A stretch of 52,749 bases of DNA, taken from Patiriisocius sp. Lineage in GTDB: Bacteria > Patescibacteriota > Minisyncoccia > Phycocordibacterales > UBA918. The notes under the pieces were generated by a model. The model had not been told where the DNA came from. It saw only the letters and a list, made by a program, of their open reading frames with translations, and searched no databases. The stretch is taken from assembly GCA_047624725.1 (NCBI GenBank), contig JBLHQB010000002.1, forward strand, positions 1 through 52,749, in the 5' to 3' direction. Both the position numbers and the translations under genes were made by a program. This document shows, in pieces, positions 1-52,749 of the stretch. Within the stretch, counting starts at the first letter, position 1. The number at the start of each line of letters is the position of its first letter.

Positions 1-762
1 ACAGCTGAACTCACAAATGGTGTTCACACTCTTCAGATGCAAGTGAAGGCTGATGGTGATGTACGTACCGAGTCAGTGACATTTACCGTTGCTAATCAAC
101 CAGAACCAACACCAACACCAACACCAACACCAGAACCAACACCAACACCAACACCAGAACCAACACCAACACCAACACCAACACCAGAACCAACACCAGA
201 ACCAACACCAACACCAACACCAACACCAGAACCAACACCAGAACCAACACCAGAACCTGGTGATTCGGATGTTGTGTACTCCTATGGTTCATTTACTGCT
301 GATGGCGGATACGGAGGGGGAATTACTTCGCCCCACACATCAGATATGGAACTAGAATCTGGGACACTTAGCTTCGAATTTAAGACAACAGACACTGATG
401 AAAAGCAGTTCCTTATTGCTAAAGACAATTCTGTTGGAAAGCCTGACGGTCATATGGTTGTAATTAAAGTGTATGATGGTAATTTAGAAGTTATTTCACG
501 CAATGGCGACGCTTGGCAGAATGGGACAAAAGCAATTGATGCTAATACTTGGTATGAAGTAGTGGTAACCTTTGATGAAGATACAGTAACTGCGAAGCTC
601 AATGGTTATAAATTCTTTGAGACTAAATGGGACTTCCCTGGCTCAATGGAGAAGAATACATCTCCAATTACCATTGGGCATCACTGGTGGCTTGATGGGA
701 CGGTACTCACCCCTGAGCCTGCTATTCAAGGGACAATTAAAAATGTAGAATTAAGACGGTAA
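1..762 (+). CDS. Surface/secreted protein, 5'-truncated at window edge: Pro-Thr/Pro-Glu repeat linker followed by a LamG/concanavalin-like beta-sandwich domain
   Basis: Frame 1 is open from base 1, so the ATG at 37 is internal. About 70 codons of TPEP/TPTP repeat are followed by a ~165-aa globular tail (WYEVVVTFDEDTVTAKLNGY...) of LamG-lectin character. Stop at 760-762, then a stem-loop at 778-816. Confidence 0.6.
   Translation, partial: TAELTNGVHTLQMQVKADGDVRTESVTFTVANQPEPTPTPTPTPEPTPTPTPEPTPTPTPTPEPTPEPTPTPTPTPEPTPEPTPEPGDSDVVYSYGSFTADGGYGGGITSPHTSDMELESGTLSFEFKTTDTDEKQFLIAKDNSVGKPDGHMVVIKVYDGNLEVISRNGDAWQNGTKAIDANTWYEVVVTFDEDTVTAKLNGYKFFETKWDFPGSMEKNTSPITIGHHWWLDGTVLTPEPAIQGTIKNVELRR
98..257 (+). 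repeat. Tandem coding micro-repeat (CCAACA / CCAGAA units) encoding the PT/PE linker
   Basis: Near-perfect hexanucleotide reiteration visible directly. It generates spurious ORFs in the other frames (89..355, 92..292). Confidence 0.9.
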
Positions 763-873
763 AAGTTAGATTATAAAGCAACACAAAGACCGGCTCACGT
801 CGGTTTTTGTGTTGCTCAGTGGACGTATTTATGTTATTTTACGCATGTTATTAGGTAATTCTGAAATATAACA

Positions 874-1407
874 ATGTCAGAAGAAAATATGCCAGCAATC
901 GAAGTAAGTGAGCGTAACAGCTATGAACTTGCTTTCCACGTACTTCCAACGGTTGCTGAAGGGGAAGTGGCCGGTGTTTTTGAGGCAATCAAAACACTTA
1001 TTACTACAAACGGAGGTGAACTCGTTAGCGAGGAAGCTCCAGACCGATTCGATCTTGCATACGAGGTGATCAAACACATCGATGGAAAGAATCGGAAATT
1101 TACGAGTGCATACTTCGGTTGGGTACGGTTCATCAATGAACCTGAGTCTATCGAAGCTATTATGGAAGTAATGGATGCTGATTCAGCACTCTTGCGACAC
1201 CTACTTATTAAATTAAGTAAGGTTGAAGCAGCTGAACCATTCATGCTCCACGAAGCACTTGAATCTCACAAAATGGTTTCTACTGTTGATGAAGCTCCTA
1301 AGAAGGAAGCTCCAAAAACTGAAGCTGTAAAGGAAGAAGTTAAAGCTGAAGAAGCTCCTGTTGCTGAAGTGAAAGAAGAGACTTCAACAGAGGAGAAAAC
1401 AGCGTAA
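874..1407 (+). CDS. rpsF: 30S ribosomal protein S6 with Lys/Glu/Ala-rich C-terminal extension
   Basis: S6-like core (YELAFHVLP...RFDLAYEV...YFGWVRF) and the canonical rpsF-ssb-rpsR order. Confidence 0.9.
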   Translation: MSEENMPAIEVSERNSYELAFHVLPTVAEGEVAGVFEAIKTLITTNGGELVSEEAPDRFDLAYEVIKHIDGKNRKFTSAYFGWVRFINEPESIEAIMEVMDADSALLRHLLIKLSKVEAAEPFMLHEALESHKMVSTVDEAPKKEAPKTEAVKEEVKAEEAPVAEVKEETSTEEKTA

Positions 1408-1434
1408 TCTTTTATCTAGCGTAATCAAAATTCT

Positions 1435-1893
1435 ATGTTCCTGAACAAAGCAATGATCTACGGAAATCTCACACGAGATCCTGAAATGAAAGCACTTCCA
1501 AGCGGTATGAACGTTACGGCGTTCTCACTTGCGACTAATCGTCGATACAAGGACCGTGATGGTAATTACCAAGACGCAGCTGACTATCACAACATTGTGG
1601 TATTTGGTCGCCAGGCTGAAACAAGTTCGCAATACCTTAAGAAGGGGGCAAGCGCATATGTTGAAGGACGTATTCAAACACGTTCTTGGGAAAAAGATGG
1701 TGTGAAGCAATACCGAACAGAGATCGTTGCTGAACGGGTTCAATTTGGACCTAAAGGAGCAGGAGGAGAGGAAGGGGCACCAAGTGGAGCTCCTGCGGCA
1801 GCAGCAACGCCAAGTGCGGCAGCTGATGCTGTTGCGCCTGCTGCGCCTGATTATCCAGAGGAAGACATTAACCCAGAAGACATCCCATTTTAA
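1435..1893 (+). CDS. ssb: Single-stranded DNA-binding protein
   Basis: OB-fold SSB core (IYGNLTRDPEMK...YHNIVVFGRQAE...VEGRIQTRSWE), a Gly/Ala/Pro tail and an acidic tip ending ...PEDIPF. Confidence 0.93.
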   Translation: MFLNKAMIYGNLTRDPEMKALPSGMNVTAFSLATNRRYKDRDGNYQDAADYHNIVVFGRQAETSSQYLKKGASAYVEGRIQTRSWEKDGVKQYRTEIVAERVQFGPKGAGGEEGAPSGAPAAAATPSAAADAVAPAAPDYPEEDINPEDIPF

Positions 1894-1914
1894 AGAATTG
1901 AATAAAATCACTTA

Positions 1915-2001
1915 CCTTGCTTCGTTGTACTGCATAAAATTTTGTTCACCGTACCGACGTACGACTCACAATATTCTATTTGCACGCCTCGCAGGGCAAG
2001 C
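1915..2001 (+). repeat. Conserved ~90-nt intergenic motif, copy 1 (ssb-rpsR spacer)
   Basis: Shares TGCTTCGTTG (1918-1927), a central CCGTAC-loop-GTACG hairpin and CGCCTCGCA (1985-1993) with 14846-14938. Spacing between the conserved blocks is the same (67 vs 68 nt). Confidence 0.7.
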
Positions 2002-2109
2002 AATTTAATCCAATTCTCATTATCTGGAGATGGACAAAGGAAATAGAAGTTACAACTGAAATTTGAAATTGAAATTTATTAGCTAACTACACTACTATGA
2101 CAGAGGATG

Positions 2110-2145
2110 AATGAAGAAAGGAGCGAAAGCGACTATTCTGAATTT
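2110..2145 (+). repeat. Modular intergenic repeat family, L module only
   Basis: AATGAAGAAAGGAGCGAAAGCGACTATTCTGAATTT recurs at 8650, 13942 and, on the minus strand, at 25231-25268 and 27766-27810. Confidence 0.85.
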
Positions 2146-2209
2146 AGTTTTAAGTACAAATGTACTTGGAACACGTCTCTCGGTGGTAAGTTATAAAATA
2201 TAACCAATC

Positions 2210-2416
2210 ATGACTGAAGAAAAAGTAATGAAGCAATCTCCAAACCCAAACCATGTTGACTACAAAGACATCATGCGTTTGAAGGGGAACATCAACCCAC
2301 ACGCACGTATGTACAACCGACGACGTACTGGGTTGTCTGCAAAGGGACAGCGAAACTTCGCGCGAGCTATCAAGCGAGCACGATTTATGGCATTAGTGCC
2401 TTACGTATCTGAATAG
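2210..2416 (+). CDS. rpsR: 30S ribosomal protein S18
   Basis: VDYKD...LKGNINPHARMYNRRRTGLSAKGQRNFARAIKRARFMALVPY is a typical S18. Confidence 0.93.
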   Translation: MTEEKVMKQSPNPNHVDYKDIMRLKGNINPHARMYNRRRTGLSAKGQRNFARAIKRARFMALVPYVSE

Positions 2417-2434
2417 ATATCTATGTTTGAACAC

Positions 2435-2467
2435 AAAAAACCGACAAGTATGACTTGTCGGTTTTTT
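2435..2467 (+). terminator. Intrinsic terminator after rpsR
   Basis: AAAAAACCGACAAGT-ATG-ACTTGTCGGTTTTTT: a GC-containing stem followed by a T-run. Confidence 0.8.
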
Positions 2468-2780
2468 GTTTGCACGTATACTAAAAATGGAATAGAAAAT
2501 AGGGAAGATTAAAATGTTCTGCATTAAAAGATTGTTAAACAAAATTTTTCCAAGTAGGGAAGAATATATCCGTGATCTACCGAGAAGGGTCAAAGAAGCT
2601 AATCAGTTGAGAGGAAGGTACATAGCTGCCCACGTAGGCGGTGGAAGTAGAAGTGTTTTAATTTCTCAAGGGAAAATGCATGATACTGAAAAAATGAATT
2701 TGCTGTATGGCACACAGGCACCACGGCACAGATGGTAATAAAAGGGCTAGCATTTCTGCTAGCCCTTTTCTATTTTAGAC

Positions 2781-3356
2781 CTACGCCTTACTTACTCGTT
2801 CTGAGTACTGACCAGACTCGGTATTAATTGCGATCACGTCACCTTGGTTAATGAACATGGGTGCGAATACGACGTATCCGGTTTCCAGTGTTACTTCTTT
2901 TTTAGCGTCGCTGCTACTGTTGCCTTTAACTGCGTCCATTGCTTCAGTTACTTTTAGCTCCACCTTGATAGGGGTACTGACGCTCATGATGTCGTCGTTG
3001 AATACGATTGCTTCAACGATACTGTTTTCTACTACGTAGTTACCGAGTGCTCCTACGACTTCTTCGCCGAAGCTAAATCGGTCACCAGGGTTGGTAGGAG
3101 GGCAGAAGAAGTACTCTCCTTTGTTTGAGTACAGAAACTTTACATCTCTCTTTTCAATGTATGCCTCTTCAAGCACATCAGCTTGGTGGAATGTGCGGTC
3201 GACTACGCCACCAGTACGGAGGTTCTTCATCTTCACTGCGTTACTGGCTTTCTGTCGATCTTTCTTAGAGATGCTTGAGGTGAGTACAAGAAAGGGATCG
3301 TTGTCCATGATCACGGTTCGCTTTGGGAGTATTTGGTTGTATTCAACTTTAGCCAT
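2781..3356 (-). CDS. efp: Elongation factor P
   Basis: 191 aa with EF-P motifs (KMKNLRTGGVVDRTF...VKFLYSNKGEYFF...VELKVTEA...KEVTLETG). A bidirectional terminator lies at 2740-2769. Confidence 0.92.
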   Translation of the reverse strand: MAKVEYNQILPKRTVIMDNDPFLVLTSSISKKDRQKASNAVKMKNLRTGGVVDRTFHQADVLEEAYIEKRDVKFLYSNKGEYFFCPPTNPGDRFSFGEEVVGALGNYVVENSIVEAIVFNDDIMSVSTPIKVELKVTEAMDAVKGNSSSDAKKEVTLETGYVVFAPMFINQGDVIAINTESGQYSERVSKA

Positions 3357-3640
3357 ACTGAGTATATTACATTAGACCAAAAGTATAGTATAAACATAGT
3401 TTTGTGGCAATTCTTCTGGATTGCCGCGGCTGACACCTCGTAAGGACGGAAGGGTGGAGGTTTTGTCCTATTACAAGGTCGGTCCTTGTAATTATGTATT
3501 GAACTTGTAGGAGGTGGTGATTCTGTGCCAGGAGTCTCCTGGCTCACTGTTGTGTGAAGGGTAACCCTTACACAATAATGTATTGAACCTTATACTTTGG
3601 ATACTGCAACTACTTAGAATTCTGCTGAGTGTTAGTATGT

Positions 3641-4243
3641 ATGTACATGTTAGGTTTTACTACTACTGAAAATGCGAAGGAGTTGTCTGACGAGGAGATT
3701 TTACAGCGCTCGCAAAAGGAGCCTTGGATTTATGCGGTGTTGCTTGATCGGTATCAGGCGGCTTTTATGCGTAAGGCGCAGAGTATTGTGCGTAATGAGC
3801 TTGATGCTGAGGAGGTGGTGCAGGATGCTTTTACGAAGATTTATATGAATGCGGATAAATTTGAGCCGCAAGAGGGGGCGAAGTTTAGTTCGTGGGCGTA
3901 TCGCATTTTGATGAACACGGCGTTTACGAGGTATCAGAAGAAGGTGAAGGAGGGACAGCGGTTTGTGAATATTGATCCTGAGTATGAGCATATGGTTGGC
4001 GATGGTATTGCGCATGCGGCACTGCATGAACGTGAGGATGCGATTGAGCGAGTACTCGGGCGTATGCCAGGACACTTTGTGTATGTGTTGCGTTTGCATT
4101 ATCTTGAGCGTTGGCCGCATCAGGCTATTGCGCAGGAGACAGGTGAGACGGTAGGGACAGTGAAGGCGAGGATTCATCGTGCGAAGGCTGCGTTTCGTAA
4201 GGAGGTGGGGGATGATGAGACTGTTACGCTGCTCTCTGACTAA
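3641..4243 (+). CDS. ECF-type RNA polymerase sigma-70 family factor
   Basis: Region 2 (DAEEVVQDAFTKIYMNADKF...FSSWAYRILMNTAF) and region 4 HTH (HQAIAQETGETVGTVKARIHRAKAAFRKE). The start is ambiguous: GTG 3629, ATG 3641 or ATG 3647. ATG 3647 sits 8 nt after a TAGTAT -10-like box. Confidence 0.85.
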   Translation: MYMLGFTTTENAKELSDEEILQRSQKEPWIYAVLLDRYQAAFMRKAQSIVRNELDAEEVVQDAFTKIYMNADKFEPQEGAKFSSWAYRILMNTAFTRYQKKVKEGQRFVNIDPEYEHMVGDGIAHAALHEREDAIERVLGRMPGHFVYVLRLHYLERWPHQAIAQETGETVGTVKARIHRAKAAFRKEVGDDETVTLLSD

Positions 4244-4331
4244 TTTACCCGTAACCTTTTTAAGGTGTGCTAAGTATTAATAAGTGCTCTACAACGACGG
4301 AAGAGAAGTGTGGGTTGTACAGAATATATTT

Positions 4332-4658
4332 ATGAAAATGAAAACAAGCTATAACCAGATACAAAAGCGTATTATGCGACGAGTATACTATGCTTTTGGG
4401 GTGCGTCTTGCGACACATAGTATTACGTTGCATATGGTGGTGCTCGCTGTGGCTGCGTATGTACTGACACAGTTGGTGCACGTTGCTTCGGTGTTGGAGA
4501 ACGTGGCGAGTGTGCAGATGGGGGAGCTGGCCGGGTATTTGCAGCAGACTCTGACTCAGGCTGATGTTACGACATTGGCGGTGATTGGGATCGCGACCTT
4601 TACAGCACTCTCGCTTCCATTGCGACTGCCAAACTATCAGAAGATGCAGACGATTTAG
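4332..4658 (+). CDS. Small membrane protein downstream of ECF sigma (possible anti-sigma factor)
   Basis: 108 aa with two hydrophobic helices, immediately after the sigma gene. The function is inferred from position only. Confidence 0.45.
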   Translation: MKMKTSYNQIQKRIMRRVYYAFGVRLATHSITLHMVVLAVAAYVLTQLVHVASVLENVASVQMGELAGYLQQTLTQADVTTLAVIGIATFTALSLPLRLPNYQKMQTI

Positions 4659-4753
4659 TTGGACGAACATGTTCGCGAAAACATAGTAACAAGGACCGTG
4701 GGGACACGGTTCTTTTTGTGTGTGGTGACGCATGCTGGATTGCCGCGCTTGGT

Positions 4754-4813
4754 CTTCTTACAGAAGCTGTTCAGGTTGTCGCTATTGGCATAGCTGGCAA
4801 CCTCTTGCGAAAG
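4754..4813 (+). repeat. Modular intergenic repeat family, H module only
   Basis: CTTCTTACAGAAGCTGTTCAGGTTGTCGC...GCTGGCAACCTCTTGCGAAAG matches 14054-14112 and, with an enlarged loop, 23139-23264. The internal stem is AGGTTGTC/GGCAACCT. Confidence 0.8.
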
Positions 4814-4895
4814 TGTGCAAACACTTTCTCCGCAAAGACGGGTGGGGGGTAAAGAAAAAAACACCCATGGGGTGTTTTTTCTTTTGTCGTGATAC

Positions 4896-6008
4896 TTACT
4901 TTGTATCTTCTTTCATACTCTTTCGAATATTCTTCAACAACTCGTTGGTTAGCTTCTTGTCTGCTTTAAGAGTCTTTCTTGCTGCGTCGTATCCGCGGCC
5001 GAGTTTGATGATTGTTGACTCATCTCCGCCTGGTGGAGTGTAGCTGTATGATGCTCCTGCTTTGGCTACCATGCCGTACTTTTCTCCGAGTGCGAGGAGT
5101 TCTCCTTCTCGTGAGATTCCTTCTCCGTAGATGAGGTCGAATTCGGTTGTTCTAAACGGTGCGGCCACCTTGTTCTTTACTACCTTTACGCGGTGACGTC
5201 CTCCTACTACTTCGTCACCTTTCTTGATCTGCGCGATACGTCGGATGTCCATACGTACTGAAGTATAGAACTTAAGTGCCTTTCCTCCTGGGGTTGTTTC
5301 GGGGTTGCCGAACATTACACCGATCTGCATACGGATCTGGTTAATGAAGATTACGGACGTCTTTCCTTTGGCTACGATCGCAGTGAGCTTTCGTAGAGCT
5401 TGACTCATCAATCGTGCTTGCTTTCCTACATGGTGTGCTCCCATTTCTCCTTCAATTTCGTCTTTAGGAGTTAGCGCAGCAACGGAGTCGATTACGATTA
5501 CGTCAATTTTCCCGCTTCGTACAAGAGATTCTACGATCTCAAGAGCTTGTTCTCCTGTGTCAGGTTGCGAGATGAGGAGTTCATCGAGCTTTACACCGAT
5601 GTTTTTTGCGTACTCTGGGTCCATTGCATGCTCTGCATCGATAAAGGCACAGATCCCACCTTCTTTTTGTGCTTCGGCAATTGCGTGAAGCGATAGGGTA
5701 GTCTTTCCGGAAGATTCTGGTCCGTAGATCTCGATGATTCGTCCTCGGGGGATACCACCGATACCTAGAGCGTCATCTAGGCCGATTGATCCTGTTGAAA
5801 TCGCGTCGATGTCTACATGTTTGGTTTCATCAAGTGTCATGATGACCTCGTCACCAAACTTAGTCTTAAGACTTCGGAGAGTTTCTGAGATGTCTTTAGA
5901 ATGCTTCGTTTCTTCTTTCGTAGCTGCCTTGGGTGTAGCTGTAGTTTCTTCAACTTCCTCTTTCTCGACTTTCTTTGGTGCTGCTTTAGCTGCTTTTTTA
6001 ATTGCCAT
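4896..6008 (-). CDS. recA: Recombinase RecA with ~35-aa Lys/Glu-rich N-terminal extension
   Basis: Walker [11 protein letters not shown], plus [16 protein letters not shown] and [28 protein letters not shown]. Confidence 0.97.
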
Positions 6009-6077
6009 ATATTTTCTAGTTAGTGACTAAAGTCTATCATGAGGTGAACGATCGTACACCACGTAAGGTGTGGAGAT

Positions 6078-6455
6078 CTATTTTGCTTTCTCTGGGGCAT
6101 ATACAAACTCTTGTGTATATGAACTCGAGCTACCGTAGCGGTCGTGGGCCTGCAGTGTTGCTACAGTGTATCCGTTTTCAAGCACAAGCGTTTCGTTAAA
6201 GTACCCACTTTTGTCGGTGTAGATTTGTCGTCCGTTGAGGGTCATGCGCACGATGTTTTGTGCGTTGCCTTCAAGGATGACTTGCCGTGAGCTTTGCAAG
6301 GTCTCGGGCTGGTTGATGAAGGCCACTTCGGGACCGGCCAAGATAAATCGTGCTTGAAACAGTGCGTATCCTACAAACAAACTGGCTAGGGCGGCAAGAA
6401 AAAGGTAGTAGAGTATGCCGCGAAAGGTGATTGTTTGAGAGATAATAGGGGACAT
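6078..6455 (-). CDS. Hypothetical N-terminally membrane-anchored protein
   Basis: 125 aa with one N-terminal TM helix. It abuts the ftsK stop, suggesting co-transcription. Confidence 0.5.
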   Translation of the reverse strand: MSPIISQTITFRGILYYLFLAALASLFVGYALFQARFILAGPEVAFINQPETLQSSRQVILEGNAQNIVRMTLNGRQIYTDKSGYFNETLVLENGYTVATLQAHDRYGSSSSYTQEFVYAPEKAK

Positions 6456-6457
6456 GG

Positions 6458-8647
6458 CTATGTGTATTGTGAATCATTCTCCTCAGGTTCGTCACCAGCT
6501 CCCATATCAGAGATAAGAATCTCTCGAGCCTTTGATCCGTCCTGCGGGCCAATGACACCTTTATCTTCTAGGATGTCCATCAGGCGTGCTGCTCGGGAGT
6601 ATCCTACTCGTAGTTTTCGTTGGAGGTATGAGGTTGATGCTTTTCCTGCGTCGATTACTGCCTGACGAGCGTCATCGTAGAGGTCGTCAGTATCCTCATC
6701 ATCAGCCATAGAGCTAAAGAACGCGTCAGGGTTACTCCCTTCACTGTCGCCATCAAGGTCGATTGAATCGAGCTCTTGCGCGCTATCTTGGTTGGTTAGG
6801 TAATCTACGACGTTCTTAAGCTCTTCTTCTGAGATGTATGCGGATTGTAGCCGTACTGGCTTTGAGAGTTCTCCCGAGAGGAAGAGGGTATCTCCAGCTC
6901 CCAGTAGCTTCTCTGCACCTACCTGGTCAAGAATGGTTCGTGAGTCGATCTGTGAGGCCACCTGTAGCGCGATTCGACTTGGGATGTTGGCCTTGATTGT
7001 CCCGGTAATTACGTTTACTGATGGTCGCTGTGTTGCGAGGAGTAAGTGAATACCTACGGCTCGACTCATTTGAGCTAAGCGTACAATCGCTGCTTCAAGT
7101 TCTCGTGGGTAGGCCTGCATAAGGTCAGCAAGCTCATCCATAACAATAACGATGTAGGGAAGTGGTTCTGGGAGTTCGTCTTTCTGGTCTTCTGGCTCTC
7201 CGTCTTCAACGAACTTTGCTTTTGCTGGCTTGTAGACGTTTTCGTGGTATGAGCCTAAGTCCCGTACTTTTTTGGATTGCAGGATGTCGTACCGCCGCTC
7301 CATTTCCTTGATTGCCCATTTTAGGGACAGGATGGACTTCTTTGCGTCGGTAATAACAGGGGTCAGGAGGTGTGGGATTCCATCGTAGAGGGTTAATTCT
7401 ACTCGCTTTGGATCAACCATGATGAATCGTAGTTGCTCGGGTGAGTTCCTATATAGGAGTGAAGTGACAATTGCATGGATGGTTACTGACTTTCCAGACC
7501 CAGTAGTACCTGCGATAAGACCGTGAGGCATTTTTGCTACGTCAGCAAAGTGTGCCTTTCCTGTGATGTCTCGTCCGAGCGCTACCTGTAGTGGCTTTGG
7601 TGAATCGGTGTACTCGGGAGAGGTGAGGAGCGACGCAAGACCGATCATTGCTTTTTGTGTGTTTGGTACCTCGATACCTACTAATGACTTCCCGGGGATT
7701 GGTGCTTCGATTCGAAGAGGGGATGCGGCTAGCGCGAGTTCGAGGTTGTTTTGTAGTCCGACGATTTTTGAGATTCGCACGCCTTCAGCTGGTTTTAGTG
7801 CGTATCGGGTTACTGAGGGTCCGATAGATACTTCATCCATCTCTACATCGATCTTGAAGTTCTTGAGTGTTCGTTTGATGATGTTAGCGTTAGCCTTCAC
7901 ATCACCTACTTTGGCCTTCCCTTTGTCTTTTTGTAGGAGTGATAGGGGAGGAGGTGCATAGGTCCCGGTGAAGTTTGAAACGGTGAAATCGGCATCTTTG
8001 GTGAGTCCGAGTCGTTCGGTCACGGTCTTTGATTTCTTCACTGGTTTTTCCTCAGCTTCTTCTGGCTCTTCTTCAATTTCCTCGGGTCCTGCATCTTCGG
8101 GGATCTCGAGTTGTGCGATGTCTGCGTCGTTCTCAAGAACCTCTTTCTCCTTTTTCTTAAGGAAGCCTGGCATCTGGAGACCTGTATTGAAGGTAAGGAA
8201 GATACCTACTAATAGTATTGCACCAATGACGAATCCTGCTGCGACACCTCCCATGAGGTAATACAGTGGTGCTTCAATCAGCCATCCCGCGATACCCCCT
8301 GCTCCTTCTTTGGAGAGCGTCAGGAATCCGAGTGTCGTAAAGAACAGGAGTGCAATACCGATGATCTTAGAGGTGCTCACTTCTTCGTCTTCTTTAGGAT
8401 TGAGTAGTGCATATACATAGAACCCACACACAAAAGGTGCGAGATACGCGCCGCCTCCAAAGAGGTAGTTAAGTGCTGCGCGAGCCCATTCTCCAACCAT
8501 GCCAGCGAAGTCGAATAATGAGAGGGTAAAGAATATCCCTAATACTACAAATCCAACCGCGCCAATTGCTTGCTTAGCTTGCGGAGAAAGGTCGTCGAAG
8601 AAGGGACGTCGCTCTGCCTTTTTAGGTTTTTTCTTGCTCTTAGCCAT
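6458..8647 (-). CDS. ftsK: DNA translocase FtsK/SpoIIIE
   Basis: N-terminal TM helices, an acidic linker, Walker A GTTGSGKS, Walker B VIVMDELADL and a C-terminal winged-helix gamma domain (YLQRKLRVGYSRAARLMD). I prefer the ATG at 8647 over the TTG at 8650. Confidence 0.95.
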   Translation of the reverse strand: MAKSKKKPKKAERRPFFDDLSPQAKQAIGAVGFVVLGIFFTLSLFDFAGMVGEWARAALNYLFGGGAYLAPFVCGFYVYALLNPKEDEEVSTSKIIGIALLFFTTLGFLTLSKEGAGGIAGWLIEAPLYYLMGGVAAGFVIGAILLVGIFLTFNTGLQMPGFLKKKEKEVLENDADIAQLEIPEDAGPEEIEEEPEEAEEKPVKKSKTVTERLGLTKDADFTVSNFTGTYAPPPLSLLQKDKGKAKVGDVKANANIIKRTLKNFKIDVEMDEVSIGPSVTRYALKPAEGVRISKIVGLQNNLELALAASPLRIEAPIPGKSLVGIEVPNTQKAMIGLASLLTSPEYTDSPKPLQVALGRDITGKAHFADVAKMPHGLIAGTTGSGKSVTIHAIVTSLLYRNSPEQLRFIMVDPKRVELTLYDGIPHLLTPVITDAKKSILSLKWAIKEMERRYDILQSKKVRDLGSYHENVYKPAKAKFVEDGEPEDQKDELPEPLPYIVIVMDELADLMQAYPRELEAAIVRLAQMSRAVGIHLLLATQRPSVNVITGTIKANIPSRIALQVASQIDSRTILDQVGAEKLLGAGDTLFLSGELSKPVRLQSAYISEEELKNVVDYLTNQDSAQELDSIDLDGDSEGSNPDAFFSSMADDEDTDDLYDDARQAVIDAGKASTSYLQRKLRVGYSRAARLMDILEDKGVIGPQDGSKAREILISDMGAGDEPEENDSQYT

Positions 8648-8649
8648 CA

Positions 8650-8788
8650 AATGAAGAAAGGAACGGCAGTGACTATTCTGAATTTAATTCCCAATTTCAC
8701 ACGCTGCATACAGGATTTGTGTCGTTCTGCAATTAAGAGGTCCTGCACAGAGGCATAACGCTATCTTAATATAGGTGAAATTGCTGGA
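8650..8788 (+). repeat. Modular intergenic repeat family: L module + stem arms around a ~75-nt insert
   Basis: AATGAAGAAAGGAACGGCAGTGACTATTCTGAATTT, then CCCAATTTCAC ... GTGAAATTGCTGGAA. It begins 2 nt from the ftsK start codon. Confidence 0.8.
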
Positions 8789-8976
8789 AAACAGGGTCAC
8801 TCCATTCACAATATTATGAATAAATAATACCTACATTCTACCATAATGACCTTAGGGACATCCCTTGAATAATCGAGGTTTATAGGCGTATTTGGGACAT
8901 TGCAAGTCTTATAGAAAGGTGTATAGTACATAGAGATTGTCCTAAAGAAACATTAGAAGCTATCAAGGACACCACT

Positions 8977-9696
8977 ATGAATACAAAGGACACAACTATA
9001 AACGACAACAACTTCAAGAAGCTTGTCCATAATGAAGAGTATTACCGCAACATATTCAAAAAGACAGAGAAAGTAATCTCTGTTGTCTTTTACATACTCA
9101 ATAACATTGACGCTAATAAAAAGTCAGAGACACACATCAGCAACCTTGCAGGTAAGAGCCATTTTGCCCATGAGAATGCATTGCGGTCTTTAGAGGTAAA
9201 AATGTCTAACTCAAAAGAGGTGCTTGAGCAGTTTGCACAGGCACTGATAGCGCTTGATAGTACGCTTCGGGTTACCTCGGCGAGCGGGGTGATTACCAAT
9301 GATGTGCTGTATGTGGTTACCAATGAGATTGATACGGTCCTGCGAGGATTGAGTAAGTACATAGCTCCAGACGTAGGGATAGAATCATCATTTATGATGT
9401 CTGCCCCAGGCCCAAGTGCAGCAGCTTCATCATCGGCAACTCCTGCTCGACAAGTTGTCCGGAAGACACCAGTGAAGAGTGCTGAAGGTCAGAATGTGCC
9501 GACTACGACAATGGATCGACGTACTCGTATTCAGACAATTCTTGAAGCAAAGGGGGAGGCAACAATTAAAGACATTTCAGAGATTATAACGGACTGTAGT
9601 GAAAAGACACTACAACGTGAGTTAAACGCCATGATTGAAGACATGATCGTTAAGAGACAGGGGGAACGACGGTGGTCAAAATATTCTATTGCTTAG
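8977..9696 (+). CDS. Hypothetical protein with C-terminal winged-helix (DeoR-like) HTH
   Basis: The C-terminus TRIQTILEAKGEATIKDISEIITDCSEKTLQRELNAMIEDMIVKRQG is wHTH-like. The N-terminal domain is unassigned. Confidence 0.6.
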   Translation: MNTKDTTINDNNFKKLVHNEEYYRNIFKKTEKVISVVFYILNNIDANKKSETHISNLAGKSHFAHENALRSLEVKMSNSKEVLEQFAQALIALDSTLRVTSASGVITNDVLYVVTNEIDTVLRGLSKYIAPDVGIESSFMMSAPGPSAAASSSATPARQVVRKTPVKSAEGQNVPTTTMDRRTRIQTILEAKGEATIKDISEIITDCSEKTLQRELNAMIEDMIVKRQGERRWSKYSIA

Positions 9697-10399
9697 TAGA
9701 CTATTGGGAGCTGTGATTAGGTTACTGTGTCTTATATAAAGACTGTCTCTGATTATCTGTTATAGGACAAGTGATACTCGTAGGGGATATGTACGTTGTG
9801 GCTCTGGGGCGGTATATATTTGTATGGCGCTGTAATGTTTGCATTTCTCGTAATATATGGTCTAATAGTGTCTTGTGTGTAAGAAAGCGGTGTGTGAGTC
9901 GTCATATATCGTAACCGCACAAGGGGTTAAAATGCGATGAAGTGCATTGACTTTAGGGTTGATACCACGTATTCTCTTGTGCAATTCATTATATATAGGT
10001 ATTGCTATCCACAAAGCTAACGCGCGTGGGTCTGTACCAACGGTATACTAATGAGTGTCACTTCGGCACGCTTTTTATTAAGCGAGTTAGGGTGGAGGTA
10101 TTAGTTCATTGATAACTTCCTTTTGAATAGGGAACTACATATATATAGTCACGCGCACTACACTGCGCGGTATAAATGCGTGTACTACCGCATTACTTAT
10201 TCAGTCACGGTTGCCACAAGATAGACATGCAGTCCTCACTTACAGCTAGCCTACTTATATACGTATAAGTAGGATAGTGATATGAGCAAATGTTTCATTA
10301 TTAAGAAGCATTTGTGAATATGAATTAATTCATATTATAAGTATAGTCCCGCTAACGGGAATAACGTCAGCTTAATATACTGACAATTAACAAAACATT

Positions 10400-12313
10400 A
10401 TGACTACAGTTGCAAATACATTTGCTTCAAAGCTAGCAGTAGCTTTCGTTGCAATCGCAATGATGTTCTCACTAGTTGCACCTGCACAGGCGCAAACTGC
10501 TGAAGAACTTCAAACACAGATTGATACGCTTATGGCGACAATCACAGCACTACAAGCACAGCTTGGAGTGGACGACTCTGCACCTGCTGCAATGTCAGCA
10601 GACGCATACGTATTTACACGATCACTTTCTGACGGTTCAGAAGGTGCTGACGTAACTGCGCTACAGACGTACCTTATTGGAGCTGGATTTTCAATCCCAG
10701 CTGGAGCTACTGGGTACTACGGTGCACAGACAACAGCTGCAGTTGCTGCATGGCAGGCTGCAAACGGTGTTGCACCAGCAGTTGGATTCTTTGGTCCTGT
10801 TTCACAGGCTAAGTACAACATGATGATGGCAACAATGGTTGAAGAGGAAGAAGAGGAAGCTGAAGAATCAGAAGAAGCTGAAGAATCAGAAGAATCTACA
10901 GACCTTGGAAACGATGAAGGTTCTATCGAATCAGTTGATGAAGTATCAGCTGACGAATCTACTCTAGATGAAGGTGAAAATGCAGGAGTACTTGCATTCG
11001 AACTAGAAATCGAAGGTGATGTAGAAATCAACCGAATGGACTTCTTTGCTGAAGAAACAGGAGGTGCTACAGATACTGATGCTGATGACTTCTTCGAAGG
11101 AGCGTCACTATGGGTTGACGGCGACAAAGTTGCTGACCTTGATGTTTCAGACTTCGATGATGATGACGCACCATACTCAAACAGTGCTATCACTGAAGAT
11201 TACGATTACCGTTTACGATTCTCAGGTCTTGACCTAGTATTCGCAGACAGTGACGAACCAGAGTTTGAAATCGCATTTGAAGTTGTTACTTCTCTTGATT
11301 CAGACAGTGTAACTAACGGAGCATGGGATGTAGAGCTTGGAAGTATCCGATCTGTTGACGGTGAAGGATTCACTGATTCTCTAGATGCAGACGATACTAT
11401 CGAAGAAACATTCTCATTTGACGATGAAGAATCTGCTGAACTTGATATCTCAGACACTTCTGACAATCCAGATGCTACAACGCTAAAGATTGAAGAAGAT
11501 GACGACGAATCAGACGAATTCAACGTATTCATCTTCGAGATTGAAGAAGAAAACGGAGTTGACGTTGAGATCGAAGACATGCAGTTCCTTATCACTACAA
11601 CAGGTTCAACAACTGAATCAGACGTAGTTGAAGAAGCTATCCTATACCAAGGTTCTACTGAACTCTCTTCTGAGTCAGTACCAAACGGAGGTGTAGTAGT
11701 ATTCGAAAACCTAGGAATTGAACTTGACGCTGACGCTACTGAAGAGTTCACAATCGCTCTTATCTTTAAGGGTGAAGAAGATCACGGAAATAGTTCAGAC
11801 GTTACAGTAACTTTCGTATCTATTGACGATGCTGAAGATGCTAACGGAAACGACGAGGGTGAAATGAGTATCACTGGTACTCCATCATCAGAAACACACG
11901 CACTACGAACTGTAGTACCTGATGTATCTGATACTTCATTCTCAGTTGACAAGGCTGAAGATGACCAATCTGGAACAATCTCATTCGAATTCACAATTGG
12001 TGCTGAAGACGATGACTTTGACTTCGCAGTTGCATCTAAGAGCGCAGTTGACGGACTAGTTGACGATATCCGATTCACAACTTCTGGAGCTAGTACTACA
12101 CTTGGTGTAGCTGCTATCACTAAGGTTTCTGGAGATGCTACATCTACAGGTGCTGGATGGACTATCGCTGACGGTGAAGACGCTACATTCGTTATGGATG
12201 TAACATTCACTACAGTTTCATCTGCAGATGACGGTACATACCGTGTAACTGTTGAGACAGTTGGTGGAATCGAGATCGATGACACATCTGACGGAATGAG
12301 TATTTCTAACTAG
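10400..12313 (+). CDS. Secreted, extremely acidic cell-surface protein with a peptidoglycan-binding (PG_binding_1-like) domain
   Basis: Signal peptide ...VAPAQAQT, a coiled segment, and GADVTALQTYLIGAGF...GYYGAQTTAAVAAWQAANGV (PGB motif). A ~470-aa Asp/Glu-rich region follows. The gene has a 700-nt untranslated upstream region and is followed by two strong hairpins, the first with a T-run. Confidence 0.7.
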   Translation: MTTVANTFASKLAVAFVAIAMMFSLVAPAQAQTAEELQTQIDTLMATITALQAQLGVDDSAPAAMSADAYVFTRSLSDGSEGADVTALQTYLIGAGFSIPAGATGYYGAQTTAAVAAWQAANGVAPAVGFFGPVSQAKYNMMMATMVEEEEEEAEESEEAEESEESTDLGNDEGSIESVDEVSADESTLDEGENAGVLAFELEIEGDVEINRMDFFAEETGGATDTDADDFFEGASLWVDGDKVADLDVSDFDDDDAPYSNSAITEDYDYRLRFSGLDLVFADSDEPEFEIAFEVVTSLDSDSVTNGAWDVELGSIRSVDGEGFTDSLDADDTIEETFSFDDEESAELDISDTSDNPDATTLKIEEDDDESDEFNVFIFEIEEENGVDVEIEDMQFLITTTGSTTESDVVEEAILYQGSTELSSESVPNGGVVVFENLGIELDADATEEFTIALIFKGEEDHGNSSDVTVTFVSIDDAEDANGNDEGEMSITGTPSSETHALRTVVPDVSDTSFSVDKAEDDQSGTISFEFTIGAEDDDFDFAVASKSAVDGLVDDIRFTTSGASTTLGVAAITKVSGDATSTGAGWTIADGEDATFVMDVTFTTVSSADDGTYRVTVETVGGIEIDDTSDGMSISN

Positions 12314-12357
12314 TTCGCTAGGTAGATAACTCTTCAGGAAATTAACTTTTCTTGAAA

Positions 12358-12387
12358 GCAAAAAGCCTCCTTCGGGAGGCTTTTTGC
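12358..12387 (+). terminator. Intrinsic terminator after the surface-protein gene
   Basis: GCAAAAAGCCTCC-TTCG-GGAGGCTTTTTGC. A second 17-bp-stem hairpin lies at 12404-12438. Confidence 0.85.
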
Positions 12388-12586
12388 GTACCTGCTGAAA
12401 TATAATTATGCCCGCCTACACTGTAGGCGGGCATAATTGTTTGGTATACTAGATGCAATACAGAGGTATGAATTTGTTTAATAAAAGTTTCTATAGGTTC
12501 TTGTTCCGGTTTGTTGGAATTATTACGGTAACCTTAGTTTTGATTCTTTTGGTAAACATCTACGCATAGTAGGTAGTTCTTTAGTT

Positions 12587-13054
12587 ATGATACGTATTAC
12601 AGATCAATATTTTTGGAATGTGGTTTTCGGGCTCTTTTTTGTTGCGCTTGTCATCATGGGGAGTATCATCCTTGATACTGAGGCACATATGACATACGCC
12701 GACTTGGACCTGTTTGATATTGTGATTATTTCGTTGGCTTCGTTCCGGATGATACGATTGTTTGTGTTCGACACAATGACAAAGTTTTTTCGTGAGCAGT
12801 TTTATGATGCAAAAGTAACTAAGGCAGGGAAGGTGACCCTCTACAAGCCACTGACAGGCCCTCGGCGGACTATAGCGGACCTTATGGGGTGTCCATGGTG
12901 CTTTGGGGTATGGGCTTCAGCAATCATCATTTTCTTCTATCTTCTGACGCCAGCTGCATTCTTCCCGATATTAATTCTCGCAATCTCAGCAGTAGCAACA
13001 TTCATGCAGAACGTGTCACGACTTGTTTCAGCGAAGGCTGATGTGGTTTCATAA
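12587..13054 (+). CDS. DUF1360-like integral membrane protein
   Basis: Four TM segments and the CPWCFGVW motif typical of DUF1360. Confidence 0.6.
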   Translation: MIRITDQYFWNVVFGLFFVALVIMGSIILDTEAHMTYADLDLFDIVIISLASFRMIRLFVFDTMTKFFREQFYDAKVTKAGKVTLYKPLTGPRRTIADLMGCPWCFGVWASAIIIFFYLLTPAAFFPILILAISAVATFMQNVSRLVSAKADVVS

Positions 13055-13310
13055 GGTAGGAAAACCGCTCCGTACTGTAAGGGGCGATTTTCTGTTTTGT
13101 AGATAGAATATTTCCCCGACAGGCCTTGCCTGTCGTTTTATGTGCAAAGCATATCTTCCTTATTTTTTCTTCATGGTCCGTATTGTATTCTGACCCCGAC
13201 AGGCAAGGCCTGTCGGGATTGGCTTAGGGGTGTTGTGTTTTGGATTTGGGTAGGTAGAATACAGGCAGACTGATTTTTTAAATATAATCTTTTCAAGAGG
13301 AGAAAAGCAC

Positions 13311-13907
13311 ATGAACCAACGACTAATGATCGGGATTGCTGATCAGTGGGGCGTGGCAAATTCAATGACTGCGTTTCGTTGTTTGGCACCGTTACCAATT
13401 ATGGTACTGGTCTTTTTTGGTCAGTATCAGCATGCGGCATATTTTGCATTTTTTGCAGCACTTACTGATTTCGAAGGGCAGTATGCACGACTCACAGGGA
13501 CCCCTACTGAGCTCGGACGTGTATTTGATCCATTGGCAGATAAGATCTTCACCGATATATTGTTGATTGTGCTGACGTTTGCAACGTTCAACGTCGGAAT
13601 TCTGGTGTTGGCTTTGCTTGCGATTATGTATGACATCGATAATACGTCGCGAAGGATTACAGAAATTCTCGCGGCATGTGAAAACAAAGCACGCATTAGA
13701 GATGATACGCCTGCAACGATGGTTTCAAAATGGAAAACAGGGGTACTCTTTACTGTTGTGATTGGGGCACTTGCTGCTGAACATTGGGAAGGGCTTCTTG
13801 TATGGGTAGATCCTTTGGTCTTTGTTGGTATTGTTCTAGTGGCAGTATCTTGGGGTAATAACCGCAAGAAAACTATTGGATCGTTCTTTGCAAACCGATC
13901 GTTCTGA
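13311..13907 (+). CDS. CDP-alcohol phosphatidyltransferase family protein
   Basis: DFEGQYARLTGTPTELGRVFDPLADK fits D(x)2(D/E)G(x)2AR(x)8G(x)3D(x)3D. The protein is a multi-TM protein. The start is uncertain because there are several in-frame Met codons. Confidence 0.7.
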   Translation: MNQRLMIGIADQWGVANSMTAFRCLAPLPIMVLVFFGQYQHAAYFAFFAALTDFEGQYARLTGTPTELGRVFDPLADKIFTDILLIVLTFATFNVGILVLALLAIMYDIDNTSRRITEILAACENKARIRDDTPATMVSKWKTGVLFTVVIGALAAEHWEGLLVWVDPLVFVGIVLVAVSWGNNRKKTIGSFFANRSF

Positions 13908-13941
13908 AAAATTAAAAAGCCTACAAATGTGGGCTTTTTTT

Positions 13942-14143
13942 AAATGAAGAAAGGAGCGAAAGTGACTATTCTGAATTTGCCCTAATTTTTAAGAAGACTT
14001 CAGTCGACTATAAAAATGGAAATACCCTTGGGGTGCTGTCCCAATTTCGTCCTCTTCTTACAGAAGCCGTGTAGGTTGTCGCTCTTGAGATCTGGCAACC
14101 TCTTGCGAAACTTACGCTCCTCACCTAGGCGAAATTGCTGGAC
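13942..14143 (+). repeat. Modular intergenic repeat family: fullest copy (L + M + stem arm + H + stem arm/CTGGAC)
   Basis: Collinear with 27676-27810 (minus strand) except for the H insert. H matches 4754-4813. The stem arms are CAATTTCG/CGAAATTG. Confidence 0.85.
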
Positions 14144-14347
14144 CCTTGTCTTTTTTATGAAAACTGGTACAGTTGCGGGCAACAGGCTCATGACAGCTGG
14201 TTGTGTATCGGAATGGGTATACAGTAACGAAACAATTGTTTCACCGGTCGAGGTCAATCTCAATTTTTTGATATTGGAAAGGTCGTAGCCTAGTAGAAGT
14301 TTTTCTTCTCTGGGCCTGTTTTATTAAGACCGTAATCCATATTTTAA

Positions 14348-14833
14348 ATGGCAATTACAAAAGAAAAGAAGCAAACAATTCTTGCAAAACTTGAGGGTAT
14401 CAAGAACAGTTCAGAATCCATCGTTTTCGTAAACTTTAAGGGTATGGAAGGTAACAATGTTACTGGCATGCGTGCAAAGCTTCGAGCGGAAGGTGTTGGA
14501 TACTTTGTTGCTAAGAAGACATTGATCGCGCGAGCGTTTGATGGAACATTCGAAGGTGACATGCCTGAGCTTGAGGGGGAAATTGCTCTAGCGTTTTCAG
14601 CTGATGCTATCGCACCAGCACAAAACATTAAGGAATTTACTACAGAATACAAAGAGAATCTTGCTATCGCAGGAGGTATCTTCCAGGGAGTATACAAGAA
14701 CAAAGAAGAGATGACTGAAATCGCATCTATCCCTGCACTTCCAGTGCTACGAGGTATGTTCGTTAACGTTATCAATTCACCGATCCAGGGACTAGTCCTA
14801 GGCTTAAACGCTATCGCAGAGAAAAAGTCATAA
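14348..14833 (+). CDS. rplJ: 50S ribosomal protein L10
   Basis: 161 aa, L10-like (KKQTILAKLEG...FVNFKGMEGNNVTGMRAKLR...), followed by rplL. Confidence 0.9.
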   Translation: MAITKEKKQTILAKLEGIKNSSESIVFVNFKGMEGNNVTGMRAKLRAEGVGYFVAKKTLIARAFDGTFEGDMPELEGEIALAFSADAIAPAQNIKEFTTEYKENLAIAGGIFQGVYKNKEEMTEIASIPALPVLRGMFVNVINSPIQGLVLGLNAIAEKKS

Positions 14834-14845
14834 TCGTGACAGCAC

Positions 14846-14938
14846 CTAGTCTGCTTCGTTGAGCTGCGATAATGTATCGCTTACCGTACGTTGGTACGGC
14901 TCGCAATACATTTCTTGCTCGCCTCGCATACCAGGCAC
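14846..14938 (+). repeat. Conserved ~90-nt intergenic motif, copy 2 (rplJ-rplL spacer)
   Basis: TGCTTCGTTG (14852-14861), hairpin CCGTAC-GTTG-GTACGG (14884-14899) and CGCCTCGCA (14920-14928). See copy 1 at 1915-2001. Confidence 0.7.
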
Positions 14939-14982
14939 TCTCAAAATTATGAAGAACATACTATTAAATTTGAAAAATTATC

Positions 14983-15456
14983 ATGACTGAGGAAACTAAA
15001 GTAGAGGCGGAAGCAGTAGTAGAGGAAGTAGCAGTAGAAGAAGTTGTTGCTGAGGCAGCAGCATCAGACGTAGACGAAACTGTTGAAGTACCAGAAGCTT
15101 TCAAGGCGCTTGTAGAGCAAGTTGAAACTATGACTGTACTTGAACTACACGAACTCGTTAAGGTTCTAGAAAAGCGATTCGGTGTATCAGCTTCAGCAGT
15201 TGCTGTAGCAGGTCCTGCTGGAGGAGCTGATGCTGGAGAAGAGCAGTCTGAATTCACTGTAATGCTAACTGAAGCAGGAGCTTCAAAGATCGCAGTGATC
15301 AAGGCGGTTAAGGAAGCATGTGGTCTTGGACTTAAGGAAGCTAAGGAGCTCGTAGATGGAGCACCAGCTGAAGTTAAGGCAGGTCTTAAGAAGGAAGACG
15401 CAGAAGAACTAAAAGCGAAGTTGGAAGAGGCTGGCGCAGGTGTTGAACTTAAATAG
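14983..15456 (+). CDS. rplL: 50S ribosomal protein L7/L12 with ~35-aa acidic N-terminal extension
   Basis: The C-terminal domain [56 protein letters not shown] is diagnostic. Confidence 0.95.
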
Positions 15457-15550
15457 TCCAACTACTAAATACAGTAAAGGCACGAGCTCTAGGGTTCGTG
15501 CCTTTACTGTATCTGGTGACTAATGTATTTAAGTTCAACACCTGCGCCAG
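15431..15550. repeat. 25-bp perfect inverted repeat (rplL 3' end and its inverted copy) enclosing the rplL terminator hairpin
   Basis: CTGGCGCAGGTGTTGAACTTAAATA (15431-15455, includes the stop codon) versus TATTTAAGTTCAACACCTGCGCCAG (15526-15550). The terminator stem-loop lies between them at 15471-15510. Confidence 0.9.
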
Positions 15551-15848
15551 AGCCGGAGGCACGCTGGCCTAAGCCAGAGGGAGTGCCGAGACGGGCCCGC
15601 GAGTACTTAGTAGATTATGAACGTAGTGAAATAATATACTTAGTAACTTGTGGGGGAGCTGGAGCTGTGACGGTACGACTCTAATTTCACCACACAGAGA
15701 AAATAGTTAGTGACTTGTGCCTGTACAGACTTCGATTTTCTAGTGGTAAATTTATTATTTCTTTGCTATGTTTGATTCTGGGTATAGTACTCACAGAACT
15801 TACGAGTTCTTTAACATGAGGCCACGGCCTCATAGATAGGAGTTAGTC

Positions 15849-16460
15849 ATGACCAAGGTCCTGCACGAAGGAACTACTATTCAGCAAAGCATCGCTTGGA
15901 TAAGTTTTCATAATATTGTTCAGAGCAAGTTAATTAATGAAGATGATGAGAAGTTAAAGGTGTATGCCGATCTGTGCTGGAGGGAAGCTGTTGAGACTCG
16001 AGAGTCATTAATTTCCTCGAGTGAGAGATGTTTCCACAAAACAGTAACCTTTGGAGGAGAATGGGCGGTAGATATTTTGCCACTTGTACCAAAGGTTTTT
16101 CCTAAAACTCGCACAAGGTTACATGCATTTGTTGTTGATTCATGGTTGCACACACAAGACAAGGATCTTGAATCACGGCTTGCTCAAATACTCTATAATA
16201 CACAACGAGATGAATATGATGCAGTGTCAGGAGTAATCCGAAAAACACTGGAATCTCGATTGGGAAATCCATCTTTAGATAAAAAACCAATCGAACGTTT
16301 TGTCCGCCTCATTGAGGCGTCGCAGAGTGAACGTGGGCAAGTGGACGAGATTGTGGCCGCTGCCGGTTGTGAAAACGTAATCGTTCGAACAGTCTTTAAG
16401 GCGATAGCCCGTTACGCGGATATGTCAGAAGTAGTGATCATGACAAAAACATTGACGTGA
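15849..16460 (+). CDS. Hypothetical protein (orphan)
   Basis: 203-aa ORF preceded by tAGGAGttagtcATG, with a terminator hairpin at 16470-16497. I recognise no motif. Confidence 0.55.
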   Translation: MTKVLHEGTTIQQSIAWISFHNIVQSKLINEDDEKLKVYADLCWREAVETRESLISSSERCFHKTVTFGGEWAVDILPLVPKVFPKTRTRLHAFVVDSWLHTQDKDLESRLAQILYNTQRDEYDAVSGVIRKTLESRLGNPSLDKKPIERFVRLIEASQSERGQVDEIVAAAGCENVIVRTVFKAIARYADMSEVVIMTKTLT

Positions 16461-16551
16461 TGTTTAAAATAAGACCCAGCCACCATGGCTGGGTCTTTTC
16501 TCTCCCCAAAACCACCCCACCCCATGCTACTCTAAACACAGGAGGTATGTC

Positions 16552-16779
16552 ATGAGTAAACGACTCAAAACAAATGACAAGATCTATCCACCACGCGCCC
16601 TGGTCTTTGGATCTATTCTGATCCTGCTCTGCACCCTTGAGTACGTCTATGGGTACGACAACAAGCTTGGTGTAACGCAATCGTACCCAGGGTCCTCGGC
16701 GCTCCTTAGAGAGCTCGGTGAGATGACGCATCGAGAGGGAATCGCTCTAGGGATTACAGTACTCTATCTTTTAGAGTGA
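16552..16779 (+). CDS. Hypothetical small membrane protein
   Basis: 75 aa with one TM helix and a strong SD (cacAGGAGGtatgtcATG). Confidence 0.5.
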   Translation: MSKRLKTNDKIYPPRALVFGSILILLCTLEYVYGYDNKLGVTQSYPGSSALLRELGEMTHREGIALGITVLYLLE

Positions 16780-16801
16780 TCATTGTATGGAAGGAAACAC
16801 T

Positions 16802-16918
16802 ATGTCCGACCGAAACAAGAAGCTCCGCTTCAAACGTCTGCAGCGGCGATACAAGATGCGACTGCAGAAAATCGTAAATGCTTTAAAACGAGCGAAGCAA
16901 AACGGTACATCACAATAG
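16802..16918 (+). CDS. Putative 38-aa highly basic peptide
   Basis: MSDRNKKLRFKRLQRRYKMRLQKIVNALKRAKQNGTSQ, with an SD-like GGAAGGA 6 nt upstream and a terminator hairpin immediately after (16920-16950). Not in the supplied ORF track because it is under 60 aa. Confidence 0.35.
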   Translation: MSDRNKKLRFKRLQRRYKMRLQKIVNALKRAKQNGTSQ

Positions 16919-17034
16919 TGAAAAAGGTCATCCGCGTGATGGCCTTTTCTGTAAAAAGATACCCGTTGCTCTGCAGGTAATTGGTTAATTATAATGAGAG
17001 TGCTATATTTGATTGGACTGACAACTGACTTTAT

Positions 17035-17562
17035 ATGACACATGAAAATATAAACATGCCAAACACCCAACAAGAGAAGGCTCCTGCATCAGAAAAAATG
17101 CGTACACAGATGCTTGTAGAAAATCTTACTGAAGCTGGTAGTTTTGTTGAGATAGAGGCTGTTTTAGAGGCTGCTTTGTGGGACTCGGGAACAGAGGTTG
17201 GTAAGGCTGATATAACACGCAGTATTGAAGTGGTGAATCGAATAGAGGGTACTCAAAACCTGAAGACTTGTTTTGAAGCGACACAAACGCTTACTGAGGC
17301 GTACGGCCTTCGTTCGAATATGCAAAGACTGATTGCAGAACGAGGGATTGGTGCGGTTGATACATTTGATAATTTAGTACGATCTCTGGAGATTTTGATG
17401 ACTGAAGTACAGCCACCTATTGCAGTTGTCTCATCAGATGGTCTGAACACTTTTAGCTTTGAAGAGCTGCTGACTGCTATTGAGGAACAGGTTAATATTG
17501 AGTATATTCCCTCAGCATTGGGTATTCGAGCTGCGTACCAACGTCTCAGGCAAGAGTCATAG
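17035..17562 (+). CDS. Hypothetical protein (orphan)
   Basis: 175-aa acidic, helical-looking ORF. An alternative start is at 17056. No recognisable motif. Confidence 0.5.
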   Translation: MTHENINMPNTQQEKAPASEKMRTQMLVENLTEAGSFVEIEAVLEAALWDSGTEVGKADITRSIEVVNRIEGTQNLKTCFEATQTLTEAYGLRSNMQRLIAERGIGAVDTFDNLVRSLEILMTEVQPPIAVVSSDGLNTFSFEELLTAIEEQVNIEYIPSALGIRAAYQRLRQES

Positions 17563-17694
17563 GCTGTGATGTGCTCGTGCTGGGGTGTGTATAGGTCTCT
17601 TTGATCCACAATACATGTTGTGACATGAAGCCTGCGTCTGTCCAGATACCCAAACCATCCTCTATGCTATAGTATTGAATCATAAATAACTGAT

Positions 17695-18324
17695 ATGACT
17701 GCTGACCCACTAACAATACTGTTTGGAAGCCAAGCCCGAGTAAAACTCCTTCGGTTTTTCTTATTTAATCCATCAAAGGAATTTACCTTCGATGATATCT
17801 CTAAGCGAGCACGCTTAGTGCGTCGAACCGCACGAACTGAAATGACTGCGCTTGAAAAAGCGGGAGTAATTAAAAAGAAGCAAATCTATGTTCCCAAAGA
17901 GGAGGGGAGTGATGCAAAAGTTCGCGTGCAAGGGTATGCACTTGATAAGAGTTTCCCTGAGCTGCAGGCGTTGCAAACGTTCTTGTTTGAAACTGCGCCT
18001 ATTAATGGAAAGACGGTACTGAAGCATCTGCGAAAAGTGGGAGTGTTGGACTTCGTGGTTGTGGCCGGAATTTTTGTCCGTGACTTTGAGCAACGACTGG
18101 ATATCCTGCTTGCGATGAAAAAACTGACCAACGCTAAAATTGAAAATGCGATTCGCTCACTTGAGTCTGAACTCGGCGTAGAGATCCGCTTCGCTGCATT
18201 TAGTTCTGAAGACCTAGTGTACCGAGTGGGGATGTACGACAAGTTGACCCGCGACGTGTTTGATTACCCACATCAGATACTGGTAGACAAGATTGCAATC
18301 AAAGACGAATTGCCCCGAGGATAA
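17695..18324 (+). CDS. Winged-helix (ArsR/MarR-like) DNA-binding protein
   Basis: The N-terminus LFGSQARVKLLRFFLFNPSKEFTFDDISKRARLVRRTARTEMTALEKAGVI is wHTH-like. A terminator lies at 18331-18363. Confidence 0.6.
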   Translation: MTADPLTILFGSQARVKLLRFFLFNPSKEFTFDDISKRARLVRRTARTEMTALEKAGVIKKKQIYVPKEEGSDAKVRVQGYALDKSFPELQALQTFLFETAPINGKTVLKHLRKVGVLDFVVVAGIFVRDFEQRLDILLAMKKLTNAKIENAIRSLESELGVEIRFAAFSSEDLVYRVGMYDKLTRDVFDYPHQILVDKIAIKDELPRG

Positions 18325-18617
18325 AATATAGAAACCACCGCAATAGTATTGCGGTGGTTTTTTAGTAGGTGCTCTATATGTACCCGATATAAAACTTATT
18401 TAGTTTTTTTGTCTTTGGTCTGACAACCTCCTGTATAGAAGGGTAAAACCTGTTATGGACGCCCGCAGTAATAATATACGTTTCTTTACTTGTGTAACAG
18501 TAACGCTACAGGTAAAAAACAGCTATAAAAACAAAAGTTTTAGCGACTGTTTATCTCTGGAGATAATCGTATAGAGGGCTAATAATATGGGGGATTATTA
18601 ATGTTCAGATTAGATGC

Positions 18618-18645
18618 TTGACTTTATTTTCGATTGCTATAGAAT
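18618..18645 (+). promoter_or_regulatory. Probable sigma-70 promoter of the 23S-5S operon
   Basis: TTGACT (18618-18623), a 16-nt spacer, then TAGAAT (18640-18645). It is followed by a ~480-nt leader with at least 7 hairpins. Confidence 0.55.
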
Positions 18646-19348
18646 ATCGCCTACGTGTTTAGGAATGACTGCTAAACGAGTCGGGAAGAGCAAGAAGATT
18701 CACTTGAATTTTCAACCTCATCTAATGATTCTTTTAGGTCACAGTCATTCTAAAGAAACTCGCGATCGTTGACATCGTGAATAACTACTGAGGTCGATCC
18801 ATCTAGGATTGGACGGCCTCAGCTCAAAGTCCTACCATGGTCGACGCCTGGTAGGCAGGTTCGCATTGATTCCGTTACTCGTTATACAATGCGAACAAAA
18901 AGGTAGTTTGTTGGGTTAAGACAACAACGTTAGCTTAGCCGCTAACAGGGTCTTTTCGTCCCCAACAAACAATCATAGTTATGAGAAGTGCTGTATGGAA
19001 TTGCAGTAACCTTGTAACGCACATACCGAGTTTCAAAAAGTTAGTATTTATTCTTTTTGAAACAAATTTTCCTCAGAGCGTAGATGCTCTGAGGGATACA
19101 CTCAAATTAAATTGTACAGTGGTGTACAGCATTCCCTATGGGAATGAAGGGTGTATGGTGGATGCCTAGGCTTTACAGAGCGATGAAAGACGTGAAATGG
19201 CTGCGATAAGTTTCGACGAGGTGCCAATTAACCTTCGACTCGGAAATTTCTGAATGGGGAAACCCTACTACTCTTAGTAGTAACCTGCGTATGCAGGAGC
19301 GCACCCAGGGAAGTGAAACATCTCAGTACCTGGAGGAATAGAAAGCAA

Positions 19349-19434
19349 TATATGGAACTTTCGTTCTGGATTACACTATTTTGAATTTATTCAAAATGCC
19401 ATTGTATTCAGGACGAAGGTTCTTGCGATTCCCT
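19349..19434 (+). other. ~85-nt hairpin expansion segment in 23S domain I
   Basis: Inserted between GAAAGCAA and GCGATTCCCTTAGTAGCGGCGAGCG, relative to E. coli AAATCAACCGAGATTCC. It folds as one long imperfect helix: GGAACTTTCGTTCTGGATTAC.../...GTATTCAGGACGAAGGTTC. Confidence 0.6.
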
Positions 19435-19435
19435 T

Positions 19436-19470
<35 letters not shown>

Positions 19471-19694
19471 TACGTATTTATATGTGTGGGGTTGTAGGGC
19501 GGAGTTTGCATTTAGTTGCAGAGAGTTACAAATTGTATAGATAGCAAAACAAGCTGGGAAGCTTGACCCTAGTGGGTAATAGTCCCGTATGCGAAATTTA
19601 TACGACTCTCTTGATTCCGTTCCTGAGTAGTCCGAGACATGAATAGCTCGGATGAATCTGCGAGCACTAACTCGTAAGGCTAAATATTTGTAAA

Positions 19695-19740
<46 letters not shown>

Positions 19741-20301
19741 GGAGAGGGGAGTGAAATAGATCTGAAACCATACATCTACAAGGAGTTGGAGACCTGCGGG
19801 TCGACAGCGTGCCTATTGAAGAATGAGCCGGCGAGTGTACCTTTATCCTTTGTCTAAGTGGTAACCCCACGGAGGCGCAGTGAAAGCGAGCGTGAATAGC
19901 GCGACTATAGGGTAGGGGTACGACCCGAAACGGGATGAGCTTGCCATGAGCAGGGTGAAGCGGAGGTAAAACTCCGTGGAGGCCCGAACCGGTTGACCGT
20001 ACAAAATCATCGGATGACTTGTGGTAAGGAGTGAAAAGCTTATCGAATTCCGTAATAGCTGGTTCTCTCCGAAACAGCTTTTGGGTTGGCGTCGCGTGGT
20101 CCCTCTGGGGGTAGAGCACTGGAAAGAAAGAACAGGGTGAAAACTCGTCTTTCTTATCAAACTCCGAATACCAGCAGGTTATAGCGCGGCAGTTAGACTA
20201 TGGGGGAGAAGCTCCATTGGTCGAAAGGGAAACAGCCCAGATCGTCAGTTAAGGTCCCTAAATATATACTCAGTGCCAAATAAGGAGGTGAGGATTCACC
20301 A

Positions 20302-20336
<35 letters not shown>

Positions 20337-21188
20337 TAAAGATAGCGTAACAGCTCACTGGTCGAGAGTCCTTGCGCCGCAAATGAACGGGGCTCAAGTA
20401 TATTACCGAAACTACGGATTCGCATCTTCTTCGGAAGGTGTGAGTGGTAGGAGAGCATTCCATTCTGCAATGAAGCCAAGGCGAGAGCCGCGGTGGAGCG
20501 TATGGAAGAGAGAATGCCGGCACAAGTAACCGCAAGACGGGTGAGAACCCCGTCCGCCGAAATACCAAGGTTTCCTGGGCTATGTTGATCAGCCCAGGGT
20601 TAGTCGGTCCTAAGCAGATCCCGAACGGGGGATGCGATGGATAGCAGGTTAATATTCCTGCACACAGATTTCGTTCCGATGGAGGGACGGAGTGTTGTAC
20701 TTATAGCATCTTATTGGATTGGTGCTGGAGTGCTGAGGAGGTTAGATAGGCAAATCCGTCTAACAATACTCCGAGGTAAGTCTGAATGCAAAGCTACGGC
20801 TGAGCAAATATAGGGAGCACACTTCCGAGAAAAACTTCTAAGGTAGTACGCGATCTGTTCCGTACCCCAAACCGACACAGGTGGTAGAGTCGAGAAGACT
20901 AAGGCGAACGAGTGAGAGGTCCTTAAGGAACTCGGCAAAAAAGCGATCGTAACTTCGGGATAAGATCTGCCCACATACCTTCGGGTATCAGTGGGCCGCA
21001 GCGAAAGATTTCCTGGCGACTGTTTACCAAAAACACAGCTCCCTGCGAACACGTAAGTGGATGTATAGGGGGTGACGCCTGACCAATGCCGGAAGGTTAA
21101 ATACGGGGGGTGAAATGAACTTCGGTTTGTTTTGCTGGACTGTATAAGCCCCGGTCAATGTCAGCGATAACTATAATCGTTCTAAGGT

Positions 21189-21417
21189 AGAGCGCGTTTC
21201 CACTTCGGTGGAAGTACGCTCTACGGACTGGAACGATTGTAGATGTAAACAGCCCGAGCCATAGTTACCTTGCGTCCTAGTAATAGGCGCATAGTCCAAA
21301 CTAAACCAACAAGAGACCAAATGTTTAGCATCCGATCCTGAGCAATCAGAAGGATGAAGATAGAGTCCTGTTGTGCACGTATCAGTAAAGGCTGATACAT
21401 AAAAGAAGGAAAAATAG
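21189..21417 (+). mobile_element. ~229-nt ORF-less insertion at the E. coli U1931-equivalent site (probable compact group I intron)
   Basis: Splits CTAAGGT | AGCGTATTTCCTTGTCGGGTAAGTTCCGAC. The 5' exon ends in T and the insert ends in G. The border is ambiguous by 1-2 nt because of an AG repeat. Confidence 0.5.
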
Positions 21418-22077
21418 AGCGTATTTCCTTGTCGGGTAAGTTCCGACGTGCACGAATGGCGTAACGACCGGGAAACTGTCTCAAGGACCTGCTCGGTGAA
21501 AATACAATCCCGGTAAAGATGCCGGGTACCTGCAGTTAGACGAAAAGACCCCAGGAGCTTTACTGTAGCTTCGTATTGGGGCTGTTGAATTTATGTGTAG
21601 CATAGTGGGGAGACTTTGAAGCGGGCTTTCGGGTACCGTGGAGTCACCAGTGAAATACCCATCTTAAATTTGGCAGTCTCTAACCTGGTAGGACAAACCT
21701 ATTAGGGACAGTGCGTGGTAGGCAGTTTTAGTGGGGCGCTACCCTCCTAAAGAGTAACGGAGGGGTCTCAAGGTCAACTAGCCGCGAATGGAAACCGTGG
21801 CGATAGTGCAATGGCATAAGTTGGCTTGACTGTAAGGCGTAGATGCCGAGCAGATACGAAAGTAGAGCATAGTGAACCGATGGTCCGCTTTAGATGCGGC
21901 CGGAGATTACCCGATAAAAGTTACCCTGGGGATAACAGGCTAGTATTGCCCAAGCGTCCATAGCGACGGCAATGTTCGGCACCTCGATGTCGGCTCGACT
22001 TATCCTGGGGCTGGAGCAGGTCCCAAGGGTTTGGCTGTTCGCCAATTAAAAAGTCACGCGAGCTGGGTTTAGACCGT

Positions 22078-22379
22078 TTAGTTTCTGATATTATCGGAAT
22101 TTAGACCGTCTAAGTCCACTCATAACGATACATAATCGAGTTTTTCAGTCTATGAAATAACGAAGGAACCAACCAAGATCACGGCGGTGCATGCTAGCAA
22201 TAGTGTGTAACAAACTAACTTATATCGGTAGAACCCTACATCATTCACTAAAATGATCGGGCAATACCGAGGGAAGTTGCAAAACGCCCGTAGAGACTAG
22301 ACGTTAGACTTCCAGCGAATCAAATCTCTCTGGAAGATGATATAGTCCGATCCTCCAAGTAATTGGAGATAACACAATG
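22078..22379 (+). mobile_element. ~302-nt ORF-less insertion at the E. coli U2593-equivalent site (probable group I intron)
   Basis: Splits GCTGGGTTTAGACCGT | CGTGAGACAGGTTGG. The 5' exon ends in T and the insert ends in G. No ORF of 60 aa or more lies inside. Confidence 0.55.
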
Positions 22380-22521
22380 CGTGAGACAGGTTGGTCTCCT
22401 ATCTACTGCAGGCGTCGATACTTGACGAGATTTGTCCCTAGTACGAGAGGACCGGGATGAACTAACCTCTGGTCTACCTGCTGTCACGCCAGTGGCACCG
22501 CAGGGTAGCTATGTTGGGAAT

Positions 22522-22554
<33 letters not shown>

Positions 22555-22930
22555 AACTTGAAGATTAGGTATCATTAAGTCTCCTGAGAGATTATCAGGT
22601 TGATAGGCACTAGGTGGAAGCGCAGCAATGTGTGCAGCCGAGGTGTACTAATAAGACGTATTTCCCATGGGGAATGTTGTACAGCTACTGAACAATTTAA
22701 TTTTGTGTAGCGGTATGTGTAAATAGTCAGTTATGGATCATCTTTGATTGTCCATAACAAAAATGAGTGTAGTTATTGACGAAATCAATTGAATATCGCG
22801 AAATGGTATTCAAACAGCATATAATCGTGTTGTTTGATCCACTTCGGGACGAGATACTTTTGTATCTTTCTAAGGTAACCCTTAGCGTCCCGACCATTTC
22901 GCGATATTCAAGACCTTTATTGAAGGTTTA

Positions 22931-23042
22931 ATGTTGGTGCTTTGGCGGCGAGGGTCCACCCGTTCTCATTCCGAACACGGAAGTTAAGCTCACCAGCACC
23001 GATGGTACTACGAAAGTGGGAGAGTAGGTCGGCGCCAACATT
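22931..23042 (+). rRNA. rrf: 5S rRNA
   Basis: Helix I ATGTTGGTGC / GCGCCAACAT, plus CCGAACACGGAAGTTAAGC and GAGAGTAGG. It lies ~250 nt after the 23S. Confidence 0.9.
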
Positions 23043-23312
23043 AAGTTTTCAATACAAAAAATACCCAGACTTCGGTCTGGGTATTTTTTGTATTGACGCT
23101 ACTAAAGTAGCGACGACCGTGGAGGAGAGTAGATCCTCCTTACAGGAGCTGTGCAGGTTGTCACGACTTCTTCGATACTTCAGAAATCGCTGGCACTATC
23201 GCTTTACTCCGCATAAAGAAAATATAATCACCACGTTCTTTATTTTCCTAAACCTCTTGCGAAGTGACGTTAGGTCACTTCTCACGCCAACATTAAGTTT
23301 TCAATACAAAAA
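23033..23312 (+). repeat. 28-bp perfect direct repeat (5S 3' end + flank) bracketing a ~250-bp block that contains an H/stem-type repeat module
   Basis: CGCCAACATTAAGTTTTCAATACAAAAA occurs at 23033-23060 and again at 23285-23312. Each copy is followed by a different terminator hairpin. The block between contains CTTACAGGAGCTGTGCAGGTTGTC...GAAATCGCTGGCAC...AACCTCTTGCGAAG. Confidence 0.9.
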
Positions 23313-23352
23313 GACACACCGCGAGGTGTGTCTTTTTTGTTATACTATATCT

Positions 23353-23784
23353 ATGACAAAAAAGCAGTTGTATATTGTAATTGGGGTATTGGTGGCTTTG
23401 GTGCTGTTTGTGTTTTTTATGCCTGTGGAGGCTCCTTCTGAGCTCCAGGAAGGTGCACAGCAGTCTGCTGTGGATTCACTGACTGTAGAGGAAGAACAAG
23501 CTTTAGAAGCATCAGTTGCAAAGACTGTTGACGAACAAGAAGAAGAGCAGGTGGTGCTTGAGGGTATTTTCCTGAGTCTGACTGACGGTGCTGATGAACA
23601 CGGTAAGGAATTTAAATACCTTCTACTTAATGATGGGTCTGAGATATTGCGCGTGGACTTACGTCCTCTCATCGGGTATAGCGACATCGATGTGTTGCAG
23701 AAGCTTGGTGTTGACCGGAGTGACAGGATTACGGTTACTGGTGTGATGAAAGACGGTGTGTTTAGTGCTCAGGAGATAGAGTAA
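23353..23784 (+). CDS. Hypothetical membrane-anchored acidic protein
   Basis: The ATG at 23353 follows TATACT-N6. An N-terminal TM helix (LYIVIGVLVALVLFVFF) is present. The upstream part of track ORF 22942..23784 runs through the 5S gene and is artefactual. Confidence 0.6.
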   Translation: MTKKQLYIVIGVLVALVLFVFFMPVEAPSELQEGAQQSAVDSLTVEEEQALEASVAKTVDEQEEEQVVLEGIFLSLTDGADEHGKEFKYLLLNDGSEILRVDLRPLIGYSDIDVLQKLGVDRSDRITVTGVMKDGVFSAQEIE

Positions 23785-23805
23785 TAGTTTGGTACAATAG
23801 TGCTA

Positions 23806-25179
23806 ATGAATATTACTCGGCGTTGGGCCTTTTACCGTCGGATACAGTATGGAACGGGATTTGGAATTTTCTGGATGCTGATTTTTACGTTTGTATACAT
23901 GGGTGTTTTCCATGCTCCTGCAAGCTGTTATGACGGGCGGCAGAATGCGGATGAGCGGGGGGTTGATTGCGGGGGAGGGTGTACGCTTATTTGTGCGTTT
24001 GATGTAAAGCAGCCAACAGTACAGTGGTCGCGTAGTTTTAAGGTGACTGATGGGCAGTACAACGCGGTTGGGTATATTGAAAACAATAACCTGGTGGCGG
24101 CGTCACCGGAGGTACCGTACACGATGTCACTATACGACGCAGACGGATTGATTACGGAACGAACAGGGACTACTATCCTCCCATCAGATAGTGTGTATCC
24201 GGTGTTTGAGGCACGTATTGATACGATGGGACGAACGCCAACACAAACATTCCTGAAGCTTGGAGCGATTACGCAGTGGCTACCAGCACAGTCGGGAAGG
24301 GATCAGTTTACGGTACAGTCGCGGGAGTTGCTTAATGCTGACGCGCGCCCACGTCTTGAAGCATCTATTTATAACAACGCGCTGACTGAGGCTAAAGAAG
24401 TAGAAGTGGTTGCGACGATCTTTGATGCTCGTGGGAATGCGTTGACGTCATCACGAACGTTTATTGATAACTTTGCAGCGCGTAGTACGGAGACAGCGAT
24501 CTTCACGTGGCCTGAGCCGATTGCGAAGACTGTCCGCAGTTGTGAGGTTCCTACTGACATCGCGTTAGCGATTGATCTCTCAGGAAGCATGAATAACGAT
24601 GGAGGCGATCCACCACAGCCTATTACAGCGGTTCTCAGCGCTGCACAGACCTTTACCGCGCGACTGCAGACGGGTGATCAAGTGGCGCTCGTTACCTTCG
24701 CAACACAAGGGGTTGTTGAAAATACACTTACGGGAGATGTTACTGGTGTGGCTAATGCAATTGCTGCTTTGGTTATAGATCCTGAGGAAGAGACGGGGAG
24801 TACTAATACAGGAGAGGCATTACTTAAGGCAGCAGTGGAGCTGACGTCTACGCGACATAACCAAGAGGCGAGGAAGATTCTGGTGCTCCTGACTGATGGG
24901 TTGGCGACGGCACCCGATGAGAAGCCGGAGGAGTTCGCACTTGCAGCTGCCGCTGCAGCGAAGTCTAAGGGGGTGACGATTTATACTATTGGATTGGGGG
25001 AGAATGTGAACATGGATTTTGTGAAGCAGTTGGCAAGTAGTAAGGAGCAGGCGTATGCAGCGCTTTCTAGTGCTGATATTGATCGGATTTATCGAACTAT
25101 TACTGCGGAGATTTGTGAGGATGGCGCGGCGGTGATTGAGATAATTCCAAAGACCGACGCAGGCTTTCAGTCTTTGTAA
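23806..25179 (+). CDS. von Willebrand factor type A (vWA) domain membrane protein
   Basis: N-terminal TM helix, a MIDAS motif DLSGSMNND, and TNTGEAL, LLTDG and TIYTIGLG motifs. Confidence 0.8.
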   Translation: MNITRRWAFYRRIQYGTGFGIFWMLIFTFVYMGVFHAPASCYDGRQNADERGVDCGGGCTLICAFDVKQPTVQWSRSFKVTDGQYNAVGYIENNNLVAASPEVPYTMSLYDADGLITERTGTTILPSDSVYPVFEARIDTMGRTPTQTFLKLGAITQWLPAQSGRDQFTVQSRELLNADARPRLEASIYNNALTEAKEVEVVATIFDARGNALTSSRTFIDNFAARSTETAIFTWPEPIAKTVRSCEVPTDIALAIDLSGSMNNDGGDPPQPITAVLSAAQTFTARLQTGDQVALVTFATQGVVENTLTGDVTGVANAIAALVIDPEEETGSTNTGEALLKAAVELTSTRHNQEARKILVLLTDGLATAPDEKPEEFALAAAAAAKSKGVTIYTIGLGENVNMDFVKQLASSKEQAYAALSSADIDRIYRTITAEICEDGAAVIEIIPKTDAGFQSL

Positions 25180-25192
25180 AACTCAGTCATTG

Positions 25193-25268
25193 GTCCAGCG
25201 ATTTTCCCAAGGGGAGAAAAATCGGGACATAAATTCAAAATAGTCGCATACGCTCCTTTTTTATTTAA
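25193..25268 (-). repeat. Modular intergenic repeat family: degenerate L + short stem copy
   Basis: The reverse complement reads AAAAAGGAGCGTATGCGACTATTTTGAATTTATGTCCCGATTTTTCTCCCCTTGGGAAAATCGCTGGACC. Confidence 0.8.
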
Positions 25269-25384
25269 GATTATTCCCAAGACTGATGCAGGATTTGCTC
25301 TGTAATTAAACTCAAAAAGACCTAGAAAAATTATGTTTCTAGGCCTTTTACGTACCTGTGTATTTACCGTATACTTAAGGTTCT

Positions 25385-26509
25385 ATGAGGACACTCTTAT
25401 TGCTCTTTAAAGGTTTTGATATTTATCTGGTGGGGGCGTCTTTGCTTCTTACAGGGATGGGGCTGGTGACGATGTATTCATACCAGGGTGATAACTTCTT
25501 TTTTGAGCGGCAACTTATTTGGATTGGTGCGGCGTTTATAATTATGCTTTTGAGCATGATTCCGGATTATCGTTTCTTGAAAACGGGGAACACGACATTT
25601 GGAATTTTCTTGTTCTTTACGTTCTTGCTGGTGCTGGTGCTCTTTATCGGGGAAGTGACGCTTGGGGCGCAGAGTCGGTTTGACCTGGGGTTCTTTTCTT
25701 TGCAGCCGTCTGACCCCGCAAAGATCGTATTGATTGCGGTGTTGGCAAAGTACTTCTCTAAGCGGCACGAGCTTATCGGGGACTTCCGCCATATCATTGT
25801 TTCTGGTATTTACACGATGGTTTTCTTTGGGTTGGTGTTTATCCAGCCTGACTTCGGGTCAGCAATCATCCTCTTCTTTATTTGGTTTGGGATGGTGTTG
25901 GTTGCGGGTATTAAAATTAAGCACCTGGCGGTGGTGTTCCTCTTGGGTGCTATGGCGTTTGGCGCGATGTGGCAGTTCGCGTTCCAGGATTATCAGAAGG
26001 CGCGTATTGCTACCTTCCTTGATCCTTTGTCTGATATTCAGGGAGCAGGATACAACGCGTATCAATCTACAATTGCGGTTGGGTCTGGGCAGTTTACGGG
26101 GAAAGGTATTGGCTACGGAACGCAGTCGAAGCTGCAGTATCTACCGGAGTACGAGACTGACTTTATTTTTGCTGCGTTTGCTGAAGAGTGGGGAATGCTT
26201 GGTGTGCTGGTACTCTTTGGGTTGTTTGGGGTGGTGATCGCTAGACTTTTGTTGCATGCGATTGCGGCAGCGAGTAACTTTGAGCGTTTGTTTGCAACCG
26301 GGGTTGCTATCTTGTTTGTGAGTCACTTCTTTGTGCATATTGGTATGAATATTGGGTTGCTTCCGGTGACGGGAACAACCGTACCGTTCTTAAGTTACGG
26401 AGGAACACACTTGGTAACCGAGTTCTTGGGTGTTGGTATGGTGTTAGCGATGAGTCGCTTTTCAAAGACTCGACACGAGATTCCACATCTTTCTATTGTT
26501 GAGGAGTAG
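25385..26509 (+). CDS. SEDS-family peptidoglycan polymerase (FtsW/RodA/SpoVE)
   Basis: About 10 TM segments, with QPSDPAKI, PDFGSAII, EYETDFIFAAFAEEWG and PFLSYGGT motifs. Confidence 0.88.
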   Translation: MRTLLLLFKGFDIYLVGASLLLTGMGLVTMYSYQGDNFFFERQLIWIGAAFIIMLLSMIPDYRFLKTGNTTFGIFLFFTFLLVLVLFIGEVTLGAQSRFDLGFFSLQPSDPAKIVLIAVLAKYFSKRHELIGDFRHIIVSGIYTMVFFGLVFIQPDFGSAIILFFIWFGMVLVAGIKIKHLAVVFLLGAMAFGAMWQFAFQDYQKARIATFLDPLSDIQGAGYNAYQSTIAVGSGQFTGKGIGYGTQSKLQYLPEYETDFIFAAFAEEWGMLGVLVLFGLFGVVIARLLLHAIAAASNFERLFATGVAILFVSHFFVHIGMNIGLLPVTGTTVPFLSYGGTHLVTEFLGVGMVLAMSRFSKTRHEIPHLSIVEE

Positions 26510-26511
26510 GG

Positions 26512-27660
26512 TTAATACAGGAGGGAGGTTTGTTGGGTCATGTGTTCGACTGTTCTGTTTTGCACTTCAGCATAGAGCGCGTCTGAGAATGTCTCTGCTA
26601 ATTTCTTATCGGTGATGATGTTGTGTACCGCGTCACGTAATGCTGGGGTGTTGTCTGGTTGCACAAGAAGCCCCGTTTGTCCGTTTGTGATGATGTCAGT
26701 AACACCACCTACGTTGGTGGCCACTGCAGGTACTTTCGCCATGCCCGCTTCAAGAAGTACATACCCGTATGCCTCAGAGCGTGAGGGGAGTACGAAGGTG
26801 TCAAATGCTGGTATGAATCGTGCTGCTTCAGGGAGCGCTCCGGTAAAGAAAATATGTGCATCCATGCCCAGGTCGGCTACCTGCTGGCGTAGTGCTTCTT
26901 CACATTGTCCGCTCCCAATAATAATGTAGCGAACATTAGGGACATCGCGAGAAAGTGAAGCTACCGCGTCGATGGCTCTGTTGAGCTGTTTTACAGGGTG
27001 TAACTCAGCAATAGTTCCAATCCAAATATCGGTATGATACTCGGAAAGAGAAACAACACTATTAATAACTTTTGTTTCAAGGATGCCGCGAGCTTCTTGC
27101 TTTGATTTCAAATCAGGAATGGTGCGCCCAGGATTGATCACTGACATTTTATGGTGTGTCCCTAGCCAGTCCATTTGTGTATGTATCGCACGAGATACGG
27201 CGATGGTGTGATGCGCAAATATAACCGTTAGCCAGTGGATGGTTTTAAGCATTATTTTTGCATAGGCAGGCCGATCTTCGTTGAATGACCATCCGTGTGC
27301 AGTGAAGAGTATACGAGGTACAAAAAGTATGCGCCCAAGCAGTGATCCTATAGCTCCCGCCTTGGAGCTGTTTACATGTAGTACGTCTGGTTTTTCTTTC
27401 CGGATGATGTTCGCAATAGAGAAGGTTGCACTGAGTTCCTTACGTAGTGATATGTCGCGTGTAAGGCCGGGGATCGAAATGGTGCGAATGCCAGCTTGGT
27501 GCAGTTTATGTACAAGTTCACCTTCTTGCCCAACGGCAACTACAGGTTCGTAGATCTCGAGATCAAGATTGGTAGCTAGGTCAAAGACATACCGCTGGGC
27601 TCCACCCCAATTCGATTTTGTTATTAAAAATAGTATTTTTTTGGTGGGTTTTGTTTTCAT
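26512..27660 (-). CDS. Glycosyltransferase family 4 (GT-B fold)
   Basis: ILFLITKSNWGGAQRY at the N-terminus and the EAYGYVLLEAGMAKVPAVATNVGG (EX7E-like) motif. I prefer the ATG at 27660 over the TTG at 27684. Confidence 0.85.
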   Translation of the reverse strand: MKTKPTKKILFLITKSNWGGAQRYVFDLATNLDLEIYEPVVAVGQEGELVHKLHQAGIRTISIPGLTRDISLRKELSATFSIANIIRKEKPDVLHVNSSKAGAIGSLLGRILFVPRILFTAHGWSFNEDRPAYAKIMLKTIHWLTVIFAHHTIAVSRAIHTQMDWLGTHHKMSVINPGRTIPDLKSKQEARGILETKVINSVVSLSEYHTDIWIGTIAELHPVKQLNRAIDAVASLSRDVPNVRYIIIGSGQCEEALRQQVADLGMDAHIFFTGALPEAARFIPAFDTFVLPSRSEAYGYVLLEAGMAKVPAVATNVGGVTDIITNGQTGLLVQPDNTPALRDAVHNIITDKKLAETFSDALYAEVQNRTVEHMTQQTSLLY

Positions 27661-27675
27661 AGTGATGTATCTTTG

Positions 27676-27810
27676 GTCCAGCAATTTTCCCTAGGACGGG
27701 AAAAATTGTGCCAGCATCCCAGGGGTATTTCCATTTTTATAATCGACTGTGGTCTCATTAACAATTAGGGCAAATTCAATATAGTCATTACATTCCTTAT
27801 TTCATTCATT
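27676..27810 (-). repeat. Modular intergenic repeat family: L + M + stem copy (no H)
   Basis: The reverse complement aligns along its whole length with 13942-14053 plus 14121-14143. The stem is CAATTTTTCCC/GGGAAAATTG. The element ends 15 nt upstream of the GT4 start codon. Confidence 0.85.
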
Positions 27811-27944
27811 TTTCTTAGTCTGATTTTTCATAGCGGTGTAGTAAATATAACTATACTACGGTTGATAAAGTAATACTAAGGGTTGCCTATTTTCAGGCAT
27901 TCTGTAGGATACAGACACACGAATAACACAAATATACTGTATAT

Positions 27945-29336
27945 ATGGGAGAACGTACTAGAGAATTACTAATATTGGCAGCAGGCGACATGATTTGTTT
28001 CATCGTGTCGTTGTATTTGATGTTGGGGATTCGGTACCTAAGTATCCCAAGTGCTGAGCTGTTGGGGCAACATATCGGCCCCTTCTTGTTCCTGACTGGC
28101 GTTTGGCTCTTCGTTTTCTATATCGCTGGATTGTACGACAAGCATACGGTCTTTCTGAAGAACCTGTTGTTTAGTCGGATTCTCAACACACAGGCTGCGA
28201 ATATGCTTATTGCGTCACTGCTTTTCTTTATCATTCCATTTGGTATTGCACCGAAAACTAATCTGGTGATTTACTTAGCAATCTCTGTTGTGCTTATTAC
28301 TGTATGGCGATTAAACGTATTTAATTATATTTCTCCCAAGAACCGACATAAGGCAATCTTAATCGCGGATAGTGATGAAGCGATTGAGCTTGTTGATGAA
28401 GTAAATAATAACGATCGATATAATTATTCTTTTGTACGGATTATTGATAGTAAAGCCGCGCTTGATGCTGAAGATTTTGAAAAGAAACTACTGCGTCTTA
28501 TTACTAAAGAGGGGATTAGTATTATTGTGGCAAACCCGAAGGACAGACAGATGGAGAAGATTATGCCAACAGTTTTCGATCTGGCTTTCCTTAAGTTTGA
28601 ATTTACCTTCCTTGATTTCTATAAGGTATACGAGGACACATTTGATCGGGTACCACTTTCAGCGCTTCAGTATGATTGGTTTATTCAACACGTTTCTCAA
28701 ACCAAGAGTCTGGTGTATGACACGGCAAAGCGAATTTTCGATATTACGGGAAGTGTGGTTCTCTTGGCTGTCTTAGGGGTGTTGATGCCGTTTGTGGTGC
28801 TGGCAATGCGTATTGAAGGGGAGGGTTCTGTATTCATTACACAGGATAGAATTGGTAAGCATAATAAACCGGTAAGGGTGTATAAAATTCGTACGATGAC
28901 CAGTAACGACATGGGGAGTCAGACTTGGTTGCAGGAAGATAAGAAGAAGGAAAATATGATCACTAAGGTTGGTGCATTTTTACGCAAGACAAGTATTGAT
29001 GAACTTCCGCAGTGTATAAATATTTTCAAAGGGGAGATGTCTCTGATTGGCCCACGTAATGATATTGTTGGACTAGGAAACCGGCTTGCAGAAGAAATTC
29101 CCTATTACAACATTCGTAATTTTGTAACTCCTGGAGTAACAGGATGGGCGCAGACACATCAGCACTACATGGGTGACAATATCAGCCCGCAGTCGCTCGA
29201 GGAGTCACAGACACGTTTGGCGTACGACTTGTACTATGTGAAGAACCGTTCGGTGTTGCTTGATATAGAAATTGCATTGCGAACTATGAAGACGCTCCTT
29301 TCACGCTTTGGCGTTAAGATTAAACTTCCGCGCTAG
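27945..29336 (+). CDS. Polyprenyl-phosphate glycosyl-1-phosphate transferase (bacterial sugar transferase, WbaP/EpsB-like)
   Basis: N-terminal TM bundle and a C-terminal [13 protein letters not shown]...[23 protein letters not shown]...[21 protein letters not shown]. Confidence 0.88.
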
Positions 29337-29434
29337 ATGTATACAAAACAACGGATGCTCTGCATCCGTTGTTTTGTATTTGTAACCACTTCTGCATTGG
29401 TGCTGTTATATCTGATATACTGAGCACCATAATT

Positions 29435-30532
29435 ATGAATACTATGAGTACACAAGAAGGAAAAACAATTTTTCTGGTTGGAGTTGGATACGTGGGGGAG
29501 ATGCTGTGTGATCAATTCTCCAAACGAGATGATGTTAAGGAGATTATTGCACTGGATAAAGAGCCCCAAGGGGAGTGGTGTGCCACTATTCCTAAGGTAA
29601 CGTATATTCAACACAATATGGCGGATGACGGGTGGCAAGAAATTGTTGCACGTCATAACCCTGACGCCGTGATTCATACTGCATGGCAGATTCGAGCGAT
29701 GTACGGCCAGGCTAATGAACAGTGGCGGTGGAATGTTGATGGTTCTGACAAGGTGTTTGAATTCGCATTCACACAGCCTTCAGTGAAGAAACTCATGTAC
29801 TTTTCAACTGCTTCTTCGTATTCTGCACGAAATGATAATCGATTCGAGCACCTCTTTACTGAAGAAGAAGGTTTCCGTGACGATGATTACATCTATGCAA
29901 AAGAAAAGAAGGTTACTGAAGAGAACTTGCAGGCGATGTATGAAACTATGAAGTCTGATGGTAAGACCATGCCACAAGTTTCAATCGTGCGTCCGGCTGC
30001 AGTTACAGGCCCCCGAGGACGGTACATGCGAATCCGATTTGGTCTCCAGTCAGCTCTTTCGGGGAATCTTAAAGGTGGCTTTATTAACAAGGTCATTACA
30101 ACACTTACTTCGTTTGTGCCGGCAACCAAAGGATGGGTGCGTCAGTTTATCCATGAGGACGATGTGAGCGATATCGTTGCACAGTTTACCTTCGAGGATA
30201 TGGATTGGGACTACAACGTATTTAATATTACTCCAGTAAGTGACGCGGTATACGCAAAGGATATGGCTAACGCGGTAGGGAAGAAAATTTTGCCAATCAA
30301 GCCGTTCATGGCACGTTTTGCATTCTTCTTCTTTTGGCATGCAACACGAGGACGTATTCCTACCTGTCCTGGCTCTTGGCGGTTCTATTCATACCCCGTA
30401 GTAATGAGCGGAGAGAAGCTTAAGAAGGTGTATCAGTGCAAGCATGCAAGTACCGATGCATTTAAGTACACCGATGGCCGCTATGAAGATTGGGTACCGC
30501 AGGATCAAAAGAATCCAAAACAAACAACGTAG
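29435..30532 (+). CDS. NAD-dependent epimerase/dehydratase family protein
   Basis: Rossmann motif FLVGVGYVGEML and the general SDR extended-family layout. The TTG at 29369 lies inside the upstream terminator hairpin, so an ATG at 29435 or 29444 is preferred. Confidence 0.7.
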   Translation: MNTMSTQEGKTIFLVGVGYVGEMLCDQFSKRDDVKEIIALDKEPQGEWCATIPKVTYIQHNMADDGWQEIVARHNPDAVIHTAWQIRAMYGQANEQWRWNVDGSDKVFEFAFTQPSVKKLMYFSTASSYSARNDNRFEHLFTEEEGFRDDDYIYAKEKKVTEENLQAMYETMKSDGKTMPQVSIVRPAAVTGPRGRYMRIRFGLQSALSGNLKGGFINKVITTLTSFVPATKGWVRQFIHEDDVSDIVAQFTFEDMDWDYNVFNITPVSDAVYAKDMANAVGKKILPIKPFMARFAFFFFWHATRGRIPTCPGSWRFYSYPVVMSGEKLKKVYQCKHASTDAFKYTDGRYEDWVPQDQKNPKQTT

Positions 30533-30665
30533 CAACAATAAAACCGCCACTATGGCGGTTTTTGTGTGCCCCTACGTGATCACAACGCGCATGCTTAGTA
30601 AGAACCACCTAAAGACCCCAAATGGGAGCCATTTGGGGTCTTTAGGTGCCTTTATATATCCGTAA

Positions 30666-31214
30666 CTACGTACCTGCAGGGGTAAAAGCTTGGTTGTAGT
30701 CTGCATTATCGAGATTAAGGTTTGAGCCCGAACAGGTGTCCTTGCGATATGCTCCGCCAGATTCTCCGTGATTGAAACCAAAAGTGACACCTGTGGGGTA
30801 GGTGTTCGCTGCATTATCGCAGATACTTCCATCGATCATGTGTTGCGGATCGTATGCATAAAAGTAGAGAGCACCTGCATCAGGAGTTGCTCCTGCCCCA
30901 CCATCGTGCTTAGGGTCACTCGGTGCTGCAATGTATGGAGCCAACGCAGTGTCGATTTCGTTACCGACGCCAATCATTTGCCCAGTTAAGGGAATTCCAT
31001 CGGTAGCTCCTGGGTACCTACCGTGGTCGGAATAAAAAATCTCTAGGGCTTGTCGAATTTTGACCATGTCTGAGTGCCGAATTGCATCAAATGCTTTGTC
31101 TCGTGCGCTACTAAGACTCGCGAGGGTCACTGAGGAAAGAACACCAATGATTGATATGACAACCAACAGTTCAATGAGCGTAAATCCTCTGGTTGATGGT
31201 TTTGGATTAGTCAT
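30666..31214 (-). CDS. Type IV pilin / pseudopilin
   Basis: Class III signal peptide and N-methylation site KPSTRG|FTLIELLVVISIIGVL. Confidence 0.88.
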   Translation of the reverse strand: MTNPKPSTRGFTLIELLVVISIIGVLSSVTLASLSSARDKAFDAIRHSDMVKIRQALEIFYSDHGRYPGATDGIPLTGQMIGVGNEIDTALAPYIAAPSDPKHDGGAGATPDAGALYFYAYDPQHMIDGSICDNAANTYPTGVTFGFNHGESGGAYRKDTCSGSNLNLDNADYNQAFTPAGT

Positions 31215-31464
31215 TGCGGTTACTTACACTTGGATCATAGTAATACTTATCATCAACTTTTTCGGTTTGGGTATGGATAGCGAAAGTAGCAGTAATAAGC
31301 ACTAGGCTTACGATGATTATAATCATAGACACATTATTGGCAGTCTTTTCATCTTTGGCCCAGCCAATTTTGATTAATAATGCAACCAATGCACTCGGGG
31401 CAGACTGCGCATATCGGTTCATCCCCTTTGGTGCTGATTGATTCACATCAAATTCAATTTTCAT
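31207..31464 (-). CDS. Hypothetical small membrane protein overlapping the pilin start by 8 nt
   Basis: 85 aa with one TM helix (SMIIIIVSLVLITATFAI). The overlap suggests translational coupling. Confidence 0.45.
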   Translation of the reverse strand: MKIEFDVNQSAPKGMNRYAQSAPSALVALLIKIGWAKDEKTANNVSMIIIIVSLVLITATFAIHTQTEKVDDKYYYDPSVSNRND

Positions 31465-31595
31465 ATATAGAGTATACAGGACTCTTATTAGATATTTATC
31501 TATATTTTATTCAAACATCTATTAAATTCTGTATCCGGCATTACTGCATGTTAGAAAATAACCTCACAGGGGTTATTTTCTGCTATACTGCGCGC

Positions 31596-32387
31596 ATGAT
31601 TATTGACGGGAAAGGTATTGCTCAGGATATATACCGTGAACTGCAGAACACGGTTACCCACATGGATGTCGCGCCACATCTTACGGTCTTTACCTGTGCA
31701 CCGAACTTCGAAACACAGAAGTACCTCCAGCTGAAAAAACGGAAGGCTACACAAGTCGGTATCGGGGTAAATATTATTGAGCTGCCACAGACGCTGACTA
31801 CAGAAGAGATCGTACAGTCGGTAACACACGCATGCATGCAGACTGATGGAATTATTGTGCAGTTGCCGTTGCCTGCACACATTGATACCGAAGCAGTGCT
31901 CGCGGCGATCCCTGTGCCATACGACGTGGACGGTATGCACTACGATGGAACTGCAGACACGTGTATGTCACCGGTAGTTGCGGCTATTTCTGAAATAACT
32001 GAACGCCATGATGTGTTGTTTGCAGCGCAAAAGGTGGTGGTGCTTGGACACGGGAAGTTAGTAGGGGAGCCAGCCGCGTTGTGGGCACAAACACAAGGAG
32101 GTCAGGTAGTCGTGCTGACCAAAGACTCAAAAGACACCGAAGCTGAAATCGCATCAGCAAATATTTTAATACTAGGAGCCGGAGCACCAGGGTTTGTAAA
32201 ACCTGAAATGATTAAAGAAGGCGTCGTGATTTTTGACGCAGGTACTTCTGAAGACGGAGGAGAGCTCGTAGGAGACGCACATCCAGATTGCGCGAAGAAG
32301 GCATCGTTGATGACACCGGTACCTAAAGGGATTGGGCCGATTACCATTGCGATGTTGCTGCGGAATTTGATTTCGTTGGCGAAGTAG
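31596..32387 (+). CDS. folD: Bifunctional methylenetetrahydrofolate dehydrogenase/cyclohydrolase
   Basis: MIIDGKGIAQDI..., QLPLP, VVVLGHGKLVGEP and PVPKGIGPITIAMLLRN. The ATG at 31596 follows TATACT-N6. Confidence 0.85.
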   Translation: MIIDGKGIAQDIYRELQNTVTHMDVAPHLTVFTCAPNFETQKYLQLKKRKATQVGIGVNIIELPQTLTTEEIVQSVTHACMQTDGIIVQLPLPAHIDTEAVLAAIPVPYDVDGMHYDGTADTCMSPVVAAISEITERHDVLFAAQKVVVLGHGKLVGEPAALWAQTQGGQVVVLTKDSKDTEAEIASANILILGAGAPGFVKPEMIKEGVVIFDAGTSEDGGELVGDAHPDCAKKASLMTPVPKGIGPITIAMLLRNLISLAK

Positions 32388-32515
32388 GACGTTCGTCATT
32401 CGTGGACTAAGTCAGTTTAAGAAATACAGCGCCCTACTTATATATAGAAAACACCACACAAGATGTGTGGTGGTAGGGTGGAAGCGTATTCTCCCACCCG
32501 CGATTTCAATACGGT

Positions 32516-32803
32516 CTATTCAGCGTTCGAGAACATCATTTCCCCATCTCTTTTCTCAGTGTTGTATTCCACAAAGATGAAGTTGAATGGACCAACTACC
32601 TGAGGCACAAAGATTCTCATTGTTGCTCCTACCAGATTACCTCCGAGTTTGTAGTTAGGGCCGTGGCAAGTTAAGAAACTAAAATTAAGAATCGTAAGAT
32701 CAACCTCCATCGGACGCTCATCAGTAAAAATGGTGAATGTCGCGGTTGCCCCTAAGTTTCGAGCCAGGAAAGCTTGCTCCAGATCCCGTTGCCCAGGACA
32801 CAT
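32516..32803 (-). CDS. Hypothetical protein (start/frame uncertain)
   Basis: 95-aa ORF. A perfect SD (AAGGAGGtctttATG) instead serves an out-of-frame ATG at 32831. See findings. Confidence 0.35.
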   Translation of the reverse strand: MCPGQRDLEQAFLARNLGATATFTIFTDERPMEVDLTILNFSFLTCHGPNYKLGGNLVGATMRIFVPQVVGPFNFIFVEYNTEKRDGEMMFSNAE

Positions 32804-33061
32804 TGGTAATGTGTAGGGTAGGATTAGTCATAAAGACCTCCTTGGTTTAAGAACATGCACACTAAGCATAAAGAATAGTATGGGTCGTCAGTGCATCTGA
32901 TGACTATAGCTACAATACATGTTTTTATAAAAAGGTCTACCAATGGAGGTCTATTTTAAGGTGGTTGGCCTACACACATTATGAAATGCACGACAGATTA
33001 TTACTTTTTCCAGAGTGCAACAAAGCCCCAGAAATGATATAACTGTAGCCATAAGAGAAAT

Positions 33062-34477
33062 ATGTCAGATATCAATACACAGAAAGAGGAAGGAGGGAGT
33101 GAAGGGTTTATTCGTAAGTTTCATGCGGTAGCGGTGTTGATCGCTGTTATCGCGGTTGGGTTTTTTGTATATAGTAATACGGTGAATGAGGATTCGAAGT
33201 ACCCGTTTAAGCTAGGGCTTGATTTGGCGGGCGGGTCACACTTGGTCTACGAGGCTGATGTAAGTAAGATCGCACCTACTGAGGTTGCTGATTTGATGAA
33301 CGTACTGCGCGACGTGATCGAGCGACGAGTAAACGTCTTTGGTGTTTCCGAGCCGATTGTGCAGGTGGAGCGAAGTAGCTTTGTTTCTGAGGTTACTGTC
33401 GAGCGATTGGTTGTAGAGCTTCCGGGAGTTACTGATGTTTCTACTGCGGTAGAAGAAATCGGGAAGACTCCACTCTTGGAGTTTAAGCTTATTGACCAAA
33501 ACGCAATTGCGGAACAGCAAGCATCAAGTTCTGCTGCATCGGGTACTGATCCGACAGTATTCCCTGAAGACTTCGCTCCGTTTATTGATACAGGACTTAC
33601 CGGACGTTACTTGGCAAGTGCGGCACTTGAGTTCGCACAAGGGCAGGGAGGTCAGCTTTCAAACGAACCAATAATCTCAATTGTGTTTAACGCTGAAGGA
33701 GCTGACTTGTTTGAAACAATCACCCGAGACAACGTAGGGGAAAATCTTGCGATCTTCCTTGATGGCGAGATGATCTCATCACCGCGCCTTAACGAAGTGA
33801 TTGTCGGAGGACGTGCAATCATCTCAGGAGGATTTGATGCAGAAGAGGCCCGAACCTTGGCGCAGAACCTTAACTTTGGTGCGCTACCGGTTCCTATTGA
33901 ACTAGCCAGCACACAGACCGTTGGCGCATCACTCGGAGAAGAAGTGCTTAACAAAGGTGTGAAGGCTGGAGTGCTTGGTCTATCATTGGTTATTCTCTTC
34001 ATGATGTTCTGGTACCGTCTTCCGGGATTGGTTGCAGGAGTATCCCTCATTGGATACGTCGCAATCATGCTCGCACTATTCAAGGTTATCCCGGTGACGC
34101 TGACCGCGGCAGGACTTGCAGGGTTAGTACTCTCACTCGGTATGGCAGTAGACGCGAACGTGTTGGTATTTGAACGAATGAAGGAAGAGTATCGAAAAGG
34201 GAAGAACAGTAACCAAGCAGCACGTATCGGATTCGCAAGAGCATGGAGCGCGATTCGAGACGGTAACGTTACGAGTATTCTCTCAGCAATTATCCTGTTC
34301 TGGTTCGGAACGTCGATTGTAAAAGGATTCGCACTTGTGTTTGGTGTTGGAGTAATTATGTCTATGATCTCTGCGTTACTGATCACACGAACATTGCTGC
34401 TTGCACTACCGACGACAAAGCTTTCAGAGGGTTCTCTGCTAAGTAAATTATTCAACTCAGGAGTAATGAACAAATAA
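33062..34477 (+). CDS. secD: Protein translocase subunit SecD
   Basis: GLDLAGGSHLVYEA, a periplasmic domain and a C-terminal 6-TM RND-like bundle (LTAAGLAGLVLSLGMAVDANVLVFERMKEE). Confidence 0.93.
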   Translation: MSDINTQKEEGGSEGFIRKFHAVAVLIAVIAVGFFVYSNTVNEDSKYPFKLGLDLAGGSHLVYEADVSKIAPTEVADLMNVLRDVIERRVNVFGVSEPIVQVERSSFVSEVTVERLVVELPGVTDVSTAVEEIGKTPLLEFKLIDQNAIAEQQASSSAASGTDPTVFPEDFAPFIDTGLTGRYLASAALEFAQGQGGQLSNEPIISIVFNAEGADLFETITRDNVGENLAIFLDGEMISSPRLNEVIVGGRAIISGGFDAEEARTLAQNLNFGALPVPIELASTQTVGASLGEEVLNKGVKAGVLGLSLVILFMMFWYRLPGLVAGVSLIGYVAIMLALFKVIPVTLTAAGLAGLVLSLGMAVDANVLVFERMKEEYRKGKNSNQAARIGFARAWSAIRDGNVTSILSAIILFWFGTSIVKGFALVFGVGVIMSMISALLITRTLLLALPTTKLSEGSLLSKLFNSGVMNK

Positions 34478-34478
34478 T

Positions 34479-35468
34479 ATGTTTTTTGTAACCCATAGAA
34501 AAATATTTCTCACTATCGCCGCAGTACTTGTTCTTGGTTCTGGTTTAATTATTGGTACGCTTGGACTGAATCCTGGTATCGACTTTGTCGGAGGAGCCTT
34601 AACGGAAGTATCATACGCAGAACGGCCTGATAAGACGGAAGTTTCAGAAAAACTGGATGTACTTGGACTTGGCGCATACTCACTTCGAGAAACACTTGAT
34701 GAAGAGGGGCGAGACGGATATATCTTACGAACTCGTGATCTTAGTGAAGACGAGCGAGTGTCGGTAGACACAGAAGTCACCTCAGTAGGGTCAGACGCAA
34801 CAGTTACGCGATTTACATCTATCGGTCCTGTAATCGGACAAGAGCTTAAGGATAAGGCTCTATGGGCGATTGTAGCCGTTAGTTTGATCATCATTCTCTA
34901 CGTCGCATTCGCATTCCGCGGAGTATCATATCCAGTAGGATCATGGGCATATGGAGGAATCACTATTCTTGCATTGCTTCACGATGTGCTGGTCCCATCA
35001 GCAGTGATGGCACTACTTGGATACTTCTTAGGTATTGAGGCGGACGTGCTGTTTGTAATGGCACTCTTAGCGGTACTCGGGTACTCGGTAAACGACACGA
35101 TTGTGGTGTTTGACCGGGTGCGAGAAAACCTTGTGAAGTTCCGACAGGAGAAGAAAGTGATGGTGGTTAGTACCGATGGACTCGAACGAGAAGAAATTGA
35201 ATACATCCTCACCAAGCCGTTCGAGAACATCGTCGGTCAATCAGTTACACAAACATTGATGCGTTCAATCAACACGTCAGTAACAACACTCGTTGCATTG
35301 CTCGCTTTGTATTTTGTTGGTGGGGAGGTGACGCAGACGTTCTCACTGGTGCTTATTGCAGGAGTTATTGCAGGTACGTACTCATCAATCTGTATCGCGA
35401 ACCCATTGTTGGTGATGGTTGCAGAGCGGAAGCTTAAAGATAACAAGGAGACTAAAGTTGGCGAATAG
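34479..35468 (+). CDS. secF: Protein translocase subunit SecF
   Basis: GIDFVGG, and LAVLGYSVNDTIVVFDRVREN. It starts 1 nt after the secD stop. Confidence 0.93.
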   Translation: MFFVTHRKIFLTIAAVLVLGSGLIIGTLGLNPGIDFVGGALTEVSYAERPDKTEVSEKLDVLGLGAYSLRETLDEEGRDGYILRTRDLSEDERVSVDTEVTSVGSDATVTRFTSIGPVIGQELKDKALWAIVAVSLIIILYVAFAFRGVSYPVGSWAYGGITILALLHDVLVPSAVMALLGYFLGIEADVLFVMALLAVLGYSVNDTIVVFDRVRENLVKFRQEKKVMVVSTDGLEREEIEYILTKPFENIVGQSVTQTLMRSINTSVTTLVALLALYFVGGEVTQTFSLVLIAGVIAGTYSSICIANPLLVMVAERKLKDNKETKVGE

Positions 35469-35554
35469 AGAAGTGCAACGGTCAGAATCTGCCCAAGGGC
35501 AGAGCAGACTCTGACATAAGTAAATTATGGGCGCTGCGCTTCTTAATTTACTTA

Positions 35555-35608
35555 ACTATTATGAATTTATGTCCCGATTTGTCCCTTGCCTAGGGCAAAT
35601 CGCTGGAC
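35555..35608 (+). repeat. Modular intergenic repeat family: L-tail + short stem copy
   Basis: ACTATTATGAATTTATGTCCCGATTTGTCCCTTGCCTAGGGCAAATCGCTGGAC. It ends 33 nt before the next start codon. Confidence 0.8.
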
Positions 35609-35641
35609 GAAGGAAGTTTAATTTATAGCCAAACATTATTT

Positions 35642-36187
35642 ATGGTAATAGGAATCGCGGGTTCATTTGGAGCAGGTAAGGGGGCGGTTGTTGATTACCT
35701 TATTTCTAAAAAAAAGTTTAAACACTATTCCGCAAGTGGTTTTATTACTGAAGAAATCGAGCGCCAAGGTCTGCCTGTTGATAGAGATTCTATGACTATT
35801 GTCGCTAACGATTTACGTAAAGCACATGGCCCAAGCTACATCATAGAATCTCTTTACCAGAGAGCACTAGAAAATGGCGGGAATGTAGTGATTGAAAGTC
35901 TCCGTGCTGTTGCTGAGGTTCGGATGATTAAAGAGCTGGGAGGAGTCGTCTTAGGTGTAGATGCTGACGCACAAATACGGTACGACCGGTCCCAAGTGCG
36001 TGGAAGTATTAAGGATGGAGTTTCATTTGAGAAATGGGCAGCACAAGAAAAAGAAGAGTCCAATCCTGAAGATCCTACAAAGCAAAATATCTTCGGAGCA
36101 CTCGCCGAAGCTGATTATGTAGTAACGAATAATGATTCGTTTGAAAATCTCCATACCCAAATAGAAGACGTCCTACAAAAGATATAA
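35642..36187 (+). CDS. P-loop nucleotide kinase-like protein (CoaE / dNMP-kinase fold)
   Basis: Walker A GIAGSFGAGKG in a ~180-aa single-domain layout. The substrate is not assignable. Confidence 0.5.
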   Translation: MVIGIAGSFGAGKGAVVDYLISKKKFKHYSASGFITEEIERQGLPVDRDSMTIVANDLRKAHGPSYIIESLYQRALENGGNVVIESLRAVAEVRMIKELGGVVLGVDADAQIRYDRSQVRGSIKDGVSFEKWAAQEKEESNPEDPTKQNIFGALAEADYVVTNNDSFENLHTQIEDVLQKI

Positions 36188-36219
36188 ATAAAACAGCAGA
36201 CTCTACCAAGACAGGCCAC

Positions 36220-36257
36220 AAAAAATCTATGTATCATATATGATACATAGATTTTTT
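36220..36257. terminator. 26-bp perfect palindrome flanked by A6/T6 (bidirectional terminator; palindrome copy 1)
   Basis: AAAAAA-TCTATGTATCATATATGATACATAGA-TTTTTT between convergent genes. Confidence 0.8.
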
Positions 36258-36271
36258 AATGTTGTGGTTAA

Positions 36272-36673
36272 TTATTTCTTGGATTTGAGGGAAAATAGCT
36301 CTTCTACTAATGAGAAAAGTAGGAAGTGACTTGGATATGCACGCTTGAGGTGTTTGTAGGTCAGTGGTTGCAAAGGAGTGAATGTGCTTGGTGTAGGGGA
36401 CTCTTTTGGCAAATGAGCTGAATTGTAAGTAGTGAATTCTGTTTCTAGCCAGCGTTTTATCTGGGTGAATGTGTTTGGGCTGACGCTGAGGTGGTTGTTT
36501 ATTTCGTAGCGTGTCTTTCCTTCTAGAATTGCTTGCGCGATTAGTATGCGCCGGCCGAGCATTATCTTTTCTTTTGTGGTCAGTAGATTAACTAGCGATG
36601 ATTCACTTGTGTTTGTGTTGGCCTGATTGAAGGCTTTTAGGGCCAGTGTGTTGCTGTCTTTTGGCGTGGTCAT
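36272..36673 (-). CDS. TrpR-like (YerC/YecD family) DNA-binding protein
   Basis: LLTTKEKIMLGRRILIAQAILEGKTRYEINNHLSVSPNTFTQIKRWLE follows the Trp-repressor-family pattern: LLT..E...L..R..I...L..G.sY.eI....g.S..Ti.R...L. Confidence 0.6.
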   Translation of the reverse strand: MTTPKDSNTLALKAFNQANTNTSESSLVNLLTTKEKIMLGRRILIAQAILEGKTRYEINNHLSVSPNTFTQIKRWLETEFTTYNSAHLPKESPTPSTFTPLQPLTYKHLKRAYPSHFLLFSLVEELFSLKSKK

Positions 36674-36700
36674 CTATGTATCATATATGATACATAGATG
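36671..36700. promoter_or_regulatory. 30-bp perfect palindrome overlapping the TrpR-like start codon (palindrome copy 2; candidate operator / translational hairpin)
   Basis: CATCTATGTATCATATATGATACATAGATG. The leftmost CAT is the complement of the ATG of 36272..36673. There is no flanking T-run. Confidence 0.6.
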
Positions 36701-36721
36701 TGTCCTAGGTGGGTTTAATAT

Positions 36722-37348
36722 TTATTTTATTTCTGCGTAGTCGAAGAGGACACCGAAGGCTTTGCACCAGGTCATTATGTACTGGTATTCGCTGAGATCG
36801 GTGTCTTCGGGGAGTGTGTAGTTGATGTTTCCTTGGTTTCCTTTGGCTCGTCCGAGGTTTACGAATTCTGTGGCGTCGAGGTCTTTGGCTAGGTAGACAA
36901 AGAGGTCTGGGCCGTTGGTGCCTGCGTAGTTCTCGTATCGTACGATGGTTCCGTCGTTTGGGGTTTTGATTACACGGACAGCTCCGGAAGCTGTGTGCCC
37001 GGGTGTGGATTCGATAGTATATGGTCCTTGCACGGCAGGGGTTGCTGCTACGGGTGCAGGTGCTATTTCGATTTGTATTGCTGCAGGTGCTGAAGTTTCC
37101 GCCACTGGCTCTTCCTCGGCAAAGCGCTTTGAAAAATCTGCAAGATTATCATTTGTGATGAGTGTGTCTTGGGTAATGGTTGCAGGTGTTTCTTCTTTCT
37201 CTTGTACGGCGGGAGCTTGGTCAAGTAGTGCTTGCACGTCAGCAGGGAGTTCGTCTTCAACTATTGTTGTGATAAACAGAGGAGAGACGGTCCACCAGGT
37301 AAATAGGGCGATTCCTAGTGCTACGAGTACTATAAGTATCTTTTTCAT
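36722..37348 (-). CDS. DM13-domain secreted/membrane-anchored protein
   Basis: N-terminal anchor, an Ala/Pro linker, and a C-terminal GAVRVIKTPNDGTIVRYENYAGTNGPDLFVYLAKD...NINYTLP typical of DM13. Confidence 0.6.
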   Translation of the reverse strand: MKKILIVLVALGIALFTWWTVSPLFITTIVEDELPADVQALLDQAPAVQEKEETPATITQDTLITNDNLADFSKRFAEEEPVAETSAPAAIQIEIAPAPVAATPAVQGPYTIESTPGHTASGAVRVIKTPNDGTIVRYENYAGTNGPDLFVYLAKDLDATEFVNLGRAKGNQGNINYTLPEDTDLSEYQYIMTWCKAFGVLFDYAEIK

Positions 37349-37441
37349 ATAGTAATAATACTCCTTTTACAAAAAAATATTTCACTTTTATCACAATGTG
37401 CATGCTACTATAAAAGTACTTACAAATAATGATATTTATAT

Positions 37442-37858
37442 ATGCATTGGTTTATTGATCCTATTCAAAACAAGTACGCAGATTTTACGGGACGTACTTC
37501 ACGTAAGGAGTACTGGATGTTTATCCTGGTGTATCTTTTGATTTACATCCCATTGACCATCGTAACTGAGATGTTGGGTGTGCCACTTGTTGCAACTTTG
37601 TGTGGTCTGGTTATCGTTATCCCGTCTCTGGCTATTGCGGCTCGGCGGCTGCACGATATTGGAAGGAGTGGGTGGTGGCAGCTGATCTCGCTGATTCCGT
37701 TACTTGGAACTATTATCCTTATTGTTTGGCTGGCTACGGAAAGTGGCGAAGATAATCAGTATGGTGCAGGTGTGCACTCTGAAGATGTTCCAGCCCCGAC
37801 GCCTGAAAACGGCATGCATGAGGAGGAAGTTTCTACAGAGCAGAATCAAGTTTCGTAG
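37442..37858 (+). CDS. DUF805-family inner-membrane protein
   Basis: GRTSRKEYWMF... and RRLHDIGRSGWW... are signature DUF805 motifs. Confidence 0.75.
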   Translation: MHWFIDPIQNKYADFTGRTSRKEYWMFILVYLLIYIPLTIVTEMLGVPLVATLCGLVIVIPSLAIAARRLHDIGRSGWWQLISLIPLLGTIILIVWLATESGEDNQYGAGVHSEDVPAPTPENGMHEEEVSTEQNQVS

Positions 37859-37933
37859 GCCATAATGGATTCAGTGGGCAGTTGAGCTCGATAGATACAC
37901 AGGAGAACACTTGTAACTAATACTCAAACATAT

Positions 37934-37971
37934 AAAAAATCTATGTATCATATATGATACATAGATTTTTT
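37934..37971. terminator. 26-bp perfect palindrome flanked by A6/T6 (bidirectional terminator; palindrome copy 3)
   Basis: Identical 38-mer to 36220-36257, located between convergent genes 37442..37858 and pyrH. Confidence 0.8.
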
Positions 37972-37981
37972 GTTTGTTTTG

Positions 37982-38677
37982 TTAGTTGTGGATCTTTGTT
38001 CCGGTGAATGGTTTTCCGTCGAGGTAGTTTTTTAGGGAGAGTAGTTTTGTGCCGTTGAGTGACGCTACTTCGATGTTCTTTGCTTGTGCTTCTTTGGCGG
38101 CAACAGGGTCGAAAGGGGAGTTGAGTCCTGGTCCCCATTCTTTGGGGATGAGCTTTCGGAATGCTTCCCAGGTGATGTCTTCGATCTTTTCTGCGTCTGG
38201 GTTTGTCTTGGGGTCGGCGGTGTATACGTAGTCGATGTTTGAAAGGTTGATTACTTTCTTTGCTCCTACGCGTTCTGCAATCTGGATTGCGCGCAGGTCG
38301 GTGCTGGCTCCTGGTCGGTAGCCTGCGGCGATGATGAGCTTTGCACTTTCTGGCATATCAAGTACATCGTCGGGGTTGGTGACCATCACGCGGTGGGCGA
38401 GTTCACGGAAGATGGTCAGTAGGAGGTGGCCGTTCAGGCGCGTTGCGTGGAGTCCTAGCCAGTCGAGGTCCTCGTTTTCAAGCGTCGCTACTTCTCCTGC
38501 TGCTTCCTGGTAATTGCGGGCTGTGCGTCCTCCTCCGGCTATGATAATAAAACGACGGCCATTGGCCGTTTCGGTTTCGATGAGGTCTTTTAATGATGAT
38601 AGAAAGTGTGTATCAATGGCATCGGGAACAATAAGCGACCCACCTACTGACATTACGATTGTTTCTTGTTGTGACAT
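37982..38677 (-). CDS. pyrH: UMP kinase, archaeal-type (short form)
   Basis: VMSVGGSLIVPD..., IIIAGGGRTARNY and an amino-acid-kinase fold at ~230 aa, as in archaeal PyrH. Confidence 0.75.
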   Translation of the reverse strand: MSQQETIVMSVGGSLIVPDAIDTHFLSSLKDLIETETANGRRFIIIAGGGRTARNYQEAAGEVATLENEDLDWLGLHATRLNGHLLLTIFRELAHRVMVTNPDDVLDMPESAKLIIAAGYRPGASTDLRAIQIAERVGAKKVINLSNIDYVYTADPKTNPDAEKIEDITWEAFRKLIPKEWGPGLNSPFDPVAAKEAQAKNIEVASLNGTKLLSLKNYLDGKPFTGTKIHN

Positions 38678-38997
38678 GGTATGTGTATTGTATCAGAGTC
38701 TTTATTGATACTCCAAAGAATGGGTGACAGTACTGTTTATTACGCATGGTATATAGTGGAGATACATACTATGGTTATAAAGTATAGACATGCTCATATT
38801 TATTGAAATATTACAGCCCTTAAAATAAGGCTTAAATTGATCTAAAATATCGATAAAGTGTTACATCACACGTATAACGATATGACAAGTTGCACGATTC
38901 TAAATCCAGTGTATATTTCTCCGCACATTCCATGAGGGATGCGCACACGGCTTTCAGTCGTATTCTGTTCTTTACAAAACCTCGAAAGGGTAAACTT

Positions 38998-39528
38998 ATG
39001 ACCAAAAATTTTTTGATCACACTCGCAGCTGTTTCAGCAATGGCTTTTGGTTCCGCGGCCTACGCGCAGCAGACCACAAGCTACGACACATCAGGCGGCG
39101 GCGAGATCGAATGGGAATTCGAATTCGACGAAACAGAAGTTGAGACAGTTAATGCTGGCACTGACTACAGCTTCGGCGGTGGTGCAGGCACAAGCGGTGA
39201 CGTAAGCTTCGAAGCTGGTGATTATGCTCTCGTGGGCGCGATCGCCGCACAAGAAGCTGGCGGTTCTGGTAATGCGTATTCCAACACCAACGGTGGTGGT
39301 TTTGCAGAATCTGAATTCGAATCTGCGTCCTACGCTGCAAACGGCGGCCTGGGCTATGATGAAACCTTTGGTAACAATCCTGCCGAGGTTTCATTCGAGG
39401 GTGTCGTGACTGCTGGTGGTGCCGGTTCGGCAATCACTGGTGTGGTCAACGGATCTGAATACTCCTACGACCAAACTGCCGAAGGCAGCTTTTCCTACGA
39501 ATACAATAACGAAACGACAACCAACTAA
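38998..39528 (+). CDS. Secreted Gly/Ser/Glu-rich protein (island gene 1)
   Basis: Signal peptide MTKNFLITLAAVSAMAFGSAAYA|QQ with an upstream AAGGG. I prefer the ATG at 38998 to the long track ORF start. Confidence 0.6.
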   Translation: MTKNFLITLAAVSAMAFGSAAYAQQTTSYDTSGGGEIEWEFEFDETEVETVNAGTDYSFGGGAGTSGDVSFEAGDYALVGAIAAQEAGGSGNAYSNTNGGGFAESEFESASYAANGGLGYDETFGNNPAEVSFEGVVTAGGAGSAITGVVNGSEYSYDQTAEGSFSYEYNNETTTN

Positions 39529-39660
39529 TCCAACTGGATTGACTGTTTGTCAGAAGGGCTGCTCATTGAGTGGCCCTTTTTTCTTGCTATGTGTCAAGTA
39601 GTATGGTATAAAGCCTTCAGGATGAATAGTCCTTACACATGAAATGAAAGAGGGATTAAG

Positions 39661-40083
39661 ATGAACATTGTAACTAAATTCTTAGGGGTGCCACTGTTGC
39701 TGCTGGTTCAGGCATGTACAACGCCGCAGATTGCCGAAAGTCATCAGCACATAACTGCCGACCGCAGTCACTGGGCCGTCCAAATTTCTATGCACAGTGG
39801 TGTGCAGGGAACACCAACGCAAACAGTGATGGTGGTCTACAACAAATTTCAACGTGCACCGATTGCAACGATCAACGGGCAAACAAAAATTTTCTCGGAC
39901 AAGTTGGTTGATGCCTTCTTGGCACTTGGTCCTGCAATCGTACACGGCGAGTATGCGATTCAGGCCGCTGAGATCAATTGTCCACAGGGCACTTTGTGTG
40001 GAACCTTGGTTCAGGTAAGTAACCAGTCAGGGTCAAATGCGAATGCTGGTGCATCGGCGGGTACGCCCCTCCAGGGCAGCTAG
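39661..40083 (+). CDS. Putative lipoprotein (island gene 2)
   Basis: Lipobox-like LLLVQA|C, an upstream GAGGG, and a TGGTATAAA extended -10-like box at 39604-39612. Confidence 0.6.
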   Translation: MNIVTKFLGVPLLLLVQACTTPQIAESHQHITADRSHWAVQISMHSGVQGTPTQTVMVVYNKFQRAPIATINGQTKIFSDKLVDAFLALGPAIVHGEYAIQAAEINCPQGTLCGTLVQVSNQSGSNANAGASAGTPLQGS

Positions 40084-40332
40084 CCTATACAATTATAGTG
40101 TGACTAATGCGTCATACTAAAAAGCGAGAGGACACATGTCCCCTCGCTTTTTCTATTGCTTGACAGATCATATAATCGTGCTATCTTTCCCTCATCTTCG
40201 CGGAGGAAATAGTAGGGCCATCGGGTGCCTATAAAATCTTCTTCGATTGTGGCGCACGCCCTAATATTCACTTTGTGAGATATTAGCATTCAGAGCATGA
40301 CGCTTTGATATAACAATCGATAGGAAACGAAG

Positions 40333-40743
40333 ATGAAAAAATTTGTTCTTACAGCGACCGCAGTGCTTCTTCTGACAACAGGTATCGCAGCAGCTGATGA
40401 CTATGGCTATGGTGACTTCACCCCGTCATACGAAACTGCAGCTGACGCCTATGCGTCGGGCAGCAATCTGGGTATCAATGAAATCATCGAAGGGTATGGA
40501 GAAATTCATACTGAAGCGATGACCATGAACCAGACTGATGCTTGGGTTATCGAGTCCCTTCTGGGAGACGGTACACCAGGTAACGAGGTTGCGTCGTATG
40601 AGGTTGGGACCTTTGCATCTGCATGGGAAACATACGAATCGGGCGTACATGCCCAAAGTGACCGCCTGACCATTGTCAGCGGGATCTCTGAGCAAAGCTC
40701 ACGAGTCAAATCAATCATCAACCGCGCACAAAGCGGCATGTAA
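40333..40743 (+). CDS. Secreted acidic protein (island gene 3)
   Basis: Signal peptide MKKFVLTATAVLLLTTGIAAA|DD. The C-terminus is ...AQSGM. Confidence 0.6.
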   Translation: MKKFVLTATAVLLLTTGIAAADDYGYGDFTPSYETAADAYASGSNLGINEIIEGYGEIHTEAMTMNQTDAWVIESLLGDGTPGNEVASYEVGTFASAWETYESGVHAQSDRLTIVSGISEQSSRVKSIINRAQSGM

Positions 40744-41146
40744 CCAAATCACGAAGGCAGGGAATCTTTCCCTGCCTTCTATCTGTATAAATACTTGCTA
40801 AAATAGCATAAATGTGGTATAAAACACACGGCTAAAAAGTCGCTTGGGTAGAGCCTGGCGGCGAATGTGATCTTTGAAAATCAATATATTCTAATCATGT
40901 TCTAGAGATTGCATTGCGTTGCTACTATGTAACGCCTCAATTTCTATTTTGCTTTTAATTGTACACTGCGCACTTGTGCGTTTGTTTGATTAAAACTCTA
41001 AGCGTAGGCACCGTATTCATCTTGCCCTCACCGGCACCTCACTCGTCTCCCTTTTTCTTTTGAATTTGTGTGACCGTGAGGATGAGTACTACTTGTCCGC
41101 GTCACACGTCTGGTATTCCAGGCATTCATCTTGAAAAGGAGACGTT

Positions 41147-41758
41147 ATGAAACGTTCAGCTACAGCTACACTCGCACTTTTGGGACTTCTGTCTGTTAGT
41201 GCATGCGCTACCTCGTCTGGTACAGGGCCCGTTGCGGGAATTTCTCGCGACGCCTTTGCAGCTGCTCCGGCAGCCGAACAGAACACCATGGCAAACACTA
41301 TGCGCACACGAATCCATGGCGGTGATCGGTTTGACCAAATTGCCTTAATGGCAGGCCAAACGGTTACTGCAGGTTCGGGAAGGAATCAGATCACGATGAC
41401 CTGCCTTAAGGGCGTGTTGTCTATCAGTGTTGCCCAGTCGGCTAATGCGAATGTTCGTGCCATGTCCGGTGCGTACATTACACACGCCGACTATCACTGC
41501 AACGAAGTCGAAGGCGCGCTTATGCTCGCTAAGATTGAAGGCAGTGATCACATAGGTAAGCTGATTACCGCTGGTATCTTCCGTACAGCAGGACTCGTTG
41601 GTCAAGGTGCCGCTGCTGCAAGTATCCGCAGTGGCGGATCTGCTGTTCCAGCAACCGTGATCACGAACTTGGTTCAAGGCGGAGAAAGTGTTGCCATTGC
41701 TGATCAGCAAAGCATCACAACATCCGACTCGTCTTCACTTATTCAATCTGGTATGTAA
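41147..41758 (+). CDS. Putative lipoprotein (island gene 4)
   Basis: Lipobox LLSVSA|C, SD AAGGAG, and C-terminus ...IQSGM. Confidence 0.65.
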   Translation: MKRSATATLALLGLLSVSACATSSGTGPVAGISRDAFAAAPAAEQNTMANTMRTRIHGGDRFDQIALMAGQTVTAGSGRNQITMTCLKGVLSISVAQSANANVRAMSGAYITHADYHCNEVEGALMLAKIEGSDHIGKLITAGIFRTAGLVGQGAAAASIRSGGSAVPATVITNLVQGGESVAIADQQSITTSDSSSLIQSGM

Positions 41759-41770
41759 GGAGATACGACA

Positions 41771-42433
41771 ATGAAACGCATCATCATACTTCTCACATTC
41801 ATCTTTTGTGTGCAAACAGCTTCGGCGTTTGAATACTCAGAAGAAATTCATACACGCGCTCCTGAGGAATCAGGAGTGCCACAATGGATTGTCGCTACGG
41901 TAGAAAGGGGAGACACGGTCCAATCAGTATGTCATCGGTTACGTCATGTAATTGTTGGTGTCTATGGAGGTACTCACGCTGCAGCCACGCAAGGTTGTCT
42001 GCGGGGAGTCTTAAGCCAGAACCGTGAACGCTTCGCAAATATGCGCAGTCTCAATCGTATCAATGTAGGGGAGGAGGTTTTGCTTCCAGATCCTACCATT
42101 GTAATGAATGAGGTCGCTGCACAGATGCGTGCACGCAAAGCGTTGTTTGGTCTGGCAGAAAATCCGTTGGCGCATGTGACAGCAACCATTGCCAACACCA
42201 AAGCAATTGCTGAGGTACAAGAGGATCTTGCAGACCGTCCATCACGATCAGAAGTAACCACAGAGGTTACTGCTGCAATTGAGGATGCAGACTTTGTTAC
42301 CGACGAACAACTACAGGCTTCGCTTGGAGATACAGACTTCGTTACGCAGGAAGAACTTCAGGTTTCACTTGCAGCAATTCCTTCCGACGGTGGTCTGATG
42401 TTTTCAAGTTTAACGTGCACTGTTAATGAGTAG
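41771..42433 (+). CDS. Secreted protein with LysM-like segment and tandem acidic repeat (island gene 5)
   Basis: Signal peptide ...CVQTASA|FE, then VERGDTVQSV...NRINVGEEVLLP (LysM-like), then DADFVTDEQLQASLG / DTDFVTQEELQVSLA. The SD is AAGGAG. Confidence 0.6.
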   Translation: MKRIIILLTFIFCVQTASAFEYSEEIHTRAPEESGVPQWIVATVERGDTVQSVCHRLRHVIVGVYGGTHAAATQGCLRGVLSQNRERFANMRSLNRINVGEEVLLPDPTIVMNEVAAQMRARKALFGLAENPLAHVTATIANTKAIAEVQEDLADRPSRSEVTTEVTAAIEDADFVTDEQLQASLGDTDFVTQEELQVSLAAIPSDGGLMFSSLTCTVNE

Positions 42434-42640
42434 GATATATTGATCTACTAATATAGATGGCCCCAGGTCATCAAAGCTCCGTTTGTATATACAGGCGGGG
42501 TTTTTCTTTTGTGTGAATGTAGCAGTTTCGTTGGAACTGTTGACTTATTCCTATAAATATGTTATAAATACTCTTGAAATCGGGTCCAGTGAGGGCTCGA
42601 TATTTTGCATCGTATAGCACGATTTGACAGGAGAAATACC

Positions 42641-43768
42641 ATGGATATCAATACACCACTTGTAGAGCAGTTCGCGGCACCATTTTTGGGACCTTTTGGG
42701 GTATACCAAAAGCCGTTACCAAAATCATATCTTGGTGATGTGGAAATCACACAAAATTTCACGGGGTGGGATTTTACCCGGTTCCACGTATCTGACATTT
42801 CAGTATTTGCTGACAATGTCGACGTCGTGGGTGGCAACATCGACGACTACTATGATCGCGGAAGTAATACCAATGGACGCTTTGCTTCGGCTGACGAAGT
42901 GACGATCCAAGGATGGGGTAGTAAAAATACCTTCACTGCTGTCTATGACAATGCTGATCTGGGTGGTGTTTTCAACACCACTTCGATTCTCTTTGCATAC
43001 GACGATGTTCGTCAGGATGGGTATTACAATACTACCCACATTACGTTCGCGTTTGACGACATTGAAATCGGCGGCTTCGGTAACACAGTTTCCACTGGCT
43101 GGAATGATGACTATGTCACTTTGGAAGAAGGTGGCAACACGGTCTTCACCGGCCATGGCGAGGACGAAGTTGAAGGTTCTGGCGGTAATGATGAAATTCA
43201 TGCTGGCAGTGGCGACGACTTCGTTTTTGCTAACGCTGGCGATGATACTGTCTACGCTGGAAACGGTGATGATGATATTTATGGCAACGATGGCAATGAC
43301 TACCTTGAGGGTGGTGATGGCAACGATGACATTCACGGTGGAAATGGCAACGATGTGATTCTCGGCGGAAACGACGACGATCATCTCGGTGGTGGCAACG
43401 GTGACGATATCATGGGCGGCGGCGCAGGTAATGATTACTTGCATGGCGGCAATGGCAACGACACGCTGGTTGACGGCGATGGGTCAGACTATCTCTCTGG
43501 TGGCAACGGCGCAGACACCTTCTTGTTTGTTCAAGATGGCGAAAGTGACACTGGTTCATTGGGTTGGGGCGACAACGAAGCTGATCTTGTACTTGTACAA
43601 GGTGTGGGCACTGGTAGCGGTGACCTAACTCTGTACGGTGTTGGTACCGAGGACTCTGTTCTTGGCTTTACCGAAAGTGGTCACGAGATTGATCTCGGGG
43701 CATTGGCTCTTGCATCAGAAGGCTCGTTTACCATCGGTACCGATTACTTCGATATCAATTTTGCCTAA
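42641..43768 (+). CDS. RTX-type (hemolysin-type) calcium-binding repeat protein (island gene 6)
   Basis: About 15 consecutive GGxGxDxxx nonapeptides (GSGGNDEIHAGSGDDFVFANAGDDTVYAGNGDDDIYGNDGNDYLEGGDGNDDIHGGNGND...). There is no N-terminal signal peptide. SD AGGAG precedes the ATG at 42641. Confidence 0.8.
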   Translation: MDINTPLVEQFAAPFLGPFGVYQKPLPKSYLGDVEITQNFTGWDFTRFHVSDISVFADNVDVVGGNIDDYYDRGSNTNGRFASADEVTIQGWGSKNTFTAVYDNADLGGVFNTTSILFAYDDVRQDGYYNTTHITFAFDDIEIGGFGNTVSTGWNDDYVTLEEGGNTVFTGHGEDEVEGSGGNDEIHAGSGDDFVFANAGDDTVYAGNGDDDIYGNDGNDYLEGGDGNDDIHGGNGNDVILGGNDDDHLGGGNGDDIMGGGAGNDYLHGGNGNDTLVDGDGSDYLSGGNGADTFLFVQDGESDTGSLGWGDNEADLVLVQGVGTGSGDLTLYGVGTEDSVLGFTESGHEIDLGALALASEGSFTIGTDYFDINFA

Positions 43769-43981
43769 GTTCTCTTAAAGAAAGGTGTGGGCGCGCAATG
43801 TGCGCCCATACAACCCCGATAAAACTTTTACGTTTTATCGGGGTTTTATTTTATATTTTAAGTAATGGGATACTTAGTAAAAAATAGACGATCTTTAGAG
43901 AAGAGAGTACGTATTGGTGTACATACTCTATTACGTAATTGCCTTGTTTTAGGCCCTTTAAACATAAGTCACAAAGAGTGC

Positions 43982-44009
43982 TTGCATTAATTTTCATTGT
44001 CTGTATAAT
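43982..44009 (+). promoter_or_regulatory. Probable sigma-70 promoter of the 16S rRNA transcription unit
   Basis: TTGCAT (43982-43987), a 16-nt spacer, then TATAAT (44004-44009). It lies ~440 nt upstream of the mature 16S 5' end. Confidence 0.55.
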
Positions 44010-44451
44010 AGCGGACACTGTGTGACTGATAACGATGTTTTGAACATCCAGACTCAGAAGACATACAGTACTTTGACAATATTAAATACGTTGATCGATC
44101 GTTACGAGACGGTCGATCAGAATATACTAGTTGCAATGGTAGCGGCGTACTTTTGTACGTTTCATTGCAGCTGTATGCATCACCTTTCTTGTTGCATTAC
44201 GAACGTAACAAGAAAGAATAGCAAGACAAAAGATTTCCACCGTTTCAGTTTTTCCTTCATTGGAATGATTGCGACATCAATCTAAATACGAAGCTTTGCT
44301 TTGTACGACATTGAATTTTCTTTTGTCTTATCCTTTGGATGTCTAAATTAGTACGCGACATGAAGTACACGCGGAAATACATTTAGACGCAGGTAAGCAC
44401 ATTGCGATCTAGAAATGATTTATCATTTTTATTTCACTGAGCTACCTGTCT

Positions 44452-45910
<1,459 letters not shown>

Positions 45911-46400
45911 TGGACACGTCGTTGACCAGGGGTGACCCAAAATCAATAACGACTAATTGGTCGATGTTATGTGTCTCAATTGAGCACATAATTGGTAATA
46001 ATACTCAACAACCATAACTGGTATTTGACACTAGGAAAAGACTAGGAAAAAGGATAAGACAAAAGAGGATAGAAATCTCTTTTGCATGATGCAAAACGTA
46101 TTTAATATTGAAGAGGTATAAAAACCACAGTCTCTTAGACTGTGGTTTTTATATGTTTAAAGTCAGTGTATGCTGCCTGTTGGTTCAACTGCATGTGTTG
46201 ATGGACTTGATGCAGGTCCAGGACTAAGGTTGACTATAAATGTTTCAGTACAAGTCGTTGCTTAGAGCGTCTTCGTGTACAGGCACCTTATTTTGCTGTG
46301 CCAAAGTTACCCGTTAACAGGTAGATGACACTTAAAGCTAGGTATAAGAAAAGGACGGTCTGAATTAGACCGTCCTTTTCTGTGAGTATGGCGCTACTCT

Positions 46401-47735
46401 CTAAAATGAATTACAAAATGTATCAGCATCAACTGAGTATTGCACATTTACTCCTGTATCAGATTGCTGAGCATTACTTAGGGCCAACACATCTTCTGGA
46501 GTAAGTGAGGCAAGCGTCTGGCCATTAACATTTGCGAAGTGCTCCTGATAAACACTTGGAGTACGTGCCGAGCTACCGTACGTATCTAGTTCAGAACTCC
46601 GCTGTGAGGCCTCTACAGTAGCCAGTGCAGCGTATGTTTCAATAATAGGAAGTGATGCACGGGTTATGTTTGTATATGGGCAGGTGTCGCTGCCTTGTGT
46701 GTATTCCCAGATACCGCTCCAATCAACCACTGCGTACGAAATATCAGTTCTGTCATACGTACACACTGCAGTGAGGTCAGCAGCACTGGGTCCTTGGCCT
46801 TCTGTATTTAGTTGCAGATTTTCTGAACGAGCTTGCGGGTGGGTGTTAATGATGTGCACGTCAGTAACATTTGTTGCAAGCAGTAGATCTAAGACATCCT
46901 CATCATATGAAATATGGTTTGCGCTACTCAGGTCAGTAATATTTTGCCAGTGAGTAGCACCAACATTGTCTTTATATAGCACATATGCAGCTTGTACCGT
47001 CTCTACGCGGTTTGCGAACTGCAGGGTCTGCATGCCACTTTCGCAGGTCGCATTGGTAGATATGTTTGGTACCGTGTACTGCGCACGAGGCTCTCCGGCG
47101 TAGGTTGTAAATGCCGCGCTGTCTCTACCTGTGCCAAAGATAAGATCCGCGATACTAAGTCCTGTCGTATCAGATCCAGATCCCGAATTCCCACCAGAAC
47201 CTGTTGATCCTGAGTTCCCGTTGTTTGTATTGCTTCCAGACCCTGAACTCCCGCTAGACCCTCCTGTTGTATTTGTACCCGGTGGCCCGTAGTTAGGATG
47301 GTTAGTTCCTTCAGGAAAAGATCCCCCCGAGAAGGATCCTCGACTATTGTTGCCACATAATCCATCTAAGTAATCAGGACACAACGAATCATCAGAATCT
47401 ATACCGACACCCTGTACAATAATATTTACAATACCCCATATCGTCAAAAGAAGCACAAAAGCAGCAATCCCATAAAACGCACTACGCTTTGCTTTGTCTC
47501 GGTCACTCTCATTTGCTCCGCCGATAATAAAGTATCGGACGATATTGATCATGAAGAAGAGGAACGCAATCCCAAAGAAGAAGGGAAGGAGGATGTGATT
47601 GATGAAGAGGCTTACGGTAACCAGTAGTTCTTGTGCAGTACTCCCTTGTGCAAAGGTAATAAAAGGAAGTAAAAAGAGTATCCCGGTTAGTAGTGAATAC
47701 TTTTTGTACGAGTTGCGCGTATAGATGTTTTTCAT
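46401..47735 (-). CDS. T4SS-pilin-like (VirB2/TrbC-type two-helix) N-terminal domain fused to a Gly/Ser linker and a ~250-aa C-terminal domain
   Basis: Signal peptide ...PFITFAQG, then LLPFFFGIAFLFFMINIVRYFIIGGANESDRDKAKRSAFYGIAAFVLLLTIWGIVNIIV. This follows the helix - GG..(s)..KAK - helix pattern of Gram-positive/CPR T4SS pilins. The ATG at 47735 follows TATTAT-N6. Confidence 0.55.
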   Translation of the reverse strand: MKNIYTRNSYKKYSLLTGILFLLPFITFAQGSTAQELLVTVSLFINHILLPFFFGIAFLFFMINIVRYFIIGGANESDRDKAKRSAFYGIAAFVLLLTIWGIVNIIVQGVGIDSDDSLCPDYLDGLCGNNSRGSFSGGSFPEGTNHPNYGPPGTNTTGGSSGSSGSGSNTNNGNSGSTGSGGNSGSGSDTTGLSIADLIFGTGRDSAAFTTYAGEPRAQYTVPNISTNATCESGMQTLQFANRVETVQAAYVLYKDNVGATHWQNITDLSSANHISYDEDVLDLLLATNVTDVHIINTHPQARSENLQLNTEGQGPSAADLTAVCTYDRTDISYAVVDWSGIWEYTQGSDTCPYTNITRASLPIIETYAALATVEASQRSSELDTYGSSARTPSVYQEHFANVNGQTLASLTPEDVLALSNAQQSDTGVNVQYSVDADTFCNSF

Positions 47736-47887
47736 ATCACTATAATACCGCACTGTACCTATATACTGTGTAATCTAAACCCCATATTGACAAAGATGGA
47801 TTATTGTGTATAATATTGAGCAGTGAAAAGGGAATGATCCCAGAAAATAGTTGTCATAGAACGACATGAACATTTGAGGTATAAAAA

Positions 47888-48106
47888 ATGAAGAATGATC
47901 GTATTCACCGAAATCTTTCACGGATGCCAACCCCAGTTGAAGACACTTGGGAAGACCGGGTTGTAGATTTTAAAAATTCGGTTGTTTCCGAATTTAAGCA
48001 GCAACCATTGAATATGGTATGCATGACTGCATTTGTATTGATTGTTGTCGCAGTGATTTTTTATGTATTGGGAATCTATTTCCCAACGTTTGATCCGTCA
48101 CGTTGA
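47888..48106 (+). CDS. Hypothetical small membrane protein
   Basis: 72 aa with a C-terminal TM helix and a terminator hairpin at 48116-48143. Confidence 0.45.
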   Translation: MKNDRIHRNLSRMPTPVEDTWEDRVVDFKNSVVSEFKQQPLNMVCMTAFVLIVVAVIFYVLGIYFPTFDPSR

Positions 48107-48331
48107 AATGATGCCAGGCCCGCAAGAATTTGCGGGCCTTTTATTTTTTTAACCCCTTACATTTTCTACATTTATTTGGTATAGTAGCGGTCACTTGTGG
48201 GTTCACACGAGTACGCAGGTTAGAATAAGATACAAAGCGATAATCGTTTCCCGTCTGCGGCTGTAAGCAAAAGCTTCCATCCGCTGTGTTCAGAAACAAT
48301 ATAAAAGTAAACTTTGATATTTTCTTCACTT

Positions 48332-48404
48332 GCGGCTGTAGCTCAGTTGGTAGAGCAGTCGCCTGATACGCGAAAGGTCCTAAGTTCAAATCTTAGCAGC
48401 CGCA
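48332..48404 (+). tRNA. tRNA-Ile (anticodon GAT), CCA not encoded
   Basis: Cloverleaf read by hand: acceptor GCGGCTG/CAGCCGC, D arm GCTC-AGTTGGTA-GAGC, anticodon arm GTCGC-CTGATAC-GCGAA (one G-A mismatch at 27:43), T arm CTAAG-TTCAAAT-CTTAG, discriminator A. A TGGTATAGT promoter-like box lies at 48177-48185. Confidence 0.85.
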
Positions 48405-48656
48405 CAAACGGGCAGAATAGAAAAACACCATCCGTATGGATGGTGTTTTTCTATTCTAGCAAGTGACCTGCGTCACTTGCGGCCCGTTTGTGAAGCGGAG
48501 CGTTGTGAGAAGCCTCTCCTTGGCGACGAACAGCGAGCTCGGGGAGGAAGTTCTTATGAACGTAGTGAATTAGAAACTTGACCCCAAAAGCCCCCCCCAT
48601 TGACGCACCCCTCAGATATGGTTATATAGCTTTAGGTTGCAAAAGGAGTAATGCAC

Positions 48657-48998
48657 ATGAAGACTGGCATAAAGACTCGTCGTGAGTCTCAGCACGCTGA
48701 TGACTTCATCAGTAAACGCACGGCACGCAAAAACCGGCCACAGCTCACAGTGGGAGATACTAAAATTCACGGGAAAGTCGTCCATTTTATTTCCAGTAAA
48801 GGGTGTGGATTTATACAGCCGTCTAGTGGCGCTGCACGAATTCACTTCTCAATGGATAATGTCCCAGACGACAGAAAGAAATGTGTCGGCGTTGGAAGAG
48901 TGGTGTATCTTGATGTTCTTCAAGGGAAGCCGATTGTACGAAGGAAAACAAAACGGCCAACATTGACTGCTAAAATTCGATCAACCAAACAGGGATAA
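48657..48998 (+). CDS. Cold-shock-domain-like small nucleic-acid-binding protein with basic N- and C-terminal tails
   Basis: GKVVHFISSKGCGFIQP resembles the CspA RNP1 region (G.V.WF...KGFGFI.P). SD AAGGAG lies 8 nt before the ATG at 48657. The promoter is TTGACG-N17-TATATA at 48601-48629. Confidence 0.5.
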   Translation: MKTGIKTRRESQHADDFISKRTARKNRPQLTVGDTKIHGKVVHFISSKGCGFIQPSSGAARIHFSMDNVPDDRKKCVGVGRVVYLDVLQGKPIVRRKTKRPTLTAKIRSTKQG

Positions 48999-49157
48999 AC
49001 AAAAATGGTATGCACCACGCATACCCTTTTCTTCTTACAAGGTTCAACCTTGTAAGCCCCCCCCCTTTTTCGTCTTTGCGAGGCCACAGCCGTGGCAATC
49101 TAGCGCCAACACCCCCAACCCCTTTCTTTTTCCCCTCTAATTCATTACACTACACCC

Positions 49158-50477
49158 ATGTTACACACAGACTATTTCAAAGATAAAAAGGTGACCGTTA
49201 TGGGGCTCGGTCTTCTTGGGCGTGGCGTTGGTGACGCAGCCTACATCGCGAAAGCCGGAGCCTCAGAGGTGATCGTTACTGACTTGAAGTCTGAGACCGA
49301 ACTAGCTTCTTCTATTGAGCAACTCAAAGAATACAAAAACATCACATTCGTATTAGGCGAACACCGTAGAGAAGACTTCCAAAACCGCGATATGATCTTG
49401 GTTGCAGCGGGGGTACCTATGAACTCAGAATACCTTGCGTACGCAAACGAAGCACAGATTCCCCTGAAGCAATCAGCAGCACTCTTTGCTGAACTCGCAC
49501 AGGTGCCTATTGTAGGAGTCACAGGGACCCGTGGGAAGAGTACGGTGACGCAGATGATCCACCACACGTTGAGTCTCGCTACAGGCGAACCTATCCTTCT
49601 TGGTGGAAACATCCGTGGCGTATCAAATCTCCAACTTCTTAATGAAGTGACTGAAGATTCTTTGTGCGTTATGGAGCTTGATTCATGGCAGCTGCAAGGT
49701 TTTGGTTGGGCAGGCATCTCACCACAAATTGCCGTGTTCACGAATCTGATGGAAGATCATATGAATTACTATGGTGGCGACATGAATGCCTACTTCATGG
49801 ACAAAGCGAATATCTTCAAAAACCAAGAGGGGACAGGGGTGTTGGTGACCACACCTGAGGTGTTTGAATTATCTAAAGGTAAGGACATTACACTTCAGCA
49901 AGAAGTGATCCTTGCTGACAGTTCTGTGATCCCTGAGGACTGCCTGCTCGCGATGCCTGGTGAGCACAATCGTCTGAATGCAGCACTCGCATACGAAGCA
50001 CTCAAGGCCATCAGTCTTTCTGACGATATGATCTTCGAAGGCTTCGCAAGCTTTGGGGGTGTAGAGGGACGGCTTCAATATCTTAAAGAAGTTGATGGGG
50101 TAAAAATTTATAATGATAATAACGCTACTACACCAAATGCGACTATCGCAGGCATCAACGCAGTACAAAAAGGAAAGAACGTGATCCTCATCGCTGGAGG
50201 TGCATATAAGGAAGTAGACCCTAAGCCGTTGGTGGATCCTATTGCAACATTTGTAAAAGAAGTGATTCTGACCCCAGGGACAGGTACTGACATGCTGCTT
50301 GAGAAAGTGCCTGACGCACTAGTGGTTGAAAATCTAGAGCAGGCGATCGAGGAAGCGCGATTGGTCGCAGAGTCCGGTGATGTCATCCTCTTTAGTCCAG
50401 CATTCGCGTCATTCGGACAGTATGCAAACGAGTATGAGAGGAATGATGAGTTTGTTGATTTGATTGAGAAAATATAA
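49158..50477 (+). CDS. murD: UDP-N-acetylmuramoyl-L-alanine--D-glutamate ligase
   Basis: VMGLGLLGRGVGDA and GVTGTRGKSTV (P-loop), with Mur ligase middle and C-terminal domains. It lies adjacent to murC. Confidence 0.9.
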   Translation: MLHTDYFKDKKVTVMGLGLLGRGVGDAAYIAKAGASEVIVTDLKSETELASSIEQLKEYKNITFVLGEHRREDFQNRDMILVAAGVPMNSEYLAYANEAQIPLKQSAALFAELAQVPIVGVTGTRGKSTVTQMIHHTLSLATGEPILLGGNIRGVSNLQLLNEVTEDSLCVMELDSWQLQGFGWAGISPQIAVFTNLMEDHMNYYGGDMNAYFMDKANIFKNQEGTGVLVTTPEVFELSKGKDITLQQEVILADSSVIPEDCLLAMPGEHNRLNAALAYEALKAISLSDDMIFEGFASFGGVEGRLQYLKEVDGVKIYNDNNATTPNATIAGINAVQKGKNVILIAGGAYKEVDPKPLVDPIATFVKEVILTPGTGTDMLLEKVPDALVVENLEQAIEEARLVAESGDVILFSPAFASFGQYANEYERNDEFVDLIEKI

Positions 50478-50479
50478 AT

Positions 50480-51766
50480 ATGGCATCTATAAAAAAAACA
50501 CACTTCGTTGGAGTAGGAGGAATCGGTATGTCGGGCTTAGCCCGACTGTATTTGCATGAAGGTGCGACAGTAAGTGGTTCTGATATGACAGAGACAGAAA
50601 ACACCAAGAAACTTGAAAAAGAAGGTGTAGCTATTTCCTATGAGCAAGTAGCTGAAAATATTAGTTCGCGCTCTGAACTCGAACTTGTTGTGTACACCGA
50701 GGCAATGGCAGCGGATCACCCTGAACTTGTTGCAGCCCGCAATGCAGGGATTCGTACCGTGAACTACTTTGAAGCATTGGGAGAAGTTGCTAATGAGTAC
50801 TACTTGATCGCCGTTGCAGGAACTCACGGGAAGACAACCACCACTGCAATGCTTATCGATATTCTTGAAGAAGATAGTTTTGATCCGACGGCGATTGTAG
50901 GATCACTACGAACCAAGACAGGGAGTAACTTCCGCGCAGGGAAGAGTAAGTACTTTGTAGTTGAGGCGTGCGAGTACAAGCGAGATTTTCTCACGTTGGT
51001 ACCCGACGTGCTGGTGATTACAAACATCGAACTGGATCACACTGATTACTATAAAGACCTTGAAGACGTACAGTCGGCATTCTCTGAGCTTGTGAACATG
51101 GTTCCTGAGGAAGGGGCGATTATCACGCTTGCTACCCACCCAAATATCCACCCCGTGCTCGAAAATGCACAGGCAAAGATTTTTGACTATAAAATTGAAA
51201 TCTTCCGATCACTCGCACTAAAGCAACCTGGGCTACATAACCGAATGAACGCAGGAGCAGCGCGCGCTGCAGCATTGGTACTCGGTGCTGATAAGAACAT
51301 CATCGGGGAAGCACTAGAAAACTTCGCAGGTACTGCACGCCGATTCGAATACAAAGGAGAGTGTAACGGAGCGAAGGTCTACGACGACTACGCGCATCAC
51401 CCAACAGCTATTGAGTTGGCAATCGCCGGCGCCCGCGAACTCTATCCGGAAAGAAAGGTGACAGTCGTATTCCAAAGTCATACCTACTCACGTACACATG
51501 AATTGTATGACGGTTTTGTCGATTCTTTAGCTAAGGCAGATCGAGTGTTGATGACACCTATCTATGCAGCGCGTGAAGAAAATGAATCAGGAGTATCTGC
51601 AGAGAAGCTATCACAAGCGATTGCAACAAAGGGAACTGAGTCATCATTTTTCCATACGCTTGATGCTGCAGGTCTTGCGGTTATAGAATCGGTATCATCA
51701 GATGATGTTGTTCTCGTTATGGGAGCTGGGGATATAACAAATGTTGCAACACAGTTGACCAGTTAA
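50480..51766 (+). CDS. murC: UDP-N-acetylmuramate--L-alanine ligase
   Basis: HFVGVGGIGMSGLA, AVAGTHGKTTTTAM, DDYAHHPTAI and MGAGDI. Confidence 0.92.
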   Translation: MASIKKTHFVGVGGIGMSGLARLYLHEGATVSGSDMTETENTKKLEKEGVAISYEQVAENISSRSELELVVYTEAMAADHPELVAARNAGIRTVNYFEALGEVANEYYLIAVAGTHGKTTTTAMLIDILEEDSFDPTAIVGSLRTKTGSNFRAGKSKYFVVEACEYKRDFLTLVPDVLVITNIELDHTDYYKDLEDVQSAFSELVNMVPEEGAIITLATHPNIHPVLENAQAKIFDYKIEIFRSLALKQPGLHNRMNAGAARAAALVLGADKNIIGEALENFAGTARRFEYKGECNGAKVYDDYAHHPTAIELAIAGARELYPERKVTVVFQSHTYSRTHELYDGFVDSLAKADRVLMTPIYAAREENESGVSAEKLSQAIATKGTESSFFHTLDAAGLAVIESVSSDDVVLVMGAGDITNVATQLTS

Positions 51767-51816
51767 TTGTCATGGGGTATTGTGCAAAGTAGTTAAGTAA
51801 CCAAAGGAGAAGACAA

Positions 51817-52269
51817 ATGGGTATTGATGTTTTTACTGGCGCGGGTCCATGTGGACCTCAGGCATACATTCCGACCACGATCATTGCAGTTGGGTTATCT
51901 GTCCCTATTAACTTTAACGGGGACTCATTGCTCATACAACAAATCGTACGTGAAAATCTTGCCAAGAAGACTCTTGTCGACACCATCGGAGTTGATGCAC
52001 CTACTGCATATGGCGTTGTCTGGGGTGACGATAGGGCAGATGAGGCATACGGATACAACGTTTGGTATTTTGCAGGGGCAGGTATTGGAGGTGGATGGAA
52101 TCGAGGTTCAACGTTTGAAGAGGATGTGGAAACATTTAAACGTTTTCCGTCCTGCTTACTTATCATCGAGAAGGATTTTTATTCCCGATTAGAGAAAATG
52201 GCAGAAGCTGCAGGTTCGAAGATTCAGATGCTTGAATTTGAGCATCCTGATCTTTTGGGTCTTAGATAA
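51817..52269 (+). CDS. Hypothetical protein
   Basis: 150-aa ORF with SD AAGGAG 6 nt upstream and a terminator hairpin at 52275-52304. No motif recognised. Confidence 0.5.
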   Translation: MGIDVFTGAGPCGPQAYIPTTIIAVGLSVPINFNGDSLLIQQIVRENLAKKTLVDTIGVDAPTAYGVVWGDDRADEAYGYNVWYFAGAGIGGGWNRGSTFEEDVETFKRFPSCLLIIEKDFYSRLEKMAEAAGSKIQMLEFEHPDLLGLR

Positions 52270-52379
52270 ATCATAAGGCACTACGTTCATACGTAGTGCC
52301 TTTTATTACGATATCCGCATGTGCACTTGTAACCTTTTTAAACTATAGCGTGTATAATACTCTGACAATTACATAACAG

Positions 52380-52502
52380 TATCCAGAGTACGGGAGAGGG
52401 ATTTGACCTTTTGACCCCGTCCGCAACCTCTTGCCTAAATGGTAATAAGGTGCGACATTCAACTAAAGTATTTCTTTAGGTAGATGCATGAAACTCCTGG
52501 AT
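52380..52502 (+). promoter_or_regulatory. SAM-I (S-box) riboswitch upstream of metK, with terminator expression platform
   Basis: P1 is ATCCAGAG ... CTCCTGGAT. Conserved core: GAGAGGGA-TTTGACC-TTTTGA-CCCCGTC-CGCAACC ... GGTGCGACATTCAAC. The terminator GGATGCACCC-TCG-TGGGTGCATTTTGTATTT (52499-52526) overlaps the 3' strand of P1. Confidence 0.8.
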
Positions 52503-52557
52503 GCACCCTCGTGGGTGCATTTTGTATTTGTACATAATAATTTAAGTACACAATAAT

Positions 52558-52749
52558 ATGATGAAAACAGCAGAATGCGTGTCTCCAGGGCATCCAGATA
52601 AAGTATGTGACCGAATTAGTGACGCAGTGCTTGATGCATATTTAACACAAGACCCTGCAAGTCGTGTGGCAGTTGAATCAATCGGTTCTCACGGAAAGGT
52701 GTGGGTGACAGGGGAGGTGACTACTACCGCAACTGATGTGGACGTGGTA
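52558..52749 (+). CDS. metK: S-adenosylmethionine synthetase, 3'-truncated at window edge
   Basis: [29 protein letters not shown]... contains the GHPDK(I/V)CD(Q/R)ISDA motif. The frame is open to the last base. Confidence 0.9.

Follow-up and report, generated by a model that had tools for sequence, protein, structure and literature searches.

A two-hairpin repeat unit in a patescibacterial genome, a probable member of a set of small structure-defined mobile elements

The window, i.e. the whole 52.7-kb stretch of DNA that was analysed, on balance probably holds members of a Patescibacteria-wide set of small, non-autonomous and structure-defined mobile repeats. These include a discrete two-hairpin unit of ca. 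78 nt and two separate structured families, M and H, which insert into the unit in either orientation. The unit is best read as a new family, without match in Rfam or in the searchable literature. Candidate-phyla-radiation (CPR) bacteria have very small and tightly packed genomes, so that an abundant interspersed repeat was unexpected, and to our knowledge almost no non-coding elements have been described in this group. The unit provides a defined structured-nucleic-acid motif, conserved across many uncultured lineages.

Copies, anatomy and fold of the unit

An earlier note on this DNA had described a composite element of ca. 200 nt whose pieces recur in intergenic DNA. The copies are real, all those listed having been recovered to within a few bases, and the fullest one consists not of a 200-nt composite but of three or more independent families nested in each other. 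What had been taken for separate modules, "L" and stem-CTGGAC, are both halves of the unit, and the placement of the other two modules was revised: solely H lies within the loop of hairpin 2, M being located between hairpin 1 and hairpin 2. The features of the window are as follows.

2108..2172, plus strand: unit with a short degenerate hairpin 2 (53.7 bits), which follows a relic copy of the rpsR start (ATGACAGAGGA, 2095-2105)
4751..4832, plus strand: free-standing H between two terminators of a convergent gene pair
8648..8790, plus strand: unit with a 77-nt insert (8699-8775) in the hairpin-2 loop, its 5' end abutting the start codon of an FtsK-like gene (8646-8648, minus strand)
13941..13978, plus strand: hairpin 1 of the fullest copy ("L" of the earlier note), UAAAUGAAGA-AAGGAGCGAAAGUGACUAU-UCUGAAUUU, matched by the covariance model and with covariation-supported pairing
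13979..14037, plus strand: M module, inserted between hairpin 1 and hairpin 2 of the fullest copy
14038..14049, plus strand: 5' arm of hairpin 2 of the fullest copy, with the GUCC outer stem and the CAAUUUCG inner stem
14050..14129, plus strand: H module nested in the hairpin-2 loop of the fullest copy
14130..14143, plus strand: 3' arm of hairpin 2 of the fullest copy, CGAAAUUG followed by the CU bulge and GGAC
23033..23060, plus strand: first copy of a perfect (100%) 28-nt direct repeat, made of the 5S 3' end and downstream sequence
23133..23284, plus strand: H module ca. 90 nt downstream of the 5S rRNA
23200-23251: degenerate reversed hairpin 1 inside the P2 loop of the preceding H copy
23285..23312, plus strand: the 28-nt direct repeat again (second copy), immediately behind the H module
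25192..25267, minus strand: complete canonical unit of 76 nt (76.6 bits, E 7e-14), antisense in a spacer between two plus-strand genes and upstream of a terminator-like hairpin at ca. 25310-25345
27675..27808, minus strand: unit without H, whose hairpin 1 (27772-27808) is separated from hairpin 2 (27675-27711) by M, ending 15 nt ahead of the ATG at 27659
35480..35554, minus strand: degenerate unit (49.5 bits, E 3e-8), absent from the earlier list
35517..35609, plus strand: unit (58.6 bits) in which hairpin 1 is disrupted while hairpin 2 (35570-35609) is intact, ending 33 nt ahead of the ATG at 35642

The covariance model thus recognised 8 unit copies in the 52.7-kb window, four on each strand. 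The earlier list was incomplete, the degenerate copies at 35480-35554 (minus strand) and 23200-23251 having been added, and two of its entries were underestimated: the copy at 25193-25268, read as the tail of "L" plus a short stem, is the best one in the window, and that at 2110-2145, read as "L" alone, extends over 2108-2172 with its own hairpin 2. The two units at 35480..35554 and 35517..35609 are arranged head-to-head and have a palindromic hairpin-1 region in common. The 28-nt direct repeats bracket the H insertion behind the 5S gene, and each is followed by its own terminator hairpin. When compared to shuffled sequences, the pattern for "L" (AAGGANNGN{4,5}GACTATNNTGAATTT) occurred five times in the window versus 0.00 expected, the H pattern three times versus 0.00 and AAWYGCTGGA five times versus 0.47.

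Hairpin 1 contains two tandem G·A motifs in the layout UAAAUGAA-NN-AAGGAG(short stem-loop)CGACUAU-N'N'-UGAAUUU. Its core, 5'-AAGGAG / CGACUAU-3', is non-canonical and conserved, with a tandem G·A pair and a bulged A; a stem of 2 bp whose loop is of the GNRA or GNA type forms the cap. In hairpin 2, laid out as GUYC-stem-loop-stem-CU-GGRAC, a CU bulge lies between the outer stem and the A/U-rich inner stem. The five stem-arm pairs quoted previously had been correctly read, and the tail then described as an invariant CTGGA is present; it is now reinterpreted as a CU bulge and the 3' arm of the outer stem, the GGAC of CTGGAC pairing with the GUCC located directly 5' of the stem. The terminal loop of hairpin 2 ranges from ca. 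8 nt to ca. 140 nt across copies, and large insertions are tolerated both between and within the two hairpins. Loop sequences of hairpin 2 were seen to differ among copies; a UUCCU loop could in principle form a pseudoknot with AAGGAG, of which AAGGA was fixed in the search pattern. Unit boundaries are sharp and match helix ends; conservation of the flanks ends at position -1, with a weak R(T/A) preference at -2/-1 on the left and without a conserved target tetranucleotide. The two ends, UAAAUGAA... and ...CUGGAC, are not inverted repeats, and no conserved promoter-like or terminator-like sequence was found at either boundary.

In 47 compact copies from other genomes, pairing was found in 97.1% of cells (80.0% in shuffles and at most 46% with slid partners), with double changes at 17 of the 27 pairs. 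Four pairs that the search pattern left unconstrained showed 2 to 5 standard pair types each (3 to 5 when rare ones are included), and over 46 to 47 sequences none of them had more than one unpaired cell. G·U outnumbered A·C in three alignments (45:8, 93:21 and 41:22), and therefore one strand folds. The proposal of the earlier note that the hairpin is under selection for its fold is supported by this strong and strand-specific covariation in 47 independent copies. Compensatory base changes going beyond relatedness were found for the unit and, in H, at P1 and P2. When the 209-nt composite was folded as a single sequence, z was -1.8 for the plus and -0.5 for the minus strand, which is uninformative by itself.

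Several other identities were considered for the unit and rejected. Common variants contain in-frame stops (e.g. ATG AAC AAA GGA ACG TAG) and the variation is compensatory, which dismisses a coding function. No convincing -35/-10 pair of a sigma-70 promoter was seen by eye on either strand, and a promoter scan returned none on the unit. Hairpin 1 is not a k-turn or box C/D motif, its tandem G·A being flanked by Watson-Crick pairs without the 3-nt bulge, and the loops of hairpin 2 and of H P1, inspected by eye, break the T-loop and anticodon-loop rules of a tRNA-like structure.

The M module carries a second core hairpin of the type AAGAAG..CGACUAU with its own basal stem (AAUUUUU/AAAAAUG), plus GCCC..GGGGUG. 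The M region at 13963-14047 has an 86% match on the other strand, at 27703-27787, and M of the fullest copy is 92-95% identical to copies in the contigs L049, L097 and L155; in L028 it is reversed. In H (14050..14129), P1 (CUUCU-UAC-AGAAG) is followed by P2 (AGGUUGUC../..GGCAACCU) and then by CUCUUGCGAA .. CUCAC; an H downstream of 5S also occurs in L034 and L102. Overall, the core motif is paired with many unrelated yet complementary basal stems. Further modules, designated T and P, were noticed in passing.

Distribution and insertion polymorphism

A pattern scan detected 83 loci, 70 of which are in Patescibacteria-like contigs. The covariance-model census of related CPR contigs that the earlier note had proposed gave 92 matches in these 70 pattern-selected contigs; contigs chosen solely by L10 homology (627 kb in all) contained 31, and 18 non-CPR or viral pattern matches contained none; the five matches of the pattern in viral contigs are attributed to chance, none being matched by the model. 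Unit density is ca. one per 7 kb in the window and ca. one per 20 kb in relatives. The unit family is conserved in sequence and fold across Patescibacteria, beyond the genome to which the window belongs. An exact-protein look-up of L10 returned the same strain alone.

Presence/absence variation at orthologous spacers, which the earlier note had suggested looking for, was found in close relatives. At the rpsF-ssb site an insertion is present in L070 but not in the window; the ssb-rpsR site is filled in the window (unit 2108..2172) and empty in the sister contig L070, in which the spacer orthologous to that of the free-standing H (4751..4832) is also without H. The site upstream of rplJ is empty in L092, a 92%-identical relative, is occupied by the unit and M in L097 and L098, and by the unit, M and H in the window. 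In the rplJ-rplL spacer, a unit with a reversed H is found in L097 alone. Three states were observed upstream of ftsK, namely the unit with its 77-nt insert in the window, a unit with a reversed H in L100 and a decayed remnant in L092, and the latter two indicate that this insertion is old.

Nesting of modules occurs in both directions and in both orientations. In L059, where P modules lie in tandem, an intact copy is followed by one into which exactly the unit has been inserted, without target duplication, and in L006 an IS3 transposase pseudogene is interrupted by a hairpin 1 that stands alone. The latter, together with the copy at 35517 whose hairpin 1 is disrupted, represents the truncated copies. 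Compared to its paralogue at 2108, hairpin 1 at 13941 has 2 differences in 38 positions, and 8 or more separate it from the L097 orthologue; this greater closeness to the paralogue points to concerted evolution or re-insertion. Flanking duplications measure ca. 12 nt at the rpsR start, ca. 20 nt at the rplL start and 28 nt at the end of 5S, versus 0 at the L059 pair. Insertion junctions are therefore inconsistent, and no single known mechanism yields all of them.

Neither an autonomous parent element nor a mobilising gene was seen. Pfam analysis of ten initially unassigned ORFs of the window detected no recombinase domain, and no Y1 gene was detected in the window by tblastn with approximate queries (IS200 TnpA and E. 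coli RayT). With the same queries, RAYT-like Y1_Tnp genes, confirmed by Pfam (PF01797, E 8e-8), were found in 11 of 80 related contigs. These 11 genes are flanked by short G+C-rich palindromes of their own, which differ from genome to genome, and no unit or H copy was found within 300 nt of them. The link to RAYT raised in the earlier note is thus not borne out: such genes exist in relatives, yet next to other repeats.

Position relative to genes and the rplJ-rplL spacer

With genes called by a crude ORF rule, 74 of 75 copies are intergenic, and both orientations occur. Copies abut start and stop codons at 0-7 nt, and many in other genomes are found 12-50 nt upstream of a start; the genes downstream are functionally unrelated. 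Of 65 copies across genomes, 24 are directed away from the gene that follows, and 16 of 45 located between co-directional genes are antisense (hand count), with scores as good as those of sense copies. The fold is intact regardless of the orientation of the flanking genes. The distances to the next start codon that had been reported for the window are about right, except that the 204-nt case, that of rplJ, is separated from its gene by the conserved promoter-leader region of rplJ itself. This fullest copy is located between the terminator of the upstream gene and that region.

The rplJ-rplL spacer presents a more uniform picture. Among L10-selected contigs, 16 of 16 copies in this spacer are sense, as are those that were read out in detail, four of which come from pattern-selected loci. 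In nine such copies, double changes occur at 9 of the 27 pairs and pairing reaches 97.9%; an upstream relic, ...AGAAGA, is kept in eight and has decayed to CTGACGAA in L108. In L126, L127, L171, L144 and L097 the end of the rplJ coding sequence doubles as the 5' strand of hairpin 1, and the non-coding 3' strand changes along with it (AAAGCAG/CUGCUUU vs AAAGGCG/CGCCUUU vs AAAC-GA-G/..GA-GUUU). This locus-specific compensation at the rplJ 3' end argues for host-level selection and not for selfish spread alone. Copies in rRNA operon spacers are also sense. A leader peptide, "ATGTCAGAAGATAAATGA", upstream of some units was considered and rejected, its ATG being decayed in the orthologues L120, L119, L117 and L074, and also because the mini-ORF copies the start of whichever gene is downstream.

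Relation to known repeats and alternative explanations

No Rfam 15 family matched any copy at the gathering threshold over the whole window, three copies searched with E up to 10 gave chance-level matches alone, and the searchable literature contains no description of such repeats in Patescibacteria, in agreement with the earlier note, which could not assign the repeat to a described RNA or repeat family. The units resemble the REP/BIME elements of Proteobacteria (including REPINs) in being abundant, extragenic and able to fold into a hairpin on one strand, in occurring in both orientations and sometimes as head-to-head pairs (here 35480-35609), and in varying between close relatives; the high copy number and extragenic location that define REPs were both found here (8 copies in 52.7 kb; 74/75 outside ORFs). 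REPs in operon spacers affect mRNA stability (PMC2817692, PMC3116915), and some unit copies also lie in operon spacers. They differ in that a REP is a G+C-rich imperfect palindrome of 20-40 nt with a GTAG or CGTC tag, whereas the unit has 78 nt, two unlike hairpins and a non-canonical core, and its consensus has neither tag at the foot of either hairpin. REPs are further restricted to one species group and flank the RAYT gene of their own genome; the units are conserved over many species and families and do not flank any of the 11 RAYT-like genes of the related contigs.

Modular, intergenic and non-autonomous repeats with a predicted stable RNA fold are also known from Streptococcus pneumoniae as BOX (boxA-boxB-boxC) and RUP. 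They share with the present repeats separable sub-elements in varying combinations, but there is no sequence relation, the units are spread phylum-wide, and the fixed A-B-C order of BOX is replaced here by independent structured families that nest in either orientation. The RPE of Rickettsia and the Correia elements of Neisseria are small structured repeats that have multiplied in genomes that are reduced or host-dependent; gene ends are among their possible insertion sites, and copies are kept at orthologous sites across species. Unlike the units, RPE often occur in frame within genes, and Correia elements are bounded by terminal inverted repeats, with a duplication of TA. More generally, the terminal inverted repeats and short fixed target duplication of a classical MITE were both absent. 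The ends of IS200/IS605 elements have one hairpin type recognised by one TnpA, with insertion 3' of a fixed target of 4-5 nt and a lagging-strand bias. PATE/MITE derived from them are similar to the units in lacking terminal inverted repeats, in their sub-terminal hairpins and strand specificity and, at the one filled/empty junction compared (L059), in lacking a target duplication, although 12-28 nt are duplicated at other sites. The hairpins of the unit are, however, unrelated in sequence and architecture, with no fixed target tetranucleotide, no replication-strand bias (4:4 in the window, a small sample) and no associated tnpA or tnpB.

Hairpin 2 is reminiscent of an integron attC site in being defined by shape and not by sequence, with an outer box, an extra-helical CU, an inner stem and a variable loop. 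An attC site was rejected, as the R''/R' consensus (RYYYAAC / GTTRRRY) does not fit the base of hairpin 2 (GUYC / GGRAC preceded by CU); moreover, the copies are dispersed among housekeeping genes without cassette arrays or a nearby integrase, and hairpin 1 has no counterpart. TIGR arrays, made of 36-nt tandem units beside a Tas (Nop-domain) gene, occur in CPR genomes (PMC12045711). The hosts are thus similar, and the UGA..UGA strands of hairpin 1 form tandem G·A pairs reminiscent of box C/D-like guides, yet the units are dispersed singles without the 3-nt k-turn bulge and without spacers, so TIGR-Tas arrays were also rejected.

Among the possibilities raised in the earlier note, a REP/MITE-like mobile hairpin fits best, with empty and filled orthologous sites, an exact insertion junction and nesting in both orientations. 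As the comparisons show, units, M and H insert whole into intergenic DNA, extreme gene ends, pseudogenes and one another, in either orientation and without terminal inverted repeats; over short evolutionary distances copies arise, become nested, are homogenised within one genome and disappear. According to this preferred reading, the folding strand may be recognised by a trans-acting factor, either a mobilising enzyme, an RNA-binding protein or both. Sense copies within operons (rplJ-rplL, rRNA spacers) may have been co-opted as RNA structures, probably for processing or stability by analogy with REP or BOX, and many others would be neutral passengers that decay. The conservation of the unit across many species-level genomes and the 92-95% identity of M between distant genomes exceed what is typical of selfish repeats and could instead reflect a host function. 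A wider hypothesis, put forward only tentatively, is that the unit, M, H, T and P constitute a Patescibacteria-wide repertoire of mobile "plug-in" RNA domains. Each would be a discrete structured RNA, several would share an AAGGAG/CGACUAU core with tandem G·A pairs read by a conserved protein, and all would be copied via an intermediate, either RNA or single-stranded, with machinery that has no relation to RAYT/IS200, as a bacterial counterpart of SINEs repeatedly recruited by the host for operon processing (rplJ-rplL, rRNA spacers). Should the repeats have a dedicated partner, whether a mobilising enzyme other than a RAYT or an RNA-binding protein reading the tandem G·A core, it would represent new biology for CPR.

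The uniformly sense copies of the rplJ-rplL and rRNA operon spacers, the compensatory changes involving the rplJ coding sequence and the phylum-wide conservation would also suit a host cis-acting RNA module (e.g. the binding site of a conserved patescibacterial protein, ribosomal or RNA-binding, or a signal for RNase processing or "punctuation"), the many copies then serving many transcripts and the apparent mobility being ordinary duplication and loss; a single core carried on many unrelated but complementary basal stems is likewise what protein-binding RNA motifs look like. We regard this as possible but rather doubtful, given the antisense copies between co-directional genes (16/45) that score as well, the position of the fullest copy between a terminator and a promoter, flanks without a conserved promoter or terminator, rapid gain and loss with decay in L092, and nesting in one another and in a transposase pseudogene. 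The narrower view that the unit is a 5'-UTR riboswitch or ribosomal-protein leader controlling the downstream gene draws on the four of five stem-bearing window copies that point at a nearby start codon and on the many copies located 12-50 nt from a start elsewhere. It is hardly credible when the genes downstream are unrelated, 24/65 copies face a gene end, large insertions are tolerated, and the fullest copy, to which it cannot apply, precedes the conserved rplJ promoter-leader at a site that is empty in L092. Independently transcribed small RNA genes acting in trans would explain discrete units with conserved single-stranded and non-canonical positions and a fold that is intact whatever the orientation of the flanking genes, but are very improbable with copies 0-7 nt from start and stop codons, boundaries devoid of conserved promoter-like or terminator-like sequence and large insertions between and within the hairpins.

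Two further explanations keep the mobility and differ in the machinery. Movement as REP/BIME by RAYT (TnpA-REP), or as IS200/IS605 PATE/MITE, the hairpins being ssDNA substrates of a Y1 HUH transposase, would be consistent with strand-specific hairpins, the absence of terminal inverted repeats, the filled/empty pair without target duplication and the RAYT-like genes of 11/80 related contigs. We consider it unlikely, as those genes carry other palindromes with no unit or H within 300 nt, no Y1 gene is detectable in the window, the two hairpins are unlike each other and their foot lacks a GTAG or CGTC tag; in addition, GC skew is uniformly positive across the window, indicating a single replichore, on which the 4:4 orientation contrasts with the lagging-strand bias of IS200/IS605. 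A SINE-like retro-mobile RNA, with units processed from longer transcripts, reverse-transcribed and re-inserted by a resident reverse transcriptase, would account for the sharp boundaries at helix ends, both orientations without terminal repeats, flanking duplications of variable length (0 to 28 nt), the truncated copies (35517 and L006) and the similar behaviour of several unrelated structured modules. It appears quite improbable, however, as there are no A-rich tails and the duplications may stem from recombination importing flanking gene ends (cf. the changed rplJ end in L097), and we know of no bacterial precedent.

Finally, the units mark insertion polymorphisms that are useful for strain tracking and can mislead gene callers at gene ends. 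They also break short-read assemblies, Logan contigs being found to end 11-12 nt before rplJ.

Fold, census and genomic location of the unit

All copies listed in the earlier note were found in the window, where three diagnostic patterns gave 5, 3 and 5 matches versus 0.00, 0.00 and 0.47 expected from shuffles, and the L, H and M similarities were recovered independently by a repeat finder; the repeats are therefore real and non-random. When the L pattern was searched for in one genome of each species, 83 loci were retrieved. In the Patescibacteria matches, L is nearly always directly followed by a second hairpin ending CUGGAC or CUGGAAC, the two forming a compact unit of 76-84 nt. Hairpin 1 has the consensus U-AAAU-GA-A-NN-A-AG-GA-GY-(GNRA or GNA loop)-RC-GA-CU-A-U-N'N'-U-GA-AUUU, with a bulged A and two tandem G·A/A·G motifs, and its core AAGGAG..CGACUAU occurs with many unrelated basal stems, every one of them complementary. 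Hairpin 2 begins with (N)GUYC and an inner stem usually starting SAAUUU or YGAUUU, carries at its apex a distal stem of free sequence whose loop is often UUCCUAG, and closes with the return of the inner stem, a CU bulge and GGRAC(N). The CTGGA regarded earlier as an invariant tail does recur but, since hairpin 2 reads GUYC...CU-GGRAC, it corresponds to the bulge and the 3' arm of the outer stem and is not a tail.

The unit is structured, and the covariation of stem arms noticed between copies was borne out in an alignment of 47 copies, in which 97.1% of the cells pair versus 80.0 ± 0.7% with partners shuffled and at most 46% once partners are slid by 1-3 columns, with both-side changes at 17 of the 27 pairs. 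The cleanest test is that of the four hairpin-1 pairs left free by the search pattern, namely 9-32 (GC 18, AU 13, CG 10, UA 4, GU 1), 10-31 (AU 31, UA 9, CG 6), 16-24 (GC 31, AU 13) and 17-23 (CG 27, UA 17). Counts for hairpin 2 in this alignment lean towards structure because the compact-copy filter demanded its partial pairing; alignments of unfiltered matches built with the model gave the same picture. G·U pairs were commoner than A·C mismatches in three alignments (45:8, 93:21 and 41:22), and the fold thus belongs to one strand.

The covariance-model census proposed in the earlier note, run with filters off in the window, detected 8 unit copies. Two of the copies already listed are more complete than described: the one reported as L alone at 2110-2145 extends over 2108-2172 with a short hairpin 2, and that reported as an L-tail with a short stem (25193-25268) is a complete unit at 25192-25267. 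The copies absent from the earlier list appear below with two features related to H, a separate structured module.

Unit copies not listed earlier and features related to H
35480-35554, minus strand: unit copy, found with the covariance model
23200-23251: reversed hairpin 1 inside an H copy, found with the covariance model
4751-4832: free-standing H, missing from the orthologous spacer of L070
23033-23060 and 23285-23312: perfect 28-nt repeat covering the 5S rRNA 3' end and bracketing H

The unit is specific to Patescibacteria: the model found 92 copies in 70 Patescibacteria-like loci and none in 13 non-CPR and 5 viral loci having the bare pattern, which served as negative control. Among the positive contigs, some bear the label Azotimanducaceae or Acidimicrobiales but are probably mis-binned; their GC content, 42-45%, is like that of the other positives. 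In 80 metagenome contigs picked solely for an L10 protein 66-92% identical to that of the window, 31 units occur in 627 kb (ca. one per 20 kb); the window has one every 6.6 kb. Units are restricted to intergenic DNA, with 74 of 75 copies located outside ORFs as delimited by a crude ORF caller. In 41 cases the unit and the next gene downstream share a strand and in 24 they do not (p ~0.05, hand normal approximation), while a hand count between co-directional genes gave 29 sense and 16 antisense units, the latter with scores as high as the former. Often the 5' end of the unit runs into the preceding gene, whose stop codon is then the unit's own UAA or UGA; alternatively, a divergent gene has its start codon 0-6 nt from this end (e.g. 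at 8648).

Nested modules and insertion polymorphism

The modules nest within one another. H, in the hairpin-2 loop of the unit, is forward in the window and reversed in L070 and L100, two related contigs; it also occurs reversed in the hairpin-1 apical loop in L097 and at L070:719-799. It is made of a 5-bp hairpin whose loop region, CUUACAG, is conserved, a joiner GCUGUUCAGGUU, a second helix around a variable insert, and finally CUCUUGCGAA, with a third hairpin and CUCAC after it. With a relaxed motif, 27 distinct matches were retrieved, all but two or three being recognisable H; P1 of H covaries, and in 7 of 19 aligned copies the base of P2 is switched as a block between CAGGUU..AACCU and CACCUU..AAGGU. 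M, also a family of its own, repeats the core hairpin (AAGAAG-stem-loop-CGACUAU) but on another basal stem and with a clamp, GCCC..GGGGUG; it is 92-95% identical between the window and distant contigs and is reversed in L028.

Two further modules were observed. P, an alternative long 3' hairpin (AUGCAGRCGCUUAGC..UUCGACCCCUUCCUAGGGGAGAAAUAGGCUGCAGCGGGCUGCC; L004, L013, L023, L031, L059; e.g. L013:6153-6220), stands after hairpin 1 in some genomes; units have inserted into it repeatedly at one internal position, GGGA^GAAAUAG. T, a conserved structured module (..CUUCGUU..[CU]ACCGUAC-loop-GUACGRCUC..GCCUCGCA..) without a match in Rfam, occurs in the window at ca. 1900-2010 (ssb-rpsR spacer) and 14840-14960 (rplJ-rplL spacer), and a regex search gave 18 matches at 16 loci; it lies just after rplJ in the rplJ-rplL spacer of L049, L101, L107, L112 and L120, and directly follows a unit in other relatives.

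Comparison of orthologous spacers, also proposed in the earlier note, revealed filled, empty and differently nested sites among relatives, so that unit insertion is polymorphic. The nearest public contigs are Patescibacteria MAGs, among them L070 (UBA7435), syntenic with 826-7537 at 82-90% nucleotide identity, whose rpsF-ssb interval holds a unit (the window has 27 nt there) and which lacks the one found before rpsR in the window. Upstream of rplJ, the terminator directly joins the conserved promoter-leader without a unit in L092 (L10 92% identical), unit and M occur in L097 and L098 (L10 91%), and unit, M and H in the window. Among the four closest sequences, only L097 has a unit, with reversed H, in the rplJ-rplL spacer; upstream of ftsK, the window, L100 and L092 represent three different states, one decayed. 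In L059, which has P in tandem, the first copy is intact (..AAGGGA GAATATAG..) and the second carries exactly TGAATGAAG...GCTGGAT between the same halves, with zero duplicated bases. L006 has an IS3-type transposase pseudogene that is broken up by a solo hairpin 1. Unit flanks display no conservation except a weak R(T/A) immediately 5'. Hairpin 1 of the rplJ-upstream copy has 2/38 differences from its paralogue at 2108 versus at least 8 from its positional orthologue in L097, indicating that copies are homogenised or replaced within a genome.

Duplicated host sequences bracket some units (ca. 12 nt of the rpsR start and ca. 20 nt of the rplL start). One possibility is that recombination imported flanking gene ends, as the altered rplJ end in L097 suggests, and another is variable staggered insertion. 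H is found downstream of the 5S rRNA in the window, L034 (3915-4010) and L102 (17491-17590), and in the latter two, as in the window, it ends with CUCACGCCAAC, resembling the 5S 3' end; the arrangement is therefore old, although the 28-mers of the window are identical. These repeats may represent shared 3' processing signals or an old long target duplication. In all three genomes, CUCACGCCAAC is followed by 5S-like trailing sequence.

Units in the rplJ-rplL region

Sixteen of the 31 units of the L10-selected contigs are in the rplJ-rplL spacer, all in sense. Nine spacer copies were aligned, five from these contigs and four from pattern-selected loci, and they probably derive from one old insertion since eight keep the upstream rplL-start relic (...AGAAGA), decayed to CTGACGAA in L108. 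Double changes occur at 9 of 27 pairs with 97.9% of the cells still paired, to which paralogue conversion could contribute. In L126, L127, L171, L144 and L134, the hairpin-1 5' strand is formed by the last rplJ codons (..AAA AAG CAG GCU UAA GGAG..) and the non-coding 3' strand matches this coding end, with compensatory differences between genomes (AAAGCAG/CUGCUUU, AAAGGCG/CGCCUUU, AAAGGC/GCCUUU); L097 has the same arrangement and keeps the tandem G·A. This compensation is locus-specific and cannot derive from paralogues; no other evidence speaks as strongly for a role of the hairpin at its own site, where it would act most simply as RNA of the rplJL transcript. Some units may have been co-opted as RNA in operon spacers.

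The situation upstream of rplJ differs from the 5'-UTR element put forward earlier. A conserved leader of ca. 190 nt with a TATAGT-like box lies downstream of the fullest copy (14 relatives compared); judging from this conservation, the copy would be placed between the terminator of the preceding gene, which it directly follows, and the rplJ promoter, and hence outside the 5' UTR. The leader itself (ca. 14160-14347; GGGCAACAGGCUCAUGACAGCUGG..GGUCGAGGUCC..GGUCGUAGCC..GUAAUCCAUAUU) is present in all L10-selected relatives inspected and is probably an L10 autoregulatory leader, with no match to the Rfam L10_leader. Two independent short-read assemblies of the window strain (L089:1-12, L091:1-11) end 11-12 nt upstream of rplJ, a break located in this leader and not in the repeat.

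Mobilising enzyme, related systems and other features of the window

A tblastn search for RAYT with approximate query sequences singled out a gene conserved among 11 of the 80 related contigs; the HUH and Y motifs are present in its product, for which Pfam gives Y1_Tnp (E 8e-8).

RAYT-like Y1_Tnp genes: L143, L145 (e.g. 8367-9038), L131, L154, L156, L155, L104, L150, L107, L109, L147

These genes share a syntenic position upstream of rplJ, each flanked by several short G+C-rich palindromes that differ from genome to genome; this clade thus seems to have classical REPtrons whose REP changes from one genome to the next. None of the palindromes corresponds to the unit or H, no covariance-model match occurs near these genes in the 80 contigs, and tblastn revealed no RAYT-like gene in the window, where Pfam found no recombinase domain in the ten ORFs unassigned at first pass. 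The RAYT link suggested earlier is thus not supported. On the single replichore of the window, units are oriented 4:4, which argues against an IS200/IS605-like lagging-strand mechanism, the sample being small (n=8). More broadly, the family fails the defining tests of REP/RAYT, IS200/IS605 derivatives, classical MITEs and attC sites.

No Rfam family matches the repeats and the searchable open literature holds no description of such repeats in Patescibacteria, in agreement with the earlier failure to recognise a known RNA or repeat family; as far as these searches show, they are undescribed. TIGR arrays also occur in CPR bacteria but are tandem, 36-nt and next to a Tas gene, so that the present family differs in every defining respect. 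Its behaviour most resembles that of REP/BIME, pneumococcal BOX, Rickettsia RPE and Neisseria Correia elements, and the best description is that of non-autonomous mobile structured repeats with a fold maintained on one strand, making up a new family, or families, found across the phylum.

The window strain was also recovered from JGI sample 3300055292 and two Logan assemblies. The window has a GC content of ca. 45%, a positive GC skew along its full length, housekeeping genes (rpsF, ssb, rpsR, efp, recA, ftsK, rplJ, rplL), a tRNA-Ile, a SAM riboswitch, a 5S rRNA and a 23S rRNA with an extra insertion, the 16S being unlinked to both. This 302-nt insertion (22078-22379, within the 23S at 19135-22673) is missing from the 23S of L026 and L034, and its 22132-22369 part scores 46.9 bits with the Rfam group I intron model (threshold 50, E 6e-11); L034 has a group I intron at another 23S position. 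An inverted repeat of 60+60 nt, 82% complementary and without spacer, begins in the last rplL codons (15431-15550), and the ORF at 37-762 has a long low-complexity (PT/PE)n tract of 6-nt ACCAAC/ACCAGA units recurring every 12 or 18 nt (75-281). Finally, a perfect 28-nt palindrome, ATCTATGTATCATATATGATACATAGAT, occurs in three copies (36225-36252, 36672-36699 and 37939-37966) that bracket a weak TrpR-like HTH gene (36272-36673, minus), a DM13-domain gene and a DUF805 gene, and that look like operator sites of a local repressor.

Follow-up and report, generated by a model that had tools for sequence, protein, structure and literature searches.

A probable lineage-specific, hypervariable island of exported-protein genes in the pyrH–16S spacer of Paceibacteria

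The SAR11 region HVR2 is a surface-property island of 48 kb, made up mainly of LPS and glycosylation enzymes and anomalous in its AT content, for which the flanking rRNA genes have been proposed as recombination anchors (PMC2217521). The locus analysed here separates pyrH from the 16S rRNA gene in a clade of tiny Paceibacteria (Patescibacteria/CPR). It resembles HVR2 in being a variable island in a streamlined genome, where highly conserved genes, an rRNA gene among them, form the borders, in concentrating cell-surface functions and in differing between close relatives. It differs from HVR2 in size (0.3–8 kb), in encoding small secreted proteins and lipoproteins without an assigned fold, in its native composition, and in having its own class of translation signals.

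For those signals the nearest precedents lie elsewhere. Only 48% of Parcubacteria showed a detectable CCTCCT motif, and Shine-Dalgarno (SD) helices are presumed not to form in the subgroup that lost it (Tsurumaki et al. 2022, PMC9297842). The rRNA-side phenomenon is the same in the lineage studied here, but that paper contains no report of a gene subset retaining SD-like motifs or of a leaderless signature, and a library search on SD together with Patescibacteria or Parcubacteria yielded no report of either. Passages of three papers on Bacteroidia (PMC7797042, PMC9976891, PMC13000453) describe SD-blind ribosomes whose canonical anti-SD is kept but sequestered, with very few SD-bearing genes (rpsU, prfB) for special regulation. 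As portrayed there, Bacteroidia share with our lineage the genome-wide absence of SDs and a small, specific gene set with strong ones; in the Paceibacteria lineage, however, the anti-SD itself has changed (CCUCC to AUUCC), the default is apparently leaderless, and the SD-bearing genes make up a surface-protein island rather than being ribosome-related.

The window (i.e. the whole 52,749-nucleotide stretch that was analysed) carries six ORFs between pyrH and 16S, with starts at 38998, 39661, 40333, 41147, 41771 and 42641, as the earlier note had described; all are on the + strand. The features of the region are as follows.

37982–38677, − strand: pyrH (UMP kinase; PF00696 AA_kinase match on the called gene)
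38998–39528, + strand: P1, 176 aa, signal peptide (AYA/QQ; ORF and inspection)
39552–39580, + strand: intrinsic terminator-like hairpin and T run after P1 (scan: 13 pairs, 6 GC)
39661–40083, + strand: P2, 140 aa lipoprotein (LLLLVQA/C; lipobox pattern match)
40119–40153, + strand: near-perfect GC-rich hairpin after P2, flanked by A and T runs (read from sequence; − strand half listed by the scan)
40333–40743, + strand: P3, 136 aa, acidic, signal peptide (AAA/DD; ORF and inspection)
40753–40779, + strand: hairpin after P3, GAAGGCAGGGA-atct-TTCCCTGCCTTC, no T run (read from sequence; not listed by the terminator scan)
40795–40823, + strand: promoter-like TTGCTA-17 nt-TATAAA (read from sequence)
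41147–41758, + strand: P4, 203 aa lipoprotein (LLSVSA/C; lipobox match)
41753–41773, + strand: overlap of P4 stop and P5 SD, GGT ATG TAA GGAG ATACGACA ATG (same arrangement in L086 and L091)
41771–42433, + strand: P5, 220 aa, signal peptide (ASA/FE; ORF and inspection)
42473–42504, + strand: intrinsic terminator-like hairpin and T run after P5 (scan: 14 pairs)
42540–42568, + strand: promoter-like TTGACT-17 nt-TATAAA for P6 (read from sequence)
42641–43768, + strand: P6, 375 aa, no signal peptide (PF00353, E=1e-29)
43788–43845, + strand: two consecutive hairpins after P6, the second with a T run, terminator-like (terminator scan)
43982–44009, + strand: 16S promoter TTGCAT-16 nt-TATAAT, right island border (read from sequence)
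44451–45910, + strand: 16S rRNA gene, a stand-alone unit (Rfam RF00177, model positions 1–1533)

The island consists of five separate units (P1, P2, P3, P4–P5 and P6), each followed by a hairpin; the one between P2 and P3 would terminate in either direction. The claimed gene types were also confirmed: the lipoboxes of P2 and P4 fit a PROSITE-type pattern, P1, P3 and P5 have signal peptides with AxA-type sites identified by inspection (signal peptides being judged by pattern and by eye), and PF00353 identifies P6 as an RTX protein. The first five products had been placed in no known family, and none emerged from Pfam, NCBIfam, PADLOC or PHROGs, nor from P4 and P5 profiles run against PDB sequences. 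The left flank, pyrH, is conserved, with 493 relatives and an identity of 94% in the closest genomes, and its transcription points away from the island.

P1 is very acidic (26 D+E, 1 K+R) and rich in Gly, Ser, Thr and Asn, with about five loose GGG...(S/E)(F/W)E repeats; its start at 38998 is backed by the N-termini of its homologues. These homologues (37–38% identity) directly adjoin pyrH in two related loci, L007 and L025, where they are followed by homologues of P2 (45–50% identity). A weak profile link joins P1 to the first island gene of L087 and L006 (B1; hhalign 58%, E 1e-4), and no Pfam, NCBIfam or plasmid match was found for it. The hairpin that follows gave a weak Rfam ctRNA match, below threshold. 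P2 has a CPxGxxC motif near its C-terminus and resembles the short form of a lineage lipoprotein family, D, through a weak link that varies with the alignment (hhalign 26–77%). A TTGCTA-17-TATAAA sequence before P2, at about 39584, was read from sequence and resembles the candidate promoter before P4. P3 stands alone among the six in that searches of 80 related genome loci, viral contigs and plasmids yielded no homologue; its 90% cluster has two members, both from the same strain population as the window, and it gave only a sub-threshold DUF4879 match (E 0.021). It could be a young or a spurious ORF. P3 and P4 both end in QSGM.

P4 is a divergent, long-form member of family D (hhalign 78.7%, E 1.7e-5, residues 10–185) and also matches the gene fragment that precedes the L091 homologue of P5 (BLASTP E 1e-9). 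As a single query against 5.8 billion proteins it matched only itself, and its AF2 model was unusable (pLDDT 42). The stretch before it (40744–41146) holds no remnant of a coding gene, and the candidate promoter there, if used, would give a P4–P5 transcript with a leader of ~320 nt. P5 comprises an alpha/beta domain with two conserved Cys (approximately residues 20–125; AF2 pLDDT 82–93), for which no PDB fold match was found (best E 0.8), and then a helical tail with two DxDFVTxEELQxSL repeats. Only four homologues of P5 were found among 1.84 billion representatives, and those with known context (L086, L087 and L091) belong to islands of this type. The P4–P5 pair recurs in L086 and L091; in L087 the P5 homologue is last in a six-gene set, within the same folD-secD-secF-pyrH ... 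16S synteny.

P6 resembles the RTX proteins of type I systems, as exemplified by the serralysin/PrtC C-terminal domain and the CyaA RTX blocks that are its PDB matches, in having ~13 tandem GGxGxDxUx nonapeptides (residues 179–295), no N-terminal signal peptide, a very acidic composition (71 D+E, 7 K+R) and a C-terminal extension past the repeats (~80 aa, ending DINFA). It differs from them in being without a catalytic or toxin domain, its N-terminal 170 aa matching no domain type, and in having no ABC/MFP/OMF genes in sight nearby; no T1SS, Lgt or LspA genes were seen among the 26 scanned window proteins. Its host, moreover, is a CPR bacterium, assumed to be without an outer membrane, and the sole relative that spans its full length comes from a sister genome, L084, where the homologue P0002 (58% identity) lies directly upstream of 16S. 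All other matches cover the repeats only and are mostly from Proteobacteria. The candidate P6 promoter is kept in L084 as TTGACA...TATAAA (80% identity over 63 nt) and would give a leader of ~65 nt containing a hairpin at 42579–42601.

In 42 related loci pyrH and 16S are divergent neighbours separated by 272–8073 nt, and the content of this gap differs even at 97–99% 16S identity. The closest relatives, L004 and L005, are without the six genes: L004 has a 1.1 kb gap, and in L005 (16S 98.6% identical) a single unrelated gene occupies a gap of 2.0 kb. L006 (16S 96.5%) has three other signal-peptide genes in the gap, and its island includes an OMP beta-barrel gene (PF13505, E 5e-17), while L084 (16S 97.7%) carries the P6 homologue. 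Even close relatives thus have unlike island content between conserved flanks, a patchiness that fits exchange within the clade. Nevertheless, five of the six genes (P1, P2, P4, P5 and P6) have homologues in the same gap of related Paceibacteria. Members of the P4/D and P5 families number only a handful among 1.8–5.8 billion proteins; those with a readable context or source name are all in Paceibacteria-type contigs, a few having neither. On balance we consider it probable, at moderate confidence, that the six genes represent the form that a lineage-specific, hypervariable exported-protein island takes in one genome.

The 16S 3′ end reads GGAUUAAUUCCAAU instead of GGAUCACCUCCUUA and is without CCUCC (CCUCC to AUUCC); no CACCTCCTT occurs downstream of the gene, and all close relatives have the altered tail. 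Two pairs of processing-stem repeats (44319–44336/46049–46066 and 44077–44092/46095–46110) flank the gene. Each of the six island genes nonetheless has a purine-rich motif 5–8 nt before its ATG: GAGGG (P2, 6 nt), AGGAA (P3, 6 nt), AAGGAG (P4, 5 nt), AGGAG (P6, 7 nt) and the GGAG that overlaps the P4 stop, with P1 having just AAGGG (7 nt). The earlier observation that such sites precede all six genes and are absent from almost all core genes inspected is borne out: GGAG, GAGG or AGGA occurs at −20 to −4 in 5/6 module genes versus 7/35 other window genes (Fisher p=0.005), and duplexes with a canonical anti-SD average −6.6 versus −2.4 kcal/mol (p=0.006). Across 23 related genomes, AGGA(G/A) motifs precede 40 of the 53 island signal-peptide genes and 8.5–14% of other genes, a contrast independent of upstream distance (73% vs 10%, p=3e-13). 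Conversely, a −10-like hexamer ending at −13 to −5 was found in 27.5% of non-island and 1.9% of island genes (p=5e-6). In non-island genes this box ends 7–10 nt before the ATG, and judging from its position they look to default to leaderless mRNA; pyrH, for example, has no SD-like motif and a TACAAT ending 10 nt before its ATG.

The motifs may instead be something other than ribosome-binding sites, i.e. sites for a regulator such as a CsrA-like GGA-binding protein, or simply unstructured A/G-rich leaders, with the island forming a co-regulated regulon. This is unlikely in our estimation, yet it fares best among the alternatives. It fits a 16S tail that cannot form the canonical SD helix, the shared AGGA core (32/53, followed by G in 21 and A in 15), and the confinement of the motifs to one gene set. 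However, the spacing is the classic 5–10 nt with a G peak of 0.72 at −10, the UUCC of the tail still allows pairing with GGAG and GGAA (mean −4.1 vs −2.2 kcal/mol), and no regulator gene was identified. The P4–P5 stop/SD overlap, moreover, is an arrangement typical of translational coupling, and we read it as such a junction; it is kept in three genomes, with L086 (GGTATGTAAGGAGAATGAAGATG) and L091 (GGGATGTAGGAGGTGAACATG) encoding P5 proteins only 41–45% identical to that of the window.

We regard as improbable, and less likely still, a recent transfer of the whole or most of the module from a diderm host or neighbour, with donor SD sites and codon habits kept. The motifs do fit a canonical anti-SD that is absent from the organism, and the closest relatives are without the genes. 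RTX proteins are typical of diderms, and both the mainly proteobacterial repeat matches of P6 and the beta-barrel gene of the L006 island point the same way. Codon usage gives a mixed answer: the reported shift is real in that C at four-fold sites is twice as frequent as in other + strand genes (0.243 vs 0.119, p=4e-4), but this value equals that of − strand genes (0.27, e.g. pyrH) and needs correction for strand. Local GC skew in the island is near zero; this reduction and the higher third-position C could reflect turnover or foreign input. Against recent acquisition, GC content and strand-symmetrised tetranucleotide usage are native rather than unusual (z = −0.05, 0.0 and 1.5), five of the genes have their same-site homologues, and the tiny P4/D and P5 families keep to this lineage wherever context or name is readable. 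Island genes in 22 other genomes share the SD and codon features, and the SD-like motifs are kept in orthologues only 41–58% identical, which therefore speaks for selection and not for a relic. No mobility genes or att sites were found in the island, and P1, P3 and P5 have no plasmid or viral relatives. The proposal of a recently acquired, host-derived module is accordingly not upheld, although single genes, P6 here and the beta-barrel gene in L006, could come from diderm bacteria.

A mobile-element or prophage remnant integrated beside 16S is very improbable. Content varies between relatives, and the 14–16 nt imperfect direct repeat noted at the borders does occur exactly twice, at 38816 and 43953. 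Its right copy, however, belongs to a conserved element ahead of the 16S promoter that L006 and L084, whose island content is different, have as well, and the repeat is therefore no evidence of an insertion site; the promoter itself is conserved in L005, L006, L012, L084 and L087. The island scan revealed no integrase, transposase or other mobility gene, no phage family and no att-like repeat, there are no defence families, and P3 and P5 have no relatives in viral contigs.

An assembly chimera, in which the assembler joined another organism's DNA between pyrH and 16S, can be set aside almost entirely: rRNA genes are frequent break and misjoin points, and co-oriented genes do not share the module's third-position usage or start signals, but an independently assembled Logan contig (SRR28961174) matches window 37942–44514 with one mismatch in 6573 nt, crossing both suspected junctions (38.6–39.0 kb and 43.7–44.0 kb) from pyrH through all six genes to the first 64 nt of 16S, two JGI 3300055292 contigs overlap it and cover the left junction and the middle, and related genomes have the same architecture with homologous genes. 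The island DNA is native and correctly assembled.

What stands of the earlier reading is an uncharacterised exported or cell-surface gene set, apart from the core genes in its translation signals and strand-corrected codon usage. In the lineage-specific island that we favour, P1, P3 and P5 would be exported via Sec, P2 and P4 would be lipid-anchored, and P6 would bind calcium as a beta-roll protein and be exported by means of its C-terminus. Together, the products would form or decorate the cell surface, probably for host or substrate contact. The patchy distribution suggests that homologous recombination between pyrH and 16S, the conserved flanks, is how new island variants spread. For leadered island mRNAs, the purine motifs would serve as functional ribosome-recruiting or regulatory signals, and may act via the four base pairs that the tail UUCC can still form. 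Their consensus (A)AGGAG, however, matches a canonical anti-SD (−6.9 kcal/mol) better than it does the lineage's own tail (−4.1). The oddity is that the island genes keep classic ribosome-binding sites while the 16S rRNA has lost the sequence that normally reads them.

An earlier note had placed six plus-strand open reading frames (P1–P6, together the island) between pyrH and the 16S rRNA promoter, and all six were found where it had put them, on a Patescibacteria (Paceibacteria) contig that also carries core genes for ribosomal proteins, secD/secF, folD, murC/murD and a SEDS protein.

Genes of the pyrH–16S interval and rRNA genes of the window.
37982–38677, minus strand, pyrH, left flank of the island
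38998–39528, plus strand, P1, 176 aa, signal peptide
39661–40083, plus strand, P2, 140 aa, lipobox
40333–40743, plus strand, P3, 136 aa, signal peptide
41147–41758, plus strand, P4, 203 aa, lipobox
41771–42433, plus strand, P5, 220 aa, signal peptide
42641–43768, plus strand, P6, 375 aa, without signal peptide
44451–45910, plus strand, 16S rRNA gene, separate from 23S–5S
19.1–23.0 kb, 23S–5S rRNA gene pair

The suspicion that this arrangement is an assembly chimera can be dismissed, as a 6573-nt Logan contig of SRR28961174 equals window positions 37942–44514 with one base different and crosses both junctions, beginning within pyrH and including the first 64 nt of the 16S gene, and two JGI contigs (3300055292) covering the left junction and the middle agree with 1 and 5 mismatches.

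The rRNA genes are unlinked, the 23S–5S pair lying at 19–23 kb and a lone 16S gene at 44.4 kb, served by a promoter, processing stems and a terminator of its own (the last a 17-bp hairpin at 46117–46153). Perfect inverted repeats around 16S (44077–44092/46095–46110, 16 nt; 44319–44336/46049–46066, 18 nt) are probably the precursor processing stems. The 23S gene (19135–22673) measures 3539 nt against a model of 2925 positions, which corresponds to an insertion or insertions of about 600 nt. Left of pyrH there are three copies of a perfect palindrome of 28–41 nt (core ATCTATGTATCATATATGATACATAGAT), at 36220–36257, 36672–36699 and 37934–37971, each separating convergent or adjacent genes. They may represent a REP-like element, or a terminator that is repeated and acts in both directions.

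The product features point to surface or secreted proteins. Type I signal peptide sites can be read by inspection in P1, P3 and P5 (MTKNFLITLAAVSAMAFGSAAYA/QQ, MKKFVLTATAVLLLTTGIAAA/DD and MKRIIILLTFIFCVQTASA/FE, respectively), and the homologues retain such Sec-type N-termini. The PROSITE PS51257-type lipobox pattern fits GVPLLLLVQAC in P2 and ALLGLLSVSAC in P4, and the lipobox cysteine is conserved across a lineage lipoprotein family, family D (C20 almost invariant); neither Lgt nor LspA is among the scanned proteins of the 52.7-kb window. P1 and P6 are very acidic and rich in repeats. The statement that P1–P5 belong to no known family held in Pfam, NCBIfam, PADLOC and PHROGs, each of which gave zero matches, and the last two, searched for anti-phage defence and phage modules, returned no family for any of the six proteins. 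No paralogy within P1–P6 was detected by BLASTP or hhalign. For P5, a confident model was obtained of a domain with two conserved cysteines (pLDDT 82–93) followed by a helical tail; this N-domain had no match among PDB structures in Foldseek. A LysM identity for it was rejected, with no Pfam LysM match at E ≤ 1 and an intimin LysM at Foldseek rank 18 (E 2.7, probability 0.30). Sequence-profile searches of the PDB with the P5 and D families gave coiled-coil noise and lipoprotein signal peptides only, and the P4 prediction was unusable (pLDDT 42). The earlier interpretation is partly upheld: the set is an uncharacterised exported-protein system, whose products probably serve in contact with a host or a substrate.

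The one family match among the six proteins is that of P6, which had been called an RTX protein and proved to be one. It matches PF00353 (E=1.2e-29, 7 stretches) and, among PDB sequences, CyaA (E=1.9e-24) and PrtC (E=1.8e-9), and contains about 13 GGxGxDxUx nonapeptides, with distinct pattern matches at residues 179–295. Such tandem Gly/Asp-rich nonapeptides form a calcium-binding beta-roll, the fold predicted for P6. Its N-terminus is not hydrophobic, and about 80 aa follow the repeats, ending in DINFA. Type I secretion genes (ABC transporter, membrane fusion protein or outer-membrane factor) are absent from the 26 Pfam-scanned window proteins, which include all those within 10 kb. A single full-length relative was found, 58% identical and directly 5′ of 16S in locus L084, the C-terminal part being best conserved (80% DNA identity over 43263–43852); the remaining matches are restricted to the RTX repeats.

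With pyrH as genome query, 80 loci were recovered from Patescibacteria MAGs, and in 42 of them 16S is the divergent neighbour of pyrH, across a gap of 272 nt to 8.1 kb. Most short gaps are those of more distant relatives (16S 78–83% identical), and the long gaps fall within the clade at ≥89%. Island content shifts fast among close relatives: the six genes are missing from L004 and L005 (pyrH 94% identical), the genes of L006 differ, and P1/P2 occur in L007 and L025 only. Such patchy presence is a trait expected of a horizontally acquired genomic island. About ten further genomes have in common a conserved island set of families A–E, often with a type IV pilin.

Island content in close relatives of the window.
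L005, 16S 98.6% identical, a single unrelated 299-aa gene in 2.0 kb
L004, pyrH 94% identical, a 104-aa ORF in 1.1 kb
L084, 16S 97.7% identical, a P6 homologue
L006, 16S 96.5% identical, three different signal-peptide genes, including one for an OMP beta-barrel (PF13505, E 5e-17)

Gene families of the conserved island set.
A, membrane protein
B, small signal-peptide protein
C, signal-peptide protein of about 240 aa
D, lipoprotein
E, signal-peptide protein of 385–500 aa with a coiled coil

In L017, L018, L013, L029, L024 and L091 the island gene nearest 16S is type IV pilin-like (N_methyl motif); a similar gene in the window (30666–31214, minus strand) lies 8 kb off, outside the island. The first gene past 16S in the window (46401–47753, minus strand) encodes 450 aa that comprise a Gly/Ser/Asn-rich linker and a T4SS_pilin domain (PF18895). 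Identity with the L084 counterpart is only 57%, compared with 97.7% for 16S, and the product looks like another fast-evolving surface protein. L006 is a CPR genome, assumed to go without an outer membrane. Its beta-barrel gene (7878–8519, minus strand; 213 aa with a signal peptide and a C-terminus in VHQF like those of classical OMPs) may derive from a diderm, or its product may target the membrane of a host. Kinship of the P1, P3 and B families with this barrel was rejected because signal peptides alone align.

Five of the six genes, all but P3, have relatives in the same place in other genomes. P1 and P2 homologues, 37–50% identical, lie in the same order beside pyrH in L007 and L025. Family D was defined from related loci as a lipoprotein of 160–236 aa in the pyrH–16S gap, directly 5′ of the last large signal-peptide gene and with a Gly/Ala-rich C-terminal half. 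As a single query against 5.8 billion proteins P4 returned only itself; it aligns along its whole length with the long D form (hhalign 78.7%, E 1.7e-5), and the L091 gene fragment that precedes the P5 homologue matches it too (BLASTP E 1e-9); on this alignment and position P4 classes as a member of family D. P2 resembles the family more weakly (hhalign 26–77%). The D profile found seven members among the 5.8 billion proteins, one of them P4 and two named, as Kaiserbacteria and Pacebacteria. P5 has four homologues among 1.84 billion representatives; a metagenome scan gave nothing with P5 alone and one locus, L091, with a three-sequence alignment. The gene order is C, D, P5-like in L086 and D-like, P5-like, pilin in L091, and L087 has the flanks folD-secD-secF-kinase-pyrH, then six plus-strand signal-peptide or lipoprotein genes, the last P5-like, then 16S. 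Assignment of P5 to family E was rejected, since its N-domain is unmatched and the sole link is weak, running through the coiled-coil and TM half of P0126. P3 has no relative in the related loci, viral contigs or plasmids and matches no island family; viral contigs likewise yielded nothing for P5, and plasmids nothing for P1. The searches of large protein collections covered P4, P5, P6 and family D.

The earlier note had suggested a horizontally acquired, perhaps host-derived module. Recent transfer of the whole module from a host is opposed by these same-place relatives and by the small P4/D and P5 families, found almost only in this lineage, family D having seven members in 5.8 billion proteins. 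The island contains no integrase or transposase, the sole tRNA of the window is at 48332, and mobility genes, a tRNA target and att repeats were not found at the island. The imperfect repeat reported near both borders does exist, and only twice, but does not count as evidence of insertion, because genomes whose islands differ in content share the right copy as part of a conserved element just 5′ of the 16S promoter. A permissive Rfam scan of the island gave only a sub-threshold terminator-like match, and its intergenic regions hold no gene remnants.

Composition gives a similar picture. GC is 0.45–0.50 across the island, inside the range of the window, and the strand-symmetrised tetranucleotide distances are z = -0.05, 0.00 and 1.48, the last reflecting the RTX repeats; the deviation is confined to the strand-specific balance of C and G at third positions. 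The C-rich third positions noted earlier are real, but C at four-fold sites stands at 0.24 in the plus-strand module, against 0.12 in other plus-strand genes (p=4e-4) and 0.27 in minus-strand genes (no difference), and island genes in 21 relatives show the same shift (0.247 versus 0.193, p=6e-5). What is seen is therefore a strand skew that is missing from the island and not a foreign signature; fast turnover of island DNA would be one explanation for it. As a caution for island detection, third-position anomalies need not mean foreign DNA; strand bias and gene turnover can produce them. The whole window has a strong strand asymmetry at synonymous sites (G>C at four-fold positions in plus-strand genes, C>G in minus-strand genes), and ribosomal-protein and translation genes are nearly without C and G there (10400–12313: C 0.01, G 0.03).

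The pyrH–16S gap is a hypervariable surface island beside an rRNA gene, which is a kind already known. For SAR11 HVR2, situated between 23S and 5S genes, exchange of variants by homologous recombination in the flanks has been proposed (PMC2217521). Likewise, island variants here probably move between strains through homologous recombination in the conserved flanks.

The genes of the island also differ in how their starts are marked. A hairpin follows every unit (P1, P2, P3, P4–P5 and P6), with a T run on most, and sigma-70-like promoters are readable 5′ of P2, P4 and P6, that of P6 being kept in the sister genome; together these suggest five independent, leadered transcription units. The Shine-Dalgarno (SD) sites described earlier were recovered as a purine-rich motif 5–10 nt before the start of all six genes, weakly for P1. 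When the window, L087 and 21 of the loci are pooled (23 genomes in all), GGAG, GAGG or AGGA occurs at -20 to -4 in 40/53 island genes with signal-peptide-like N-termini, compared with 8.5–14% of non-island genes, including non-island signal-peptide genes. The contrast is independent of upstream spacer length (73% versus 10%, p=3e-13), and G peaks lineage-wide at 0.72 at position -10. The motif core AGGA continues with G in 21 genes and with A in 15; AGGAG precedes both P6 and its L084 homologue, and P1/P2 orthologues carry AAGGGA, AGGAAGAG, GAGGAG and GGGGGTGAG. The P4 stop overlaps the SD of P5, the shared stretch being TAAGGAG both here and in L086, and TAGGAGG in L091, and as read from these sequences P4–P5 is a conserved coupling junction.

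P3 (40729–40743) and P4 (41744–41758) have the C-terminal QSGM in common, with PSGM in the D gene of L086 (1417–1431) and GHGM in that of L091 (349–363). The final GM-stop of P4 and the D genes overlaps the SD of the next gene; P3 has no following gene, yet the same C-terminus, possibly left over from a D-type 3′ end. Close to the right edge of the window a SAM riboswitch (RF00162, 53 bits; 52376–52490) lies 3′ of a 150-aa gene that also bears AAGGAG.

Upstream of non-island genes, -10-like hexamers (TAnnnT with ≥5/6 matches to TATAAT, pooled over the 23 genomes) form a sharp peak ending 7–10 nt before the ATG. Such a hexamer stands near the ATG of 27.5% of non-island genes versus 1.9% of island genes (p=5e-6), and T is favoured at -1 (58%) upstream of the former. 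This is the signature of leaderless transcripts and suggests that leaderless mRNAs are the lineage default for non-island genes.

Non-island genes of the window with a 5′ -10-like hexamer (examples).
23806
37982–38677, minus strand
46401–47735, minus strand
2781–3356, minus strand

The usual bacterial 16S 3′ end is GGAUCACCUCCUUA. In the window it is GGAUUAAUUCCAAU (45897–45910), the anti-SD CCUCC having become AUUCC, and this tail is common to the close relatives L005, L006, L012, L019, L022, L026, L033, L037, L039 and L044, while AUCCAA, CUUCCA and AAUUCAAU occur in distant ones. There is no displaced CCUCC downstream of 16S, nor a CCUCC complementary to the motifs in the organism's own 16S; the pairing left is GGA(A/G):UUCC, with GGAA and GGAG still able to pair with the UUCC of the tail. 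The motif consensus nevertheless fits the canonical anti-SD better (-6.9 kcal/mol) than the lineage tail (-4.1 kcal/mol). Conserved SD-type signals in a lineage without a canonical anti-SD are the unusual feature of this island. Loss of the anti-SD in a Parcubacteria subgroup has been published (PMC9297842); we found no report of an island/non-island partition of start signals in the literature on SD in Patescibacteria/Parcubacteria. A tentative reading, which we consider rather unlikely, is that one minimal genome has two initiation regimes split by gene class: most genes would be translated from leaderless mRNAs, and one fast-evolving set of surface-protein genes through canonical, precisely placed and conserved SD motifs. 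Ribosomes would recognise these motifs non-canonically, with residual UUCC pairing, a protein or some other RNA as the means, or the motifs would belong to a dedicated translational switch.

A life attached to other cells is assumed for CPR/Patescibacteria, yet few of the proteins that make this contact are known. An island of exported proteins that differs between near-identical strains offers concrete candidates for host or substrate recognition, and, with a fixed site between pyrH and the 16S promoter, it is readily located in other genomes. SD-like motifs are conserved on one class of genes in a lineage that has lost the anti-SD and whose default looks leaderless. The island is thereby a natural experiment for asking if SD-like sequences function when no canonical SD helix can form, approachable with reporters and ribosomes bearing the 16S tail GAUUAAUUCCAAU. 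If the two-regime reading were true, SD-like motifs would be recognised non-canonically, or the motif would be the handle of a switch for surface-protein expression.
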